Part shown: one piece after another, positions 1-64,000 of the stretch
How positions within the stretch are numbered: position 1 is the first letter of the stretch
Layout: each line of letters starts with the position of its first letter
Origin: Protoeuglena noctilucae
Lineage: Eukaryota
Direction: 5' to 3'
Length of the DNA stretch: 64,000 bases
NCBI GenBank assembly: GCA_958009085.1
Contig: OY253669.1
Location: 1,178,001-1,242,000, forward strand
Notes under the pieces: model-generated
The model's database searches: none
Seen by the model: the letters and a program-made list of their open reading frames with translations, nothing else
What the model was told of the DNA's origin: nothing
Position numbers and translations under genes: made by a program

Positions 1-2850
1 GGCGGAGCTGGAGGAGGGGGAGGTCGAGCTGGGGTACCGTCGTGACATGTCGTGGGACGGGGTGGTCAAGTCGGTCCTGTGCTACACGGCCAAGGAGCTG
101 CTGTCGCTGCAGAACGGGCCGCTCGCCCTCCTCATGCCGGGGAAGCTGTCCCAGATCCTGCAGGGCCCCATGGGCAAGCTCTCGCGCACGGGGGGCGGGG
201 TGCACTCGGCGCCCGTGCGGGGCGGCCTGCCGCGCAACGACAGCTGGAAGAACCGGCCGAGCCCGCGGGGCGGCGGGCCGGGGGGTTTCGGGGGCATGGC
301 GGGCACCCCTGACGGCATGTGGGAGGACGGGCGCGGGGGCCGGCGGCGGGGTGGCCGCGGCGGCGGCGGCGGCGGCTTCGACCGCAACATGGGCGGCTTC
401 TCGGGCCGCTGGGAGGCTCCCCAGGTGCAGCTGCACAAGTCTGCCCAGGCGTTCAAGCTGGGCCAGGTCCGCACAGACGACCCCGAGGAGGAGGCGCGGC
501 AGAAGGCGTTCAAGAGCGTGCTGAACAAGCTGACGCCGGAGAACTTCGAGCGCCTCACGTTCAAGCTCCTGGAGACGCCCATCCCGCGCAAGCTGACGCT
601 GGAGGGCCTGGTGGACCAGATTTTTGACAAGGCTCTGCTGGAGCCGACCTTCTCGGAGCTGTACGCCAAGCTGTGCAAGGCCATGCAGGACTCGAAGTGC
701 CTGCCCGTGTTCGGCGCGGACGGCGAGGCGCTCCCCGGCGTGGCGGAGGGCGCACCCACCGCCGCGCGCCAGCAGGTGTACGACTTCCGCAAGGCGCTCC
801 TCAACAAGTGCCAGCAGGAGTTCGAGGCCGGGATCAAGGCCCGCAACGAGCACATGCAGTCGCTGACGCGCAAGGACGACGCGGGCGAGACGGCGGAGGT
901 GAGTGCCTTCAGGGAGGGGTGGCGCTTGCTGGTGGATCTGCGGGAGTGGCTCAGAGTGGCATTGTGCTTTGCGGGCATGCGGCGGGCCCCTTCGCAGGGC
1001 ACCGGGTGGGGTGTGGACCTTTGCCCAGCGCATCGCTTGCAGCGGAGATGCGAACGGGGGACCGCGAAGGGTCGTTACACCACAACTCCCTTCTCGCCCG
1101 CAGCACGCCGCGGAGCGCAAGCAGACGGAGGAGGAGAACTTCCGCGCCCGCAAGCGCATGCTTGGCAACATCCAGTTCATCGGCCACCTGTTCCACCACG
1201 GCATGCTCATCGAGAGGACGATGCACACGTGCTTCCAGACGCTGCTGCAGAACGTGGAGAGCCCGGAGCCGGAGGACGTCGAGGCGCTCTGCAAGCTCAT
1301 GGTCACGATCGGCGAGAAGGTGGACATGCCCAACAACCGCGAGGTCATGAACGTCTACTTCAGGCGCATCCGGCAGCTGCGGGAGAACGAGGTCCTCGAG
1401 AGCCGCATCCGGTTCATGCTCCAGGACCTCATCGAGCTCAGGTGAGGCGCCGGCGAGCTCAGGGGGCGGGGAGCGGAGAGAAGGGCGTGGTCGGGCGACA
1501 TACGCTTGCGCCCTTGCCCATTGGCCCGTGCCCGCCAGGCACGCCCCGACTCGGCAGGCTCGCGTCAGATGCGCAGCTCGAAGTCTCACCCCGTGGCCGC
1601 TCGCCGTGCGCAGGGAGCGGCGCTGGGAGGTGCGCCGCAAGGTCGAGGGTCCCAAGAAGATCCACGAGGTCCACCAGGACGCCATGCGGAGCCAGATGGG
1701 GCGCGGGCCGGGCCCGTCGCCGCGGTTTGGGGACCGGCCGGGCGGGGGTTTCGGGGGCCCGCGTGGGGGCGACCGGTTTGGCGGGGACTTTGGCGGGGGC
1801 CGGCGACAGTTCGACTCGGCGCCGGTGGGCGGCTTCGGGGGGCCCCCGATGGGCGACCGGTTCGGGGATCGGGGCTTCTCGGGCGGCCGACCGGCTGCGC
1901 CGATGCGCTCGGGGATGGGGCCCGGGCCCATGGGCCCCGGCGGTCCGGACTTTGGGCGGACGGCGCCGCGGCCGCCGCCCCGGGAGGTCTCGGCGCTGCT
2001 GAGCGGCGGCCCGCGGTCTCGCGGCGCGGCCGCCGACGGCCCGCAGCGGCAGGAGGCGTCGTCGCCGGCCGCGGACAGCCCGCGGGACGAGGCGCCTGAG
2101 GGCGCGGAGTCTCCCTCGGCGGGGGCGGGCGGGGCGATGGGCCCGGAGGAGGTGCGGCAGAAGGCGCGCGGGATGAACGAGGAGCTCCACGGCGGCGCGA
2201 CGACGCCGGAGGAGGCGCTCAAGGACATGGACGACGCGGTGGCGGCGGGAGCACCGGCGGCGGCCTTTTTGGAGCACGCATGCCGGGACGCCATGGTGGG
2301 CAAGGGCCGGAAGTGGAACCTGGCGCTGGAGCTGGCGGAGGAGGCGGCCCAGAGCGGCCGCTGCGACGGCGAGGCGGTGCTGGCGGCCGCCAAGGCGCTG
2401 GTGTCGACGCTGGCCGAGGACATGGAGGACAGCACGTACTGCGCGGAGCGGCTGGGGCAGCTGGTGGCGCGCATGACGGCGGGCGGGTGGCTGGACGCGG
2501 CGGCGGTGCTGCAGCACGCGCTGGTGGCCGGGGAAGAGCCCCTAGACGAGGGCGGCGACTACGGCCTGGTCGACTCGGGGCACGCGGCGGAGTTCGTGGC
2601 GCACGCGCTGCGCTTCCTCGCGGAGGAGAGCGAGGAGCGGGTGAGTGCGGCGGAGGCCATCGGACGGCGCGCGGGGCTGGGCTGCGGCAAGGTCCGACTT
2701 AACCGTTCGCTCTCACACGCGCAGGCCGCCGAGGTGTGGGGCGGCGTGGGGAAGCCGTTCACGGCCTTCATGCCGTCGTTCGACCGCGAGGACGCGAAAG
2801 CCCTCGAGGGCTTCAAGGAGCGGCTCCCTGCAGTTGCTGCCTTTCTGTAG
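1..2850 (+). CDS. eIF4G: Translation initiation factor eIF4G (5' part outside the window)
   Basis: Has the eIF4E-binding YxxxxLL motif (YTAKELL, ~83-103), a MIF4G domain (FKSVLNKLTPENFE...IFDKALLEPTFSELYAKLC...KRMLGNIQFIGHLF...SRIRFMLQDLIELR), EGPKKIHEVH and an RGG-rich linker. GT-AG introns at 899-1103, 1442-1613 and 2641-2724 restore the frame. The frame is open at position 1. Confidence 0.95.
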
Positions 2851-3431
2851 AGGTCCGGGCAGTTCTGGCCTAAAGAACTGAGCGCCCCTCTCCCTCCCTC
2901 CCGCCGCGTACACACCCCGCTGTTCCTTTGGAGCTTTGCCTAGTTTTTCAGGAGCAAATGGAAACACCTTTAAAGTCGAACCGCTTCCTACGTGGTCTGA
3001 CGTGCCAGTTTTTATCCATGGGACCGCCAAGAAGCACTGCTCGGTGTTGTCAGCAAAGACAATCGCCCGGCTGGTGTCAGAAGGACGCAAAAGCGCAAGC
3101 CCGCAGTGAAGCAATCGCAGGCGACAGTCGACCACTTGCTGGCAGCCTGGCGCGAGGCCGCTGGCCGCATCGAAGCATTTACCAGGACGCGTGCGAGGTA
3201 TGGGAGACCTGCCGCGGCTTGGATGGAGCCGAGACGCGTCGCTCGGGCCTGGTTTGGGTCCGCATGTGCTGCCGTCATAGCTTCCAAGCGTCTCGCCGTT
3301 CCAGCCCAAGATGACATCTCTGGCCTCTCCAGACCATGAATACCTTCCTCTTATGCGCGTCACCTTGTGCCGCATGCGTGCAGGGCCTGGACGTGACCAC
3401 TTCAGTCGTGTAGGGACTTCGCGTGCCCTCC

Positions 3432-4298
3432 ATGCCACTGTCGCAGGACGAGATCAGCGCCTGCCGGCGCGCTTTCGCCACCTTTGATCAAGATGGTGAG
3501 TCTCGGGTCCCGCGCCGTCCGCTGAGCGCGCCGAGGGCCGAGGAGGCCCTTGGCAAACACGCTTCCCAAAACTTGACGCCCCTCCGCCCCGTCCTTGCGC
3601 CCAGGGAGCGGGACCATCGATGTGGGTGAGCTACGTATCGCGATGGAGGCCCTGGGCCAGCATCCGACGGAGGAGGAGCTGCTGGCCATGATCCAGATGG
3701 TCGACGAGGACAACTCGGGGCAAATCGAGTTCGCCGAGTTCCTGAAAGTGGTGGAGAGCCACAGGGCCGGCGCGGGCCGATCGGACGACGAGTCGGACAC
3801 GTTGGCGGCGTTCGTGGCCATGGGCGGCAACCCGGACAAGTCGGGCTATGTCGAGGTGCGTGGTCGCAAGGAGATGCTCCCAGGGGTATAAGCCTCCCCT
3901 GCCACCCTGCCGCGGGCTCGGGCAGCGCAGGTGCCCGCTGCGATCGCAGGGGTGCCAGCTGCCCCGGGGGCAGGCACCCCTGCGTCAGGCGTGTCTCTGT
4001 CGACCCTCTTGTCTGTTGAATCTCCTATCATCGTTATGCAACCGCAGGCAGAGAAGCTGCGTGCCACGATCAAGGACTTTGGGCTGACGATCAACATCGA
4101 CAGCGTGCTCAGGTGAGAGCGCACGTGCCATGGGGATGGGGCGGGTCGCGGCCATGGCCCAGCGTTGCCGGGCTGTGCCGTCAACTCAGTCTTTACGTCT
4201 GCGCGTTGTGTCTCAGGGCTCACGACGACGATGCGAGCGGGAGGATCGATTACAGCGAATTCAAGGCCATGCTTCACTTCACTCCATCACACGTATGA
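3432..4298 (+). CDS. EF-hand protein, outer-arm dynein light chain LC4-like (calmodulin family)
   Basis: Spliced product MPLSQDEISACRRAFATFDQDG|SGTIDVGELR...VDEDNSGQIEFAEFL...AFVAMGGNPDKSGYVE|AEKLRATIKDFGLTINIDSVLR|AHDDDASGRIDYSEFKAML. The AFVAxGGNxDKSG and DFGLTI motifs match the 18-kDa dynein light chain as I recall it. Introns 3496-3604, 3856-4047, 4113-4216. Confidence 0.85.
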
Positions 4299-4461
4299 CG
4301 CCAGCCGCCCTGCACAGCCGAGGTGCAGCGCCGGGGTCGCAAGTGTGCACGTGGCCTTGCCAGGCGGAGACGCTGCGGTGATCGGTCGGCATGCGTTGAA
4401 CGGCGTCGTTGCTATCCTTGCTACCCCGCCCCTTGTGACGCTGTCCACCGACACATGAAAG

Positions 4462-6526
4462 TCAATCGCTGCCATCGTCCGCGGCCGCCCCCGGCACCGG
4501 CCTCAGCTCCTCCGGAAGCCCGCTCGCGATCACGGCTTGGGCGGCGTCGCTGCGGGAAAGCCCAGAGAAGGCACCAGTCCGCCCTCCCTGTGCCGTTTCA
4601 CCCCAACACGCGATACTACAAGGTGCTGTCATCGACGAGCGTGGGGCTCGAACTTCAAATCGCATGACGCGCGGTGCTGGGAGTCGTAAGAGACATTCAC
4701 GGGGCAGCTCAGCTCACCAGAGCTCCTGGTCGGTCCCGCCCAGCAGCGGCGGGTGGATTGTGAGGACCACGCGCCCAGCCCACATCTCGCCCTCCCGCTT
4801 GTTGGGCATGACGTACCCGGCCCCGTTGATCGTGATGGGGACCACTGGGACCTTCTCCTGCACGGCCACAGGAGACGCCGACGTGTCGACGACAGCGCCT
4901 CCCAAGCGCCGTGACAGCCGCGCGGTGGTGCAGAGGTCAGGGCGCCTACTCTGCAGCATCACGGTGCCGCATGCCCCCGCTCGGCGCGTACCTTGCTTGC
5001 GATGCTGAACGCGCCCTTCTTGAACTCCCGCATCTGCCCGGTCCGCGAGCGCGTGCCTTCCGGGAAGAACAGCAGGCTGCAGCCGCGCTGGAGCAGGGTC
5101 CGGCAGTCCTTGAGAACCTGCGGGAAACGGCCGCTAATCCATGCTTCCAGGGTACCTATGTAGAGCCACAAGCACGGCTCCATGCGAACGGCAGCTCCGA
5201 GGGCCTCCCGACGCTTGCGTGTTGCAGCTCCGCGATTGCAGCGGTGCAGCAGTGGCGCTGTCGTGCCATGGCCTGCCTTTTCTGAGCCCTGGGCCTTCAC
5301 CTGCAGCTGGCTGCGCTTGTCGGTGCGTTTGAGGCCGACGTGGCCCGTGAGGTACATGGACCATCCAATGATGGGGATGAGGAAGTTGGAGGTCTTCGAA
5401 ATGAACTTGAAGAAGCGCCAGAGGTGGAAGAGGGAGTAGATGTCCATGAAAGACTGCGGAGACGGCGGCAGGCAGGGTCCGCAGGGTGCGTGCCTCATGG
5501 GCAGCATGTCAGGCGCAAACTCCCGCCAGCCCGACGCGCCTGGTGGTTCGCCACGAACATGACGGGCTGCCCGGGAGGTGGCAGGTTCTCTTTCCCGCGG
5601 ATTTCCACGGGGAAGAAGGGCAGCGTGGACGCCACGGCCCATACGTTGTTGACCAGGTGCTCCGCATTCCGCTTGTACCTGCGGGGCGGCGCGGGGCGCA
5701 TGCGTGGGCGACAGCTACAGAAGCCAGTGTGTGGTTCCAACACTGGTTTGTGGCGGGGGCGGGGGCGGTGGCTCCCGTCCTGACGGCGGTGGGTGGGCTT
5801 GCCTGTCCGTGGCCATGACAAAGGGGAAGATCAGAAGCATGATGACGAACAGGGGGACGGCGATGGCCAGTGTCCACAGGTAGAAGGCGACTGCGCGGAT
5901 CTTGGCCACAAAGACGCCGAGCCTGCGATGGGGGGCGGGGTCGCGCTTTAGGTGGGACCGTGGAGGCACCGAGATAGTCGATATAAAAACGGTTTCGCGG
6001 CACCTGTTGGACGGAGACGGGAGATAACCCGGGTCGGCAACCGCCGTGGCGCGGCAGGAGACGCTGCTTGGGCCTTGAGACGAAGCGTGGCCAAGTCTCG
6101 CTACCTCGTAGTGGGCGCCCACACCCATCCGAGCACCTGCCTGCGTCACAGCAGCGAATTGGAAACGCTATTGCAACCTCTGGATTCCACGACGTTATCG
6201 GCACGCGCGATCGATCATTGGGCCGCCCGTGGGCCTGCGCTGCACCTGCAGGGATGGCACCGAGCCATGGGCTGCGCGCCCCGGCAAGGATTTGCCGGCG
6301 CTCCAACGACTGGTCGCCCTAACCGATCCAGATCGACATGATGCTGACGCTATCGCGACGTTGCCGGGCCGCGCGAGCGCCTGCGAGGACCGGGATGGCT
6401 GCGCTTCGTGACGATGAGCAGCGCGCGGGATGTGCGCGGCAAGCAATGCTGCAGACAGCTTGCCGCGACTAAGATCAAGTCGAAAGGGCGGCAGTGTTGG
6501 AGTGGAGTGAAGGGAGGCACCTGCAT
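4462..6526 (-). CDS. LPAT1: Plastid 1-acyl-sn-glycerol-3-phosphate acyltransferase (LPAT1/ATS2-like)
   Basis: PlsC motifs NHQ|SFMDIY, FFPEGTRS, FKKGAF and VPVVPITI. Transit-peptide-like N-terminus (MQ|PSRSSQALARPG...) and TM segment FYLWTLAIAVPLFVIML. Multi-exon; the last exon ends DDGSD* at 4462. Confidence 0.92.
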
Positions 6527-6817
6527 GGCGGGCAGGTTGGAAGCGGACGCGATCGAGTGTCTTGCGCTGTCGATGCTCACGATGGCGGCAACAGCGCCCC
6601 CGCAACAGGTTTCAGAATGTGCATGCACGCTGTTTCGGATGGTTGCAGCAGCCGAGGCTGCCCAGGCAGTGTCCACGGGTGTCAGGAAGAAACCCAAGCG
6701 CAGGAAACGGACTGCTGGAAATCAAACGCCGAAGCGGGCCTTGCTGTAAACCTCCGTGTTCTCCGCGAAGACAGGGTGCTGTATGCCTGTGCTCTGTTGG
6801 ATGTGTCCATCGATCGA

Positions 6818-8609
6818 ATGGCGGACTCGTACAAGGCCTCCTTCCGGGCGGCCAAGGCTGCCGCGGGAGCCAAGCCCAGCAAGTACCAGCTGCAGCAGCT
6901 GAAGGCCAAGGTGCGGTTGCTCTCAGCTCAGCTCTCGGGAGCTCAGCAGCGTCGGCACGCTTGCGAAGGGGTCTGAAATACGCTCGTTTCGCTCTGCGTG
7001 CATCCAGAGAGCGGGACAAGCGGGACAAGCGGAGCCTGCAAAGACATTGCCATCTGGATTCTTCGACGCGGGGGAGGCAGCGGTGTCCAAGCAGGGCAAC
7101 GGTGCGCAGTGGCCAGGATGCGTGCTGTCTGTTGTGCGAATAGCTCCTGCGTCTCGGAGGCGCCCCCAACTGGGACGCGACCCTCGTCATTGCAGGAGAG
7201 CAGTCTTTGCCGCCTGGTTTCTTCGACAGCGCCGGAGGGGGAAGCCTAGCGGGCGCAGGGAAGGCGACCATCAGTTCACCAGCACCCCCAGCGAAGCGCG
7301 CGCGGACAGAGGCCGAAGACCGCACCGCGCCCGCGAGCTCAAGTGCCGAGCCATCGAGAGATGCCGAGCGGCCGGCTCCATCCGCGCTCGCAGCGGCATC
7401 GGCCGCGCTGAGCGGGGACTGGGGCTCCCTGTCATCGCGCAAGGGTGATAAGGCTCGAGGCGTGCGAGAGAAGCCCGTGGCTAGCAAGGGGACTTCGGAA
7501 GCAACTGCACCCGTGGATCGGGCGTCGGTGAGCCCCACACCGTCACGAGACGGTGTGCGTCGATGGTGTCCTCCCTCGCACGTCTGTACCTTTACCAGAG
7601 AACAATGCCAGGCATGCAATTGGCTCAGCCTTGAAATGCCCTCTGCCTTCGGAGAGGGAGCCTGACTTCATGTCTCTGTGCCCGCTTGCAGGGCACCCTT
7701 GCTGTGCAAGTGGCCGGGTCCTCCGCTGCCCCCGGCCTGCCCAAGGCAGACGGCGTCGCGGTGCGCGAGGGGGGCGCAGGGCAGGGCGAACAGAGCGGGG
7801 CGATCCCGGTCGGGTTCTTCGACGATAAAAATAAGGATCGGGAGGCCCGCGGGTGGGTGCTGATGCCGCGCCTCGCGAGACTAGCTACGCCGTGGCTTTC
7901 CCGGCATTACCCGGCTCGCACGTGTGGTACACATCGAGCTCTGCCTGCGCGCCCGAGGGCGTTTCGCTGGCTACCCTCTGACCCCTCCGTGCCTGCAGAG
8001 CACCAGCGGAGGAAACGCCCGAGGCCGCCATGGCGCGATTCCAGCGGGAAATTGAAGTCGCGGAGGTGGAGGCGGAGGAAGAAGTCGCCAAGGTAGCCGG
8101 CGGCGCGGGGGCGGGGCTCTTCGGGGCCGGGGGCGAGGGCCGCACCGGAATTATCATGTCGACATCTGGCACCCGCAGGCCACGGAGGCCGAGGCGGTCG
8201 ACAGGGAGGCGGTGGAGGACTTGGAACGCCTGCAGGCTGTGGTCCGAGTGAACGCGCTGAAGGACGCACTGGAGGACCGGCGGGAGGCAGCCAAGGTGCT
8301 GACATGCGATAAATGCTGTGCGAGCTGCGTGAGGTCTCCATGATGACTTGAGAGGTTCACCGACGGACGGCGTTTTCAAGCCGCGGACTGATTGGGCCCC
8401 GTCTGTGCCGGAGAAATGGATGCCTTTGCACGCCCCCGCAGCGTGCGGCCGGTCGGGGGAAGGAGGAGCCAGGGGCGGTGGGGGAGGTGGGCCGCTCTTT
8501 GCCGGGTGGCGAAGGCGCGAGCGGATCGCTCAGCGAGGACGAGGGGAGTGACGCCGAGAGCGACGACTTGCTGGGGATCGACTGGCGGGCCAAGGGGAAC
8601 AGGGCTTGA
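6818..8609 (+). CDS. ZNF830/CCDC16-like protein (no zinc finger seen)
   Basis: MADSYKASFRAAK start; repeated (L/I)PxGFFD motifs including GFFDDKNKDREARG; coiled coil AMARFQREIEV...; acidic tail ending DDLLGIDWRAK, typical of the ZNF830 C-terminus. Confidence 0.75.
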
Positions 8610-8834
8610 CCCTTTGGTTCCCCGTTGCGCATGGTGGGAAACTGCAGGCTCCTCCGACTGTCTATTCATTCGCGCTGGAAGTGCCGATGCGCGATTCGGG
8701 GCTGAAACGCGAAAACCCTCACGTGGATTGTCAGATTTTGGCGTGTCGACGCGTTGCGCCGGTATATATGGTATGTTCGGGGCTTCTGAAGCGTGAGGTT
8801 GGCATCACCACTCGTCGCACACCGCTGGGGAAGG

Positions 8835-10196
8835 ATGGGGGTGGGTAGCACGGAGTCCTTCGTTGCCCCTCTTGCCGCCCTCCCACACGGCGGGGGAGCG
8901 GCCCGCGATTTGATTGGCAGGGTGTTGGGGAGCCTTGACGATGGGGTTCTGGACCTGCCCCGCGGCGTGACGGCCCTGAGCATCTTCGCCTTGCACGTCG
9001 TGACGTGGCATGCTGGAGCCCTCTTTTTCGCCTGGCTCGATCGCTCCAAGATCGCCGACAAGTACAAGTTCACCAGGTGCGGTCGAGAGTGTTGTTTTTG
9101 CCAATGCAGCCGCGCTTACATGGCCGGCGGGCCCGCAGCAGCGCCCACCAGCATTAGGTGAGGCGGCGCCAAGCAAGCCAGCGATTGCGGGGGCCCTGCA
9201 GCCGCGTCATCGCGAAGTAATTTGTAGATAGGCTCGGTTTCCCCTGGCGCATTTGCGCAGCGATGGCCCGGCGACCGCAGATGGGGCCCTGACGGGCCAT
9301 TAGACAGCCGCCGATTGCGGCGCCACGGAACGCGGAATGGTTTTTTCCTGTGCGCAGGAGTGACACTTTAACTTACTCGCAAATGCTCAGCGTCGTGCTC
9401 TTCAACCAGTGCTGTGTGATGCTGCCTGTGTTATTGCTCCTGGAGGTCCTTGGCGCGCTGCCCCGCGCCAGCGTCTCCGCGCTGAGGTGAGCGTGAGAGC
9501 CCGCGTTTAACCCGGTTTGCCTGTGGGCTGCGTGGTGGCTGCTTCGAGTGGTGCTTCCGGCGGTGACGAAGGGGAGCACGCGGTCAACTCACCGCGTGCG
9601 TGTGTGCGGTGTGCAAGGCAGTTTCCCCGCCCGCTGCAGGCCTCTCGTCGTCGCTCGGGTTGCGCTGGCGTGCTACCTCTTCGGCTACTTCCACGACGCC
9701 ATCATGTACGTCACGCACCGCTACGTGTTGCACAGGTAGGTAGCGTAGCGTGGGACCGTAGCCCTCGTCCCGTTTGCGCCCGCCTGAGCCAGCCCTGTCC
9801 TCGGTTCTACACCGCCCCTCCTCGCCCTCCCGCAGCTCCTGGGGCTACAAGCGCTGGCACGCGCTGCACCACAAGACCCGGGCCTCGGTGGCCGCCAGCT
9901 CCCTCTACATGACGCCCGTCGACTTCCTGCTCGAGATCATGCTGCCCTTCCTGGGGTGGTTCCTCGTGGTGCGCACCGAGCACGTGGCGACCCTCGCCAT
10001 CGTCGTCGGCCTGGGCGGGTGGTTCGCAATGTACGAGCACTCGGGCTACAACTTCTTCCCTGGGTTCGCCCCGCTGGACACCTCTCTCCACGCCGCGCAC
10101 CACACCAAGTCCGGCGTGGCCTACTCTCAGGGGCTGGGGTCCCCGGGGGTGATGGACTGGCTGGGCGGCACAGGGTGGCGTGGCGGCGGCCTGTGA
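8835..10196 (+). CDS. Fatty acid hydroxylase / sterol desaturase family protein (ERG25/ERG3-like)
   Basis: His boxes YVTHRYVLH, WHALHH, YEHSGY and HAAHH, plus several hydrophobic segments; multi-exon. Confidence 0.85.
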
Positions 10197-10687
10197 TGGT
10201 GTGATTGGCCTAGGTCCCCTGTTCCACGTTTGCGCTGTGACGGCAGCGCTGGGCACGGCTCGCGTGTTGCTGAGCAGCGCAGCAGCACCGACGAACGCCT
10301 GCATTTCTGCGCGCCGCCTTCGCTCCCATCACCCCACCCAACACGAGCGCTGTCAGCGATCCATGTGATTTCGCTCCTTAGCGCGTCTTCCCGGCTTCCC
10401 AATCGAGTCTTGAAGACGCTGAGAGGATCTATCGCTGCCTTTGTCAGTACCGTACGAACGCCACATCCGATCCGCCCAGCTCGGGCGCCCCATGCGCCCC
10501 CTCGCCCACGAGCAGGTGGCACCCTGCCCCGGGCGTGGCACGGTGAGCGTTGCGCTTGCGCGAAGAGCAGTTGCTGAAGCACGGCACGTCGAACACTGCG
10601 TGCGGGGCACGACGTCAAGTCGCTTCAAAGAGGCTCTGCCACGCCCCCCGGCTCACCACGCTCGTGCTCCCGCCTGGCCCTGCGAGA

Positions 10688-11725
10688 TCAGCTCCCACAG
10701 ACTCCGCACGGACTTTCCGGCCCACCTGGGTCCTCCTGTTGAGCCGGTGGGGTCCGGCCGAACGACGCCAGGCACGAGTAGTCGTCGTAGTTGGGCTGCA
10801 TGGTCAGTGGCACCCCCATGTACTTGCGGAAGTACTCCTGAGTCGGCACCTTGCACATGTTGATGCACACCGAGGCGCAGCCGCTCTCCTCCAGGTACCG
10901 ACACCGCTGCGAGGCCGAGAGGGGTGTCCATGGCATCACCACATGGGGGGTGGGAGCACGTGCGGCGCACGAGTCGCCCGCTGCGCACACCTTGATCAGA
11001 AGCCCGTTGCCCTTGCCCAACCTGCCCCCGTCCATCTCGACGTCCACCACCTCCGTCTCGCCCAGGAGCCACTGGCAAGTGAGCTGCACTCCCCACGCAT
11101 TGATCTGCATGCTCTGCTTGGCTAAGGGCCACGATACAAACACTGCAGGGAAGAGAAACGAGGAGGACGGCACGTTCACGCGTCTGCGTGGCCTCCCGCA
11201 TGGTCGACAAAGCCACCATGCTCGACACTCACTGGTGAACAGCGGGGGGATCCAGTGAGGGAAGATGGCTCGGCATACGTCGATCCCCGCCGCCTGCGCC
11301 GCGCTGGGCTGCGCGTGGCGCTCCGCGATCTGCTTCGTGAGGTCAAGGACCTTGTCGAACCCCTCCAAGTCCGACCCGTGCCCCAGAGTCTTTGACAAAG
11401 CATCCGCATAGTATCCTGTTGCCCACCGTATGCAGCGAAGAGAGAAGCCGAGGTTTCGGAGCCGCGTTCGCTCGAGCATGGCGATGCAGCGCCAAGAGCT
11501 TCGCCGTCGAGCCACCTTATTGAACGGATTGCCGTCTACGATTGAGTAGTCCGGTCTCGGGGTCGGAGGTCCTGCCTGATAAAAGCCTTCGCGGTCGACG
11601 CGCGCCCCATCAACGCCCTGCCATGGCCGCCATGTCGCGGGCAGCTGTGCGCGCGTGACGACCCCCTCTCGCCGCCAGCGGCGCCCTTCGAACGTCAGGC
11701 GGCAGGAGCACGCGCAGGCCTGCAT
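10688..11725 (-). CDS. D27: Beta-carotene isomerase D27-like protein (DUF4033)
   Basis: QLTCQWLLG; K|CRYLEESGCASVCINMCKVPTQEYF...GVPLTMQPNYDDYSCLASFG, with the conserved D27 cysteines; transit-like N-terminus. Confidence 0.9.
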   Translation of the reverse strand: MQACACSCRLTFEGRRWRREGVVTRAQLPATWRPWQGVDGARVDREGFYQAGPPTPRPDYSIVDGNPFNKVARRRSSWRCIAMLERTRLRNLGFSLRCIRWATGYYADALSKTLGHGSDLEGFDKVLDLTKQIAERHAQPSAAQAAGIDVCRAIFPHWIPPLFTSECRAWWLCRPCGRPRRRVNVPSSSFLFPAVFVSWPLAKQSMQINAWGVQLTCQWLLGETEVVDVEMDGGRLGKGNGLLIKVCAAGDSCAARAPTPHVVMPWTPLSASQRCRYLEESGCASVCINMCKVPTQEYFRKYMGVPLTMQPNYDDYSCLASFGRTPPAQQEDPGGPESPCGVCGS

Positions 11726-11993
11726 GGATCGCGACGCATGCGACGCGGAACTCGTCTTTGTGCTGCTGTCGGGAAATCAAGGTCTCTCCAGTGCGCTCTG
11801 TTCCAACGAAGCGGATTGCCTGCCTTTCCTACTGCTGTCGGCCCGCTCAGTGCTTGACTCTGCCGGCCAGTCGGGCACAAGCCCTGCGTTTCAGGCAGGC
11901 CCGCTCACCGCCTCTGCTCGCGGCGGCATCTATGCGATCATTTCGCGTGTAGCGAGCAAGCTGGTCGGGCTCGCGCTTCCGAATTTTGTTCTG

Positions 11994-13674
11994 ATGTCCG
12001 CGCTTGCCCGGGCGCAGGAGCCCGCGGGCTGTAGCCCCCGAGCGGGCCTGCAGTTGCCGCTTCGTGGTCGTTTGTGGACTCGGGCATTGCGAGCGCCGGC
12101 ACGGAACCATGCACAGGCCCAGAGGAGGGGCGCGAGGTGGTGCGAGGATGGCTTGGGGCCCGAAGGGGACGCCGCGTTGCCCACATTGTCATCCTGCGCA
12201 ACCAAGCCGGCGTCAACGCTCTGCTTCTCGCTTGCCGCCGCGGGAGGTGAGCGGCTTTCACCGGGACGGGCAGATGCCTAGCTGGACGTGCCGGGAGCTT
12301 CCCCGCCCGTTGTGACGGGGACACCGAACGCGCATGCATGCCATTCACCACAACCGCTTTGAACATGTCTTGCGGTTGCGCGCCAGGCCCTGCCCGATTC
12401 GGGCCGCGCCTCCACGGGCATGCCCCTCGCTCGTGGTCCGCAGCCGCGTGGTCCATCCTCGCCGGTCCCGCGAGCGCCGAGGGGTTCTTGCCGACCGAAC
12501 AGTACGTCGGCCTTCTGAAGTCCATCGAGGCGATGGGGGCGTGGGGAGTCTTCGCGTTCTACGGGCTCACGGCGCTTGGCGAAATGGTACCTCTGTTTCC
12601 TACCCAGGCGAGAGCCCCGGCGGCCCCGACGCCTGTGAATTGCGCACATCGTGAGCTGATGTGTCTCACCTGCTCTGCCTCCTACGGCCCGCAGCCTCTG
12701 GCGATCGGCGCGGGGCTCCTTTTCCCCATCCCCGTCGCCGTCCCGGTCATCTTGGCGGCCAATCTGACCGCCGCGTGTGGGGCGTTCGCCGTCTCTCGGG
12801 GTCCCGGCCGCACGTTCGCTCAGCGCATCATCCGGATGGAGGCCGGCCACGACTCAGCCGGGGACGGCGAGGGTGGCAAGGGCCTCGCGGCCCTCGTGCA
12901 GTCCTCCACCCAGGGTACGAACGTGGTGGCGCAGACGCTGGGCATCATGCTCCTGCGCTTCAGCCCCGCCACCCCCTACTCGGCCTCCAACTACCTGCTC
13001 GGCCTCAGCCCCATTCCGTTCACGCCCTTCTTCGTCGGCGAGTGCACAGCGCGCTTGCAGCCCTGCCCCGCACCCCGGCGCCTGACGATTGAGCTAGCAT
13101 GACCGCAATCGATCACCTCGTCCGTGCACCGCTATGGCCCCCTTTGCAGGGACCTTGCTGGGGATGACGCCGTGGGCGGTGGCCCTCACATCTCTGGGCC
13201 GTGCCTCCCGGAGCCTGTTGCAGGGCGGGGACCCGGCGGAGGCCATGGCGGAGCTCGGCGAGCACGCAGCCGAGCTGAGCCAGGCGGCGCTGAAGGTGTC
13301 GGGTGAGTGCCCGCTCGTGTGCCGCGCAACGAGGTCGTTGCGACGTGTGGACAGGTCGTGGGCGGGTAACGCTATCTGTTGTGACTCACATACATTCGAT
13401 CGTCGCGCGTCTTGCAGGGGTGCTTGCGGCGGCAGGGGCTGCGTTCTTCCTGGGGCGGGAGGTGACCAAGCGTTTGAACGAGGGTGCCTCGGACAGCCCC
13501 ACGGCTGCCAGCGTTCCCGACGACGCGGCGGTGCGCGACCAGGCGACGGGCGCGCCCGAAGCGCAGGCCGAGGGCGGAGCTGGTGATGGCGCTGCCCTGG
13601 GCGCCGCCCTGCCGAGCCACAGTGAGATGCGGCACGAGGAGCGGCCCCGGGAGGTGTCATCGAGCGTCAAGTAG
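11994..13674 (+). CDS. VTT/SNARE-associated Golgi (TVP38/TMEM64, DedA-like) membrane protein, probably plastid-targeted
   Basis: EMVPLFPTQ|PLAIGAGLLF...ANLTAACGAFAVSRGPGR...LLRFSPATPYSASNYLLGLSPIPFTPFFVG|TLLGMTPW. Two introns have GC donors (12608, 13038). Confidence 0.88.
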
Positions 13675-13852
13675 AGCTTTGACGACCGCCGCGCATATGC
13701 ATGAGAGGGAGAAGTCGTGGCAGCGGGCCATGGCGCCGTATGCTGGATTTGAGAAAGGTACTCACTTTCCCACTTGGCCCCGTATCACTCACTAGACCCG
13801 CTTGAATTTTTCAAGCTTCAGGCCTGGCTACCGGCCAGTCACTGAGTCGCCC

Positions 13853-15270
13853 CTAGGCAGGCGCTGTGGTAGCTGCCTTGACGCGCCTCACGACTTCCAC
13901 CGGCAGGGCATACCTGGGGTCGACGGGCTTGAGGCCCGGATAGCCCAGGAGGCTGAGCCCAGCAATCCCGAAGAAGGTGTGATACACGTCCACCATGTCC
14001 TCGGGTCTGTGCACATGGGGCCAGGTGCGCGTGTCGCCTCATGGGCGCCACGAGTGCCGCAACGTGCCTCAAGCCCAGACCCTTGCCTGTCCGAGATGCC
14101 GCCCTGTTCTGGATCCTGGCACTGCAGGATGAAGCGCACCAGGTGTTCTCGGTTGATCCAGGGCAGGCGCCTGCATATGGACAGGGCCGTGAGGCACCAC
14201 CACGAGTAGCACACGTCCTGCATCTTCTCGGGCCTCCCGTTCAGGCCCCCGGAGCTCGTCTGCCGCTCACACAGCCACCAGCAGAGCCTGCGGCCGACGC
14301 AGGAGAAAGCAGTCGCTGGCAGCATGTAGCCAAGCCGTCTGCCGACCCATACCCCAACCATCATGGATCTCGATGAATGCATCGCACACCTGTCCTGGTC
14401 TAGGGCCTCGAGGTGCCCGGCGAGCGCCAGGGCTCCGACGCATACGAACACCTGCCCAGCGTGGGACTCTCCGCCCGGGCGGCAACCGAACCCGCCGTCT
14501 GGGTTCTGGCATTGCAGGACCCACGACGCGGCCTTCCGCACGTCGACGGCGTCGACGCGCCCCAGCAGGTCGAGGCACAGGAGGGCGCAGTAGGTGAAGC
14601 GGCTGTCCACCTCGCCCCAAGCGTCGCCGGCAAAGGAGCCGTCCGGCCGCTGCAGCGACGCCACGAACGCGGCGATGGCTTCCGCATCGAGCTCCGACTC
14701 CTTGCCCAGCAGCGCCATGATCTGGACCGCGCTGAGCGTGTAGAGCAGGTGCGCGTCATGCCCCTCGGCCCCTCCGTACCCGCCGTTGCTGCGCCGGCAG
14801 GCGCTCACGAAGCCCGTGATGTCATCCAAGGGCATCTCCGACAGACGCCCCATGATATCCATGGCCGTCAGACCTGCGGAGCGCCGCAAGCGCACAGGAC
14901 GGGGGTGTAGTGCCGGCCATGTGACGTGCGCCCCCCTTCCGCCGCGAAAGAGGCCCCTCCGCTCACCCCAATACACCCCCGACATCCTGAAGTGCTCCGT
15001 CACGACGGACTCGAACCCCTCGCGGTCCTTGGCAATCCGCACAATGTACTGCGCCCAGGGAAGACCGTCTCGACTGTTGGACGCGGTTTGAAGCACTACG
15101 CGGCTGGGGATGTCCAGCGGACTGTTCCATGCACCGAGATGACATAATATATGCGTCTGTGCGAAGTACGGCTGTGACAGGCACGCTGTGGCGGTCAACG
15201 TGCGCACCTCGGCATGCTTGTCCACAAGGAGCGGCCCTTCCGCCGCGTCAGGGGGGGGATCCCCCGGCAT
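13853..15270 (-). CDS. RABGGTB: Rab geranylgeranyltransferase (type II) beta subunit
   Basis: [101 protein letters not shown]. Confidence 0.95.
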
Positions 15271-15519
15271 GTCTGGGCCTTCTCAAAAGACTCTACTTCG
15301 TGAAGCTCGCAGATTTACGTTCCCGCTTGTGATTACCAACGCTTTCCAGGACCCCGGCTTCACCTGAACTTTGCTGCTTTAGAGAAGGGTCGACAGACGC
15401 AGTTGCATTTACCGTCAGATGTGGCATGCAGCCAACGGGTCATGGACTTGAAAACCTCGTGCCAGAGCAGGCTCGCCGACGTGCCAGCGACACGGCAACA
15501 CACGCGAAGGCGAAGGGCC

Positions 15520-16484
15520 CTATGCGACGCCGTGCTTCTTCAGGTAGGCCTCCAGGGCAACCTTGGTGATCACACCCTCGTGCTTGGAGCCGTCCACGAC
15601 CTTGCCGTCCTTGATCAGCATCAGCGTGGGCAGCCCGTAGACCTTGAACTTCTCCACCAGCCCCGGGTTCGGATCGGCGTCAACCTTGACAACCTTGAGG
15701 TTGGAGTACGTCTGGTCCGCCCAGTCCATGAAGGGCGCGACGAGCTTGCAAGGCCCGCACCAGCTGGCCCAGAAATCCACGAGCACCGGCTGGCTGGAGG
15801 ACGCCTGCGCGACGACGTCGTTGCGGGAATTGGGAGCGGGGGTGGCGGGCGCGGAATCCGGGGGTGCAAGGTGCGATGGGCCACCGGGTGCCGAGCCCGC
15901 TGCCCAGCAGGGCGTCGCCACAAACGACGATGTCATCGGTTCGGCCTCGGCGCCCATCGACTCCGCCCGACCACAGCTGGACCCGATAGCGAGAGCGCAG
16001 AACATGCACCGCGAAGCAGGGCGCCGTGCGCGGCAGCGGCTTTCGCGGGTGCCCACCTCAATCACTTCACGCTCCCATGTGTCCTCGCCGACGCTCGCTA
16101 CTGCGCGAGTCCGCACCACGCTCCTCGCGGCGGGCTTCTCCGAGCGCGAAAAGACCACGCCGCGGGGAACACGGGTCAGGTCGACGCGAGATCCGCGTGG
16201 GAAGCGGACCGCGGCAGGGGATGGCCGCACAGGGACCTGCACTCGATCGAGGGCGGGGTGCAGGTGCCCAGCGCTTTATGACGACCACGTATAGCAACTG
16301 GATAGCGCGATCGCGTCATCGCGCCCCGGCCTCCATGTGCGGACACAAAAACTCTCGCGGCGATGCCTGGCCCCCCAGCAACGCCCAGCCTCGGCATCAG
16401 CGCCCCGATGCCACGCCCGCAACCAAGACGCCACGGTTACGCGTACGGCCGGCCCACCGTCGTCACCTGGAGCGCGAATGCCAT
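15520..16484 (-). CDS. TRXx: Plastid thioredoxin, x-type
   Basis: Exon 1 MAFALQ (16484-16467), then transit peptide; VLVDFWASWCGPCKLV active site; KVYGLPTL...SKHEGVITK resembles Trx-x. Confidence 0.88.
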
Positions 16485-17174
16485 TCCTGGACCCCCGTTG
16501 TCAAACCCCCCCGTGCGCGAATGCTCCGCCGGAGATCGCTGTGCGTAGAGGAGGGAAACTGCTGAGGGCGACGATCCAAATGCAACTTTTTTTACGGATC
16601 GACATACCCTAGTCAGCCTGGGTCAGTCCAGGCTGTGCGACCATAATCCGACCCGCTGGGTGTGCACATTGTGCGAAATTTCGAGCGGAGGAGCTCGGTT
16701 TGCCAAAGGTTCCGCCCCAGGTGCCGTGGCTCGCCGATCAACGGTCAGCTGGTTCTCTCTGCCCCCTTGGCTCGACGGCGCAGTAGCTGGGCTGGCCGTT
16801 GCATTGGACACCTGCTGAACGTCGAGGAGACCCTCGCCAGACGACCTCCTCTGCGGCGGGGTCGAGGAAGGGCCCAAATTGGGGGGGTGCGTCATGCCGG
16901 CCCTGCCAATTGGTGCCCGATTCGCGCGGCTCTCTAGTAGATCGCGTCGTGCTTCTGGGATAGGGCCCCCGTGACCCAGCTCGCGGCAGCTGCCCGGTCC
17001 GCCCCGCCGTGTCCCAGTTTCGGATGCGCGCGTTGTGCCGGGCGCTCCCCGATCGACAGTGCGGCAGCTTAGCCGCCGACGGGCGCGTCGTAAGCCTGGA
17101 TGTATTCTTCGAGCCATCGCGACGCCCAGCAGGCCCTCTCTCCCGGCGCAGGGCGGTCTGGGGTGGCCCAAAGA

Positions 17175-17828
17175 TGAAACGGCGTACCCTGTCGTGGCTG
17201 GGCCCCATGCTGGGGTCCTGGCAGGCCAAGTTCACCCTCTTCATCGGCCTCATGTACATCATCGGCCAGCTGACCGGTTTCTATCCCATCGTCAGCGCCT
17301 TCCAGGCCGCGGGGAGCGTCCTGAGCCATCTGGCAAGTCTCGCGCTGCGCTGCCGACCACCTCGTCCGCCCCGAGCCCCGCCAGCTAGGCTCAAGGCGAT
17401 TTCCAGCGAAACACGAACCGTCGCGATCGCCCCCGGCCCGCCCGCAGGTGTCTGGCGTCCCGTCTGACCCCAACTCGGTGGCGCCCCTCCTCCGCACTGT
17501 CACGAGTGAGGTGGACGACGCCGCCCGCATCTTCCAGCGCTACCTGCGCCGCGCGGACATGGCAAATCCCGGATCGAACCTCGAGCGCGACTTCCGCGCC
17601 TTCCTGATCGAGGAGGCGGCCGGCCCCCGACGTCGCGCCGAGCGTCGCCTCGAGTGGGTCATGCTCGCGTACCGCTTCATCATCCCCTTCCTCATCTTCG
17701 CCCTCCTCATCCGCTTCACCTCTCGCGACGAAGGCTCCAAGGACGCCCACGGCGGCGATGCCCACGCGGCCGCTCTCCGCCACGCCACGCCTCCCGCCAA
17801 GGCCGGACACAAGCGCCAGCCCACGTGA
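17175..17828 (+). CDS. Hypothetical small protein with two predicted TM segments
   Basis: Two exons with strong GC3 bias joined by a GC-AG intron (CTG|GCAAGT, 17333-17447). Hydrophobic segments FTLFIGLMYIIGQLTGF and WVMLAYRFIIPFLIFALLI. No family recognised. Confidence 0.65.
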
Positions 17829-18556
17829 GCCCGGCCCAGCGCGCGTGACTGGACTACACTGCGACTCTGCCTTCTCTAACGCTTCGCGACCTGCGGCCCC
17901 CGCAGTCCCCGCCTGGACCGCCACGCTGCCGACACGCCCTCGACCGTGAAGCTCGCCAGCGGGGGGCGCAAGACGCCGCAAGGCCCCCGGAACGAGCCCG
18001 GCCGCGCTGCTGCGCGCGAGGGGCTCCCCAAGTTACCGGCGCGGCCTGGGACGCTGCGGGAGACCTCGGGGCAGCAGGGAGGCAAGCAGGGGGGCAAGCG
18101 GGAGGCGTGGCCCCAGGACTGGCCGGAGGGCCCCACGCACGGGCACGGGTGGCACTTACAGATGTTAGTGGGGGCGACGCCGAACGGGAACAAGGCCCTG
18201 GGGGGCGCACACGCACCCTTCGGGCGCTTATCACACGAGCCGGCGGGGCTGGTGGACGGGGGAGCGCGGGGACGGGTGCGCTGAGGGTACGTGGGCGCTT
18301 GCTTGAGAGACACGCGCCGTAGCTTTGTCAGTTAGATTCACAGATGCCAGCCTAGCTCTTTTCCACCCTGGCAACGTCCTTTTGCCTGACTACCACGCAT
18401 CTAGACATCCACACCCACATGTGAGGTCGAGTGTGTTTCACGTCGCCGACGCAGCCGGCGCGACGACGCTGCATGCAGACACGCCCGCGCTTGCCTGGCG
18501 CGCCATGAACATCGCGCATGGAAACGACAAAGTCCGCCTTGTAAGTGAGCTGCAAC

Positions 18557-21500
18557 CTACGCGAGAGTCGCGGCAACCTGTGCCGCACGGGCAGCCACCC
18601 CTGCCCCTCCGAGCTCCTTGGCCTTCTCAAGCAGCGCCTCCCACTTGCGCCTCACGCTGCGGACAGAGAAACAAACCCCGTGTCTCGAAACGGCCTAACA
18701 AGCATGGTACGTGAGGCATCCGCCAAGTGCCCACTATGGAAATGCTCGCCTGTACACCAGCATGGCCTCCACGGTCCCCGCGTGCCTCGCGAACCGGTCG
18801 ACTAGGTCCACGGCGACTTCAGCGACAGCGACGCGCGATGCGTCGGGCTGCCCATTCCCAGGCCGGCCCTGCGTGCGCAGCACTCTCTTTGGTCAGGAAG
18901 CATATACAGGGCGACTGTGTGATGCAATGTCTGTGACTCTTTCCCAATGCTGCATACCGCACAGCCTCACCTGCACCTCTAGTGCAGACACCAGGCCACC
19001 GAGGCAGGGGCCCGTCAGCGCTGAGAACTGCCCGCAGCAGTCGGCAGCCAAATGCACCGTCGCTGCCACAGCCGGCCGGCCAGCCCCGGCGCGCGCCGTC
19101 GCCGCCACTGCCGCCGCCAGCACCGCCCCCGCGCTCGCGGCCGTCCCACCCGGGGCACCCGCGATGCACGCGCCCGCTTCCACCGCGTCGGCGACCAACC
19201 TCGCCGCCAGGGCCGCCGCCGCAGCCCCCGACCCGCCCACTGCCTCGACCAGCCTCGAGGGCTCTCTCAAAGCCTCCATGTCACCCCCGCCGTCGCTGCA
19301 GAGCCCCGCCAGGGCGTCCAGCAAAAGCTCCATCGCCACGGCAGCTCCAACTGCACGGCACAGCGATGCGAGGGCGGCGGAGGCCACGGCAGCAGATCCC
19401 CCGCGCTCGCCCTCCCTCACGGCGTTCCGCAGCACGCCCACCGTCGCTGCCACGCACTCCGGGGATACAGTGACGGGCTGGCACGTGGACGCAGTCGGAA
19501 GCAGGCAGGCGACCAGCTGCACGCGCACGGATGGAGGGTACTGGCTGCTGGAGGCCGCGAGGGCCATGGCTTCGAGCGTCGAGGTAGGGAGCGGGTGCAG
19601 CAGGGCCATGGTGCTGGCTGCCAAGCGCTGCGTGGCCTGCGGGGGGGTTAAATGGGATCATATCATAAGGGCTTCATTCCGCTGCAGCGCTGTGGTCAGA
19701 GCGTGCCAAGGAACGTGCTGTAATGTGACGGGCGCAACGCCCGCAAGCATTGGGAGGCGCGACCCACCTCGGGGAGCTTGGCCAGGGGCCCCGGGAACCG
19801 CCGGCGGGGCTGCCCGGCCTTCTTGGAAGGGAGGCTGACGAAGAGCAGGGGCGACAGCTCGGTGCGCAATGCCAGCAGGGCCGCACCCAAAGGATCGTCC
19901 GCGTGTAGCGGCGTCCGCGTGAGGGTCGAGGCCGCGACGTGGATCAGCGCCAGGGCGGCGTGCGTGGCCGCGGGCCGGTCCGCGCCCTGCGTCCACGCTA
20001 CCCGCGGCAGGGCGCCCAGCAACGCCGCGAGCGCTGCGCCGCGGTCGCCCAGTGCCGCGCTCGGCTGCGTGCGGCACAGGTGAAGGACCACGCGGGTGCA
20101 CCCCACGTGGAGCTTGCTCTTGGGAGGGGCGGCTGCGGCGGCCCCGCAGAGGGCCTGCATCAGCAGGACCTGGTCTGCAAAGAGCAGAAGCGAGAGAAGA
20201 GGGTGGTAGTTGCACAGAAACACCACAGCTGGCGCCAGCGGGGGTAATTCTGACGTAGCCGAGCAAATAAACCGCCATCCGCGCCGATGCGCCGCTCACC
20301 GTTCGGGTCCAGCCAGGGCAGGGCAGCCAAAAGGTCGGGGAGTATGACCATCGCGTCATCCGCTGAGGCACGCTGCTCCTCTTTATCTGCACCCTGCTCC
20401 TCGCTCCCCGGCGCAGTGCCCGCCAAGGCCCCCAGCGCGAACTCCACCGCCCCCGCCACCCACGCCGCCACGGCCGCTCCCTCGCTGCGCCCCGCGGGTG
20501 CGAGCTTGAGCGCGACGGCGGACAGCGCCCGGTTGGCCAAAGCCACGTCGACCCTCGCCTCCTCCGTCAGCCCCGAATCGGGCGCCCGCAGTGGGAAGGT
20601 GGGGCCCACCGCCGCCGCCACCGTCGCCGCCACCGCCACCGGCGCGCTGCGGGGACGCTCCCGTGCAGCCTTGCCCGGCAGCCCCGCCTTGAGACTTGCC
20701 GCGGCAGCCCCGCCCGACTCCGACGCCTCCCCCGCACCAGCCGGGCCCTGCACGTGCGTGGCCATGGCTGCCGCCTCGCGTGACCCCACCGCCCACGTGA
20801 GGATGACCATGGCCTGAGCCATGCTCTGGGCAATCAACCGGAGACAAGAGGCCACCTGGGCATCGGCCGCGTCCCGGTACGCGCCGGCGCACTCGGCCCA
20901 CACGGTGCTGCGGGTGTGAATGTGTCGATAGGGAGCGTGAGGCCGTGCCAGGGACACAGGAAGCGGCCCGGTGTTATAGCTGGGATGCGGTAGACCCCAT
21001 TTACCGCCAATAGACAGACAGGAGCTTCACCTGAGCAGCGCCAGCAGCCTCGTCAGCCCCGCCGCGGCCTCAGGCGCGTGGCCATTGCTGGCCGCGCCTT
21101 GCACCCTCGAGGTGGCCTTCCGCAAGACGCCCTTGGTCGATGGGGGCACGGACCACGCGAGCCTCCGGCGCATGAGAACGGGGGCTGACGAGGACGGCTC
21201 TCCCTCCCGAGATTCAGGGACCGATTGCTGGGCAGAGGGAGAGGGCAGGGTTGGGCAGAGGGCGACGGGTGGGCGAAGGGCGAGCATGGGAGTGGCTGCG
21301 CATCCCATCCCGGGACTGACCTGGCTGTCAGCGGTCGGCGAGCCCGCGACATCGCGGTTCAAGTCCCCGGAGACCGCAGACAGGAAACCCTCGACGCCCT
21401 GCAGCGTCCGAAGGAGGGACGCGACGGACCTCGACTTGATGCTCTTTAGCCGATGAGAACCCTCCAGCTGCACGGAAAGGTAATCCAAACACGGAACTGC

Positions 21501-22354
21501 GAGAGATAGAAGCGCGAGGCGTCGCGTCGGGCGGCCACGTGCCCGGGACGGGGCGCGGCAAGCAGCGACCTTGCTCACCGAGGAAATGCCTCCGGACCAG
21601 ACCTGGCAGCCGCGCCGCGAGCAGCTGCATGATGTGCGCGGCCGCCGCGCGCACGCCGGCGTCCAGCGCGGTCATGGCGCTGAGGACGTGCGCGGCGGCG
21701 GTCGGGAGGAACGCAGAGAGCGCGGCGTCGGTCAGGCCCGGGAGGACGCACGCGTCGACGAGAGCGGCGAGCTCCTTGCGCACGTCGCCGTCTTTATCGC
21801 TAATGCGCGCAAGGCAGCGCTCCACGACGAGCCCGGCGTTCGCCGAGAGCTCCGCGGGGTGGCGACCCAGCAGCTCCGTGAGACCTGTGGCGGGTGCGCG
21901 GCGGCTCGGTCCCTGGGCGCCTCGACCAGCGTCACAGACTCCTTACGCGTTCCGTCATCACGATGAGCATCGGCGCCCCGCGAGGCCCCGCCCCGTGCCC
22001 GCCGCACCTGAGACGGCGTCGCGACGCGTTTTCTCCGAGTGGTGCGACAGCTGGGAGAGTAGCTCCTTCAAAGTGAGGTTGCGCGATGTCACGTGTAAAC
22101 CACTCTTGTCCGCGGCGATGCTCTGCGCCGCCACGTGGATCTTCTGCGCCCTGCGTTCCCCGGCGAGGGACGGGACGGGTTGCCGGCGGCCTCGCGCCGC
22201 CCCAGAAGGTTTCGCGGGCTCATCGGGCAGCGCATCACCTGATGGTCGTGTCCGTGTCGTTCTGGGCCTTCTGGAGCTTCCGCCCCACCTTGTGCTTCAC
22301 GCGGCGGAAGTCGACCCCGACGCCGGGGTTCTTCCGCTTGATGACCTTCCCCAT
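18557..22354 (-). CDS. IPI1: Pre-rRNA processing protein IPI1 / TEX10-like
   Basis: N-terminus MGKVIKRKNPGVGVDFRRVKHKVGRKLQKAQNDTDT...NLTLKELLSQLSHHSEKTRRDAV...ISDKDGDVR...AHVLSAMTALDAGVR is the Ipi1/TEX10 signature, followed by Ala-rich helical exons. The 3' end is approximate. Confidence 0.88.
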
Positions 22355-22539
22355 GGCAGCGCGGCCACGACTGCTGGCCTATTCGGCCGCTCTGGTTCCC
22401 CTCCTACCGCAGGATGGGTTGAAACAGGAAGTGAGGGGGGGGAACCCTCAAAGCCCTACCTGTTTGCTGCTTCCAGGGCAGGCCAGAGGCAGTCCTCCCT
22501 CGTATTTCTCTCGCAAGCGCAAAGCCGAACTCGCCAGCC

Positions 22540-23235
22540 ATGCTCCGCGTCGCGCGCAGCGGGCTCCCTGTGTCCCGGGTCTTGTTCTCGCCTGGGGGAC
22601 CTGCGTTCGGTGCTCTCCTGCAGCAGGGGCGGCGCGCAGCAGACGCGGCGTCCTCTTCGGACGCGGCGTCCTCGCCCCGGGTCGTCGAAGTGACGGACCT
22701 AGACACGCTCGCGAAGCTCATCAGTCCCAACCAGCGCATGGGAGTCATCCTTGACTGCTACGCGAAGTGGTGCGGGCCTTGTCGGGTCCTGACGCCCAGG
22801 CTCGAGGCCGCCGTCGCTTCGGCGCAGCACGTGGTCCTTGCCAAGCTCGACGTCGATCGCACCGTTTTCCAGAACGTCGTAAACGATCTCCGGGTGGGTG
22901 ACTCCGGCTCGTTCGCAGCGTGCAGTGCTGTCTCATGCCCCCGTCGTGCCTGCACCATTGCACCACGCCCTGCGAAAGGCCTTGGCCCGCCCAAACTCCA
23001 GGTCACGGCCGTCCCTTCCCTGTTCGTCTACCACCGCGGCGTGATTCTCACGTCTCAGCGCGGATTGATTCCCGAGGACGCCATCGCGAGCATGGTGCAG
23101 GAGCTGGATGCGAGGGGTGAGTCGCAGCCCTTGGCTCCCTCAAAGGTGGAAGCAGGGGGCAGAGCAGACAGGAGCACGCGTGCCGTTGCACCTCATCCTC
23201 TGGGCTTCTTTGCGTCCGCAGCCGCAGCCGCATGA
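22540..23235 (+). CDS. Thioredoxin-domain protein (YbbN/CnoX-N-like, possibly mitochondrial)
   Basis: VILDCYAKWCGPCRVLTPRLE...LAKLDVD...R|VTAVPSLF; Arg/Ser-rich N-terminal presequence; in-frame intron ~22894-23001. Confidence 0.82.
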   Translation: MLRVARSGLPVSRVLFSPGGPAFGALLQQGRRAADAASSSDAASSPRVVEVTDLDTLAKLISPNQRMGVILDCYAKWCGPCRVLTPRLEAAVASAQHVVLAKLDVDRTVFQNVVNDLRVGDSGSFAACSAVSCPRRACTIAPRPAKGLGPPKLQVTAVPSLFVYHRGVILTSQRGLIPEDAIASMVQELDARGESQPLAPSKVEAGGRADRSTRAVAPHPLGFFASAAAAA

Positions 23236-23435
23236 AGAATCATACTCGTTATGGCGAGAGCGAATGGCGCAATGGCTCTACCAATTGATCTTGTTCATTT
23301 TGCCTAGGTAGGTCCGACTGGAAACTGTGGCTCGCGACTGTCATGCTGCAGAGCTGCAAACCGGGAAACACAAGTTGCAGCTACACGCTGCCCTGCTCCT
23401 TTCGCCGGGTCCCAGTGGGGCCGCCCTCAGCCCCA

Positions 23436-25294
23436 TCACGTTCTGCCGCCGACCCCGTTGGACTTTGAAAGGAAAGGCAGGATGACCAGGAGCTGCCGGC
23501 GCTTCCTGCTGAACTGCGGACGCGAACAGCGCAGCACAGGACGTCGCCCTGGGTAGTAGCGAAGGGGCGCTGGGGACGAGCAGAGCAAAGTTAAGACATC
23601 CTCGCAGCTTCCCAAACAACTTACTGCACTTGCCTTGGCACGGATGGCGGTCTCGTCCACCACGCACCCCAGCCACACTTCCACGGGGCGGAACCCCCGC
23701 CGGGACGCGTCCATCCACAGGTACTGCCCCTGCGCAGGAAAAGGAAGCGGTACTGAAGCTGCGACCCGCATTAAAAGCTCCCAACCCCGCCGTCACTCCC
23801 CACCCTGCGCCAGCTGCCTAGGGTGTTGGCCCCAAGGATGACGACCCCATGCGCACCTCAAAGACCTCCAAGTCCACCTCTGCCGCCCGCTGCACGCCCG
23901 GGAGCGAGAAGAGCACCTGACAGTAGCCCTTCGTGACCAGCTTTTCCCTGGGAACACGCACGGAGCGGCCATTCGCCCCGACAAGCCACGCTAAGATGCG
24001 GGTGCGGTGCCAAGTGCAGCTCTGTCAGGGACGGACGCTCACCTGACCCAGCTGGGGGCCTTGAGAGCGGAGTGGGGGGCCTTCTGGGACGCGGGCGAGG
24101 GCGCGGGATGCGACGAGCTCGACGCCTCGCCCAGCTCCTGGACCAAGGGCTCCCGCCGCGCCTGGGTCGGCCTGCGAAGCATATGAAACGGAAGCCTGCG
24201 ATAAAGCCCGCGTCCCCGACTCGAGCCTGCGCTGAATTTGCCTCGCGTGACACTGCGCCCCACGCCGCACCTCGCCCCCGCCCCGCCGCCCATGCTCAGC
24301 GCTGCCAGCTCCGACACCAGGTCCTGCGGCAGGTGCGTCCCCGCCTCCTCCGCGACGCGCCGGACCCCCGCCTCGCGCGCGCGGCGCTCCTCCTCGCGCA
24401 GGCCCTCCCGCGTGGCTGGGCTGAGGAAGTCCCGGTCCAGGAACACCTTGCGCGACTCCCGGGAGAGCTTGACCTGCGCCCGGATCTCCCAGAACTTGGA
24501 CGCCCACTCCACGACCGCGGCCCGCGCCTCGGCCTCCTCCACCGCCAGGCGGACCACGTCCGGGTGCGCCTTGCAGGCCAAGACGAGCCCCCGGCCGCCC
24601 GGGCCCAAGGCCCCGTGGCTGCGGACCTCCGGGTCCCGCAGCGCCTTGAGCGGCAGGTGCAGGGACCGCAGGTTGTCCGCCTGGCCACGGTACGGCGCCC
24701 CGCCGATCGTGGCGGGCTTGACCTCGCCCTGCGTGTCCGGCCAGATCTCCAGCACGGCGCTGGACCCCGCGTTCGGCCCCTCAACCACCCCGCACGTCAC
24801 GATGACGGCCGCCTGCGACGACAGAGACGCGGAGTCGATACGCTGGATCGGGCTGCGGCGTGCCCGGCATGCCTGGAGCCGTGCGCTGCAAATCGCACCT
24901 TGCCCGCACCCCCGCTCGTCGGCTGCTGCACCCCGGCGGCCTTCGCTTGCTGGTCCAGAAACTTCCGGTAACCCTCCGGGTCGTTCGCGGCGAGCTCGTC
25001 GAGGTGCTGCCACAACTTCTGCAGCAGCAAAGACGACCAAACTGAGATTCCACTACCCTGACCCCGCCTGATCCGGCCGCGAGCCGGTCTCGCGAGGACG
25101 GGCACCCATGGCACATTGCACAGCACCTGGGCGTGCTGGAGCATGGCGCTGTCGTTCCCCAACGCCCCCAGGAGTCCTTGGTCGGGGGACTGCCTCGCAT
25201 CCCCCGACGACGGCCCGAGGACGGACGGGCCTGGGCCCGCGACCCCCGCGTTGCTCGCTGCCTTCCCCGAGAAGAGCCTCGACAGGGACTCCAT
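23436..25294 (-). CDS. PIH1-domain protein (PIH1D2-like HSP90 co-chaperone / dynein assembly factor)
   Basis: KLWQHLDELAANDPEGYRKFLDQQ resembles the PIH1D2 N-terminus; C-terminal CS-like domain ends IRAK|FSRKRRQLLVILP. Confidence 0.78.
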
Positions 25295-25429
25295 CGCGAC
25301 TGCGCGCGCTGCGTGCCTGCGGGGGGGTAGCCCTGCTCGATACGGATGCAGCACCGGCGCTCCCCGTCCTCCGCCCCTGGGTGTCGCGAGACGCATCAAA
25401 AACATGCATTGCATTTTCCTTCACCTTCC

Positions 25430-25921
25430 TCAGGCCTTCCCAGCGCGCGTCCGTTCCTCGATCTGCTGGACCACCTGGGCACGGGCAGCGATCTGCCTCT
25501 CCCAATCCTCCGCGTACCGCTGGGCCGCGTTCCTGGTGGCTACCTGCGGGACAACCCGAGCTTTCTCGTAGAACGCGGTGGGTGGATCATCGCGGGGCCC
25601 AGCCGGGCAGGCGGGAGCTACCCGCGTTCTCCCTCCCCACGCATCCACCCCCGCAGCACCGCGCAGCAACAGCAGGCGTGTCGATCGTCCACGTCGCCGA
25701 AAAGCAAAAATGCATCGACGGACGAGGCGATTCGGCGTATCGAATGCTTGTGCTGTCAATTCGGGACGCAAAGGGGGCAACACGCGCTTCCCAGGCGTCG
25801 CTGTCGAGAGCGCGTCACGCGCCTGATAGAAATTAGTGTAGCACATGAACGCCTCCATGCATGCGCCCGCCAGGGCCGATGCACCAAACAGCTTCAGCAG
25901 GAATGAAGTGTCCCGGTGCAT
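25430..25921 (-). CDS. Small single-TM protein, SMIM4/UQCC5-like (~70 aa)
   Basis: MHRDTSFLLKLFGASALAGACMEAFMCYTNFYQ|VATRNAAQRYAEDWERQ...; the GAxMExFM..TxFY motif resembles SMIM4 homologues; GC-AG intron 25822-25544. Confidence 0.65.
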   Translation of the reverse strand: MHRDTSFLLKLFGASALAGACMEAFMCYTNFYQARDALSTATPGKRVLPPLRPELTAQAFDTPNRLVRRCIFAFRRRGRSTRLLLLRGAAGVDAWGGRTRVAPACPAGPRDDPPTAFYEKARVVPQVATRNAAQRYAEDWERQIAARAQVVQQIEERTRAGKA

Positions 25922-26071
25922 CGAGCTGTGAGAGGGCGCTCGGCTTCCAGTCGCGGATTGCGGCAGCTGCGTCCCGGCGACTGACGGGCCGGCGCCTTGG
26001 GCCAGGCTGACGAGCAAACAATTTCACACTGGCGCCCATGTGCAGCACGATGCACCACCACAAGCCTATCA

Positions 26072-28167
26072 TCATGCAGCAGCGCTCATGCGTCCCTCCC
26101 CCCTCCGGCGCTTGTTACAGCTCGGCTGCGCCAGGACAGCCTTCTTCTTCTCCACCTTGAGGACCACCCCCACGCCCACGACCGTCTTCAGGTCGCGCGC
26201 GGCGAAGCGACCCATGGCCTGACACTCCGCGTACGGCTCGACGCACAGGGGCCGTATGGGCCGCATGCGCACGAGACACACGTCGCCGGCCTGCACGAAC
26301 TCCGGATGGTCCTGAATCACCTCCCCCGTCTTGCGGTTCACGGTCGCCACGATCTCCTCGAACCGGCACGCCGTGTGGCTCGTGTGACAGTCGACAAGCG
26401 GCGTGTACCCCGTCACGATGCGGTTCGGGTGGTTCATGATCACCACCTGCGAGCGGGGTAGCCAGCTGAAGTCGTTTCTGTTTGCCATGCAATGGATGCA
26501 CCCAGCCCGACTGTTCGCGTCACGCTCGGCCCAGCCCTGTCCCACCTGGGCCAGGAAGGTGTCTACCACGTCCGCTGGGCTGGCGTCTGCGTCCGACGCC
26601 ACCATACCGCGGCGGAGGTCCTTGCACGAGACGCCTCGAAGGGAGAAGCCCACGTTCTGCCCCGGCCTGGCCACCTGGATGTCCGCGTGATGGATCTGGA
26701 TCGATGTGACCGTGCCCCTCAGGTCCCCGGGGGAGATCTTGACGTGCTGGCCGACGCGCAGCACCCCCGTCTCGACACGCCCCACCGCGACCGTCCCGAT
26801 CCCGGCAATCGTGTAGGCACCCTGCGCATCGATGTGGTCGGCCAAGGGTCCATGGCGACGAGCGCAGCACGGCAATCGCCCAAACCGGCGCAGCTGCCGC
26901 CTGCGGGCCGCACCTGAAGGGGGATGCGCAGCGGCAGGTGCTCGGCGCGCTGGGGCGTCCACAGGCGGTCGAGCGCCCCAGCGATGGTAGGCCCGTGGTA
27001 CCACGGCGCAGGGATGGGTTCTGTGAGGCCCTCGCCAGTCCACCCCGAGTAGGGGACGAAGGTCACTGGGAGAAGGGGCTCTCGCGGGTCAGTCGTGCGG
27101 CAGAGGTGGCGTGGCACCACCGCCTCTGCGGCAGCACTCGCCGCTCTCACCATTCTCCGGCAGGAACCCGCAGCGCCTGAGGAAGGGCGTGAGGATCCTC
27201 TGCACCTCCTCGAAGCGGTTGCGGTCCCAGGGCACGTTCAGGATGTCCATCTTGTTGACGCCGATGACGAGCTGCCGCACGCCCATCGTGTACGCAAGAA
27301 GCGCATGCTCCCTCGTCTGGCCCTTCTTGCCCGCCCCCGCCTCAAACGCGCCCTCCCGGGCGTCGATGACGAGCAGCGCTGCGTCCGCCTGGGGGAATAA
27401 CGGGCACAGGACCCCACTGTCACTGAACACCGGGGTGGCAAAGGGGCCTACTGTCGCCCAGCCAGGTGTACTCGCACCCCAACCAGGTGCACGCTCACCT
27501 GCGCGGCCCCGGTGATCATGTTCTTGACATAGTCCACGTGGCCAGGCGTGTCGACTATCTGGAACGTGTGGTGCTCCGTCTCAAACTGCAGCACGGGAGG
27601 GGACGGGACGGGCTGTGCACACGGGCGGGGAGGCAGGCGCGCCCACGCGCCTTGGCTCAGGACTCGCCTGCCGGACGCTGAAATCAATCGTGACGCCCCT
27701 CTCCCTCTCCGCCTTTAGCGTGTCCGTGACCTGCGCGCGTCGCAGGGGCGAGAATCTTTGCCGTGCTGCATGGCGGCATCGACTTGCGCCGCAGACCGCG
27801 AGGGACCGGACCGGTTGCGCAGGCAGCTCGTTGGCAAGACGATGTGTATATCTTTGCTACCGCGCGGGCCCTCCAGCGCGTCTGTCATGCGCATATCGAG
27901 GAACTGTGTTCCAACCCTAAAAGCTGGGACAGCCGCCGCGACGGCCCTGCCAGGGGCAGGGCAACCCCTTCACGCCGTGCAAAGCCTCACCCAGGCGTAG
28001 CTGAAGCTGCCCTTGCCCGCTACATTCGCCTCCCTTGCGAGCTTTTGTGCAGTTCGCTCATCGCAAGCCCCCAGCTGGAGGAGCAGGCGCCCGACGGTGG
28101 TGCTCTTCCCGGCATCGACGTGTCCGATGACTGCGAGACCCAGGTGGCCATCAGTGCCACCCTTCAT
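26072..28167 (-). CDS. Divergent elongation factor 1-alpha paralog
   Basis: G1 [24 protein letters not shown] and NKMD; EF-1alpha-type segments [53 protein letters not shown] and GRFAARD; about 6 exons, frame intact. Confidence 0.9.
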
Positions 28168-28516
28168 GGGCCCCCAGTCTCTACCTCGGCCTTGCAAGCT
28201 GCACGCTAGCCCTGCGGGCACGCGTCCAGCAGCTTTGGATTTCAAACCTGTTGTCCATCACATACACTGCGCGCGTCGCACTCACGGCCTCGTTGGCACC
28301 TCCTCACACCTGCGCTTGAAAGGCGTGCCGGCTCCTTCGCCCACACGCGCATCCTCGGGCAGCGACGACCCTAACCGGCAGTAGCTGTTGCTATGCATAC
28401 TGCGATGCACCGCTCAATGAGCCGCACACGTTCGGCTGGCGCGGGAACATTTCCCTAGGGCGTGGGGGAGCGGGTTGGGGAGAAAGTGCGGCTCGCAGAC
28501 GAGCGTCGACTGAGCC

Positions 28517-31500
28517 ATGCTCTTCTCCTCCTTGCTGTGGGGCGGCGGCGCCAAGGGCTCGGCATCAGCTCCAGAGGATGCGGCGCTCCAAGGTGACGAC
28601 GTGTATGCGCAGGGCTCGCTCTCTGCAGAGAGCCCTACGTGGCGCATTCAAGGCCATCGCGCAATCCTGTCCCATCCCTCAATGTAGGCTTTGGAAAAGC
28701 GACCGGCGGGAAGGCCCCGGCCGCCGCGAAGCGGGCTGCGGAGTCGCTGAGGGAGAAGGGGCTGCTCGTCAACCCCGTGTACGCGTCGCCGAACATCGTG
28801 ATCTTCGTATACGACGAGGACGCGTGAGTGGCCGTTTCGGGACGAGCGCGCTGGCCGCATGTCCGCACAGCCTGCTCCACGGCACGATCCGCTCGCCCGG
28901 CAGGACGCCCGCCCGCCCTCTTTCTGGCCGCAGCTTCGTGCGCGCGTCCCGCGAGCACATGCAGCACCCGACGGACCACGCGTACTCCACTCCCCGCAAG
29001 CGCTTAGCCGCGCAGGTGTCCGCACGCGCCTCCCGAGGCTCCACGCCCCAGCGCCCGCCCCGGGCGTCGTCCCGCGACGGCGTCAGCCCACCTCCGAGCA
29101 AGGTGCACTCGGTGGCGAGGTTGAACGACGCGAGAGACGCCGACCCCCCGCCTTCGCGCCTGCAAGTGGCTTCGCACACCGAGACCGCCCCTCCTCACGC
29201 GGCCCGGAGCCTCCATGCCGCCATCGAGGCAGCCAGGTCAGGGACTTGCTAACGACTCTGCCGCCTTCTCCAGTGGCCTTGCAGCTGCAGGGCCTGCAGG
29301 ACGACAGCACACGGCAGGGCGGATGTCGTGACGTGACGTGACGAGAGGTGCACCGTCCTTCGTTGCAGGCCACCGGCCAGGGAACCCTCAGCGGACGGCA
29401 GCGGTGCTTCGGGTCCCGAGGGCGACGGCGAAGGTGGCAGCGTCGATGGGGTCTCGTCAGACGCATCGAGAGGGCGCCCCCCGGCACCACGGGCGGTGCG
29501 TCCCAGCAAGCAGCCCGTCAATGGCGACGTGCCCAACCCTCACTACGTTTACCTGTCCGCGGTGCAGCAGTTCCTCTGCGAGGTCCACGGGAGGGCCTTC
29601 GCGGTCGCCAATGCCGGGCCGGCCCTAGCCACCATCGGTGAGCTCAGGATGGCGCCCCAGCTTGGCCTGCCACTGTTGATGAGCTCCCAGCGCCCCTCGC
29701 TGCCCTGACCCACTTGTTTCGCGCATTCACATCCTTCCATTGCATTGACATTTGACGCCACATCCGTGCCCTTTTCGACACTCGGCGTGACCCACTGTCT
29801 ACGCCCGCACCGCACCTCTCGCCTTGCCCCCGCAGTGCCCCATGCCTCGGAGCTGTTCTATCACGTGGCTCCCGTCATTGAATTCCATGAGGACGACGCC
29901 TCCGCCTCAGTGCCGGAGCTCGACTGCGCCCAGCCGCCCATCGCCTCGCCCCATGCCCACTTCACGTGAGCGCCGCCATGCACAGCTGTACCTCACACAG
30001 CCGCCCCTCACAGATATCTCCCCTCGCATTCTGCCCTCACGCAGCCGCCCCTGTTCATCTGCAAGGCCCTGTCCACGCGGCACCCTAGCTTGTTGCAATC
30101 TGTTCCCTATGTCACGTCATGAACCTGACCCACCCGCCACGCCCTCCCTGAGCAGGTGGGAGTTCGAGGCATTCCCCGGCACGCCTCCCCTGGACATCCT
30201 GGTGCGCGTGGCGTATTCGATGGCCAACTGGCTCAAGGGCTTCCCCCTGCGCAACGCCCCGCCAGCGGACAAGGGGCGGCCTAGGGACAGGGTCGTGGCC
30301 CTGCACGTCAATGCCGGTCTCGGGTCCCCGCACCACACGGCCTACTTCCTGGCGGCGTGCGCGCTGTACCTGGCGGAGGGCACGGCGGGGCACCCTCGGT
30401 TTCGGTCGGTGGAGGAAGCCTACTGCGAGCTGGTCAACCACGCGCCCATGCCGGACTCCAAGGACCCAGGTGGGGGCATGGCGCCCAACAGTGTTAATAG
30501 CCATCCATCCACAAGGGCGCGCGTGCCTGGGTGTCTGGTCGGCTAACGCTATCTGCGTGTTGGCTCTCTGAACTAGATGACTGACTTGAGATTCGGGATC
30601 AGTCAACGCTGTCTTGATAAACCGAGTGGATGACCTGAGTGTGGCCTGCCATCCACTGCCCCTGCAGAGCTGGAGGAAGCGGCGCAGCGACTGACGCCGT
30701 TACTGCACAAGCGCAGCCACGGGGGCAGCAAGGGGTCGGGCTCGCCGGGGACCTCCCTGGCGCGATGGGACGTGCTGACGCGGGTGGACCTGAGCCGGGG
30801 CGTGGTCGAGTCAAGCGTGCTGGGCTCGTCACGCGTGGTGGTGCCGCCCGTCCTCAGCAGCCAGGCGCAATACGGCAACTACCTCCAGAACCTCACGGCG
30901 CGCGGGCGCACGGCGATGCTGGCGCGCGGGGGCGTGCCGGGCGGGGCGCGCCTCCTGCTCCGCAACTTCGTCGTCTTCTCGCTCCCCTCCTACCACCTTT
31001 TCCACGGACGCCGACTGGAGACCTCCGGAGTGATGGGCGCCGCGTACAACACCCCCCTGGACTACAACGCGGAGTTCACGGGTGGCGACGTGCGGTTCGG
31101 TGTCGCCTATGCGGCGGTGTATCAGCGGGGGCAGATGGTGTGGGACGGCGACAGCCAGTCGCAGGCATCGGGGTCGTTCTTCAAGACTGAGTTCGGCGGA
31201 CAGCCGGTGGGTGGGACGTGGAGGGGAGATGTGCCTTGGGATGTGTCGTGGCAGCACGCACGGACTGCATTCATTGTTGTGCCTTTTACTGAGACAGGCC
31301 CGTGCTGCGCCCGTCGCCAGGCTCGCTCACCCCACGCCCGCCTTTTCGCCTGCGCAGATCGAGGTGTGCGGGGACGTCTCCATCGCCGTCTGGCGCTCCT
31401 TCGACCATTTCGAATACAAGGACCCTCCAGCCATGGTGAGGCGCCAGTCATGCACGTTGCCACTGTTAACACGCGTCATGCCCACTCACTTCCCATGCAC

Positions 31501-34500
31501 CCACCGACTTGTCTGCTCACCCAGGTCCTGGCCTTCCACACCGCTTACGTCGACACGCACCGGGGCGGCGGCGAGCGTGTCATTGACGTTCACTTCTCGC
31601 GCCGCCACGGCTACCTCGACTTCCCGGAGCTCATGGGCACCCGGCAGCCCCTCATCCTGGGCTTTCAGGTTAAGGATGAGGCCGGCCTTGACCAGAGCCT
31701 GATGCACGTGTTCCTGGCGGAGCCGCCCCTGTACCAGGCGGCGAAGGTCGACCTGGACCGGGCGGTGCAGGGAACGACGGTGAGCAGCGGGGTTGGTGCG
31801 GGCGAGGCGGGGTGATTTGTCAAAGGGCCAGGTGCTGGGGTGTGGTAAGTTTGTGACCGGTGCAGAGTTTGCTTGGTACGCCTCGACAATTGCATTGGCC
31901 GACTGTGCTTAGTACATGTCGTGCCTTGACCAACGTGGTTGTCGACTGCCCCAATCGTGTCGACTGTTCCCAGAACGACCTTCTGAGGGACGCCACGGTG
32001 ACGCCGGACGAGATGCGCGAGATGAGCACGCGGGAGGTGATGTTACAGACCGGCCGCATTTCATTGGAGGACCTGGAGCGTTGGGAGGAGGAGCAGCGGA
32101 GGGTCCGCAAGAGAACGGCGGATGGGGCGAATGGGGCGGGGGGCGACGGTGAAGAGGAGGAGGGCGAGGAGACGAGGGATGCCAAGGTTAGGGAGACTGA
32201 GAGTTTGAGCTCAGTAGGGCAGAGGTGGTTGGCTAATAGGAAGTGGATGCAGACAGCCATGGCACTGAGGGACGTGCTTCTGACTTAACCATGACACTGA
32301 TGGCCTTGCTCCACCGCAGGACGCTCATCGGGACGAGATGATGGCGGCCTTGGCGGCCCAGCGGGTGCGCCAGGCGGACCGTGCGGGACCGTCCGCCACC
32401 CCCCAGGCACAGCGCGGCGTCGGTGGACTGAGGGAAAGCTCGGGGGCAGAGGGCCCCAGGTACGAGTCTCTATCCACTCAGCTGGAGTCGATGCAGGCGG
32501 TGGGGTCGCGGGGGACCGCGCGGGCGGACGCAGAGGGCGGGGTCGTGGGTGCCGGGGTTGGGGCGGGGCCGCTGCAACGCAAGAGCTTCATGGAGAGGGC
32601 AGAGGAGAGGATGGGGGCGCTGAGGGAACGGATTGACGCGGGAGAGCCCCCACGCGTCGAGAGACAGAGCGAAGTGGTGCTTTCGGAAGCAGCGGGAGTG
32701 GCGGGGCCTGGGCCGGGGTCCGTTGCACAGGGTCGCGCCCCAGCCGCGCCGCCCCTGCCACCCTCGCTGGCCGCAGCGCGAAAGGCGCCGAGCGATGCGG
32801 CAGAAGGGGACAAGGCGAAGGAGGCAAAGAGCCCAGCGCCAGGGCCCCCCAAAGCCCCGCCCTTGCCGCCCAAGCTGGGAGGGGCGGGGGCTGCGAGTGG
32901 GCCCGGCCCACCCCCGCCACCCCCACTCCCGCCCAAGCTTGCCGCTGCGGGGGGTGCCGGCGAGGCCGCACCGCCCCCTCCGCCCCTCCCACCTCAGCTG
33001 GGGGCCGCACCCGCGTCCAAGCCACCCCCGCTACCACCGTCGCTCGCCCGGCTCCGCAGCACCCCCGTGGGGGGAGTCCTGGGCGGTGCCGCCGCGGACG
33101 GTGTCCCGAGCGCCGCTCCCGCGGACGCGCCTCAGCCGTCGCCGGGGCGGCCCTCTGTGTCTGGCGGGCCGTCGCGCCCCGGGGCGCCCCCCGCGCCTCC
33201 GCTGGGGTTACGCCGCTTCCACTCCCTGGGCCCCAACGCCCCCCGCCTGCGCCGGTTCTTCTGGCAGCAAGTGAGCCAGGTCGACGAGTCGGTGTTTGCG
33301 GAGATCCTCGACTCTGGGGGCGCGCGGCAGTCAGGGGCCGGGGTTCTGCCCACCCCAGGACGCGCCTCCACGGACGGAGGCAGCTCGGGCACCCCGAGGA
33401 TGGCGCTGAGCGCGGAGCTCGCGTCGCGCATCCGGGACATGTTTGCGTTGCCGAGCGAGGACGACGAGCGGGCCCAGCGGGTGATGGAGCGCGTGGGTCG
33501 TGGACGTGGGCCGGCGGTGCTCGAAACCTCGCGGGCCAACAACGTGAGCATCATGGCCAAGGCGCTGGGCGGGGAGCCGGAGGAGGTGTGCCGGCAGGTG
33601 CTGTCGGGCGACGGGCGGCTGCGGGAGGAGCACGTGGCGTTGCTGATGAAAATCGTGCCTTCGACGACGGAGACGCGGAAGCTGAGGGCGTACGAGGGCC
33701 GCGAGGCGGAGCTGATACCCGCGGAGCGCCTCATGCTGGCGCTGGCGGGCATCCCGAGGCTGAGGGCGAAGCTAGACATCCTGATGTTCACGAGGGAGTT
33801 CGAGGGACTGGCGGAGGAAGTGGAGCAGGTGAGAGAGCAGGGTGGTGGGTGGCTGATGAAGTGGGGCAGGTGAGAGCAAGAGAGCAGGGCGGTGGGTGGC
33901 TGATGCAAGCTGCGAGCCTTCCCAGCTAGCAACCTTTGGCACCCACAATGTCTACTTGTCTCACAGGCCGCGTCTTTGGTGACGGCGGCAGCCCAGGCGG
34001 TGCGGGAGAGCAAGGCTCTGAGGAACGTGCTGCGCCTCGTCCTGACGGTGGGGAACGTGCTGAACGACGGGTCCCAACAGGGCAACGCCGTCGGAGTGCG
34101 CCTGGAGTCGCTGTTGAAGCTCCAGGACGTGAAGGTCGTGGCGCCAGTGGGAGGGCCCGACTTGGGGTCACGTGCAGCAGGTGCGGGGCGGGGGCATTGG
34201 GGTACATGTGAGATGAAATCCCGACGCCCTGTGTCCTTATCACACCCACACCAACACTGCTTTCAGCCATTCGTGTGCCACCGCCACCTCTGCCTCCCCG
34301 CTGCCCACCTCGCAGGCGATGGGGAGTCGGGCCCCGCCGGGACGGCGCAGCCATCCAAGCCCCCCCCAGCCCAGGGCGCGTCTGTAGCGCAGGCGTGGCG
34401 GGCGGCGGTGTGGGGTCGGGCTTCGAATCTCCTTGAATTCGTCGCCGCCGCTTTCCTTCTCGAGTCTGGGTGGAAGCCCGGCGCTGGCGGGGACGACCGG

Positions 34501-35243
34501 GGTGGGTGGGCGCCGAGGGACGTCGGCAACGGTCGTGGCGGTACCCGAGGGGCCGCGGCACCCGCCCGGTCGCTCCCGGGCCTGCTGCCGGGCCTCTCAG
34601 TGCTCAAGGAGGCGTGCGGGCGCGTGAAAGAGGACCTGGTGGATGTGCCGGCGCAGCTGACGGCCCGGATGCAGCAGTGCCGGCGCGAGATGCAGGCGCT
34701 GGGGGAGCAGAGGGAGAAGGAGGTGAGGGAGTGGATGGGGATGTTGGTTGGTGGTTTTGCATGGGTGCCATGGTGAGGTATGACCGAAACCCCTTGGACC
34801 CCTGTGAATGTTTTTCAGAACTTCATATCCGCACTCATCAGAGACCCATCAGACCCGTCCGTCTCTGACACGCAGGCGCCGTTCGCGACCATGCTGGCGG
34901 CGTTTGTGCAGGGAGCCGAGGAGCGGCTGGGGAAGGTCCAGGGGCAGGTGGAGGCGGCGAGGAAGGCCGCAGAGTCCCTGGTGGTCTTCATGGCAGAGCC
35001 ACGCGAGGTGGGGGAGATGCTGCTTGGCTCAGAGTCATTGCGCTGTGCTGGGGTGGGATGGCGGCGCAGGGGATGAGACGAGCTGCAACGATGGGCAATG
35101 GTTCACAGAGACTAATATCAATACTAGTGACTCTACTACCCCCGCAGACGGCTCCCGAGGACGTCATGCTGATGCTGTGGCAGTTCTCTGCGCGTTTCGA
35201 CATCGCAGTGGCCAAGGTCGCCGGCACGCGCGTGGCCTCATGA
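28517..35243 (+). CDS. Class II-type formin (PTEN-like phosphatase + C2 + FH1 + FH2)
   Basis: Start MLFSSLLWGGG; PTEN-like part (SMANWL...VVALHVNAG, QAQYGNYL) and C2 part (VCGDVSI, LAFHTAYV); polyproline FH1 ~32750-33210; FH2 (LRRFFWQQV, RANNVSIM, LIPAERLM, VLTVGNVLNDGSQQGNAVGVRLESLLKLQDVK, SNLLEFV). Confidence 0.9.
33818..33906 (+). repeat. Imperfect ~41-48-nt direct duplication spanning a formin 5' splice site
   Basis: AAGTGG(A/G)GCAGGTGAGAG...GCAGGG(T/C)GGTGGGTGGCTGATG occurs twice in tandem. Confidence 0.85.
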
Positions 35244-35325
35244 GAAGATTATCTGTTCGATACCACGCCGTTTCAAACCACCCCATGTCTATCAGAGTCC
35301 ATCACGTTCGACGTTAGGCGCCGTG

Positions 35326-38300
35326 TCAGTGTGGTGGCTGCCGTGCCACCGATAGGCCATGCGATAGATAGCTTGTGAACGCTGTCCCGTATGCACAGTA
35401 AGTCACGCATCCATAAGAGCTTGCGACCATCGCGTGCCTACATCGGTTGCCGTCCGCGGCGAGGCCCCAGGGGTCCCTGGCCTGTAGCATGGGCGGAGAG
35501 GCTCGTGCCCATGAGAGGATGGTCTCGTATCGTGCTGCGCTGAGGGCCCACGAGGCGTCGCGCTCCATGCCCCTCCGCTGCAGCCCAGCCCAGGTGTCCG
35601 GCTCGCTGCTGTAGACGCGCAGTGCCTCGTCCAGGCTGTGCAGCATCGCGTCCTTGGTGCAGGGCATGAAGGTGAAACCGGTGCCGATGCTGTCCCATGG
35701 CTCACTGCGAGGGGCGCAGCGCAGAGAGGGGTGTGAGTGTTTGTGCCTTGTGACGGAGCGATGTGATTGGGCCGGCTCACTAGCGCTGGTGACCCGAGGC
35801 AGGTGACGGGCGGACAGGGCAAGGAGCTATCAGCAACCAACTTAAGGCAGGCAGCAGGTGTGACCATGGCTATTACTACGCAAAAACCGTGCGTTTCGCT
35901 CACTTGGCAAAAGGGCTCGCGTCCTCCACCGTGTCTCGCAGCCCGCCCACGCACGTGACCACGGGGATGGTGCCGTATCGCATGGCGTAGAGCTGGTTGA
36001 GGCCGCACGGCTCGAACCGCGAGGGCATGAGGAGCATGTCGCAGGAGGCGATGATGCGGTGGGCCATCTTGACGTTGAAGTCGACGATGCCGCGGAACAG
36101 GTCGGGGTTACGCTCCTGGAGAGGGAAGGGGGGGTGACGGGGTGTCGGCAGCAAAGGGGTGCGGCGCAGGGAGGGGCGACAGGAAGGACGCGCGATCCGG
36201 GATGCTGGGGCCTTGCACCTCCTGCACCCACTTCATGTGCCCCACATCTCATAGTAGATCATCTTCCCGCCCTCACCTGCGTCTCTCGCACCCACTTCTC
36301 GAGCCCCACGTCCCCCGACCCCAGGACCACGACCTGGCACCCCCGGGCGCACATCTCCGCCGCCGCCTCCAACAGCACGTCCGGCCCCTTCTGAGTGTCC
36401 AGCCGGCCGACCCACCCCACGAGGGGCATCCCCGCACTCACGGGCAGCTTCAGCTCCTGCTGCAGGCGCAGCTTGCACGCCTCCTTGCCGGCCAGGTTGC
36501 GTGCCGTAAAGGACTCGCCCCATAGGTGGGGGTCGTTCGCGGGGTCCCAGCTCTCCACGTCCACGCCGTTCACGACGCCGTTCAGGTCCAGCTCCCTCTG
36601 CGGGACAGGACGCACGACGAGGCACGGGTCGGACATTGGCAGGGCATGGGGTGGTGTGGCGCTCGAGCCTTGCGGTGATGTGCGAACACAGGCACGGGGG
36701 CCATAAGGAGGGCAAAGTGGTGCCTCTGCCAGCAGCATCGTCACCTTGGCGAGGATCTTCTCGAGGCCGTACCCGAAGGTGGGCGTCATGATTTCAGAGG
36801 CGTAGCCTTGCGACACGGTGACCAGGCGGTCGGCCGTCATCAAGGCCGCTTGCATGACGTTGACGGAGGTGCCGTTCTGAGTCGAAAATGGTAACTTAGA
36901 AGCCGTGTCAGGTGAAAGCGGGCGCGTGGCCGCTCAATCTGCCTGAGCTGCGAGTGAGCTGCGGGTGCGTTTGTGCCAACCCCAGTACGGGCGCGCGTGC
37001 TGCACGCACACACCTTGACGAATCGGAATCGGTCGAACCACTCGCGCGAGAGCCCGAACGCATTGAACGCCGACTCGGGGAACACGCCCTGGTACGCGAG
37101 GTTGTGGATGGCAAACACGGACCTGGCGTCCTGCGAGGGCATACCGTGGCTGACCGTGGCTGACTGTGGCTGACCGAAGCCCTGCAGCGCCGCCAGAGCT
37201 ATTTTGGGTGCGTCGATCCGCAAACGAGCAAAGAGCTCGCAGTCGTGGTCATTGCAAGCGACGCGGCAACGCTGGGAGCGTCGCTTGCGTGACGGTCTCA
37301 TCATCACCTTGTAGACGCCAGAGGGTCGGAAGCGCGACGCCAGGTACACCGGGACGAGTCCGGAGTGCCAGTCGTTGGCGATGAACACGCAGTCCTGCCC
37401 CATGACTTCGCGCAACAAGACACGGCCCGGGGTCGGGTCCGTACCATCGGGGTCGTCGGGGTCTGGAGCGTCCAGGGGCAGCACCAGGGGCACCTCCAGT
37501 GCCGCCAGACTGCGGGACGAGGGGCGGAGGGATGGGATGGGCTGTGGGGCGGCAGGGCAGATGTGGGTGCGTACTGACGGTATCCACCGTGGCAGAGGTC
37601 ATCGTGTCAGGCAGGCGATGCAGGGAGACTTATAGGAGGCTGGAGACATCCATGACACTTGGGAGCGGCTCGCCTGAAGAGCGCAAAGCGCCAGTGGTTG
37701 TCGTCGTAGTCCCGGCCATTGGCGCCATACAGGCCGCCCTTCCTGTGGAAGGCCGGGTGGTCGATGAACACGTACGACACTCCGTTCTTGCGGCAGTGGA
37801 AGAAGGAGACGGTCTGCTTGTCCCCGGGCTTGACCTCCAGTGTCTTTCGCATCCCCGTGTCCTCCAGGGCTTGCAACTCCGCGTCGCCCTTGCCGCCCGT
37901 GAGGTAGCGCGGCGTCACCACCACGACCCTAGAGGGGCAGAGATCGGTGGCGGGTTCACAGTGGCGTGAAGGAGCCGAGGGAGGGTGTCGTGCCATGCGT
38001 GGGGTGTACTAACAACTGCGGAAGCTGGAGGGGTCGCGTGCGCACCTGTGCCCGCGTGCAGCCAGCGCCTGGGGCAGCGCCCCGGCCACGTCGCCCAGGC
38101 CGCCTGTTTTGGTCCAGGGCGCCACCTCGGCAGCGACGAAGACGATCTTCATAGGGTCTGACGTGCGGGGCGGGGGCTTGCGGATGTGCCACCGCCGACG
38201 GAGCCGGGGAGGGGACGCGGTGGATGCGGAGGGATCGCTATCCTCCCACGACGGGTCGTCGGCCCGCGCAGCCTCCGCCGCGACGTCCCACGCCTGCGTA

Positions 38301-38843
38301 CCTAGTGTCGACGCGTCCGCTCCGCCCCATACCACCTCGTCGGCCGAGCTGGAGATCCCAGTAGCTGGGTAATATTGGTTTGATGGTGACGAAGCGGATT
38401 CACTGCGCGCCTCGCCGTCAGCTTCCGGCTCAGGAGGGACGAACTGTCCCGCACCGTCCTGCGTCCAGGCCACGCCGCTCGTTCGCCTTCGGCCACGCAA
38501 CGGCACCGCGTCTATAATGTCGATGGGAAGCAGTCAATCACGACCGCCCGCTTGCCTTGCTTCCCTCGAGACGCGCCATGAGGTCCGTCCATGCGTTGTG
38601 GAGGAGCCGCAGCTCCTCCTGCAGCCTCCTCTCATCTTCCTCCGCCTTGTCTCCCTCACCGCTGGGCTCATTGGTGTCGGGAGTGGCACACACCGCGAGC
38701 CTGGGCTTGGCGGGGCCGTTGGAATGCCATCGTGTCCGGATGTTCTGGACACGGGGCCGTACACCCCGCGGTAGCGACGAGGAGCAGCCCGCCCGCTCCG
38801 GCGAGGGCGGCCCCGTAGGACGTGCAAACGGGAGCGCCGACAT
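35326..38843 (-). CDS. Soluble starch synthase (SSI/SSII group, GT5)
   Basis: Transit peptide MSALPFARP...; [80 protein letters not shown]. The stop position is approximate. Confidence 0.95.
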
Positions 38844-39268
38844 GGAGCGGCGGCGGTTGCTCTCGCACGTTCACCACGCCTGCAATTCTGGTTGGCACGC
38901 GCCTAACACGCCATGTCTCGCCACCAGACGGCAGGGATTCCGCAAAACCATGAGCACTGTATATGTCGGGGAAGGGGGCACGGTTGAGGCGAGCCGAGTT
39001 CTGGGGGGTAGGGTTCGTGTCACTGGCGCTCATCTCCTGTGGCGTCTTGAGGCGGCGTCTCCGCCATCCACGCGGAGCAGACGTATCGCCCGCTTTGGGC
39101 GTGAGATGCCCAGAGGTCAAAGCCATTTTGTCTCAGCCCGTTTGCAATTGTTGCGAGCATCGTTGTTGAAGTGATGTATCTGCAGCTTCCCTGCATCGCT
39201 CGTGACTTGGCGTGCCGACTGCATGGCGCAAGCAGGAGCGCTCCTCGCCAGGAAGCCCGAGGTTCGCC

Positions 39269-42171
39269 ATGACAATGGCCGGGCCCTTGGTCTCGCACGA
39301 CAGCCAGACGCGGGGGCCGATGCCCCGCAGCGGTGGGGAGCCTTCCATGCATAAGGCCATCCTCCAGGCCAACTGGCCCTCCGCTCGGTGAGCAGCTGGC
39401 GAAGTTGCCGCACCACGCGATGCCCCCCCTGAACTCGCTCTTGCTCTGCAAACCCGCGTCCTCGGCCCTCCATCGATGTCGTTAACGAAGCTATCTTTGC
39501 ATCGGAACAGAGCTCACGGTTTCGGAATGCCCCGATGCTGCGCAGGAGTGAGCGAGCCGCGAGCGAGTTCGACACGTCGAGCAGGCGCGACAGCAGCGAT
39601 GCGGACGTGCCGGCGGCTGTCACACTCGCATCGTCAACTTCGGGGAGCGACGTGGGAATCGCGTCGTCCCACCGCGGCAGCCGACGCACGCACAGCAGGT
39701 CTCAGGTGCATACGACGCTCCCACGCTGCCAGCTTTGCATCGCTGGTCCGCTCAGCTCATGACAAGCGCTGTTATCTCGTTTGCAGAGCGCCGTTCTGAC
39801 GCCGCCACAGCAGCTCAGGGACCCGGAACGCGGCTTTGACGCCCCCGTGCGGGAGAGCCGCCTTGCCAGCGCATCCAAGCCGCATTTTCTCACCGCGGAG
39901 GCCGCCCTGAAGGTGACTTGAGTCACGGAGATCGTCTCTGTCAAGCGCAGAGCGCGAAGCTCGCCTGGCTCCGCCCTTGGCCAACGTCGTGTGCCCTCCC
40001 TCCCTCTCAGGGCGCGGAGCTGCTGTTGGCTGCCACGGCGCGACTTGGACGGGCGCAACGACGGCGGGAGGAGCTCCACGCGCGTCTCTCCGCCGCCCTG
40101 GCCGAGGAGCCGGCGGCTGCTCGGCAGCGGGAGGCCGCGCTGCGCGTGAAGGTCCGCGCCGCCCGGCAGCGCCTGCACGAGGTGCAGAGCCGCGTCTCTG
40201 CCCTCGCGGCGACCGTGGACAGTCTTGGCCGCTCGTGCCGGGAGCGCCAGGGCCTGGCGGCGACCTGCCGGGCCCGTGCGGGGGAGCTGGAAGATGCGTC
40301 CCGGGCGTCCCGGGCGGCAGTGGCGAGGACCGCAAGTGATGTGGGCCTCGTTGGCAGCGAGAGGGATGCGCTGACGGGCCTCGTGGAACGCGTGGTGGCC
40401 CTGCGGTCGAGGGCGGTGGTGGAAGCTGCCAGGGCCATGGTCCTGGGGCCCATGCGTGTGCCCCTGTCACTGATGCACGGGTCCCAGGTGGGAGCAGCGC
40501 CCGCCGATGCGTCGAGAATGACGTCGCGGCTGAGCATACGCGTCTAGTCTGGCATGCGGAGCTTGGCAACCTTGTGCTAACCGGGCCGCTCATCCCGGCG
40601 CGCCCCATCGCCTCGCCTTCCCAGGTTTTGGAAGACATCGATCGCTCCTGGTGGTCGGCAAACGCCCTAGTGATCGGGCGGGGGCTGGGGCGCAGGCCGT
40701 GGGTGACGAGGGAAGAGGAGCCCAAAGCACGTACGGCCAAAGCACATAGGGGCGGCGCCTTGTCGGGAACGCGGCAGGGGCAGCCGGCGGCGTCGCAGAT
40801 GGAAGCGGGGCCGGGGGTGCAGGCGGGGGACGGGGTCCGGGGTGTCGAGGGACGAGGGGCGAGCGGCGAAGGGACGGTGGGGCCACCACCCAGAGGGCCT
40901 GGAGATAGGGAAGAGCCCGCGGGGACGTTGCTGTCCATCGCTGGGTTGGACATATCGGGTCTGCTCAGCCCCGTGTCGGGACTGGAGGCTGAGTTGGAGG
41001 TGGGCGACGAGGACGTCGCGCAGAAGCTGGCGGCTGGGCTGGGATACTTGGCCCTCGTGCTCCCGGTGCTGGGGCATTACCTGGACGCGCCGCTGCAGTA
41101 CACGACGCAGTTCGGCGGGTCGCTGTCGACCGTCGCGCCGGTGTGCGGGCTGATGAGCAGCAGGTGCGGTGTGGTGTGGTGCGGTTGCGACGACGCAAAG
41201 CGCGGTGTCCTGGGCGCTGCCTGGGCGTAACGTGAGTGGAAACTGGCTCGGCGTGCTCGCAGCGGCGGGTCGCTGGAGGGGGATCACGAGGCGGGCTTGC
41301 CCTGGGCGCGTCGCCGGGTGGACGGGCTCCCGACGATGCGTGGCGATGCGGGCCATGGCGCGTCGCTGCCATCCACGGCGTCCGTAGGGCGCACGTCGCC
41401 CGAGACCCGCTCGCCCGAGGTGGTCTCGCATGGTCTCAACGCATCGTCGTGGCGTAAGGCATCCTCGTACGGGCACCTGTCTGACGCCGCCAAGTCACGC
41501 AGCCCCATGCACGCCAGCCCGCGGCCCTCGCAGCTGGCCGCGTGGCGCGAGAGCGCCGACAGTCTGGGACTGGCTGCGGACGTGGTGTCGCCGCGAGGGC
41601 CACGGTGGCGAGGGGACCCCATGCGTGGCAGGGGGTCAGCAACGGGCGAGGGGCAAGGCACACGCCAGGGCGCCACGTCGGCACGTGCGCCGACGGGGAG
41701 CCGGCTATCGCAGGGGACGATGGAGGCAGTCCGCATACGCGGCGTCGTGGACTTTAGCCGCCCACTGCTCAGGTACTGCTTGCAAGCGACGGTGTGTCGC
41801 GTGTGTGCCCCCTGGTGAGGCCGCGTGTCATTGGCAACTCTCACGGTGCTGCGCAGGCAGTGCCTGGAGCTTCTCGAGCACGTCAATTTGCTGGACCCCG
41901 AGAGCTCCTCGCTCCCGCTCGACGCTGATACAGGTGTGTCAGTGGCACTGCATTGTGGTTGACAGCCTGCGCCCGCCCAGCGCCGCTGCTGCTCGATCCT
42001 TCAATGTCTAGTCTGCGCGCAGTGTGCAACGGCCGGCACCTCCTCCCCCTAGCCCTCTGGCGCCTGACGCGGGACGTCAAGCAGATTCTGGCAGTTTACC
42101 AGCTGGACACCCCCGCCGAGGCCAACGTCCTTGAGAGCCTCTATCTGCTGTCCCTAGCCGCCGGCGCATAA
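39269..42171 (+). CDS. ATG14/UVRAG(VPS38)-family PI3K complex subunit
   Basis: Long coiled coil (40010-40487), then LSIAGLDI...AQKLAAGLGYLALVLPVLGHYLDAPLQY..QFGGSLSTV and C-terminal ALWRLTRDVKQI...NVLESLYLL. The start codon is uncertain. Confidence 0.72.
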
Positions 42172-42271
42172 CGAGAGCTGCCCGGGCGCCTCCGGCGGTC
42201 TATGATGGCCCCGCCACGTCACGCGTGTCGCCTATCGCATGGCCCACTTGGCCGCTCGACCCCCGCCGCCC

Positions 42272-43494
42272 TCATGCGCCCTCGACCCCCACCTCGCGGT
42301 CTGCGTCGTCGTCGGCGAGGTCGCTTTGCCGGAGCATGTCTTCGATGCGCCAGGCGTCCAGGATAGGGCTGATCAGGAGCCGCTTCCAGCGGGGGCCGCG
42401 GTAGCTGTGACCCATGACGGACTTGAACAGGATCTTGAGCTGGGTGATCGGCATGATCTGCAGCTCCGCGGGCAACCACCGCCGCCCCGCGTCGAGCACT
42501 GCGACATCGGCCGGCGCCTCCAGGCCCTCCGCCGTGGCCCCCGGTGGCGTCTCCTCGCGCCCCGGGGCGACCTCCGCGCTCAGCCGGGGCGTCGGCGGGG
42601 TCTCGTCCGCGCTCGTTCCCTCCGCCGCGTCCTGCCCCAGGGTCAGGGCACCCACGACCTCCGACAGCCGGTCCGTGCTGGGCGTGCCGCCTCCCATGCC
42701 CGCGCTCTCCGGCAGGGCGATGGTCGTCGCGGAGGAGTAGTGCTTCGTCCCTCGCTCGTGGTAAACTGGGAGGGGTGACAGGGTGACAGTCGGAGTCGTA
42801 TGGCACCTGGCCGGACTCCCCGGGGGCAGATCTAAAGGGCGAGCGGGGTGGCAGGCAGCATGCGGCATCCTCACCGAGGTGGATCTCCCCTCCCGCCTCG
42901 TCGTCGACGACCCACGTGGGCTCAGGCTCCCCCAGGCGGTACACGGCGACCCGCTTCTGGAACGCCCGGGCAAGGGCGACCATCTCCAGATGGCCGCCCC
43001 AGGTCCCGTCCCTGGACACCATCTTCACGTACCGGGCGTAGGAGCTGCGCGTGCCTGCGCACGAGAACAGGCAGGGTTTCACCAGCAGGACGGGCGCGCC
43101 ACTGCCACGCGATGCTGCTGTGGCGTCATGAGCCTGTGCAGCGAGCCCGCCTCTGCAGGTGGACCGCGCGCGGAATGGCCCGCACCTGGCGCGAGGAAGT
43201 GGATGAAGTCCTGCTCGTGCTCGAGGAGGAAGTCGCAGCACAGGGCCCGGACTTCCCGGTGGCGCGCCTCGCTCCCGTACACCTGGTGAGCGATCGCCCT
43301 GGGAGCACCAGCTGTGGGAGTTATTGGATGTGACTACCCGGCTACATGCGCGACAGCGCGGCAGAGCGCGAGATGCACCTGAAAAGGCAGTTTCCATCAG
43401 GCTGGATGGGCGTGAGCTTGCGCCCGAAGCGGCCCAGCAGCGCATCAAACTCCCTGCTCTCCTCGTTGTGCGCGTGTCGAGTGTACCGCGTCAT
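42272..43494 (-). CDS. OTU-family deubiquitinase with C-terminal SAP/Rho-N-like motif
   Basis: IQPDGNCLFR|AIAHQVYG...HREVR, GTWGGHLEMVALA and KHYSS, so the catalytic Cys and His are intact; 4 exons. Confidence 0.9.
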
Positions 43495-43899
43495 CCTTGT
43501 TGGCAGAGGAAGCGCGCTGCGGGGTTCAATCGGGACCCTCGCAGGTGTTCCGCGCCAGGCGACCCTAAGCGACTCGTGAGCTACTGCCTTGCGATGCAAT
43601 TGATGTGGCTGAGATGCTGTGAAACCGCAGAGAGGGAGGAGATGCACGGAACGCGGGCATCGGCACCCGCCAGTGGACGTCAGCGTCGGGCCCGAAATCA
43701 AATCTCCGGACCCTCTGCGGGCAGATTTCATGCCCAGCAACGCTAGTTTGTAACATCTGACGACGTCACATCAAGCGACGGCGCGGTAGAAGGCGGGAGA
43801 ACGAGGGGGACGACGGGCGAAACATGCAGCAACCCTGCTGCTCTCGGCGCGAAGAGAGGAAGAACTTGGCGGCCGTGGAGCTCTTCTTTAAAGGTTCGG

Positions 43900-43940
43900 G
43901 GCGGAGATGGCGGAGATGGCGGAGATGGCGGAGATGGCGG
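43900..43940 (+). repeat. 9-bp tandem repeat (GGCGGAGAT)x4.5
   Basis: Read directly from the sequence; encodes MAEMAEMAEMA if translated from 43907. Confidence 0.95.
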
Positions 43941-45761
43941 CAGGGGCGGAGAGCGCTGTCCAGGTGTGCTGCATCGGTGAAGCTGCTTGCTCCTTGATCG
44001 CAGAGGAGGCAAAGCAGCAGAAGAGGCAGATGAGGAGGAACCGGGGAGGCACGAGCCAGGCGGGTGCAAGCTCAGCTTCGCGTGATAGCGACGAGCGGGA
44101 AGAAGAAGTCGGTGACTGCGAGGCAGGCTCGTCTGTGGACGAGGCGTGCGAGGCGGTAGGCGCCCTGGCCCTGGAGGAGGCGCAGGAAAGGCTCGCTTCC
44201 GTGGTCCAGGTGTGTTGCCGCAACGACCCGCAGCTATCTTTAAACTCCTCCGATCGGGTCCCTGCCCCAGCGACACTGAAAGTCGCTCAGCTGCACACGC
44301 GCAGGCGAGCGGCCAGCACTCCCAGAGGCGCGTGCGCACGCGTGCCAAGGTCAGCAGCAACGCCGTGTCGCGGTTCGACCTGGTCTCCGGCGCCCTCAAC
44401 CTGGCGAAGCGGTGGACGAGCGAGGCGTCTGTCATGGCGCCCATCGTCACTTCGTTCACGGGCGTCGCTGAGGTCGGGCTCGACGGGGGCGGTCTGTCCT
44501 TCGAGCTCCTCACTAGTTTCTTCGAGAGCGCTTTCGACCCCGATGAAGGGCTTTTCACGCTGCCAGAGGGGGCCGCCGACGATTCCAGGCAAGCCTCTCA
44601 CGTTGCCGTTGACCCCAGCAGTGCCTGGCTGGGGCATTACCACAGCACGACACCCCCTCGCATCTCCCCCGCTTGCCAGGATGCTCCAGGACGACGCCCT
44701 GGTGCTCCCCGCCCCCCTCGGCTCCACCGCCCGGTCCTGCGATGACTTTGTGGCGTTCGGGCGCCTCCTCATCAAGGCGAAGGTCGACGCGGTGCCCGTT
44801 CCCAACGTGCTGGCGCCGAGCTTCTGGAAGTACATCCGCGACCCGGAGATGCTGGGGCAAGACGCGCTCGGCATCGACGACCTGAGGGCCTTCGACCCCG
44901 TCTACGCCGCACACCTGTCCGCCTTCGCAAGCGCACCCGAGGACGAGGTCGAGGCGTGGGGCGTGTACTCCAACTCTCCTGGCGGCCAGGACAGCCCCGG
45001 ATCCCCGGTGACTGCATCCTCGAGGGCAGAGTACATCGACAAGGCCATACGGAGCAAGCTCGTGGAGGGGTGAGCGGGGCGGCGGTGCATGCACATGGGC
45101 GTGGCGTACGAGTTCGTCGCACGTACACTGATGTGCGGCCCCTCGCCCTGCTGACGCAGGCGGGAGGGGTCGCTGGCCGCCATCCGGGAGGGAATGCGCC
45201 TCGCTGCAGGTGTGTTTGACGTCGCCTGCAGCCCCACGTCGCTGGCGACTGCGGCCCAGACGGCGGCGCTGTTCGGGTCCCGGCGGCTCACGGCACGTGA
45301 CCTGCTCAGCTGCCTGGACTTCGCGGCCAGCACCGAGCCGCCCGCCTCGCGCATTCGGCCCTGGCTGGAGGATACCGTGGCCCAGTACTCCGAGCACCAG
45401 CTCGCTCAGCTGCTGATGGTAAGGGGCTGCTCTGTGTGGGTTGAAGCCCACAGGAGCTGCGTGGCCCTTTGCAACCGACCCCCCGCCCCTCCTGCAGCTC
45501 CTCACCGGCCTGAAGGGGATTCCCATCGGGGGGCTGCGCAACCCCGAGGCCAGCCCGCCGCACCGCATCGCTGTCCTGGTCTGCGACTGCAGCGCGTGCT
45601 CCAAGGCCCTCAGGGGTGCTGCTCCGCACGGCTGCGAGGGGCTGCCCAAGGTCTCGACGTGCTTCTGGACGTGCCGCTTGCCGCTCTACTCGAGCCAACA
45701 GGTCCTAGGCACGCGCTTGCAGATGGCCATGACGTGGGCCAGCGGCTTTGGCTCAGAGTAG
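43907..45761 (+). CDS. Stand-alone HECT-domain E3 ubiquitin ligase
   Basis: EVGLDGGGLSFELLTSFF...FDPDEGLF, FGRLLIKA, LAPSFWKYI, DDLRAFDPVY, SRAEYIDKAI, LLM|LLTGLKGIP, LPKVSTCFWTCRLPLYSS..L..RLQMAM....FG. The catalytic Cys is present. An alternative start at 43824 is possible if an intron runs ~43894-44003. Confidence 0.88.
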
Positions 45762-46202
45762 CTGAGGGAGATCCTGGGTGGATGGCCCGCCCCTGCGTTG
45801 CTGGCCAACTCGTGCTGCAGCGTCAGGCGGTAGAACCCTTTTCAGTTGCACTGCAGCACAGCCCCTGTCCACAAAGACCCTTCCCTTGCAAGCTGCGGCG
45901 TCCTGCAAGCTCCATCCATGCACCGGGGAGACTGAAGGCACCTGACCCTGCTGTGCATGCTGCGGTTGACCGGGGCCATAACCGGGCTCTCACGCTCATC
46001 TGTTCGGGCGCAAAGCAGACAGCAGCGGCCGGCGCCTAGATCCGGTGGGATGCGCGCGGATGGGGCCGATGGCTGCGTTGAGTGCTTCTCTCCCTAGTCG
46101 CGCGTGGATGTCTCTCGCGCCCTTCCACGTGCGGCTGTTGTGCATACGCATGGCGATTGATGGCGCCCTTCGCCCGCAGCGATCGCTCAGCGGGCTGCGA
46201 AA

Positions 46203-47083
46203 ATGGCCGACCCACGCCTGGAAGTCATCAAGAAGTCGATCCGGGAGATCCCGGACTTTCCCAAGGTCAGGGCCAGCCAGCGAGCTCACGAGAGCAGCTT
46301 GCGTCGCCAGCCTGTCCACGGAACATGCCTGCGGCATCAGGGATCGCGGGGAGGGCACCGCTCTTGGCATGTGAGCTAGCTCCGCGCCGGCTGAACCCCC
46401 GCCGCAGAAAGGCATCGCCTTCAAGGACATCACGACGTTGATGCTCGACCCGGTGGCTTTCAAGCACACCATCGACCTCTTCGTCGAACGGATCAAGGAC
46501 AAGCGCATCGACGCCGTCGTCGGGTTCGAGGCGCGTGCACCGCGCCCGCGGGGATCGCCGCTTGCCGGGTTGCGAGTCTGCACACGCAAAACGTACCCGC
46601 TTGCCTTGCCCCGCAGTCTCGCGGCTTCTTCTTCGGCCCCACGGTGGCCATGGCCCTCGGGTGCGCCTTCGTGCCCCTGCGCAAGCCCAAGAAGCTCCCC
46701 GGCGAGACGATCGGGGTCCACTATGCTTTAGAGGTGCGCAGACACACACGATTAGACGCGGGCGCCCTGTCAGTGCTTGAGCCAGGGGCAAGAGACAACG
46801 TGGGCGGCCTGCGAAACGAGGCGCGACGCCCCCATCTTCCCTGCAGTACGGGACGGACCGCATTGAGATGCACCTCGGGGCCGTCACTGCTGGGCAGCGC
46901 GTGGTGCTCATCGACGACCTCCTCGCCACCGGTGGCACCATGGCTGCGGGGAAGGCCCTCATGGACCAGGTTGGGGCGGAGGTGGTGGAGGCCCTGTGCG
47001 TCATCGAGCTCCCGGCTCTCAAGGGCCGCGAGAGGCTCCAGGGCGTCCCTATGTACGTGCTGGTCGAGATGGAGGGGGACTAG
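46203..47083 (+). CDS. APT: Adenine phosphoribosyltransferase
   Basis: [42 protein letters not shown] and the PRPP-binding motif [13 protein letters not shown]; 4 exons. Confidence 0.97.
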
Positions 47084-47282
47084 CAGGGCGAGAGCATGTG
47101 CGGAGTGAGCGACGTGTGCTGGCTTAACAAAATGTCCTTGAAAATGCTTTGAGTCCAACCATCAATCACCACACTACACTGGGAACATGTCCGTCACGAC
47201 ATCAGGTTCCTAGCAGACGCGGCAGGATGGGATTACTCAGCTGCGCAAGGAGGCGACACAAGAACGGTGGCCGGATGCCAAT

Positions 47283-49789
47283 TTAGGGCTGGGCGCCCCC
47301 AGCGGCCGCACCACCCGTAGCCTTGCCCGCGCCAGCAGCGGCGCCACCGGCAGCCGCACCAGCGCCGCCAGCGGCCTTCCCAGCACCGGCAGCAGCGCCA
47401 CCGGCCGCTGCGCCGCCAGCGGCAGCGCCACCAGCGGCGGCACCGCCCGCAGCCTTCCCGGCAGCGGCGCCACCGGCAGCAGCGCCACCAGCAGCAGCGC
47501 CACCCGCAGCCTTGCCAGCCCCGGCAGCAGCACCGCCGGCAGCGGCGGCACCCCCGCCGGCGGCGCCCCCGGCAGCGGCACCGCCCGCAGCCTTACCGGC
47601 CGCGGCACCACCAGCAGCAGCTTCGTTGCGTGCAAGCATCTTGAGCAGCTGCGGAGGTGCAGGGGAGGGGACCATGAAGATGTTACAGGCCCGGCTCGCT
47701 AGTCCAGCCTGTCTGCAGCCGCGAGGTCAGGCTGAGCCATGCGGCCGGGCAGTAGGGGGGCTTCTCACCTCAGACGGGTTGCCGAGGGAGGGCATCTGAG
47801 CAGCGATGCCCTTCGTGATCCCCGGAGCAATGCCGCTGAAGATGGTCTGCGAACGGGGGGCAAGAAACGACGGTGGCCTTGGGTATGCGGACCTCGGGCA
47901 TCGCTGGCGCAGCGCACTGGCCCGCGCGTGCGCTCACCGTCACACGGAGAGGAATGAGGCCGTAGAAGAGGGCCGGCTGGAAGCTGAGGAGGAGCTTGAA
48001 GAGGAGGCTCTTGAGGACGGGCGTCGCCATCTGCTCGCACAGCGTCACGCTGGCCCACGCTGCGAGCGGTGGTCGAGGGGGCGTGGGTCCGTGGCCGTGG
48101 CCGCCGTATCTCGGCCGCCACCTGTGCGCGAATGCTGTGGCGCGCGGCCGGCTCACCGTGGAGGGCGTCGGCGTCGGGCTTGAGGTTGGCCAGGGACGGC
48201 GTGTTGTAGATGACGTAGGTGAAGAGGTTGGCGACGTCGCCCTGGATGTTGGAGTGCATGAGGGCCGACACGAAGAAGAGGGAGGGGAGGACCTGGTAGA
48301 CGGGCGCCTTGACGGGCCACAGGAGGCCGTTGGACGGCACCTCGAGCAGCACCTGCGTGGATCAAGCGCAGCTCGCTGGCATTCCAACGCCGCCTGGGCT
48401 CGTGTCGGCGGGAGGCAGGCGCCAAGCGGCCTGACCTTAACGGCGTAGACGACGATGGCCACGTAGATGAGGTAGGTGTTCTGGAGGCACTTGCACTGCA
48501 CCGTGAGGAGGATGGCGTAGGCGAGGAAGGCAGGGATGAGGCCGAGGTTGTCGCTCTGGATCTTCCAGAAGACGGACAGGACGGCGAGCTTGCCGAGGAG
48601 GGGCCCGACGGCCGCGGCGGGCGTCAGCTTCTCCCTGCGGGGGTGGGGCGGACGCATGCGGCGTGCGTGCCCCGCCAGCCGTGCCAGAGAAGCCACCGGC
48701 GTCCCTGCGGCTCGAGGCGCCCTCACCCCTGGCACACGGCGCACTGGTTGCTGTCCACCTCCTTGTTGCTGTCGCAGGCCACCAGGATCTTGGCGCAGTC
48801 GCGGGCGATGGAGAACTTCTTGCCCGAGGCGTTCTCGACCAGGAACTCGTCGAAGTCGTTGAACAGGCCGGTCATGTGGGTGTTGGTCACCGCCTGCACG
48901 TCCTCGGACACGAGCCGCATCCTGCGCGACAGAACGGGCCGCGAGCAGCGTCCCCCACAGGCCCCCGGCCACATGCGCCTCGCCGGGCACCGCGGCCGGC
49001 CACGCACCGGTCGGCGAAGCGGCCGAAGTAGCTGTTGAAGGTGTTAACGAGGGGGCCAGCGTCCGTGCCGAGCGCCAGGCACTTGTCGGTCGCGCTAGGC
49101 TTCCCGCCAAAGGTGAGGAACATCGTCGTGTAGCCGGAGAGGAAGAAGAGCAGCAGCACGGCGATGGCCTGCGGGAACGACCAGTCCGTACGTCAAAAAC
49201 CCACCAGCTGAGACGGGACTTTCGCATCTTCACGGGGACGGCGGCCCAGCCATCGTGCTAGACCGCAACCCGGGGCACAGTGGCGCGCTGGCGGGCGCGT
49301 TCGGCCGCCCGCGCGCGGTCCCTAGGAAACATGGACAACCAGGGCATGGAATCCCGTGCGGATGGCGGGCGAAACGGCCGTTTCCCGGCAGGCGGGGGAG
49401 CCGTGACTGCCCCGGCTCGGGCGTCGCTGTCCGCCCCAGGACGCGCCACTTCCCGGCGCCGATGCGACCGGGAGGTCGCCATCCGGCACCAGAGGCGAGC
49501 AGGGCCTGGAAGCGACGGCCGGCGACGGGGAAAACGGCCCCCAGTGCGACCGGGTTGTGAGCAGGCCGCCCCGAGCAGAGACTTCCGTGGTCGCAGGCGG
49601 AGCGTGACAAGGAGTGCGCGATCTCTCTGAGCGAGCCAATTCTGCCTGGCGGGAGGTCGTGGCGGGCAAGTAGCGCCGCCCGCATGCCGATCCCACCTTC
49701 CACATCTTGGCGACGGACCACCAGACGACGGCCTCCTTCCCCACAGGCCAAAGCCTGACGAGGACCCACGAAACAAGGCCGAGCAGCAT
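47283..49789 (-). CDS. Uncharacterised multi-pass membrane protein with Gly/Ala-repeat C-terminal tail
   Basis: About 8 exons with strong codon bias and canonical splice sites: MLLGLVSWVLVRLW...K|AIAVLLLFFLSGY...|several hydrophobic segments...|LLKMLARNE(AAAGG/KAAGG)n AQP*. The first exon is inferred. Confidence 0.72.
47296..47622 (-). repeat. Coding low-complexity repeat encoding (A/K)AAGG units
   Basis: About 110 codons of Ala/Gly with periodic Lys; synonymous codons vary between units. Confidence 0.9.
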
Positions 49790-50193
49790 CTCGCTCCGGG
49801 CTGCCGCGGGGGGACGGGCGGTCCAAACGTCGTAAACGCGGCCCGATCTCCTCGGGTCGCCACTGTCCGTGCAGAGTACGAGCGAGCTAGCGCGCGGAGC
49901 ACGGCGGGAGGTCCTTTGGGGCGGAGCTGGAGGGTAAACGCCAGCGAGATTGCCAGTCGCAGCGTTTGTGCTTCCTCACAGCCACAGCGCACCGTTCAAC
50001 TTCGCGGGCGGACGGGCTGTGGGTCCCCCGGGCTGCTCAGGGAGGGCGCGCCCCAGGCTGGGAGACGCACATGCAGTGCGGGGGAAGTGCTCCAAGAGAG
50101 GACCGCCGCAGGCCTTTGCCTGGGCAGATCCATGGCAACGGGACAGTGCAACGTCTGGGCTGCGGGGGGACCGCAATCACCCCGGCGCGGCGT

Positions 50194-51096
50194 TTACTTG
50201 ATCACGAAGCCGACCTTGACACAGAATATCTGATTCCGCGACGACCGCCCCAGAATGTGCAGCTGGTACTGGCCGGGAATGGCCACCCTGCGCAGCGCGA
50301 TGAGGTGCTTTCACTGCGTCCCGGCCTGGGCAGGGCACCGCCACCTCCCCCGGGGTCTGCCAAAAGCCCACCTCGGGATCCGCTGGCTACTGGACAGAGC
50401 GAAGATGCCCTCTTTCACCGGGCAGGAGACAGAGTCGCAGAGCGCCTGCAGGGGCGAGCGCGGGGGTGGCATCCCTTGGCATGCTGTTCCCACAGGTCGC
50501 TGCGCGCTCGCGGAACGCTCCGTTCACCTTCGAGGCCTTCCAGACCTTGAAGCCCCGATAATAGACCACGGTGTCGATGTGTCCGGAATCGATGGACGCC
50601 TTGGCGCGAAGGCAGATTGCGAGCCCAAGGTCGGCGCCGGGCTTGACGATGGTGTTGTCGCTCTGCACGTCCAGCACCTGCAGGGGAGGACTCAAGGGCT
50701 CCGGATACCTTCCGGCCGTCGGTCCTTGCCACCGAGAGCAGGCGGGCGTTCCGGAGTTGCTACCCAGAGCCAGGGCCCAGGCATGCCGGTGGTGGCGTCG
50801 AGGGATGCCTGTTCCTCTCGAACGCCCTTCCACAGGCTAAACGAGGCAAACATCTTCACGCTCGACCCCACAGACCCGGCGGCCGATCAGCGCCAGCTCT
50901 GCTCGGACTCGGCGGGCTCGAGCTCGGTATTGGAGCGCCGGCTCGCCTCAGCCACGCTGCCATTGGGGTCCGTGCAGTCCTCCCACGAGATGACCCCTTC
51001 CACTTCGGTGCCCATTTCGCGCACCCGAGCCGCGGAGGCGACCAGAACCAACAGCGCGAGCAACAGGAGGGTCCCGCACCGCCGCGAGTCGACCAT
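50194..51096 (-). CDS. ML (MD-2/NPC2-like lipid recognition) domain protein with signal peptide
   Basis: Signal peptide LLLLALLVLVASA; ISWEDC...VKPGADL...LCDSVSCPVKEG...QRIPR|VAIPGQYQLHI...IFCVKVGF. The Cys pattern is typical of ML domains. Confidence 0.85.
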
Positions 51097-51250
51097 TCTC
51101 TCTGTCGACGACGTTCTTGAAAGCGGCGAGGCCCACGGAGGCCGAGACCGTCGGATGCAGGTGCACCCGGCCCTTCAGATTCAAGTTTCAGACTGCTGCC
51201 GTCCCAGGTGACCGCAGCAGAGGCCAAAAGGGCGCCGCAGAGAGGTCAGC

Positions 51251-54200
51251 TCACGCGTGGCCCATCCTCTCGACCTGGTGCTTCACGTAGTCCTTCTGCA
51301 GGCTCCGCAGGTGGGAGCCCAGCCGCGGGTACCGCGACGCGTGCTCCATCAGCCCCCCCGGCGACACCTGCATCTCCCGCACGCCCTGCGCGCAGCCGGA
51401 GAACGCGCCTTCCACCTCTCCCACCGCGGGGCCCGGCGCCGCGCTGCAGCCGCGCTGCAGCTCTGCGCACCTTAGCCGACAGGGCGTCCACGATGCCCTC
51501 GAAGTTCCCCGCGAGAATGACTGGCTCCTGGATCTTAAGGATGGCAAGCGCGACGGCGAAGATCCCCGCCAAGCCGCGGTGCAAAATCACGTCCCACGAC
51601 CTGCGCGAGACCAGGGGAGCCGAAGCGTCGGGACTAGCGACGAGCGACGAGCGGTCGCCGGCCAGTCCTCCCAGATCCGCGCAGCGCTCACCGCAGGAGG
51701 TGCGGGGGCGGCAGGCAGTACCCGAAAAGCGTCATGAACCACTGAGTCGCGTAGAGCCCCGGGGTCACCCCGTGGTTGTGCATGTGGACGGCCACTGCGG
51801 GCCAGAGCGACAAATAGTCATGTGAGCTTACCACCCGTGACCTAAAAGCATCCGGCTATCTTTACGAGGGCAGCGACGGACCTTTGGGCTCAAAGTGGTG
51901 AAGGAGGCCCTCGAGCTGGAACAGGCACTGCTGGAGGAGCGGGAACCCGGGACTGTAGATGCCGCGGAGTGGCGGCGTCCTGCGAGCGGGCTAAGGCCTT
52001 CCATTCAAACCCACTCGAGCAATTGGACGAGGTGGGGGTCTCCCGTAGCACGCACGACGCGTGAGCCACACCACGGCCTGGGTCAGCTGTCGGAAGCGCG
52101 TGAGACGGCGCCGACTCACCTGCGCCCCTTCATGAGCGCCATCATGGACCAGAAGGCCTCCTCTTCGGGCATGTACAGCAACAGCATCCCCGCGACAAAG
52201 CCCATGCCCTGCACGTAGCCCATCTCCGTGTCGTAGTACGCCGCAGCCTTGAGGACATTGTACAGCGCCTTCTGACCGCGGCCGCCCCTCTCTGCGCGGA
52301 GGCGAGGCGAGCCGCGATGAGGGGGCTCTCACGCGCCCCAACCAACAACCCGGTCGCGCGAGAGGTGCGCAGTTGCAACGCGGCGCACGGCGTCACCCGA
52401 GAAGAAGATGTGATTCGGGAACGTGCGGTGGACGTCCTTCAATATCTGCAGCTCGGTGGACTCGAGGAATCGCTTGGAAACCATCCGCTCCAAATCGCCC
52501 GGGCTGCGGAAGAGTGCCTCTGCGGGCGCAGAGGCAGGGGCTGGTGGGACTGCGCAACTGCGCGAGATGACCAGCGCTACGACCGCCGAGACTCGCGCAG
52601 CGCCGCGGGAAGGTCTGCGCGGCGCGCATCTCGACGGCCATGCGCCTCACCGTCGTTGCCGATGCTGCTGTTCCTCGAGCGAGAGGCGTGGTTGCCCGAC
52701 CGGCGCATGATGGCGTTCATCAGGTTACCGAAGGGGCGCGACCGGCCCTTGCTCCTGCGAGGCAGGAGGACACGCGCGTGGTGTCCCGCCCCTCACGTGC
52801 GGCGGCGCTGAACGCAGCACTGCGTAACGTGCGCTTACGTGGCCGATCCGCTGGATTCGAGAAGCTCTCGATGGGTAGCGGCCGGCACGTCCCCGAACAC
52901 ATGGCGCGCCCCAAAGGTCTCAAGCCCGCTGATCCCCGCCGCCTGCGCCGCCCGTGCGGCCCCCTCCCCGCTCTTGCCCACCGCGGCGAGCGCCCCGGAG
53001 GAGCCCACGCGCGGGACCACGCTGGCGCCGGGGCCCGCCACGGCCTCCCCTGCGCTGCGCATTTGGGGTCGGCTGGTGCCCTCAGCCACGGCCCCGGACC
53101 CCACGCTGCCGGGAGCCCAGGCGGACACGGGGCGGTTGTTGGCAGACTCGTCGGGACGCGGCGCGGGCGAGGCGCCCCGCGCCTCCAGGGACGCTTCTTC
53201 CAATGGCGCGCCGGGCCCACCGCCTGGCCCACCCTCGCTGGCCGCCGCGTGTGCCCCGCCCTCCGACGGCGGCCCCTGCTCCTCCACCGCCCTCGCGTGC
53301 GCCCCCGCCTCCTCCGCCGCCGCCTCCGAGGGGGCTGACGGCGGCACCACGGCCCCAGCGACCGGCACCCCCAGCATCTCGTTGAGAGCCTCTTGGAGGT
53401 CCTTGGTCGGCGTCTTGGCCAACAGGCGCGCGTACAGCCCGGGATTCTCGTCCAGCATCTCCTTCCCGCCGGTGAGGATGAGCCACACGAGGCCCCTGGG
53501 AGCGCACGCCAGAGCAACCGTGTCATCCTGGACCAAGCCCTTGACGCCACCCGGGCGGTCCCTGCCGCCCAGCCCGCCAATTCGTGCAAGCCGCATCGCA
53601 CCTGAGGGGATCTGGGACGCCCTTGCGCACCCGTGCCTTGAACTTGCGCCCGTGGCGGCGCGCAAACTCAAACAGCTCGCTCCCGTCGGGGCCCATCATG
53701 CGGCGCCACTTGTCCACGCGGCGCGCCGTCACCGCCTCCTCGGACTCGGCCTCGACCTTCCCGATGCCCGTCCTCTGTGCCACGCCGCAGAGGAAGCGGC
53801 CCGCCGCGCCCATCGCGACGGGCGCCCCGCCGACCCCGAACACCGACAGCGCCATGCGCGGCGTGGCTCCCGACTCCGACGCGCTCGCCTCTGACGCGCT
53901 CCCCGGACGCTGCGACAGCTGGGCGGGCGCGACGGGCGCCGGCCCCAGCCCAGCCTCTGCCACCGGAACGCCCGTCACGCCCAGACCTCGGGGCGAACCC
54001 GGCGTCGACGCGGGGCCGGCATGGCGAGGAGCGGAGTGCTGCTGCTCACTCGCGCTGGTGCCGGAGCTGCGGGCGGGGACAGGGGGTGCCGTCAGCATGG
54101 AACACGATCCGTGCCCTAGTCCCAGCCACCCGCATGTGCCACTCGCCTGTGAATGTTGACGGACCCGTCCTCGCTCCCCTCGTCCTCCCCTAAATGACCT

Positions 54201-55233
54201 GAATTGTCGACGCGAGGCAGCCCGGCCCCCGCAGCCCGCGCCCTGGCGACAGCCTCGGCGCCCAAGTCCACCTCCACCGACCTCGTCGTGGAGGGCCACG
54301 CCGCCCGGTCGCTCGGCGCCACTGCGCCGTCTCCCTCCTCGCCCTCGCCATCGCCCTCGGCTCGCAACGCTCTCCGAGGGGATTTCGATGGCGGGGGCAG
54401 CGACCGCGTCTTCTCTGGGGACCTCACGCCGTCGTGCCGTGCGTCGCTGTCAGCCCGCTCGCGCCGCGTCTTCGCCGCCATCGCCTCCGCTTCGTCCTCC
54501 GAAGACGATGGCGGGTCAGGGACGTCTGTGGTTGCCGGGACGGGACTGGCGCCCCGTGCCGGCCCCAGCCGGGAGACGGGCAGCGGCGCCGGCCGCGAGG
54601 AATGGTCCGGTAACGACGCGCCGGTGTGCTCGGACTCTCCGGTGGAGCCGCTTGCGGGCGCACCGACCCCTCCAGGCGCGGGACCCGCGTGCTCCCCGGT
54701 GCTGCCACGTCGCGGCTCCACGGCGCCCCGCGCGCTGCCGAAGAGGAAGCGCTGGCGGTCGCCCATGCTGCCCTGCGGATCGATAGGGCTGTCGGCAGAG
54801 CGCCGCGACCTCTCCGGGCTCACGCCCATGCGCAGCGTCTCGGCAAGCCGACCCACGACGCTCTGCATGCCCTGCGGGAGGACCGTGCAGGGTTGCGGAG
54901 GCCGGCGATGACTCCGCAGCGGGAGGATGACGCAGAGGTGCTGCGCGCGCGACCGCTGCCCACCTGAGCGACCAGGACGCGCGCAGCTGCAACAGGGTTG
55001 GACCGTGGCTGGGCCGACCCCGTCCGCAGGTCGGGAGGAGGTTGCGGCGGGCGAGACGGATCGAAGCGAGCGAGCGCCGCGTCACCAGCATCCTCCGTCT
55101 CCCTGTGCCGCGGCAGGAAAGAGGGTGAAGGGTTACAAAGGCGACGGGCACTCCCGACCCAGCGAGCGCGCGCAGGCGGCCCTTGCCTGTACCGGACGAC
55201 GTGCCAGCCTTCATCTCTGATGAACGACGCCAT
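51251..55233 (-). CDS. TBC-domain Rab GTPase-activating protein
   Basis: RRVDKWRRM...RVRKGVPDPLR|GLVW; QILKDVHRTFP (IxxDxxR finger), GYVQGMGF (YxQ finger), PEEEAFW, LYATQWFMTLF; long disordered N-terminus. The start is approximate. Confidence 0.92.
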
Positions 55234-55955
55234 GGCACGCTCCTCGTCTCCTCCCAGCATCGCAGGAAGCCCTTCTCTCTATGCGAAGCTGAGCCTGCAA
55301 GTGGCCCGCGAAAGCGCGCTGTGGAATGCGCGACGGGAACAGAGCTAATGCTAGCGTGCCGATACCCGGGGGCGGGCGCAGGACGACGCGGTTGGGGTGC
55401 CCCGGGCGTTCCCAGCGCTGTGCCGAGGATGGCCCTGTGCTCGGGGTGGGGGCCTCACCTCGCGGAACGCGAACCGACACCAGTCAGAGGTGTCCCCTGG
55501 CCCAGTCGCGCCACAGGGCCACTGCACGTTTCGAGAGCCCCATGGACGAAACCCTTCCGCGAATTCGATCGTCTGATGCCACGCACAGTGCGCTGATTGA
55601 ACAAGTAAACGATCTGCTGTCGACACATGGCGCTTGCTCGCTGCAAGCGACGCGGGCGACGGTTAGGGCACACACTCGCAAGTGTTTCTCGGGCCCGCGA
55701 CCACAGGCCCTCCCCAGGCTCGAACGGCGTTCAGAATGCGACCTCGCGACATCGCCGCGTCCTTCGCAACCCGAGATTTCGTTCCCCGTGAGATTTCCTG
55801 TGCCGCGCGGTAGAAATTGTGGAGCGTGTGCGTCCAGAGCCCGCCCTTATCATAGCTTTGCTTTCATCGCTGCCGCACACGCGGCGTCCTTCTCTCAGGG
55901 GGCGCGTTTGGGGTAGGATTGCCGCGGGACCCCCCGGTGCTCGCACGCCCTCCTG

Positions 55956-57382
55956 ATGACGAGTTTTACTGCATCGTTACACCCACGGTCAGGCGCGGCA
56001 TGGAACTCGAGTCGATCCCGGGACCTTGCCAGGTCTTCCTGCGCCCGCGCCCACCAGGGACGCAGGGAAGCCCTCCTCCAAATCGGCGCCCTGGTGGCCG
56101 TCACGGCCGCGACACAGGTGGGCCCGCGCCGCCTCCGCCGCCGTACGCGGAGCGAAACGCGACGTTGAGCTCATCGCCGCCGCGATCGCTGCCCTCCGAG
56201 CCACCCGCCGTGATCCGGGCCACCCCCAGACGTTGACGTTGCCCGCGGGGAAGGCTGAGGCGTCCGAGATGGAGGCGTTCGAGGCCGAGCCGGCTCAGGG
56301 ACGCTATCCGACCGCGGAGGAGCAGGCTGCAATCGACGGAGCTCTCGCTGCCGTGCTTCCGCGCGGCCGGACGCCCGCGGCGCTGCGGTTGGTGTTCCAC
56401 GACGCCGGGACGTACACGATGGGGGACGGGACTGGCGGAGCGAACGGGTCGATCAGGCGAGACGTCCTCTTCTCGCGACAGCTCTGCGCGTCGGCCCGGG
56501 CCGCGTCCACGCACAAGCTGCGTGACCCGCCCGCCCTGGGTGCAGGTTTGAGCTCGACCGCCGGGAGAACGCCAACCTGCGCAAGGCAGTGCGGACGCTG
56601 GACGAGGCCATGGCGGGCCTCAAGGGCACCGCGGCGGAGGGCAAGGTGTCCTTCGCGGACCTGGTCATGCTCGCGGGGGCTTACTCCGTGCGCGTTTGCG
56701 GGGGCCCCGTGGTGCCCATCAAGGTCAGTGATCAGTGTCATTAGCAGTTAATTACCATGACTGCGCTGAACGGATGGTCGGCAGCTGCATGCCCCGCCCT
56801 TCCATCCATGGTGCGACGCGTTTCAGCCAAACGGTCACACGGGTCGCCTTTAAGCGATGTAGTGTTTGGTCTTGCCCACAGATCGGGCGCATCGACGCCC
56901 AGGGTCCCGACCCCGCGGACCGCCTGCCCCAAGAGAACTTCAACTCGGTGCAGCTGAAGGCCACGTTTCAGGCCAAGGGGTTCAGCACGCGGGACCTGGT
57001 TGCGCTGTCGGGGGCACACACGGTGGGAGGCAAGGGGTTCGGCAACCCCACGGCGTTTGACAACGAGTACTTCAAGGTCCTCCTCCGTCGGCCGTGGGAG
57101 CAGCCGGGGTGAGGGCGCGACGGGGGGTGGTGCGGTGGCGGCGAGCGCTGCGGGATGGCCTGGCACGGCCCAGAGAGGGGTGCGTGAGCGAGGTGGCCGT
57201 GGTTGCGACGCAGGGACATGAACAAGATGATCGGCCTGCCCTCGGATCACGTGCTCCCGGACGACGACGAGTCGTACGAGTGGGTGCAGCGTTACGCTAA
57301 GGATCAAGAGCTCTTCTTCGCCGATTTTACAAGCGCGTTCGCGCGTCTGTCCGAGCTGGGCGCGCGGTGGGCGGTCGTCTGA
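55956..57382 (+). CDS. Ascorbate peroxidase-related protein (APX-R/APX6 group), predicted thylakoid-lumen targeted
   Basis: LRLVFHDAGTY, GGANGSIR|FEL, SFADLV, LVALSGAHTVGGKGFG and MNKMIGLPSD; bipartite leader with GRREALL...AEA. Confidence 0.9.
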
Positions 57383-57467
57383 CGGCCTCCGTCGACCAGT
57401 GACGGCCGCGCGACCCCAACAGTCACAGCATGCTGATCGTGACGGCAGTTGCAAGTGCGCTTTCCCT

Positions 57468-63371
<5,904 letters not shown>

Positions 63372-64000
63372 CACAGCACGCGACGCCGCTTCGCGCAAGT
63401 CACCACGCGGCGTGGCTGGTCTCCCGTACGCACGCCCCGATCGGAATCGTTTTGTAAGCCTTGTTGGAAGAGGGAGGAGCCACTCTGCGGGGAATGCACA
63501 CAGCGGGGGCTCTTGCTCGCCACGGTCACGGTACTCACTGCAGCTCTGACCGTGGAGATTCTTTTGCGTCAATCGCCGGGTCGTCTACCCAGGCTACTCG
63601 ACTCATTCCTTGTCCATCCAAGCCTCACCAACGCGGAGGATGTCGTGGGCGACTGCGCACAGGACGGGGACTTTTACTGGGCTCCTGGAGGGCCTGCAGC
63701 TCTAGCAACGTCTGCGCCTGTCATACCTCGTGCATTCGCTTCGACGCAATGCACCATCCGACTTCCCAGGCCGCAGTGGCGCGCACAGTCCTGTCTGAAA
63801 CCCACGCGGCTTGGCTCACCAGCAGCCTGGGCTTCCGCGCCATCTCCGCATCAAACTGTGATACAAGAGCGTCTCGCGAGCATGTCTGTCGATTGGAGGG
63901 TGTCCCTGTCCCTCTTCACGCGCAAATCCACGGCAACACGCGCGTTGCGCTTTATGGGCGAAAACACTGTGAGCCGCCCGGTCCCTGGAGCATGCCAGCG

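Follow-up and report, generated by a model that had tools for sequence, protein, structure and literature searches.

Does the head-to-head placement of an EF-1alpha-like gene and a formin gene mark a joint function in the actin cytoskeleton, or are two unrelated genes simply neighbours? We analysed this pair in a 64-kb window, by which we mean the whole stretch of DNA under study; its host is apparently a high-GC marine alga, probably green. We consider it probable (about 0.7) that the locus consists of nuclear genes unrelated to each other, both intact and both transcribed, an accessory EF-1alpha copy and an FH1-FH2 formin, which have a common short bidirectional promoter region and whose adjacency is incidental.

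Gene models and transcripts of the divergent pair

The earlier note had placed an EF-1alpha-like ATG at 28167 on the minus strand and a formin ATG at 28517 on the plus strand, and our gene models agree with these positions: the genes are divergent, with 349 nt from ATG to ATG. The features of the EF-1alpha-like gene and of the intergenic region were as follows.

26008..28268, minus strand: transcribed span (mRNA) of the EF-1alpha-like gene, from RNA contigs
26072..28167, minus strand: EF-1alpha-like CDS, 7 exons, 1368 nt including the stop at 26072, 455 codons (455 aa), from Pfam domains and RNA joints
28167-27991, 27730-27668, 27585-27499, 27388-27151, 27065-26914, 26821-26546, 26446-26072, minus strand: EF-1alpha-like exons
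27586..27667, minus strand: EF-1alpha-like intron 2, a GC-AG intron with donor GCGAGT
28181..28258, minus strand: upstream ORF of 25 codons in the EF-1alpha-like leader, from a scan of the leader (28268-28168)
28168..28516: intergenic region that separates the two divergent start codons, 349 nt, 64% G+C

The EF-1alpha-like gene contains five GT-AG introns and one GC-AG intron, and all six were removed in RNA contigs from marine metatranscriptomes. The joint across the GC-AG intron (27585/27668) was present in the RNA of runs X1 and X3, with plus-strand ends CT..GC. The translation of the spliced frame was identical, letter for letter, to a database protein (P0002). A spliced 1518-nt contig from runs X1 and X3 extended to 28268, which makes the 5' leader 101 nt or longer, and a loose poly(A) end at 26008 in run X4 indicated a 3'UTR of approximately 64 nt. 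Besides the upstream ORF, the leader contains a second upstream ATG at 28263, which is directly followed by TGA. Contig depth in run X1, a measure unsuited to ranking expression, was 110 for the EF-1alpha-like gene and 8-32 for the formin, indicating that the EF-1alpha-like gene is not silent.

Positions 28168-28268 belong to the EF-1alpha-like leader, and at most 248-249 nt are left between the 5' end of this transcript and the formin ATG; the promoter region must therefore be common to both genes. A scan of 28168-28516 found no TATA-like hexamer. Both genes were transcribed in the same RNA runs, as judged by spliced marine metatranscriptome contigs, and the locus has the head-to-head orientation and the short common intergenic region of a coupled bidirectional pair.

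Divergence of the EF-1alpha-like protein

Pfam searches matched GTP_EFTU, GTP_EFTU_D2 and GTP-eEF1A_C on exons 1, 4, 6 and 7, giving a three-domain architecture. The best PDB matches were to eEF1A (479 bits), compared with 300 for eRF3, 292 for HBS1L and 140 for EF-Tu. Like canonical eEF1A (yeast 5o8w/1f60, rabbit 5lzs), with which it aligned over the full length at 475-479 bits, the protein has three domains, the motifs GHVDxGKST, DxPGH, NKMD and SGW, and DCHTxH in domain III. The GTPase motifs G1-G4 are intact, domain II is largely conserved and most of the aminoacyl-pocket region is kept. The protein scored 530.7 with both family profiles, which is above the cutoff of NF008969 (NCBIfam EF-1alpha subfamily; 502) and narrowly below that of the TIGR00483 equivalog (540.1).

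BLASTP identity was 51% to canonical EF-1alpha and 36% to the EFL-type representative P0216. The protein belongs to the same GTPase superfamily as EFL, and its A at position 106 and G at 250 are the EFL states. In contrast, it has DCHTSHT where EFL has FVR.GRs, and DFSVRQ where EFL has aCTTKA; the EFL form FVRTGRA occurred in only one of 123 rows, that of P0216. EFL carries five insertions, according to the part of Atkinson (2014; PMC3938643) available, whereas our protein has none relative to rabbit or yeast eEF1A except one residue near 209. An assignment to EFL or eRF3 was ruled out, the scores, identity and motifs all giving an eEF1A type. The protein also differs from canonical animal and fungal eEF1A, lacking a 12-residue insertion.

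Within the eEF1A type, the protein is far from its canonical members. Across 106 canonical EF-1alphas, its identity was 50% at the median and never above 52%, compared with a median of 78% among the canonical proteins themselves. At the 236 columns conserved in at least 95% of the sequences, it keeps 169 residues (67 changed), while a divergent oomycete copy (P0143) keeps 167 and a metagenomic protein (P0125) 149. It is thus far more divergent than canonical homologues, the property that Kamikawa (2013) requires of a divergent EF-1alpha. P0125, 57% identical, was the sole close relative found in a search among billions of proteins. The copy fell outside the canonical EF-1alpha clade both in a FastTree tree (clade of 50 rows, support 99) and in a quick IQ-TREE tree (20 rows, support 99), and in both it paired only with P0125 (support 100). 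In the quick IQ-TREE analysis it grouped with the eukaryotes (44 rows, support 97), apart from archaeal-like genes. Long-branch effects are possible in these placements.

We also searched for the loci of relatives. A metagenome scan with an alignment of P0002 and P0125 and generic patterns matched at least 592 stretches and confirmed at least 521; the 79 loci among the matches listed were only archaeal or bacterial GTPase loci, with at most 47% identity. The metagenome matches listed did not include the organism of the window itself, nor the contig that carries P0125. A viral-contig scan with P0002 gave three pattern matches and no relative, and a prokaryote-genome scan with P0125 gave one bacterial locus (26% identical) and nothing relevant.

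The contact sites for eEF1B-alpha, as named in the available text of Atkinson (2014; PMC3938643), were located by alignment to yeast eEF1A. The DIALWK loop is replaced by DFSVRQ, keeping two of six residues. T106 is changed to A, D250 to G, G255 to A and MR to LK, while D35 and Q249 are retained; the motif DCHTAHI of eEF1A reads DCHTSHT (5/7 kept). The eEF1B-alpha contact sites are thus not conserved as a set.

A probable accessory copy of EF-1alpha

The minus-strand gene encodes a strongly diverged, three-domain GTPase of eEF1A type in which several contact sites for eEF1B-alpha are altered. Previous work offers a precedent. A divergent eEF1A exists alongside EFL in Chlamydomonas, Volvox, diatoms and others, as given in the accessible part of Atkinson (2014; PMC3938643), where the green-algal rows of Table S1 were machine-read from a PDF and entries may stand under the wrong column. 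The same portion of that paper describes eEF1A in EFL-bearing algae as evolving with constraint apparently lost and proposes a ratchet model. Chlorophytes are reported to be mostly EFL users. From what is available of Kamikawa (2013; PMC3699394), the dual-EF class is defined by co-occurrence with EFL and by EF-1alpha expression that is low relative to EFL, and dual-EF species were predicted to be still undetected among green-lineage algae.

Our copy resembles the divergent EF-1alphas of dual-EF species in several respects: it is of eEF1A type, lies far beyond canonical divergence and outside the canonical clade, is changed at key sites, matches the oomycete copy P0143 in its level of divergence (169 versus 167 of 236), and comes from a host lineage (algae, probably green) that usually has EFL. 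Unlike the divergent representatives of that class, it groups with none of them and only with P0125. Judged from the sequence, the pattern is one already known, that of divergent EF-1alpha copies in EFL-using eukaryotes, green algae included. The copy would then be one of those remodelled EF-1alphas that lineages using EFL retain next to it, and would be a working GTPase with an ordinary mRNA level, not the bulk elongation factor. This reading leans on divergence and on literature priors; within the 64-kb window, domain searches found no EFL. If the alga also has EFL, it would be another dual-EF species, and the copy comes with a transcript record from natural populations. The erosion at the eEF1B-alpha contact sites would fit the ratchet model of elongation-factor replacement.

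Could the copy instead be the principal elongation factor of an alga without EFL, fast-evolving and fully functional? The intact G1-G4 motifs, the conserved domain II and a gene that is spliced and expressed are in line with this, as are the NF008969 score above the cutoff and, weakly, the depth above that of the neighbours in run X1. The TIGR00483 cutoff is missed only narrowly, and with all GTPase motifs and most of the aminoacyl-pocket region kept, the copy may still serve in translation. However, an identity of only 50-52% to canonical proteins that share 78% among themselves, changes at 67 of 236 near-invariant positions, the DFSVRQ contact loop and the reported use of EFL by chlorophytes speak against a principal factor. 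Further hints against a bulk factor, all weak, were a codon bias no stronger than that of the formin (Nc 37.5 and GC3 0.86, compared with 38.3 and 0.85), the two upstream ATGs in the leader and a contig depth close to the neighbouring gene's. We regard a principal factor as unlikely.

A decaying relic that is functionless and heading for loss, as in the ratchet model, would be the opposite case. The loss of constraint on eEF1A in EFL-bearing algae, as far as described in the available part of Atkinson (2014; PMC3938643), is consistent with decay, and so are the changes at functionally named sites and the still greater divergence of the sister protein P0125 (149/236). Against decay, the frame stays open across the seven exons, every splice site is intact, and the transcript is both spliced and polyadenylated. 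P0002 and P0125 have each retained the GTPase motifs despite an identity of only 57%, which suggests purifying selection. An intact ORF over 7 exons, expression and a 57%-identical relative with G motifs all point to maintenance of the gene, and a relic appears distinctly unlikely.

The formin and the proposed actin link

The plus-strand gene encodes a formin with FH1 and FH2, a nucleator of actin filaments. Its features were as follows.

28517..35243, plus strand: formin CDS, 15 exons, approximately 1556 aa, open frame, GT..AG at all 14 introns
28517-28592, 28688-28823, 28934-29236, 29369-29637, 29836-29965, 30156-30469, 30668-31206, 31358-31435, plus strand: formin exons 1-8
31525-31779, 31974-32186, 32320-33828, 33967-34180, 34316-34722, 34876-35007, 35148-35243, plus strand: formin exons 9-15
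30156..31779, plus strand: candidate PTEN-like phosphatase and C2 region in exons 6-9, a sequence reading with Val at the place of the catalytic Cys
32749..33045, plus strand: FH1, five P(2-6)LPPxL tracts at model residues 915-1013, from a regular expression on the translation
33238..34134, plus strand: detected part of FH2, PF02181 profile positions 8-237 of 372, with an intron (33829-33966) inside

RNA joints confirmed eight of the 14 formin introns (2, 4, 8, 9 and 11-14). Introns 1, 3, 5, 6, 7 and 10 come from the model, and the missing RNA cover there, including that of the 5' end, is uninformative. By sequence logic, the start is probably the ATG at 28517, which depends on intron 1 (28593-28687, GT..AG, frame kept) and lies just after an in-frame stop at 28511.

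PF02181 matched exon 11 (E 2.3e-18) and exon 12 (8.7e-16) above the 34.8-bit cutoff, and the PDB formin FH2 chains 4eah and 9az4 matched exon 11, indicating an FH2 domain. Of residues 900-1075, 29% are proline, and FH1 precedes FH2. Exon 13 had no Pfam match. The full-length protein gave one match among 5658 candidates from a protein database, an FH2 protein from a plant (29% identical), and the formin was therefore analysed by single exons.

Plant-type class II formins have the order PTEN-like domain, FH1, FH2. Our formin resembles them in having a long region before FH1-FH2, in which the sequence may be read as a P-loop-like stretch (Val for the catalytic Cys) followed by a candidate C2-like stretch. 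Unlike in class II formins, the candidate PTEN-like domain had no match, and FH2 was detected only at 8-237 of 372 profile positions. For this N-terminal region, Pfam searches of six exons, N-terminal ones and others, and PDB sequence searches found no PTEN-like or C2 domain, and Atlas leads to Cys-phosphatase families (0.79-0.84) were weak. The long N-terminal region may be PTEN-like.

The earlier note had suggested that, if the alga translates with EFL or another EF-1alpha, this divergent copy may have been kept for work in the cytoskeleton, such as bundling F-actin or binding the formin, and that the two genes may be co-regulated from a common bidirectional promoter as an actin module. Several observations agree with this proposal: the genes are head to head, with no more than 249 nt from the EF-1alpha-like transcript to the formin ATG, transcripts of both occur in the same runs, and the eroded eEF1B-alpha contact sites fit a reduced role in translation. 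It is also known that eEF1A bundles actin, its binding of F-actin and of aa-tRNA being mutually exclusive, according to the available part of a review. That divergent EF-1alpha copies keep cytoskeletal roles is a speculation already published, as the accessible text of Kamikawa (2013; PMC3699394) indicates.

A formin paired with an EF-1alpha-family protein, both linked to actin, recalls a case in yeast. Umikawa et al. are reported to have found in 1998 that the yeast formin Bni1p binds EF1alpha; the literature that we searched contained no Bni1p-EF1alpha interaction. This precedent would in any case concern the canonical, translating EF-1alpha, and it is a protein-protein interaction between products of genes that are not neighbours, whereas here there is gene adjacency alone.

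The actin module rests on one post-hoc adjacency in a gene-dense window, and we consider it very unlikely. Its fullest form, in which EFL relieved this EF-1alpha of bulk translation and the protein, no longer dependent on eEF1B-alpha, became a dedicated actin-bundling or formin-binding GTPase under one bidirectional promoter with the formin, is more doubtful still. If true, a picoplanktonic alga would have a compact module for actin assembly whose genes are linked, and divergent EF-1alpha copies would gain, through the link to the formin, a concrete function for the first time; at present the link is one of adjacency only.

We favour two unrelated genes. Their adjacency would be incidental, which is a prior and not a result, and any co-regulation would be what head-to-head neighbours commonly show and would not be evidence of joint function. 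The adjacency was noted once and post hoc, in a window whose 64 kb contain at least 15 genes with domains, and by itself it is no more than chance alone would give. The earlier note had cautioned that divergent gaps are common in this window. This was a reasonable caveat, as there is at least one more divergent pair supported by Pfam, a D27-like gene and a VTT gene, whose first in-frame ATGs are approximately 610 nt apart.

The EF-1alpha-like gene and its transcript

The EF-1alpha-like gene model matched, letter for letter, the database protein P0002, whose record derives from JGI and Logan contigs of about 1.5 kb. The gene and the features of its leader are as follows.

28167 (ATG) to 26074-26072 (TGA), minus strand: EF-1alpha-like coding sequence, 7 exons, 1368 nt, 455 codons
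27586-27667, minus strand: intron 2, the GC-AG intron, with donor GCGAGT; spliced at the exact site in RNA contigs of two runs
28263, minus strand: upstream ATG 1, ATG-TGA with an immediate stop
From 28258, minus strand: upstream ATG 2, opening a 25-codon uORF

The stretch was present in four marine metatranscriptome runs of a single study. All six introns, five of the GT-AG type and one GC-AG, are spliced out in a 1518-nt RNA contig (runs X1 and X3). The 5' end of this contig lies at 28268, and the mRNA ends in poly(A) at 26008 (run X4). The recorded leader carries two upstream ATGs (28181-28263, minus strand), an unusual feature for a bulk translation factor. A neighbouring transcript (25424-25971), represented by a contig of roughly 2.2 kb that skips 279 nt at 25542/25822, stops at 25971, 37 nt from the poly(A) site at 26008; Pfam matched none of its ORFs.

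The G+C content of the window is 64-72% throughout. The codon bias of the EF-1alpha-like gene resembled that of the adjacent formin (Nc 37.5 vs 38.3; GC3 0.86 vs 0.85), and both fell inside the range of the other coding pieces of the window. Contig depth, a measure unfit for ranking genes, was of the same order for the EF-1alpha-like gene and the neighbouring gene (110 vs 79 in X1; 26 vs 37 in X3).

A divergent EF-1alpha with altered exchange-factor sites

Pfam identified GTP_EFTU, GTP_EFTU_D2 and GTP-eEF1A_C in the exon translations. Against solved structures, P0002 scored 475-479 bits with eEF1A, at most 470 bits with archaeal aEF1A, 300 bits with eRF3, 292 bits with HBS1L and about 140 bits with EF-Tu. 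Its NCBIfam score of 530.7 was above the cutoff of the subfamily model NF008969 (502) and narrowly under that of the equivalog model TIGR00483 (540.1). An EFL identity was ruled out, as BLASTP gave 36% identity to the EFL-type representative P0216 vs 51% to canonical EF-1alphas. Among the 123 tabulated rows, P0216 was the only one with the EFL motifs described in Atkinson et al. (2014, PMC3938643), in the forms TCTSKD and FVRTGRA.

P0002 showed 50% identity (maximum 52%) to 106 canonical EF-1alphas, which have a median identity of 78% among themselves. When 5.8 billion proteins were searched through a word index and 8000 candidates scored, all normal-length matches beyond P0002 itself were canonical EF-1alphas with 48-53% identity. 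Among 1.84 billion cluster representatives, searched exhaustively, one protein was closer than these, the metagenomic P0125 (534 aa, from one 4651-nt JGI contig), which was 57-58% identical. In P0125 the P-loop and switch I are separated by some 57 additional Pro/Ala-rich residues (~58-115); this insertion could be real or an unspliced intron in the metagenome gene call. Where the canonical set is at least 95% conserved (236 columns), P0002 keeps 169, P0125 149 and P0143, a divergent copy from the oomycete Globisporangium, 167. Globisporangium is a genus split from Pythium. Pythium includes species with both EF-1alpha and EFL, as reported in Kamikawa et al. (2013, PMC3699394).

FastTree analysis (149 rows) paired P0002 with P0125 (support 100). 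The canonical clade (50 rows, support 99) did not include the pair, which fell on the EF-1alpha side relative to a clade of 40 rows with an eRF3-annotated member (support 100). A quick IQ-TREE run (65 rows) recovered the pair (support 100) and grouped it with the eukaryotes (44 rows, SH-aLRT 97), separate from seven metagenome genes that are uninterrupted and archaeal-like. Here too the canonical clade (20 rows, support 99) did not include the pair, and the tree gave no finer placement. This exclusion may be a long-branch effect.

The GTPase motifs of P0002 are intact in the alignment (18 residues together with SGW), and domain II, including a 13-residue stretch, is near-canonical. The 12-residue insertion of animal and fungal EF-1alpha is missing. 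We scored the sites that contact the exchange factor eEF1B-alpha, as named in Atkinson et al. (2014, PMC3938643), by alignment to yeast eEF1A.

Sites of eEF1A and their state in P0002
D35: D, kept
DIALWK (74-79): DFSVRQ, 2/6 kept
T106: A, the EFL state
Q249: Q, kept
D250: G, the EFL state, found in a Plasmodium EF-1alpha too
G255: A, changed
DCHTAHI: DCHTSHT, 5/7 kept
MR (427-428): LK, changed

As judged from the alignment, P0002 appears to have a working GTPase core that is eroded at its exchange-factor docking sites. A relic without function seems improbable.

The source of the window is probably a green alga: a GT5-type starch synthase and a D27-like carotenoid isomerase are encoded in it, alongside further nuclear genes of ordinary kinds. 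According to Noble (2007), EFL is present in every chlorophyte group sampled, and EF-1alpha was undetected by PCR in three prasinophytes. Cocquyt (2009) describes EFL as encoded by Chlorophyta, with Acetabularia as the exception. Chlamydomonas and Volvox are listed with EFL and a divergent eEF1A with apparent loss of constraint (Atkinson et al., 2014, PMC3938643; Table S1, machine-read). Kamikawa et al. (2013, PMC3699394) report divergent EF-1alpha co-occurring with EFL in diatoms, oomycetes, goniomonads, apusomonads and fungi, and predict undetected cases in Viridiplantae. A divergent EF-1alpha beside EFL is an established class. The copy described here would join it, and it shows a clear pattern of erosion at the eEF1B-alpha sites.

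The 64-kb window contained no second elongation factor gene. Divergence, codon bias, upstream ATGs and contig depth point, indirectly, to P0002 being an accessory copy; that it is the alga's principal elongation factor is unlikely, if slightly less so than a relic. At a probability of roughly 70%, we favour an accessory, remodelled EF-1alpha that would lie next to the formin by chance and share its promoter.

The formin and the shared intergenic region

28517 (ATG) to 35243, plus strand: formin coding sequence, 15 exons, 1556 aa, GT..AG at 14/14 introns
35903-38533, minus strand: GT5-type starch synthase, downstream of the formin and convergent

RNA joints displayed GT..AG for 8 of the 14 formin introns. 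The first intron (28593-28687) was not among them, so the ATG at 28517 rests on sequence logic: a stop at 28511 lies just 5' of it, the proposed intron 1 preserves the frame, and exon 2 has no in-frame ATG downstream of the stop at 28594. FH1 comprises five P(2-6)LPPxL tracts (residues 915-1013). Pfam detected FH2 in exons 11 (E 2.3e-18) and 12 (E 8.7e-16), where the match spans positions 8-237 of the 372-position profile, and exon 11 matched solved FH2 chains; six other exon translations tested gave no Pfam match. Exon 13 (34316-34722), the expected second half of FH2, was without a Pfam match; it starts with about 35 low-complexity residues (Gly/Pro/Ala-rich) followed by an NLLEFV motif. The FH2 domain is either strongly diverged or insertion-bearing. 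The protein search returned no full-length relative, its sole match being a 29%-identical plant FH2 protein.

About 770 residues precede FH1. They include a putative, unconfirmed PTEN-like stretch (VVALHVNAGLG, with Val at the catalytic Cys position) and then a C2-like stretch. Weak Atlas leads connected the PTEN-like candidate to Cys-phosphatase families; Pfam and PDB sequence searches of the N-terminal exons gave no PTEN-like match. A minus-strand transcript ends in poly(A) at 35259, 16 nt beyond the formin stop codon, and a 4061-nt RNA contig continues past the formin through 35600; the formin and the starch synthase must therefore overlap or abut at their 3' ends.

The start codons at 28167 (minus) and 28517 (plus) are divergent and 349 nt apart, in agreement with the spacing of about 350 nt in the earlier note. 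The EF-1alpha-like leader occupies 28168-28268, leaving at most 248 nt to the formin ATG, so the promoter region must be shared. The intergenic region has 64% G+C and contains no TATA-like hexamer. In compact genomes, genes often stand head-to-head across a short gap, and such pairs tend towards mild co-expression regardless of function. The window has at least one other Pfam-supported divergent pair, D27-like (minus) and VTT (plus), with first in-frame ATGs at 11725 and 12338; the earlier note's range of 185-400 nt for such gaps was only partly checked.

The earlier note had proposed a co-regulated actin module. An interaction of Bni1p with EF1alpha has reportedly been observed. According to a review, eEF1A bundles actin, and its binding to F-actin and to aminoacyl-tRNA is mutually exclusive. 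The functional idea is already in print, as Kamikawa et al. (2013, PMC3699394) speculated on a cytoskeletal role of divergent EF-1alpha copies. The pairing is most likely incidental, and a real actin module is very improbable.

Other genes in the window

After exclusion of 14 of the 109 selected ORFs, which lie inside the EF-1alpha-like gene or the formin, 23 of the remaining 95 candidates had Pfam matches. The following were assigned by Pfam on the ORF.

2-1999, plus: MIF4G
3577-3888, plus: EF-hand
9762-10193, plus: fatty-acid hydroxylase
10691-11776, minus: D27-like carotenoid isomerase
12251-13099, plus: VTT
13856-15282, minus: prenyltransferase
15523-16275, minus: thioredoxin
43892-45758, plus: HECT
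46781-47080, plus: phosphoribosyltransferase
52119-52328, minus: RabGAP-TBC
56526-57109, plus: peroxidase
57471-58750, minus: Vps4-like AAA
60417-60782, minus: AAA

What the first reader, a model, noticed from the sequence alone, without database searches (positions are those of the whole stretch)
26072..28167. Intact but highly divergent EF-1alpha in a lineage expected to use EFL
Seen: the GTPase motifs are intact, but normally near-invariant domain II/III motifs are changed: LQDVYKIGG->[14 protein letters not shown]->IQIHH, PGDNVGFN->[18 protein letters not shown]->[10 protein letters not shown]. Established: most chlorophytes use EFL instead of EF-1alpha, and some eukaryotes carry EFL plus a divergent EF-1alpha. 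The acidic residues of QD and VEM line the aminoacyl-tRNA 3'-end pocket in EF-Tu/EF-1alpha. Inference: this is a dual-EF relic or a neofunctionalised paralog with impaired tRNA delivery.
Basis: partly seen in the sequence, partly recalled or inferred. Interest (0 to 1): 0.7.

Follow-up and report, generated by a model that had tools for sequence, protein, structure and literature searches.

The report
Divergent EF-1alpha gene in green alga
A marine green alga carries an expressed, intact but unusually fast-evolving copy of the protein that normally brings charged tRNAs to the ribosome, most likely a sidelined second elongation factor of a kind already known from other eukaryotes.

Summary
A seven-exon gene on the minus strand (28167..26072) encodes a 455-aa EF-1alpha-type GTPase. 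All six introns, one of them GC-AG, are confirmed by RNA contigs. The spliced product is identical to database protein P0002.

GTPase motifs are intact, and the model folds confidently as GTP-form EF1A. It is only about 50% identical to 206 canonical eEF1As, which share a median 76% with each other.

Profiles and four maximum-likelihood trees place it with eEF1A, not with eRF3, HBS1 or EFL. AU tests do not formally reject those alternatives. It has no N-terminal extension.

Only one close relative exists (P0127, 57%). It shares 20 of the derived residues, including a Glu-to-Gln change in the A76/aminoacyl pocket seen in no other group.

This matches the known "divergent EF-1alpha of dual-EF eukaryotes" (Kamikawa 2013), already reported in the green plants Mesostigma and Ulva prolifera. 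Whether EFL co-occurs here could not be tested, because no genome is held. Verdict: a new member of a known kind, of moderate interest.

The parts
26029..28268 (-). Transcribed region supported by RNA contigs (5' UTR about 100 nt, 3' UTR about 45 nt)
   Evidence: the X1 contig of 1518 nt lies on 26029-28268 and the X4 contig of 1490 nt on 26033-28250. Both have 0 other letters and skip all six introns.
27991..28167 (-). Exon 1 (residues 1-59), with start ATG 28167-28165 and the P-loop GHVDAGKST at 28099-28125
   Evidence: Pfam GTP_EFTU and TIGR00483 hits.
28258..28260 (-). In-frame TGA upstream of the start codon, inside the mRNA. It closes the reading frame, so there is no eRF3/HBS1-type N-terminal extension.
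   Evidence: the stop-to-stop frame begins at 28257; sequence; the X1 contig is continuous to 28268.
27731..27990 (-). Intron 1, 260 nt, GT-AG
   Evidence: Joint seen in X1, X4 and X5.
27668..27730 (-). Exon 2 (residues 60-80), switch I region with T73
27586..27667 (-). Intron 2, 82 nt, with a non-canonical GC-AG donor
   Evidence: GCGAGT..CAG. joint 27585/27668, 'CT..GC', in X1 and X4. The alternative GT donor would delete 3 residues and is not seen in RNA.
27499..27585 (-). Exon 3 (residues 81-109), with DTPGH (G3, catalytic His96) at 27538-27552
27389..27498 (-). Intron 3, 110 nt, GT-AG
27151..27388 (-). Exon 4 (residues 110-189, last codon split), with NKMD (G4) at 27245-27256
27066..27150 (-). 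Intron 4, 85 nt, GT-AG, phase 1
26914..27065 (-). Exon 5 (residues 189-239), with G5 SGW. It ends with ..LRIPLQ.
26822..26913 (-). Intron 5, 92 nt, GT-AG
26546..26821 (-). Exon 6 (residues 240-331), domain II. Gly240 (GGT, 26819-26821) replaces the invariant Asp. Gln281 (CAG, 26696-26698) replaces the invariant Glu.
   Evidence: (GTP_EFTU_D2).
26447..26545 (-). Intron 6, 99 nt, GT-AG. It is in frame and free of stops, so ORF-based gene callers read through it (database protein P0001).
   Evidence: Joint seen in X1, X4 and X5.
26072..26446 (-). Exon 7 (residues 332-455 plus stop TGA 26072-26074). It holds domain III (GTP-eEF1A_C) and a basic C-terminal tail, residues 438-455, predicted to be disordered.
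   Evidence: PF22594, 109 bits; pLDDT below 50 for residues 438-455.

Best explanation
This is a nuclear, spliced and transcribed gene for a divergent EF-1alpha (eEF1A-type) GTPase of a marine green alga of prasinophyte grade.

Shown:
- The protein keeps the full three-domain EF1A fold and every GTP-binding and GTP-hydrolysis motif.
- It has been evolving several times faster than canonical eEF1A.
- It forms a two-member clade with one other sequence (P0127).
- The two share old derived changes that have since been conserved. One is Glu281-to-Gln, at the residue that in EF-Tu stacks on A76 of the tRNA. Another is loss of the neighbouring Asp240.

Inferred:
- It still cycles as a GTP switch on the ribosome or on an EF1A partner.
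- It is no longer the cell's main aminoacyl-tRNA carrier. That job is presumably done by EFL, as in other prasinophytes.
- The gene is kept for a subset of EF-1alpha functions or for a remodelled one.
- The domain II surface that binds both the aminoacyl end and the exchange factor eEF1Balpha was released from constraint.

That makes it a further example of the 'divergent EF-1alpha of dual-EF eukaryotes'.
For: Gene and expression:
- The 7-exon model equals P0002.
- All 6 introns are bridged by RNA contigs from one study, and 2 of the 6 by a second study.

Family:
- Pfam finds GTP_EFTU, GTP_EFTU_D2 and GTP-eEF1A_C.
- Against solved structures, eEF1A scores 479 bits, aEF1A 470, eRF3 300, Hbs1 292 and EF-Tu 135.
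- Against my own subfamily HMMs, canonical eEF1A scores 587.5, archaeal 499.9, HBS1 453.5, eRF3 437.6 and EFL-type 356.4.
- The AF2 model has pLDDT 91.4 and matches GTP-form aEF1A/eEF1A at TM 0.92-0.98 and rmsd 1.0-1.2 A.

Tree (careful search, 28 rows, LG+C20 PMSF):
- The P0002+P0127 pair has 100/100 support.
- The pair sits in an 11-row set with 8 canonical eEF1As and the Allomyces divergent EF-1alpha, at 89/93.
- A starred split (97/95) separates it from archaea+eRF3+HBS1.

Divergence:
- Median identity to 206 canonical eEF1As is 50%, against 76% among those sequences themselves.
- It keeps 139 of 191 invariant columns. Globisporangium, a Pythium-group oomycete, keeps 135 and Allomyces 114.
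- TIGR00483 gives 530.7 bits against 709-737 for canonical sequences and 520.7 for Globisporangium.

Maintenance:
- Of the 52 changed invariant columns, 41 are also changed in P0127, and 20 of those to the same residue. Seven other divergent EF-1alphas, one EFL-type and one archaeal sequence share only 6-9 of the 52.
- E281Q is found only in P0002 and P0127.

Not obviously a top-expressed gene (weak evidence):
- Codon bias is Nc 37.5, within the 27.8-39.3 range of four neighbouring gene segments.

Literature:
- Divergent, weakly transcribed EF-1alpha co-occurs with EFL in diatoms, oomycetes, goniomonads, apusomonads and fungi, and was predicted for Viridiplantae (PMC3699394, abstract and passages).
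- Co-maintenance occurs without eEF1Balpha in Ulva prolifera and others (PMC3938643, passages).
- Mesostigma encodes both factors (PMC7027972, passage).
Against: - EFL, a canonical EF-1alpha and eEF1Balpha could not be looked for in this organism. No genome is held, and the one metagenome scan returned only archaeal and bacterial loci. Co-occurrence, the defining trait of the dual-EF class, is therefore untested.
- Transcript abundance relative to EFL or tubulin is unknown. The runs are assembled contigs that cannot rank genes.
- AU tests do not reject a sister position to eRF3+HBS1 (p 0.193 under LG+F+G4; p 0.059 under PMSF). They also do not reject a sister position to the EFL-type pair (p 0.473; p 0.156).
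- The protein passes the curated cut-off of NCBIfam subfamily NF008969 (530.7 against 502). It misses the TIGR00483 equivalog cut-off by only 9.4 bits.
- It keeps the domain III motif [15 protein letters not shown] and His283/His284, so a working tRNA carrier is not excluded.
- Asp240-to-Gly also occurs in EFL-type sequences.
Confidence: 0.6

Rival explanations
1. It is the organism's only or principal translation elongation factor. On this reading it is a fast-evolving but fully functional eEF1A that still delivers all aminoacyl-tRNAs.
For: All GTPase motifs are intact and the EF1A fold is confidently predicted. It passes the NF008969 cut-off. It is transcribed in runs of two studies. No EFL or second EF gene has been shown for this organism. 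EFL-type proteins tolerate Gly at the Asp240 position.
Against: It has lost 52 of 191 residues that are at least 97% invariant in 206 canonical eEF1As. These include Glu281, which is kept in canonical, archaeal and EFL-type sequences and in the other divergent EF-1alphas examined. Its sister P0127 has additionally lost Tyr242, His284 and Asn295 of the same pocket. Codon bias is no stronger than in neighbouring genes. Sampled prasinophytes use EFL (PMC2652445, passages).
Confidence: 0.17
2. It is a neofunctionalised carrier. The conserved remodelling of the acceptor-end pocket (Glu to Gln, Asp to Gly/Ala, a less acidic pocket) adapts the GTPase to a different cargo. That cargo could be a particular or unusual aminoacyl-tRNA, deacylated tRNA, or a tRNA-mimicking protein of the Pelota/eRF1 type, as archaeal aEF1A carries.
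For: Twenty derived residues are shared by two proteins that are otherwise only 57% identical, including E281Q, which is unique to the pair. The best structural matches include aEF1A-GTP bound to Pelota, 3wxm. Dom34/Pelota binding is regarded as an ancestral EF1 trait (PMC4342817, passage). From memory only: an engineered EF-Tu for phosphoseryl-tRNA also carries Asp-to-Gly at this position.
Against: No partner or cargo is indicated by any result here. The divergence is spread evenly over all three domains, not focused on the pocket, which fits relaxed constraint as well. Only two members are known.
Confidence: 0.13
3. It is a member, or the sister, of the eRF3/HBS1 surveillance GTPases, or of EFL, misread as EF-1alpha.
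For: AU tests do not reject these placements. It carries the P-loop variant GHVDAGKST, with Ala, as the eRF3 representative P0207 does.
Against: It is never placed there in 4 of 4 ML trees with all groups sampled. eRF3+HBS1 form a 100/100 clade without it. Profile scores are 134-231 bits lower than for canonical eEF1A. It keeps 139 of 191 eEF1A-invariant residues, against medians of 96 for eRF3, 103 for HBS1 and 124 for EFL-type. It has no N-terminal extension.
Confidence: 0.04
4. It is a decaying relic on its way to loss, with no remaining function.
For: The rate of change is high, the codon bias is ordinary, and the 'ratchet' model predicts degradation of eEF1A once EFL is present (PMC3938643, passages).
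Against: The reading frame is uninterrupted across 7 exons and the mRNA is precisely spliced. The model has pLDDT 91.4. All catalytic motifs are intact. An orthologue is retained in a second, distant lineage with 20 shared derived residues.
Confidence: 0.06

Closest known systems
Divergent EF-1alpha of dual-EF eukaryotes: Thalassiosira and other diatoms, Pythium/Globisporangium, Goniomonas, Thecamonas, Spizellomyces (Kamikawa et al. 2013, PMC3699394)
   Same: It is an eEF1A-type protein with intact GTPase motifs and a long branch. The numbers are almost the same as for the Globisporangium polare protein P0145. Invariant residues kept are 139 against 135 of 191. TIGR00483 gives 530.7 against 520.7 bits. 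The canonical-eEF1A HMM gives 587.5 against 588.1 bits.
   Different: Co-occurrence with EFL and low transcript level, the two features that define that class, are untested here. The derived residues are largely its own, with only 7 of 52 shared with P0145. E281Q is not seen in the 3 named divergent EF-1alphas compared. The divergence therefore arose independently.
Green-plant cases of EF-1alpha plus EFL: Mesostigma viride (Wang et al. 2019, PMC7027972) and Ulva prolifera (Atkinson et al. 2014, PMC3938643)
   Same: These are Viridiplantae in which an EF-1alpha gene persists in a lineage otherwise known for EFL.
   Different: I saw only the passages stating co-occurrence, not their sequences or figures. 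Whether those EF-1alphas are as divergent, or related to this clade, is unknown. None was among the close hits: only P0127 exceeds 53% identity.
Canonical eEF1A (for example PDB 5LZS, 8G5Z, 1F60)
   Same: It has the same three-domain fold (TM 0.92-0.95 to ribosome-bound eEF1A) and the same G1-G5 motifs. The domain III motif and the His-His of VEMHH are conserved.
   Different: Identity is 47-53%, against a median 76% among canonical sequences. It has 52 of 191 invariant residues changed, including Asp240, Glu281, Asp294, Asn201 and Thr420. It scores below the TIGR00483 equivalog cut-off.
EFL (elongation factor-like)
   Same: It is a eukaryotic EF1-family GTPase of similar length. Both have Gly in place of the Asp of QDVYK.
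   Different: The EFL-type clade (P0218, P0277, P0129) is 100/100 supported without it. Identity is 39%. The HMM score is the lowest of the five subfamilies. Caveat: I labelled these three sequences as EFL from recalled signatures (an insertion between G3 and G4, length about 475 aa). No named EFL record was retrieved, and searches gave no name.
eRF3 and HBS1
   Same: They are EF1-family paralogues with the same fold (TM 0.87-0.90) that have given up aminoacyl-tRNA binding.
   Different: They have long N-terminal extensions, a separate 100/100 clade, and 37-39% identity.
Archaeal aEF1A
   Same: PDB sequence scores are almost as high as for eEF1A (470 against 479 bits). It is also the best Foldseek match (3vmf, TMt 0.98).
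   Different: It has spliceosomal introns and host-like GC. It lies on the eukaryotic side of the 97/95 split. It keeps more eEF1A-invariant residues than archaeal sequences do (139 against a median of 118). The similar scores reflect its loss of eukaryote-specific residues, not archaeal origin.

Membership tests
EF-1alpha / eEF1A (TIGR00483, NF008969) | Three-domain architecture: Tr-type G domain, beta-barrel domain II, eEF1A-type domain III | tested here: met
   Pfam PF00009, PF03144 and PF22594. AF2 pLDDT 91.4. Foldseek TM 0.92-0.98 to aEF1A/eEF1A.
EF-1alpha / eEF1A (TIGR00483, NF008969) | Intact G1-G5 motifs and catalytic His | tested here: met
   GHVDAGKST 15-23, T73, DTPGH 92-96, NKMD 154-157 and SGW 195-197.
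EF-1alpha / eEF1A (TIGR00483, NF008969) | Score at or above the curated family cut-off | tested here: inconclusive
   the TIGR00483 equivalog gives 530.7 bits against a cut-off of 540.1 (missed). The NF008969 subfamily gives 530.7 against 502 (passed). Canonical eukaryotic controls score 709.5 and 737.4.
EF-1alpha / eEF1A (TIGR00483, NF008969) | Conservation of residues that are near-invariant in canonical eEF1A, including the aminoacyl/A76 pocket (the Asp of QDVYK, the Glu of VEMHH) | tested here: not met
   It keeps 139 of 191, with D240G, E281Q and D294Q. The pocket role of these residues is recalled from the EF-Tu ternary-complex structure. Register comes: the piece's residue 2 aligns to EF-Tu residue 228.
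EF-1alpha / eEF1A (TIGR00483, NF008969) | Phylogenetic placement within eEF1A | tested here: inconclusive
   It is placed with eEF1A at 89/93 and in the quick trees. AU tests do not reject the alternatives.
EF-1alpha / eEF1A (TIGR00483, NF008969) | GTP-dependent delivery of aminoacyl-tRNA to the ribosome | not testable with these tools
   This needs biochemistry.
Divergent EF-1alpha of dual-EF eukaryotes (Kamikawa 2013) | EF-1alpha much more divergent than in EF-1alpha-only relatives | tested here: met
   The stem plus end branch is about 1.0, against 0.11-0.34 for canonical rows.
Divergent EF-1alpha of dual-EF eukaryotes (Kamikawa 2013) | EFL gene in the same genome | not testable with these tools
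   No genome is held. The window has only this EF locus. The metagenome scan was uninformative.
Divergent EF-1alpha of dual-EF eukaryotes (Kamikawa 2013) | Transcript level far below that of EFL | not testable with these tools
   Only assembled contigs were available, and these cannot rank genes. Codon bias is ordinary, which is a weak hint only.
EFL | Groups with EFL sequences and scores best against an EFL profile | tested here: not met
   It lies outside the 100/100 EFL-type pair. The EFL HMM gives 356.4 bits against 587.5 for canonical. AU sisterhood is not rejected (p 0.156). The EFL label of the reference sequences is recalled, not confirmed by a name.
eRF3 / HBS1 | N-terminal extension before the G domain | tested here: not met
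   The start is 14 residues before the P-loop, and an in-frame TGA lies 91 nt upstream, within the mRNA.
eRF3 / HBS1 | Groups with eRF3 or HBS1 | tested here: not met
   The eRF3+HBS1 clade is 100/100 without it. Holding the query with them costs 17.4 lnL, p-AU 0.059 under PMSF, and 10.5 lnL, p 0.193 under LG+F+G4. The clades were labelled by PDB matches: P0207 to eRF3a at 519 bits and P0221 to Hbs1l at 687 bits.

The most novel reading that the evidence does not exclude
P0002 and P0127 define a small, previously undescribed EF-1alpha subfamily in marine green picoeukaryotes. On this reading, its acceptor-end pocket was rebuilt once (Glu281 to Gln, loss of Asp240) and has since been conserved. 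The GTPase would then be not a fading relic but a dedicated carrier for a non-standard cargo: a special aminoacyl- or deacylated tRNA, or a Pelota/eRF1-like protein. That would be a third, independent specialisation of eEF1A besides eRF3 and HBS1.
Probability: 0.12. Interest if true: 0.6.

Novelty: new member of a known kind. Interest (0 to 1): 0.35.

Why it matters
The patchy, nearly exclusive distribution of EF-1alpha and EFL is a long-standing puzzle. Organisms that keep both are the informative intermediates.

A prasinophyte-grade green alga with a maintained, expressed, divergent EF-1alpha would add a data point inside the Viridiplantae, where the ancestral state (EF-1alpha, EFL or both) is unresolved (Cocquyt 2009). 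It also offers a natural pair of sequences in which the A76/aminoacyl pocket has been altered and then conserved. That pair is a convenient test of what a sidelined EF-1alpha is kept for.

As it stands the case is a further example of a described phenomenon. Its key premise, that EFL is present, is unverified.

Tried and rejected
- Whole-genome search for EFL, canonical EF-1alpha and eEF1Balpha: impossible, because no genome is held.
- tblastn of P0002, an EFL-type protein and a plant-type EF-1alpha against the window, and a Pfam scan of 150 of the 159 window ORFs of at least 170 aa (the last nine of the sorted list, including the EF frames already scanned, were left out for the 150-protein limit): only this one EF locus was found.
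- Metagenome scan with the P0002+P0127 alignment: the patterns caught archaeal EF1A (42-47% identity) and bacterial GTPases. Neither P0127's contig nor any new relative was recovered, so dN/dS and intron comparison with P0127 could not be done.
- Earlier notes of this scan: nothing on this genome. The two look-alikes, a Hadarchaeota EF1A paralogue and cysN, share 3 of 107 words and do not bear on this finding.
- Protein atlas: P0002's nearest cluster is a Streptophyta-dominated EF-1alpha cluster (0.99), a lead only. The look-up for P0218 did not yield an EFL name.
- Contig depth as expression. In X1 the EF contig has depth 25.9 and the neighbouring gene's contig 36.9. In X4 the figures are 19.1 and 17.7. 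The tool states that such depths cannot rank genes, so I draw no conclusion from them.
- Careful tree of 48 rows: not finished after 469 s. It was replaced by a 28-row careful tree.
- treekit AU test on the 48-row quick tree: it returned a likelihood difference of about 0 and p 0.49. This is implausible for a different topology, and I treat it as an artefact of the resumed search. The 28-row repeat gave 17.4 lnL and p 0.059.
- IQ-TREE '-fast' searches gave constrained trees better than the free tree and were discarded. Two runs ended at the time limit.
- Rejected ideas. Archaeal or horizontally acquired origin: it has spliceosomal introns, introns at 68% GC like the window, and a eukaryotic-side placement. 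Pseudogene: it has an intact, spliced frame and a conserved orthologue. The alternative GT donor for intron 2: not used in RNA.
- Complex prediction was not used, because no partner sequence from this organism is available.
Full report
**What is there**

The window is 64-72% GC throughout. On the minus strand between 28167 and 26072 lie seven exons. Their borders I read from the sequence and joined in a script.

- The exons are 28167-27991, 27730-27668, 27585-27499, 27388-27151, 27065-26914, 26821-26546 and 26446-26072.
- Five introns are GT-AG. Intron 2 (27667-27586) is GC-AG.
- The 455-aa product is identical to a protein already in the public collection, P0002, seen on 5 contigs of at most 1520 nt.
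- RNA contigs of two marine metatranscriptome runs of one study (X1, 1518 nt; X4, 1490 nt) lie on the locus with 0 mismatches and skip exactly these six introns.
- A run of a second study (X5) shows two of the six joints. A DNA run (X7) covers the introns.
- The mRNA reaches at least 28268. An in-frame TGA at 28260-28258 closes the frame upstream of the ATG, so the protein starts 14 residues before the P-loop.

**Family**

- The exon translations hit Pfam GTP_EFTU, GTP_EFTU_D2 and GTP-eEF1A_C, and the NCBIfam EF-1alpha models.
- Against solved structures P0002 scores 479 bits to mammalian eEF1A, 470 to archaeal aEF1A, 300 to eRF3a, 292 to Hbs1l and about 135 to EF-Tu.
- With the NCBIfam equivalog TIGR00483 (cut-off 540.1) it scores 530.7. 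Two canonical eukaryotic EF-1alphas score 709.5 and 737.4, and two archaeal representatives 563.2 and 517.7. The Globisporangium protein scores 520.7, Allomyces 423.5, an EFL-type protein 442.0, eRF3 372.1 and HBS1 401.1.
- An AlphaFold2 model has mean pLDDT 91.4 and pTM 0.88. Only residues 1-5 and the C-terminal tail 438-455 are unconfident.
- The model superposes on GTP-form aEF1A and ribosome-bound eEF1A at TM 0.92-0.98 and rmsd 1.0-1.2 A.

**How divergent, and who is related**

- A full scan of 1.84 billion representatives found one relative above 50% identity, P0127 (58%, 534 aa, from a 4651-nt metagenome contig). Everything else was at or below 51-52% over partial matches.
- A profile search of 5.8 billion clusters with the P0002+P0127 alignment again found only P0127 (57%). 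Canonical EF-1alphas followed at 45-53%.
- For the comparisons I kept only proteins that cover at least 380 residues of the query. That was 220 of 274 and 334 of 511.
- I defined 'canonical' as at least 70% identity to a plant-type, an Aureococcus or a fish EF-1alpha. This gave 206 sequences.
- These share a median 76% identity (minimum 64%) with each other. P0002 shares a median 50% (maximum 52%) with them, and P0127 a median 44%.
- Of 191 columns at least 97% invariant in the 206, the numbers kept are:

| Sequence or group | Kept of 191 |
|---|---|
| P0002 | 139 |
| P0127 | 121 |
| Globisporangium polare protein | 135 |
| Allomyces | 114 |
| EFL-type | 124 |
| Archaeal (median) | 118 |
| HBS1 (median) | 103 |
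| eRF3 (median) | 96 |

- Subfamily HMMs built from these groups score P0002 at 587.5 (canonical), 499.9 (archaeal), 453.5 (HBS1), 437.6 (eRF3) and 356.4 (EFL-type). This is almost the same profile as the Globisporangium protein: 588.1, 483.4, 410.3, 399.4 and 327.7.

**Phylogeny**

- Four trees were built: FastTree on 136 rows, IQ-TREE quick PMSF on 67 and 48 rows, and a finished careful search on 28 rows (LG+C20+F+G4 PMSF).
- All four join P0002 and P0127 with full support, and all keep them outside the eRF3, HBS1 and EFL-type clades.
- In the careful tree the pair lies in an 11-row set with the 8 canonical eEF1As and the Allomyces protein (89/93).
- A 97/95 split separates that side from archaea+eRF3+HBS1. 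eRF3+HBS1 are 100/100 and the EFL-type pair is 100/100.
- The eRF3 and HBS1 clades were named from PDB matches.
- The EFL label of P0218, P0277 and P0129 rests on my recollection of EFL signatures. No named EFL record was obtained.
- The position is not statistically secure:

| Constraint | Model | lnL cost | p-AU |
|---|---|---|---|
| Query held with eRF3+HBS1 | LG+F+G4 | 10.5 | 0.193 |
| Query held with EFL-type | LG+F+G4 | 2.2 | 0.473 |
| Query on the archaeal side | LG+F+G4 | 2.3 | 0.534 |
| Query held with eRF3+HBS1 | PMSF | 17.4 | 0.059 |
| Query held with EFL-type | PMSF | 8.0 | 0.156 |

- An earlier test on 48 rows gave a zero likelihood difference, which I regard as an artefact.
- The assignment to eEF1A type therefore rests on the trees together with the profile scores, the invariant-residue counts and the missing N-terminal extension.

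**Residues and likely mechanism**

- All nucleotide-binding and catalytic motifs are present.
- The 52 lost invariant residues are spread over the G domain (24 of 98), domain II (11 of 43) and domain III (17 of 50).
- In domain II, the piece starting at Gly240 aligns so that its residue 2 pairs with EF-Tu residue 228. This puts Gln239/Gly240 opposite EF-Tu Glu226/Asp227.
- By motif correspondence, Gln281 sits at the Glu of (G)VEM. From memory of the EF-Tu:Phe-tRNA structure, these residues line the aminoacyl pocket, and the Glu stacks on A76.
- Asp240 is 100% conserved in canonical eEF1A. However, it is Gly in 4 of 5 EFL-type sequences, so its loss alone is not disabling.
- Glu281 is conserved in 100% of canonical, 88% of archaeal and 4 of 5 EFL-type sequences, and in the Globisporangium, Allomyces and Vexillifera proteins. 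It is Gln only in P0002 and P0127.
- P0127 has further lost Tyr242, His284 and Asn295 of the same pocket.
- Of the 52 changes in P0002, 41 are also changed in P0127, and 20 of those to the identical residue. Nine other sequences share only 6-9 of the 52.
- These changes are therefore old and have been kept in two lineages that differ at 43% of positions.
- I infer a GTP switch that still folds and cycles like EF1A, but whose acceptor-end surface is no longer under the canonical constraint. The same surface docks eEF1Balpha in yeast. The title of Andersen 2000 was seen in the reference list; the details are recalled.
- This fits the 'ratchet' picture, in which eEF1A and eEF1Balpha drift once EFL does the work (PMC3938643, passages).

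**Expression level**

- Transcription and correct splicing are shown. Abundance is not.
- The contigs' depth figures are of the same order as those of the adjacent gene's contig, but the tool warns that they cannot rank genes.
- Codon bias (GC3 0.866, Nc 37.5) is within the range of four neighbouring gene segments (Nc 27.8-39.3). This is not what one expects of the principal elongation factor, but it is weak evidence.

**Host and the EFL premise**

- The window also encodes a GT5 starch synthase, a D27-like carotenoid isomerase, thioredoxins, Rab geranylgeranyltransferase beta, MIF4G, formin, HECT and AAA proteins.
- The best named relatives of the geranylgeranyltransferase are green algae and plants. 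Pedinophyceae, Mantoniella, Chloroparvula, Micromonas and Chlamydomonas are at 52-55% identity, and land plants mostly at 45-50%. None is close.
- The RNA runs that hold the transcript are marine.
- The host is therefore a marine green alga without a close named relative in these results.
- Prasinophytes sampled so far (Ostreococcus, Nephroselmis, Tetraselmis) have EFL (PMC2652445, passages). So 'expected to use EFL' is reasonable, but it is not demonstrated for this organism.
- No genome is held. The window has no second EF locus.

**Comparison with the literature**

- Divergent, weakly transcribed EF-1alpha genes co-occurring with EFL are described for diatoms, oomycetes, goniomonads, apusomonads and fungi. 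Viridiplantae were named as a place to expect more (PMC3699394, abstract and passages).
- Ulva prolifera is listed among organisms that keep both factors without eEF1Balpha (PMC3938643, passages).
- Mesostigma viride encodes both (PMC7027972, passage).
- Three literature searches turned up no description of this protein or of an EF-1alpha in prasinophyte genomes. They cover only the open-access library held here.

**Verdict**

The shared, conserved Glu-to-Gln change is the one feature that goes beyond earlier descriptions.

Noticed in passing
window 27586-27667 (minus strand): Intron 2 of the EF gene uses a GC-AG splice site (CAG|GCGAGT...CAG), confirmed by RNA contigs. One of the six introns in this gene is non-canonical.
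   Followed up: yes
window 28181-28263 (minus strand, 5' UTR): There are two upstream ATGs in the 5' leader. An in-frame ATG at 28263-28261 is followed at once by TGA (a start-stop). An out-of-frame ATG at 28258-28256 opens a short uORF that, by eye, ends at a TAG around 28183-28181. Only the longest RNA contig (X1, to 28268) includes them. The X4 contig starts at 28250.
   Followed up: partly
window 26447-26545 (minus strand): Intron 6 is 99 nt, in frame and free of stop codons. ORF-based gene callers therefore read through it, giving database protein P0001 (257 aa). This makes the locus look like a 338-aa open frame.
   Followed up: yes
window 27753-27782 (intron 1): In DNA run X7 the assembly breaks here. 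Three contigs with depths 305, 516 and 47 overlap on only this 30-nt stretch, and one has an AT-rich loose end. This suggests a short repeated element or an assembly junction inside intron 1.
   Followed up: no
P0127 residues about 58-115: The only close relative carries a Pro/Ala-rich insertion of about 60 residues right after the P-loop helix. P0002 lacks it. It is probably an unspliced intron in an ORF-based prediction from a 4651-nt metagenome contig.
   Followed up: no
window 25822-25971: A separate transcript contig (X1, 2168 nt; X4, 656 nt) ends at 25971, about 60 nt from the 3' end of the EF mRNA (26029), with a splice or loose end at 25822. The neighbouring gene has no Pfam match in the ORFs scanned.
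   Followed up: no
window 36262-38533 (minus) and 10691-11776 (minus): GT5 starch-synthase fragments lie in three frames (a multi-exon gene), together with a D27-like beta-carotene isomerase. Both are plastid-lineage genes that support a green-algal host.
   Followed up: partly
Protein representatives P0148, P0150, P0154, P0155, P0157, P0160, P0177, P0195, P0240 and others: The public collections hold many further long-branch EF-1alpha-like proteins of 430-480 aa. Named ones include Vexillifera abyssalis, Arcella intermedia, Aspergillus sergii and Allomyces macrogynus. Divergent EF-1alpha paralogues appear far more widespread than the taxa listed in the 2013-2014 surveys.
   Followed up: partly
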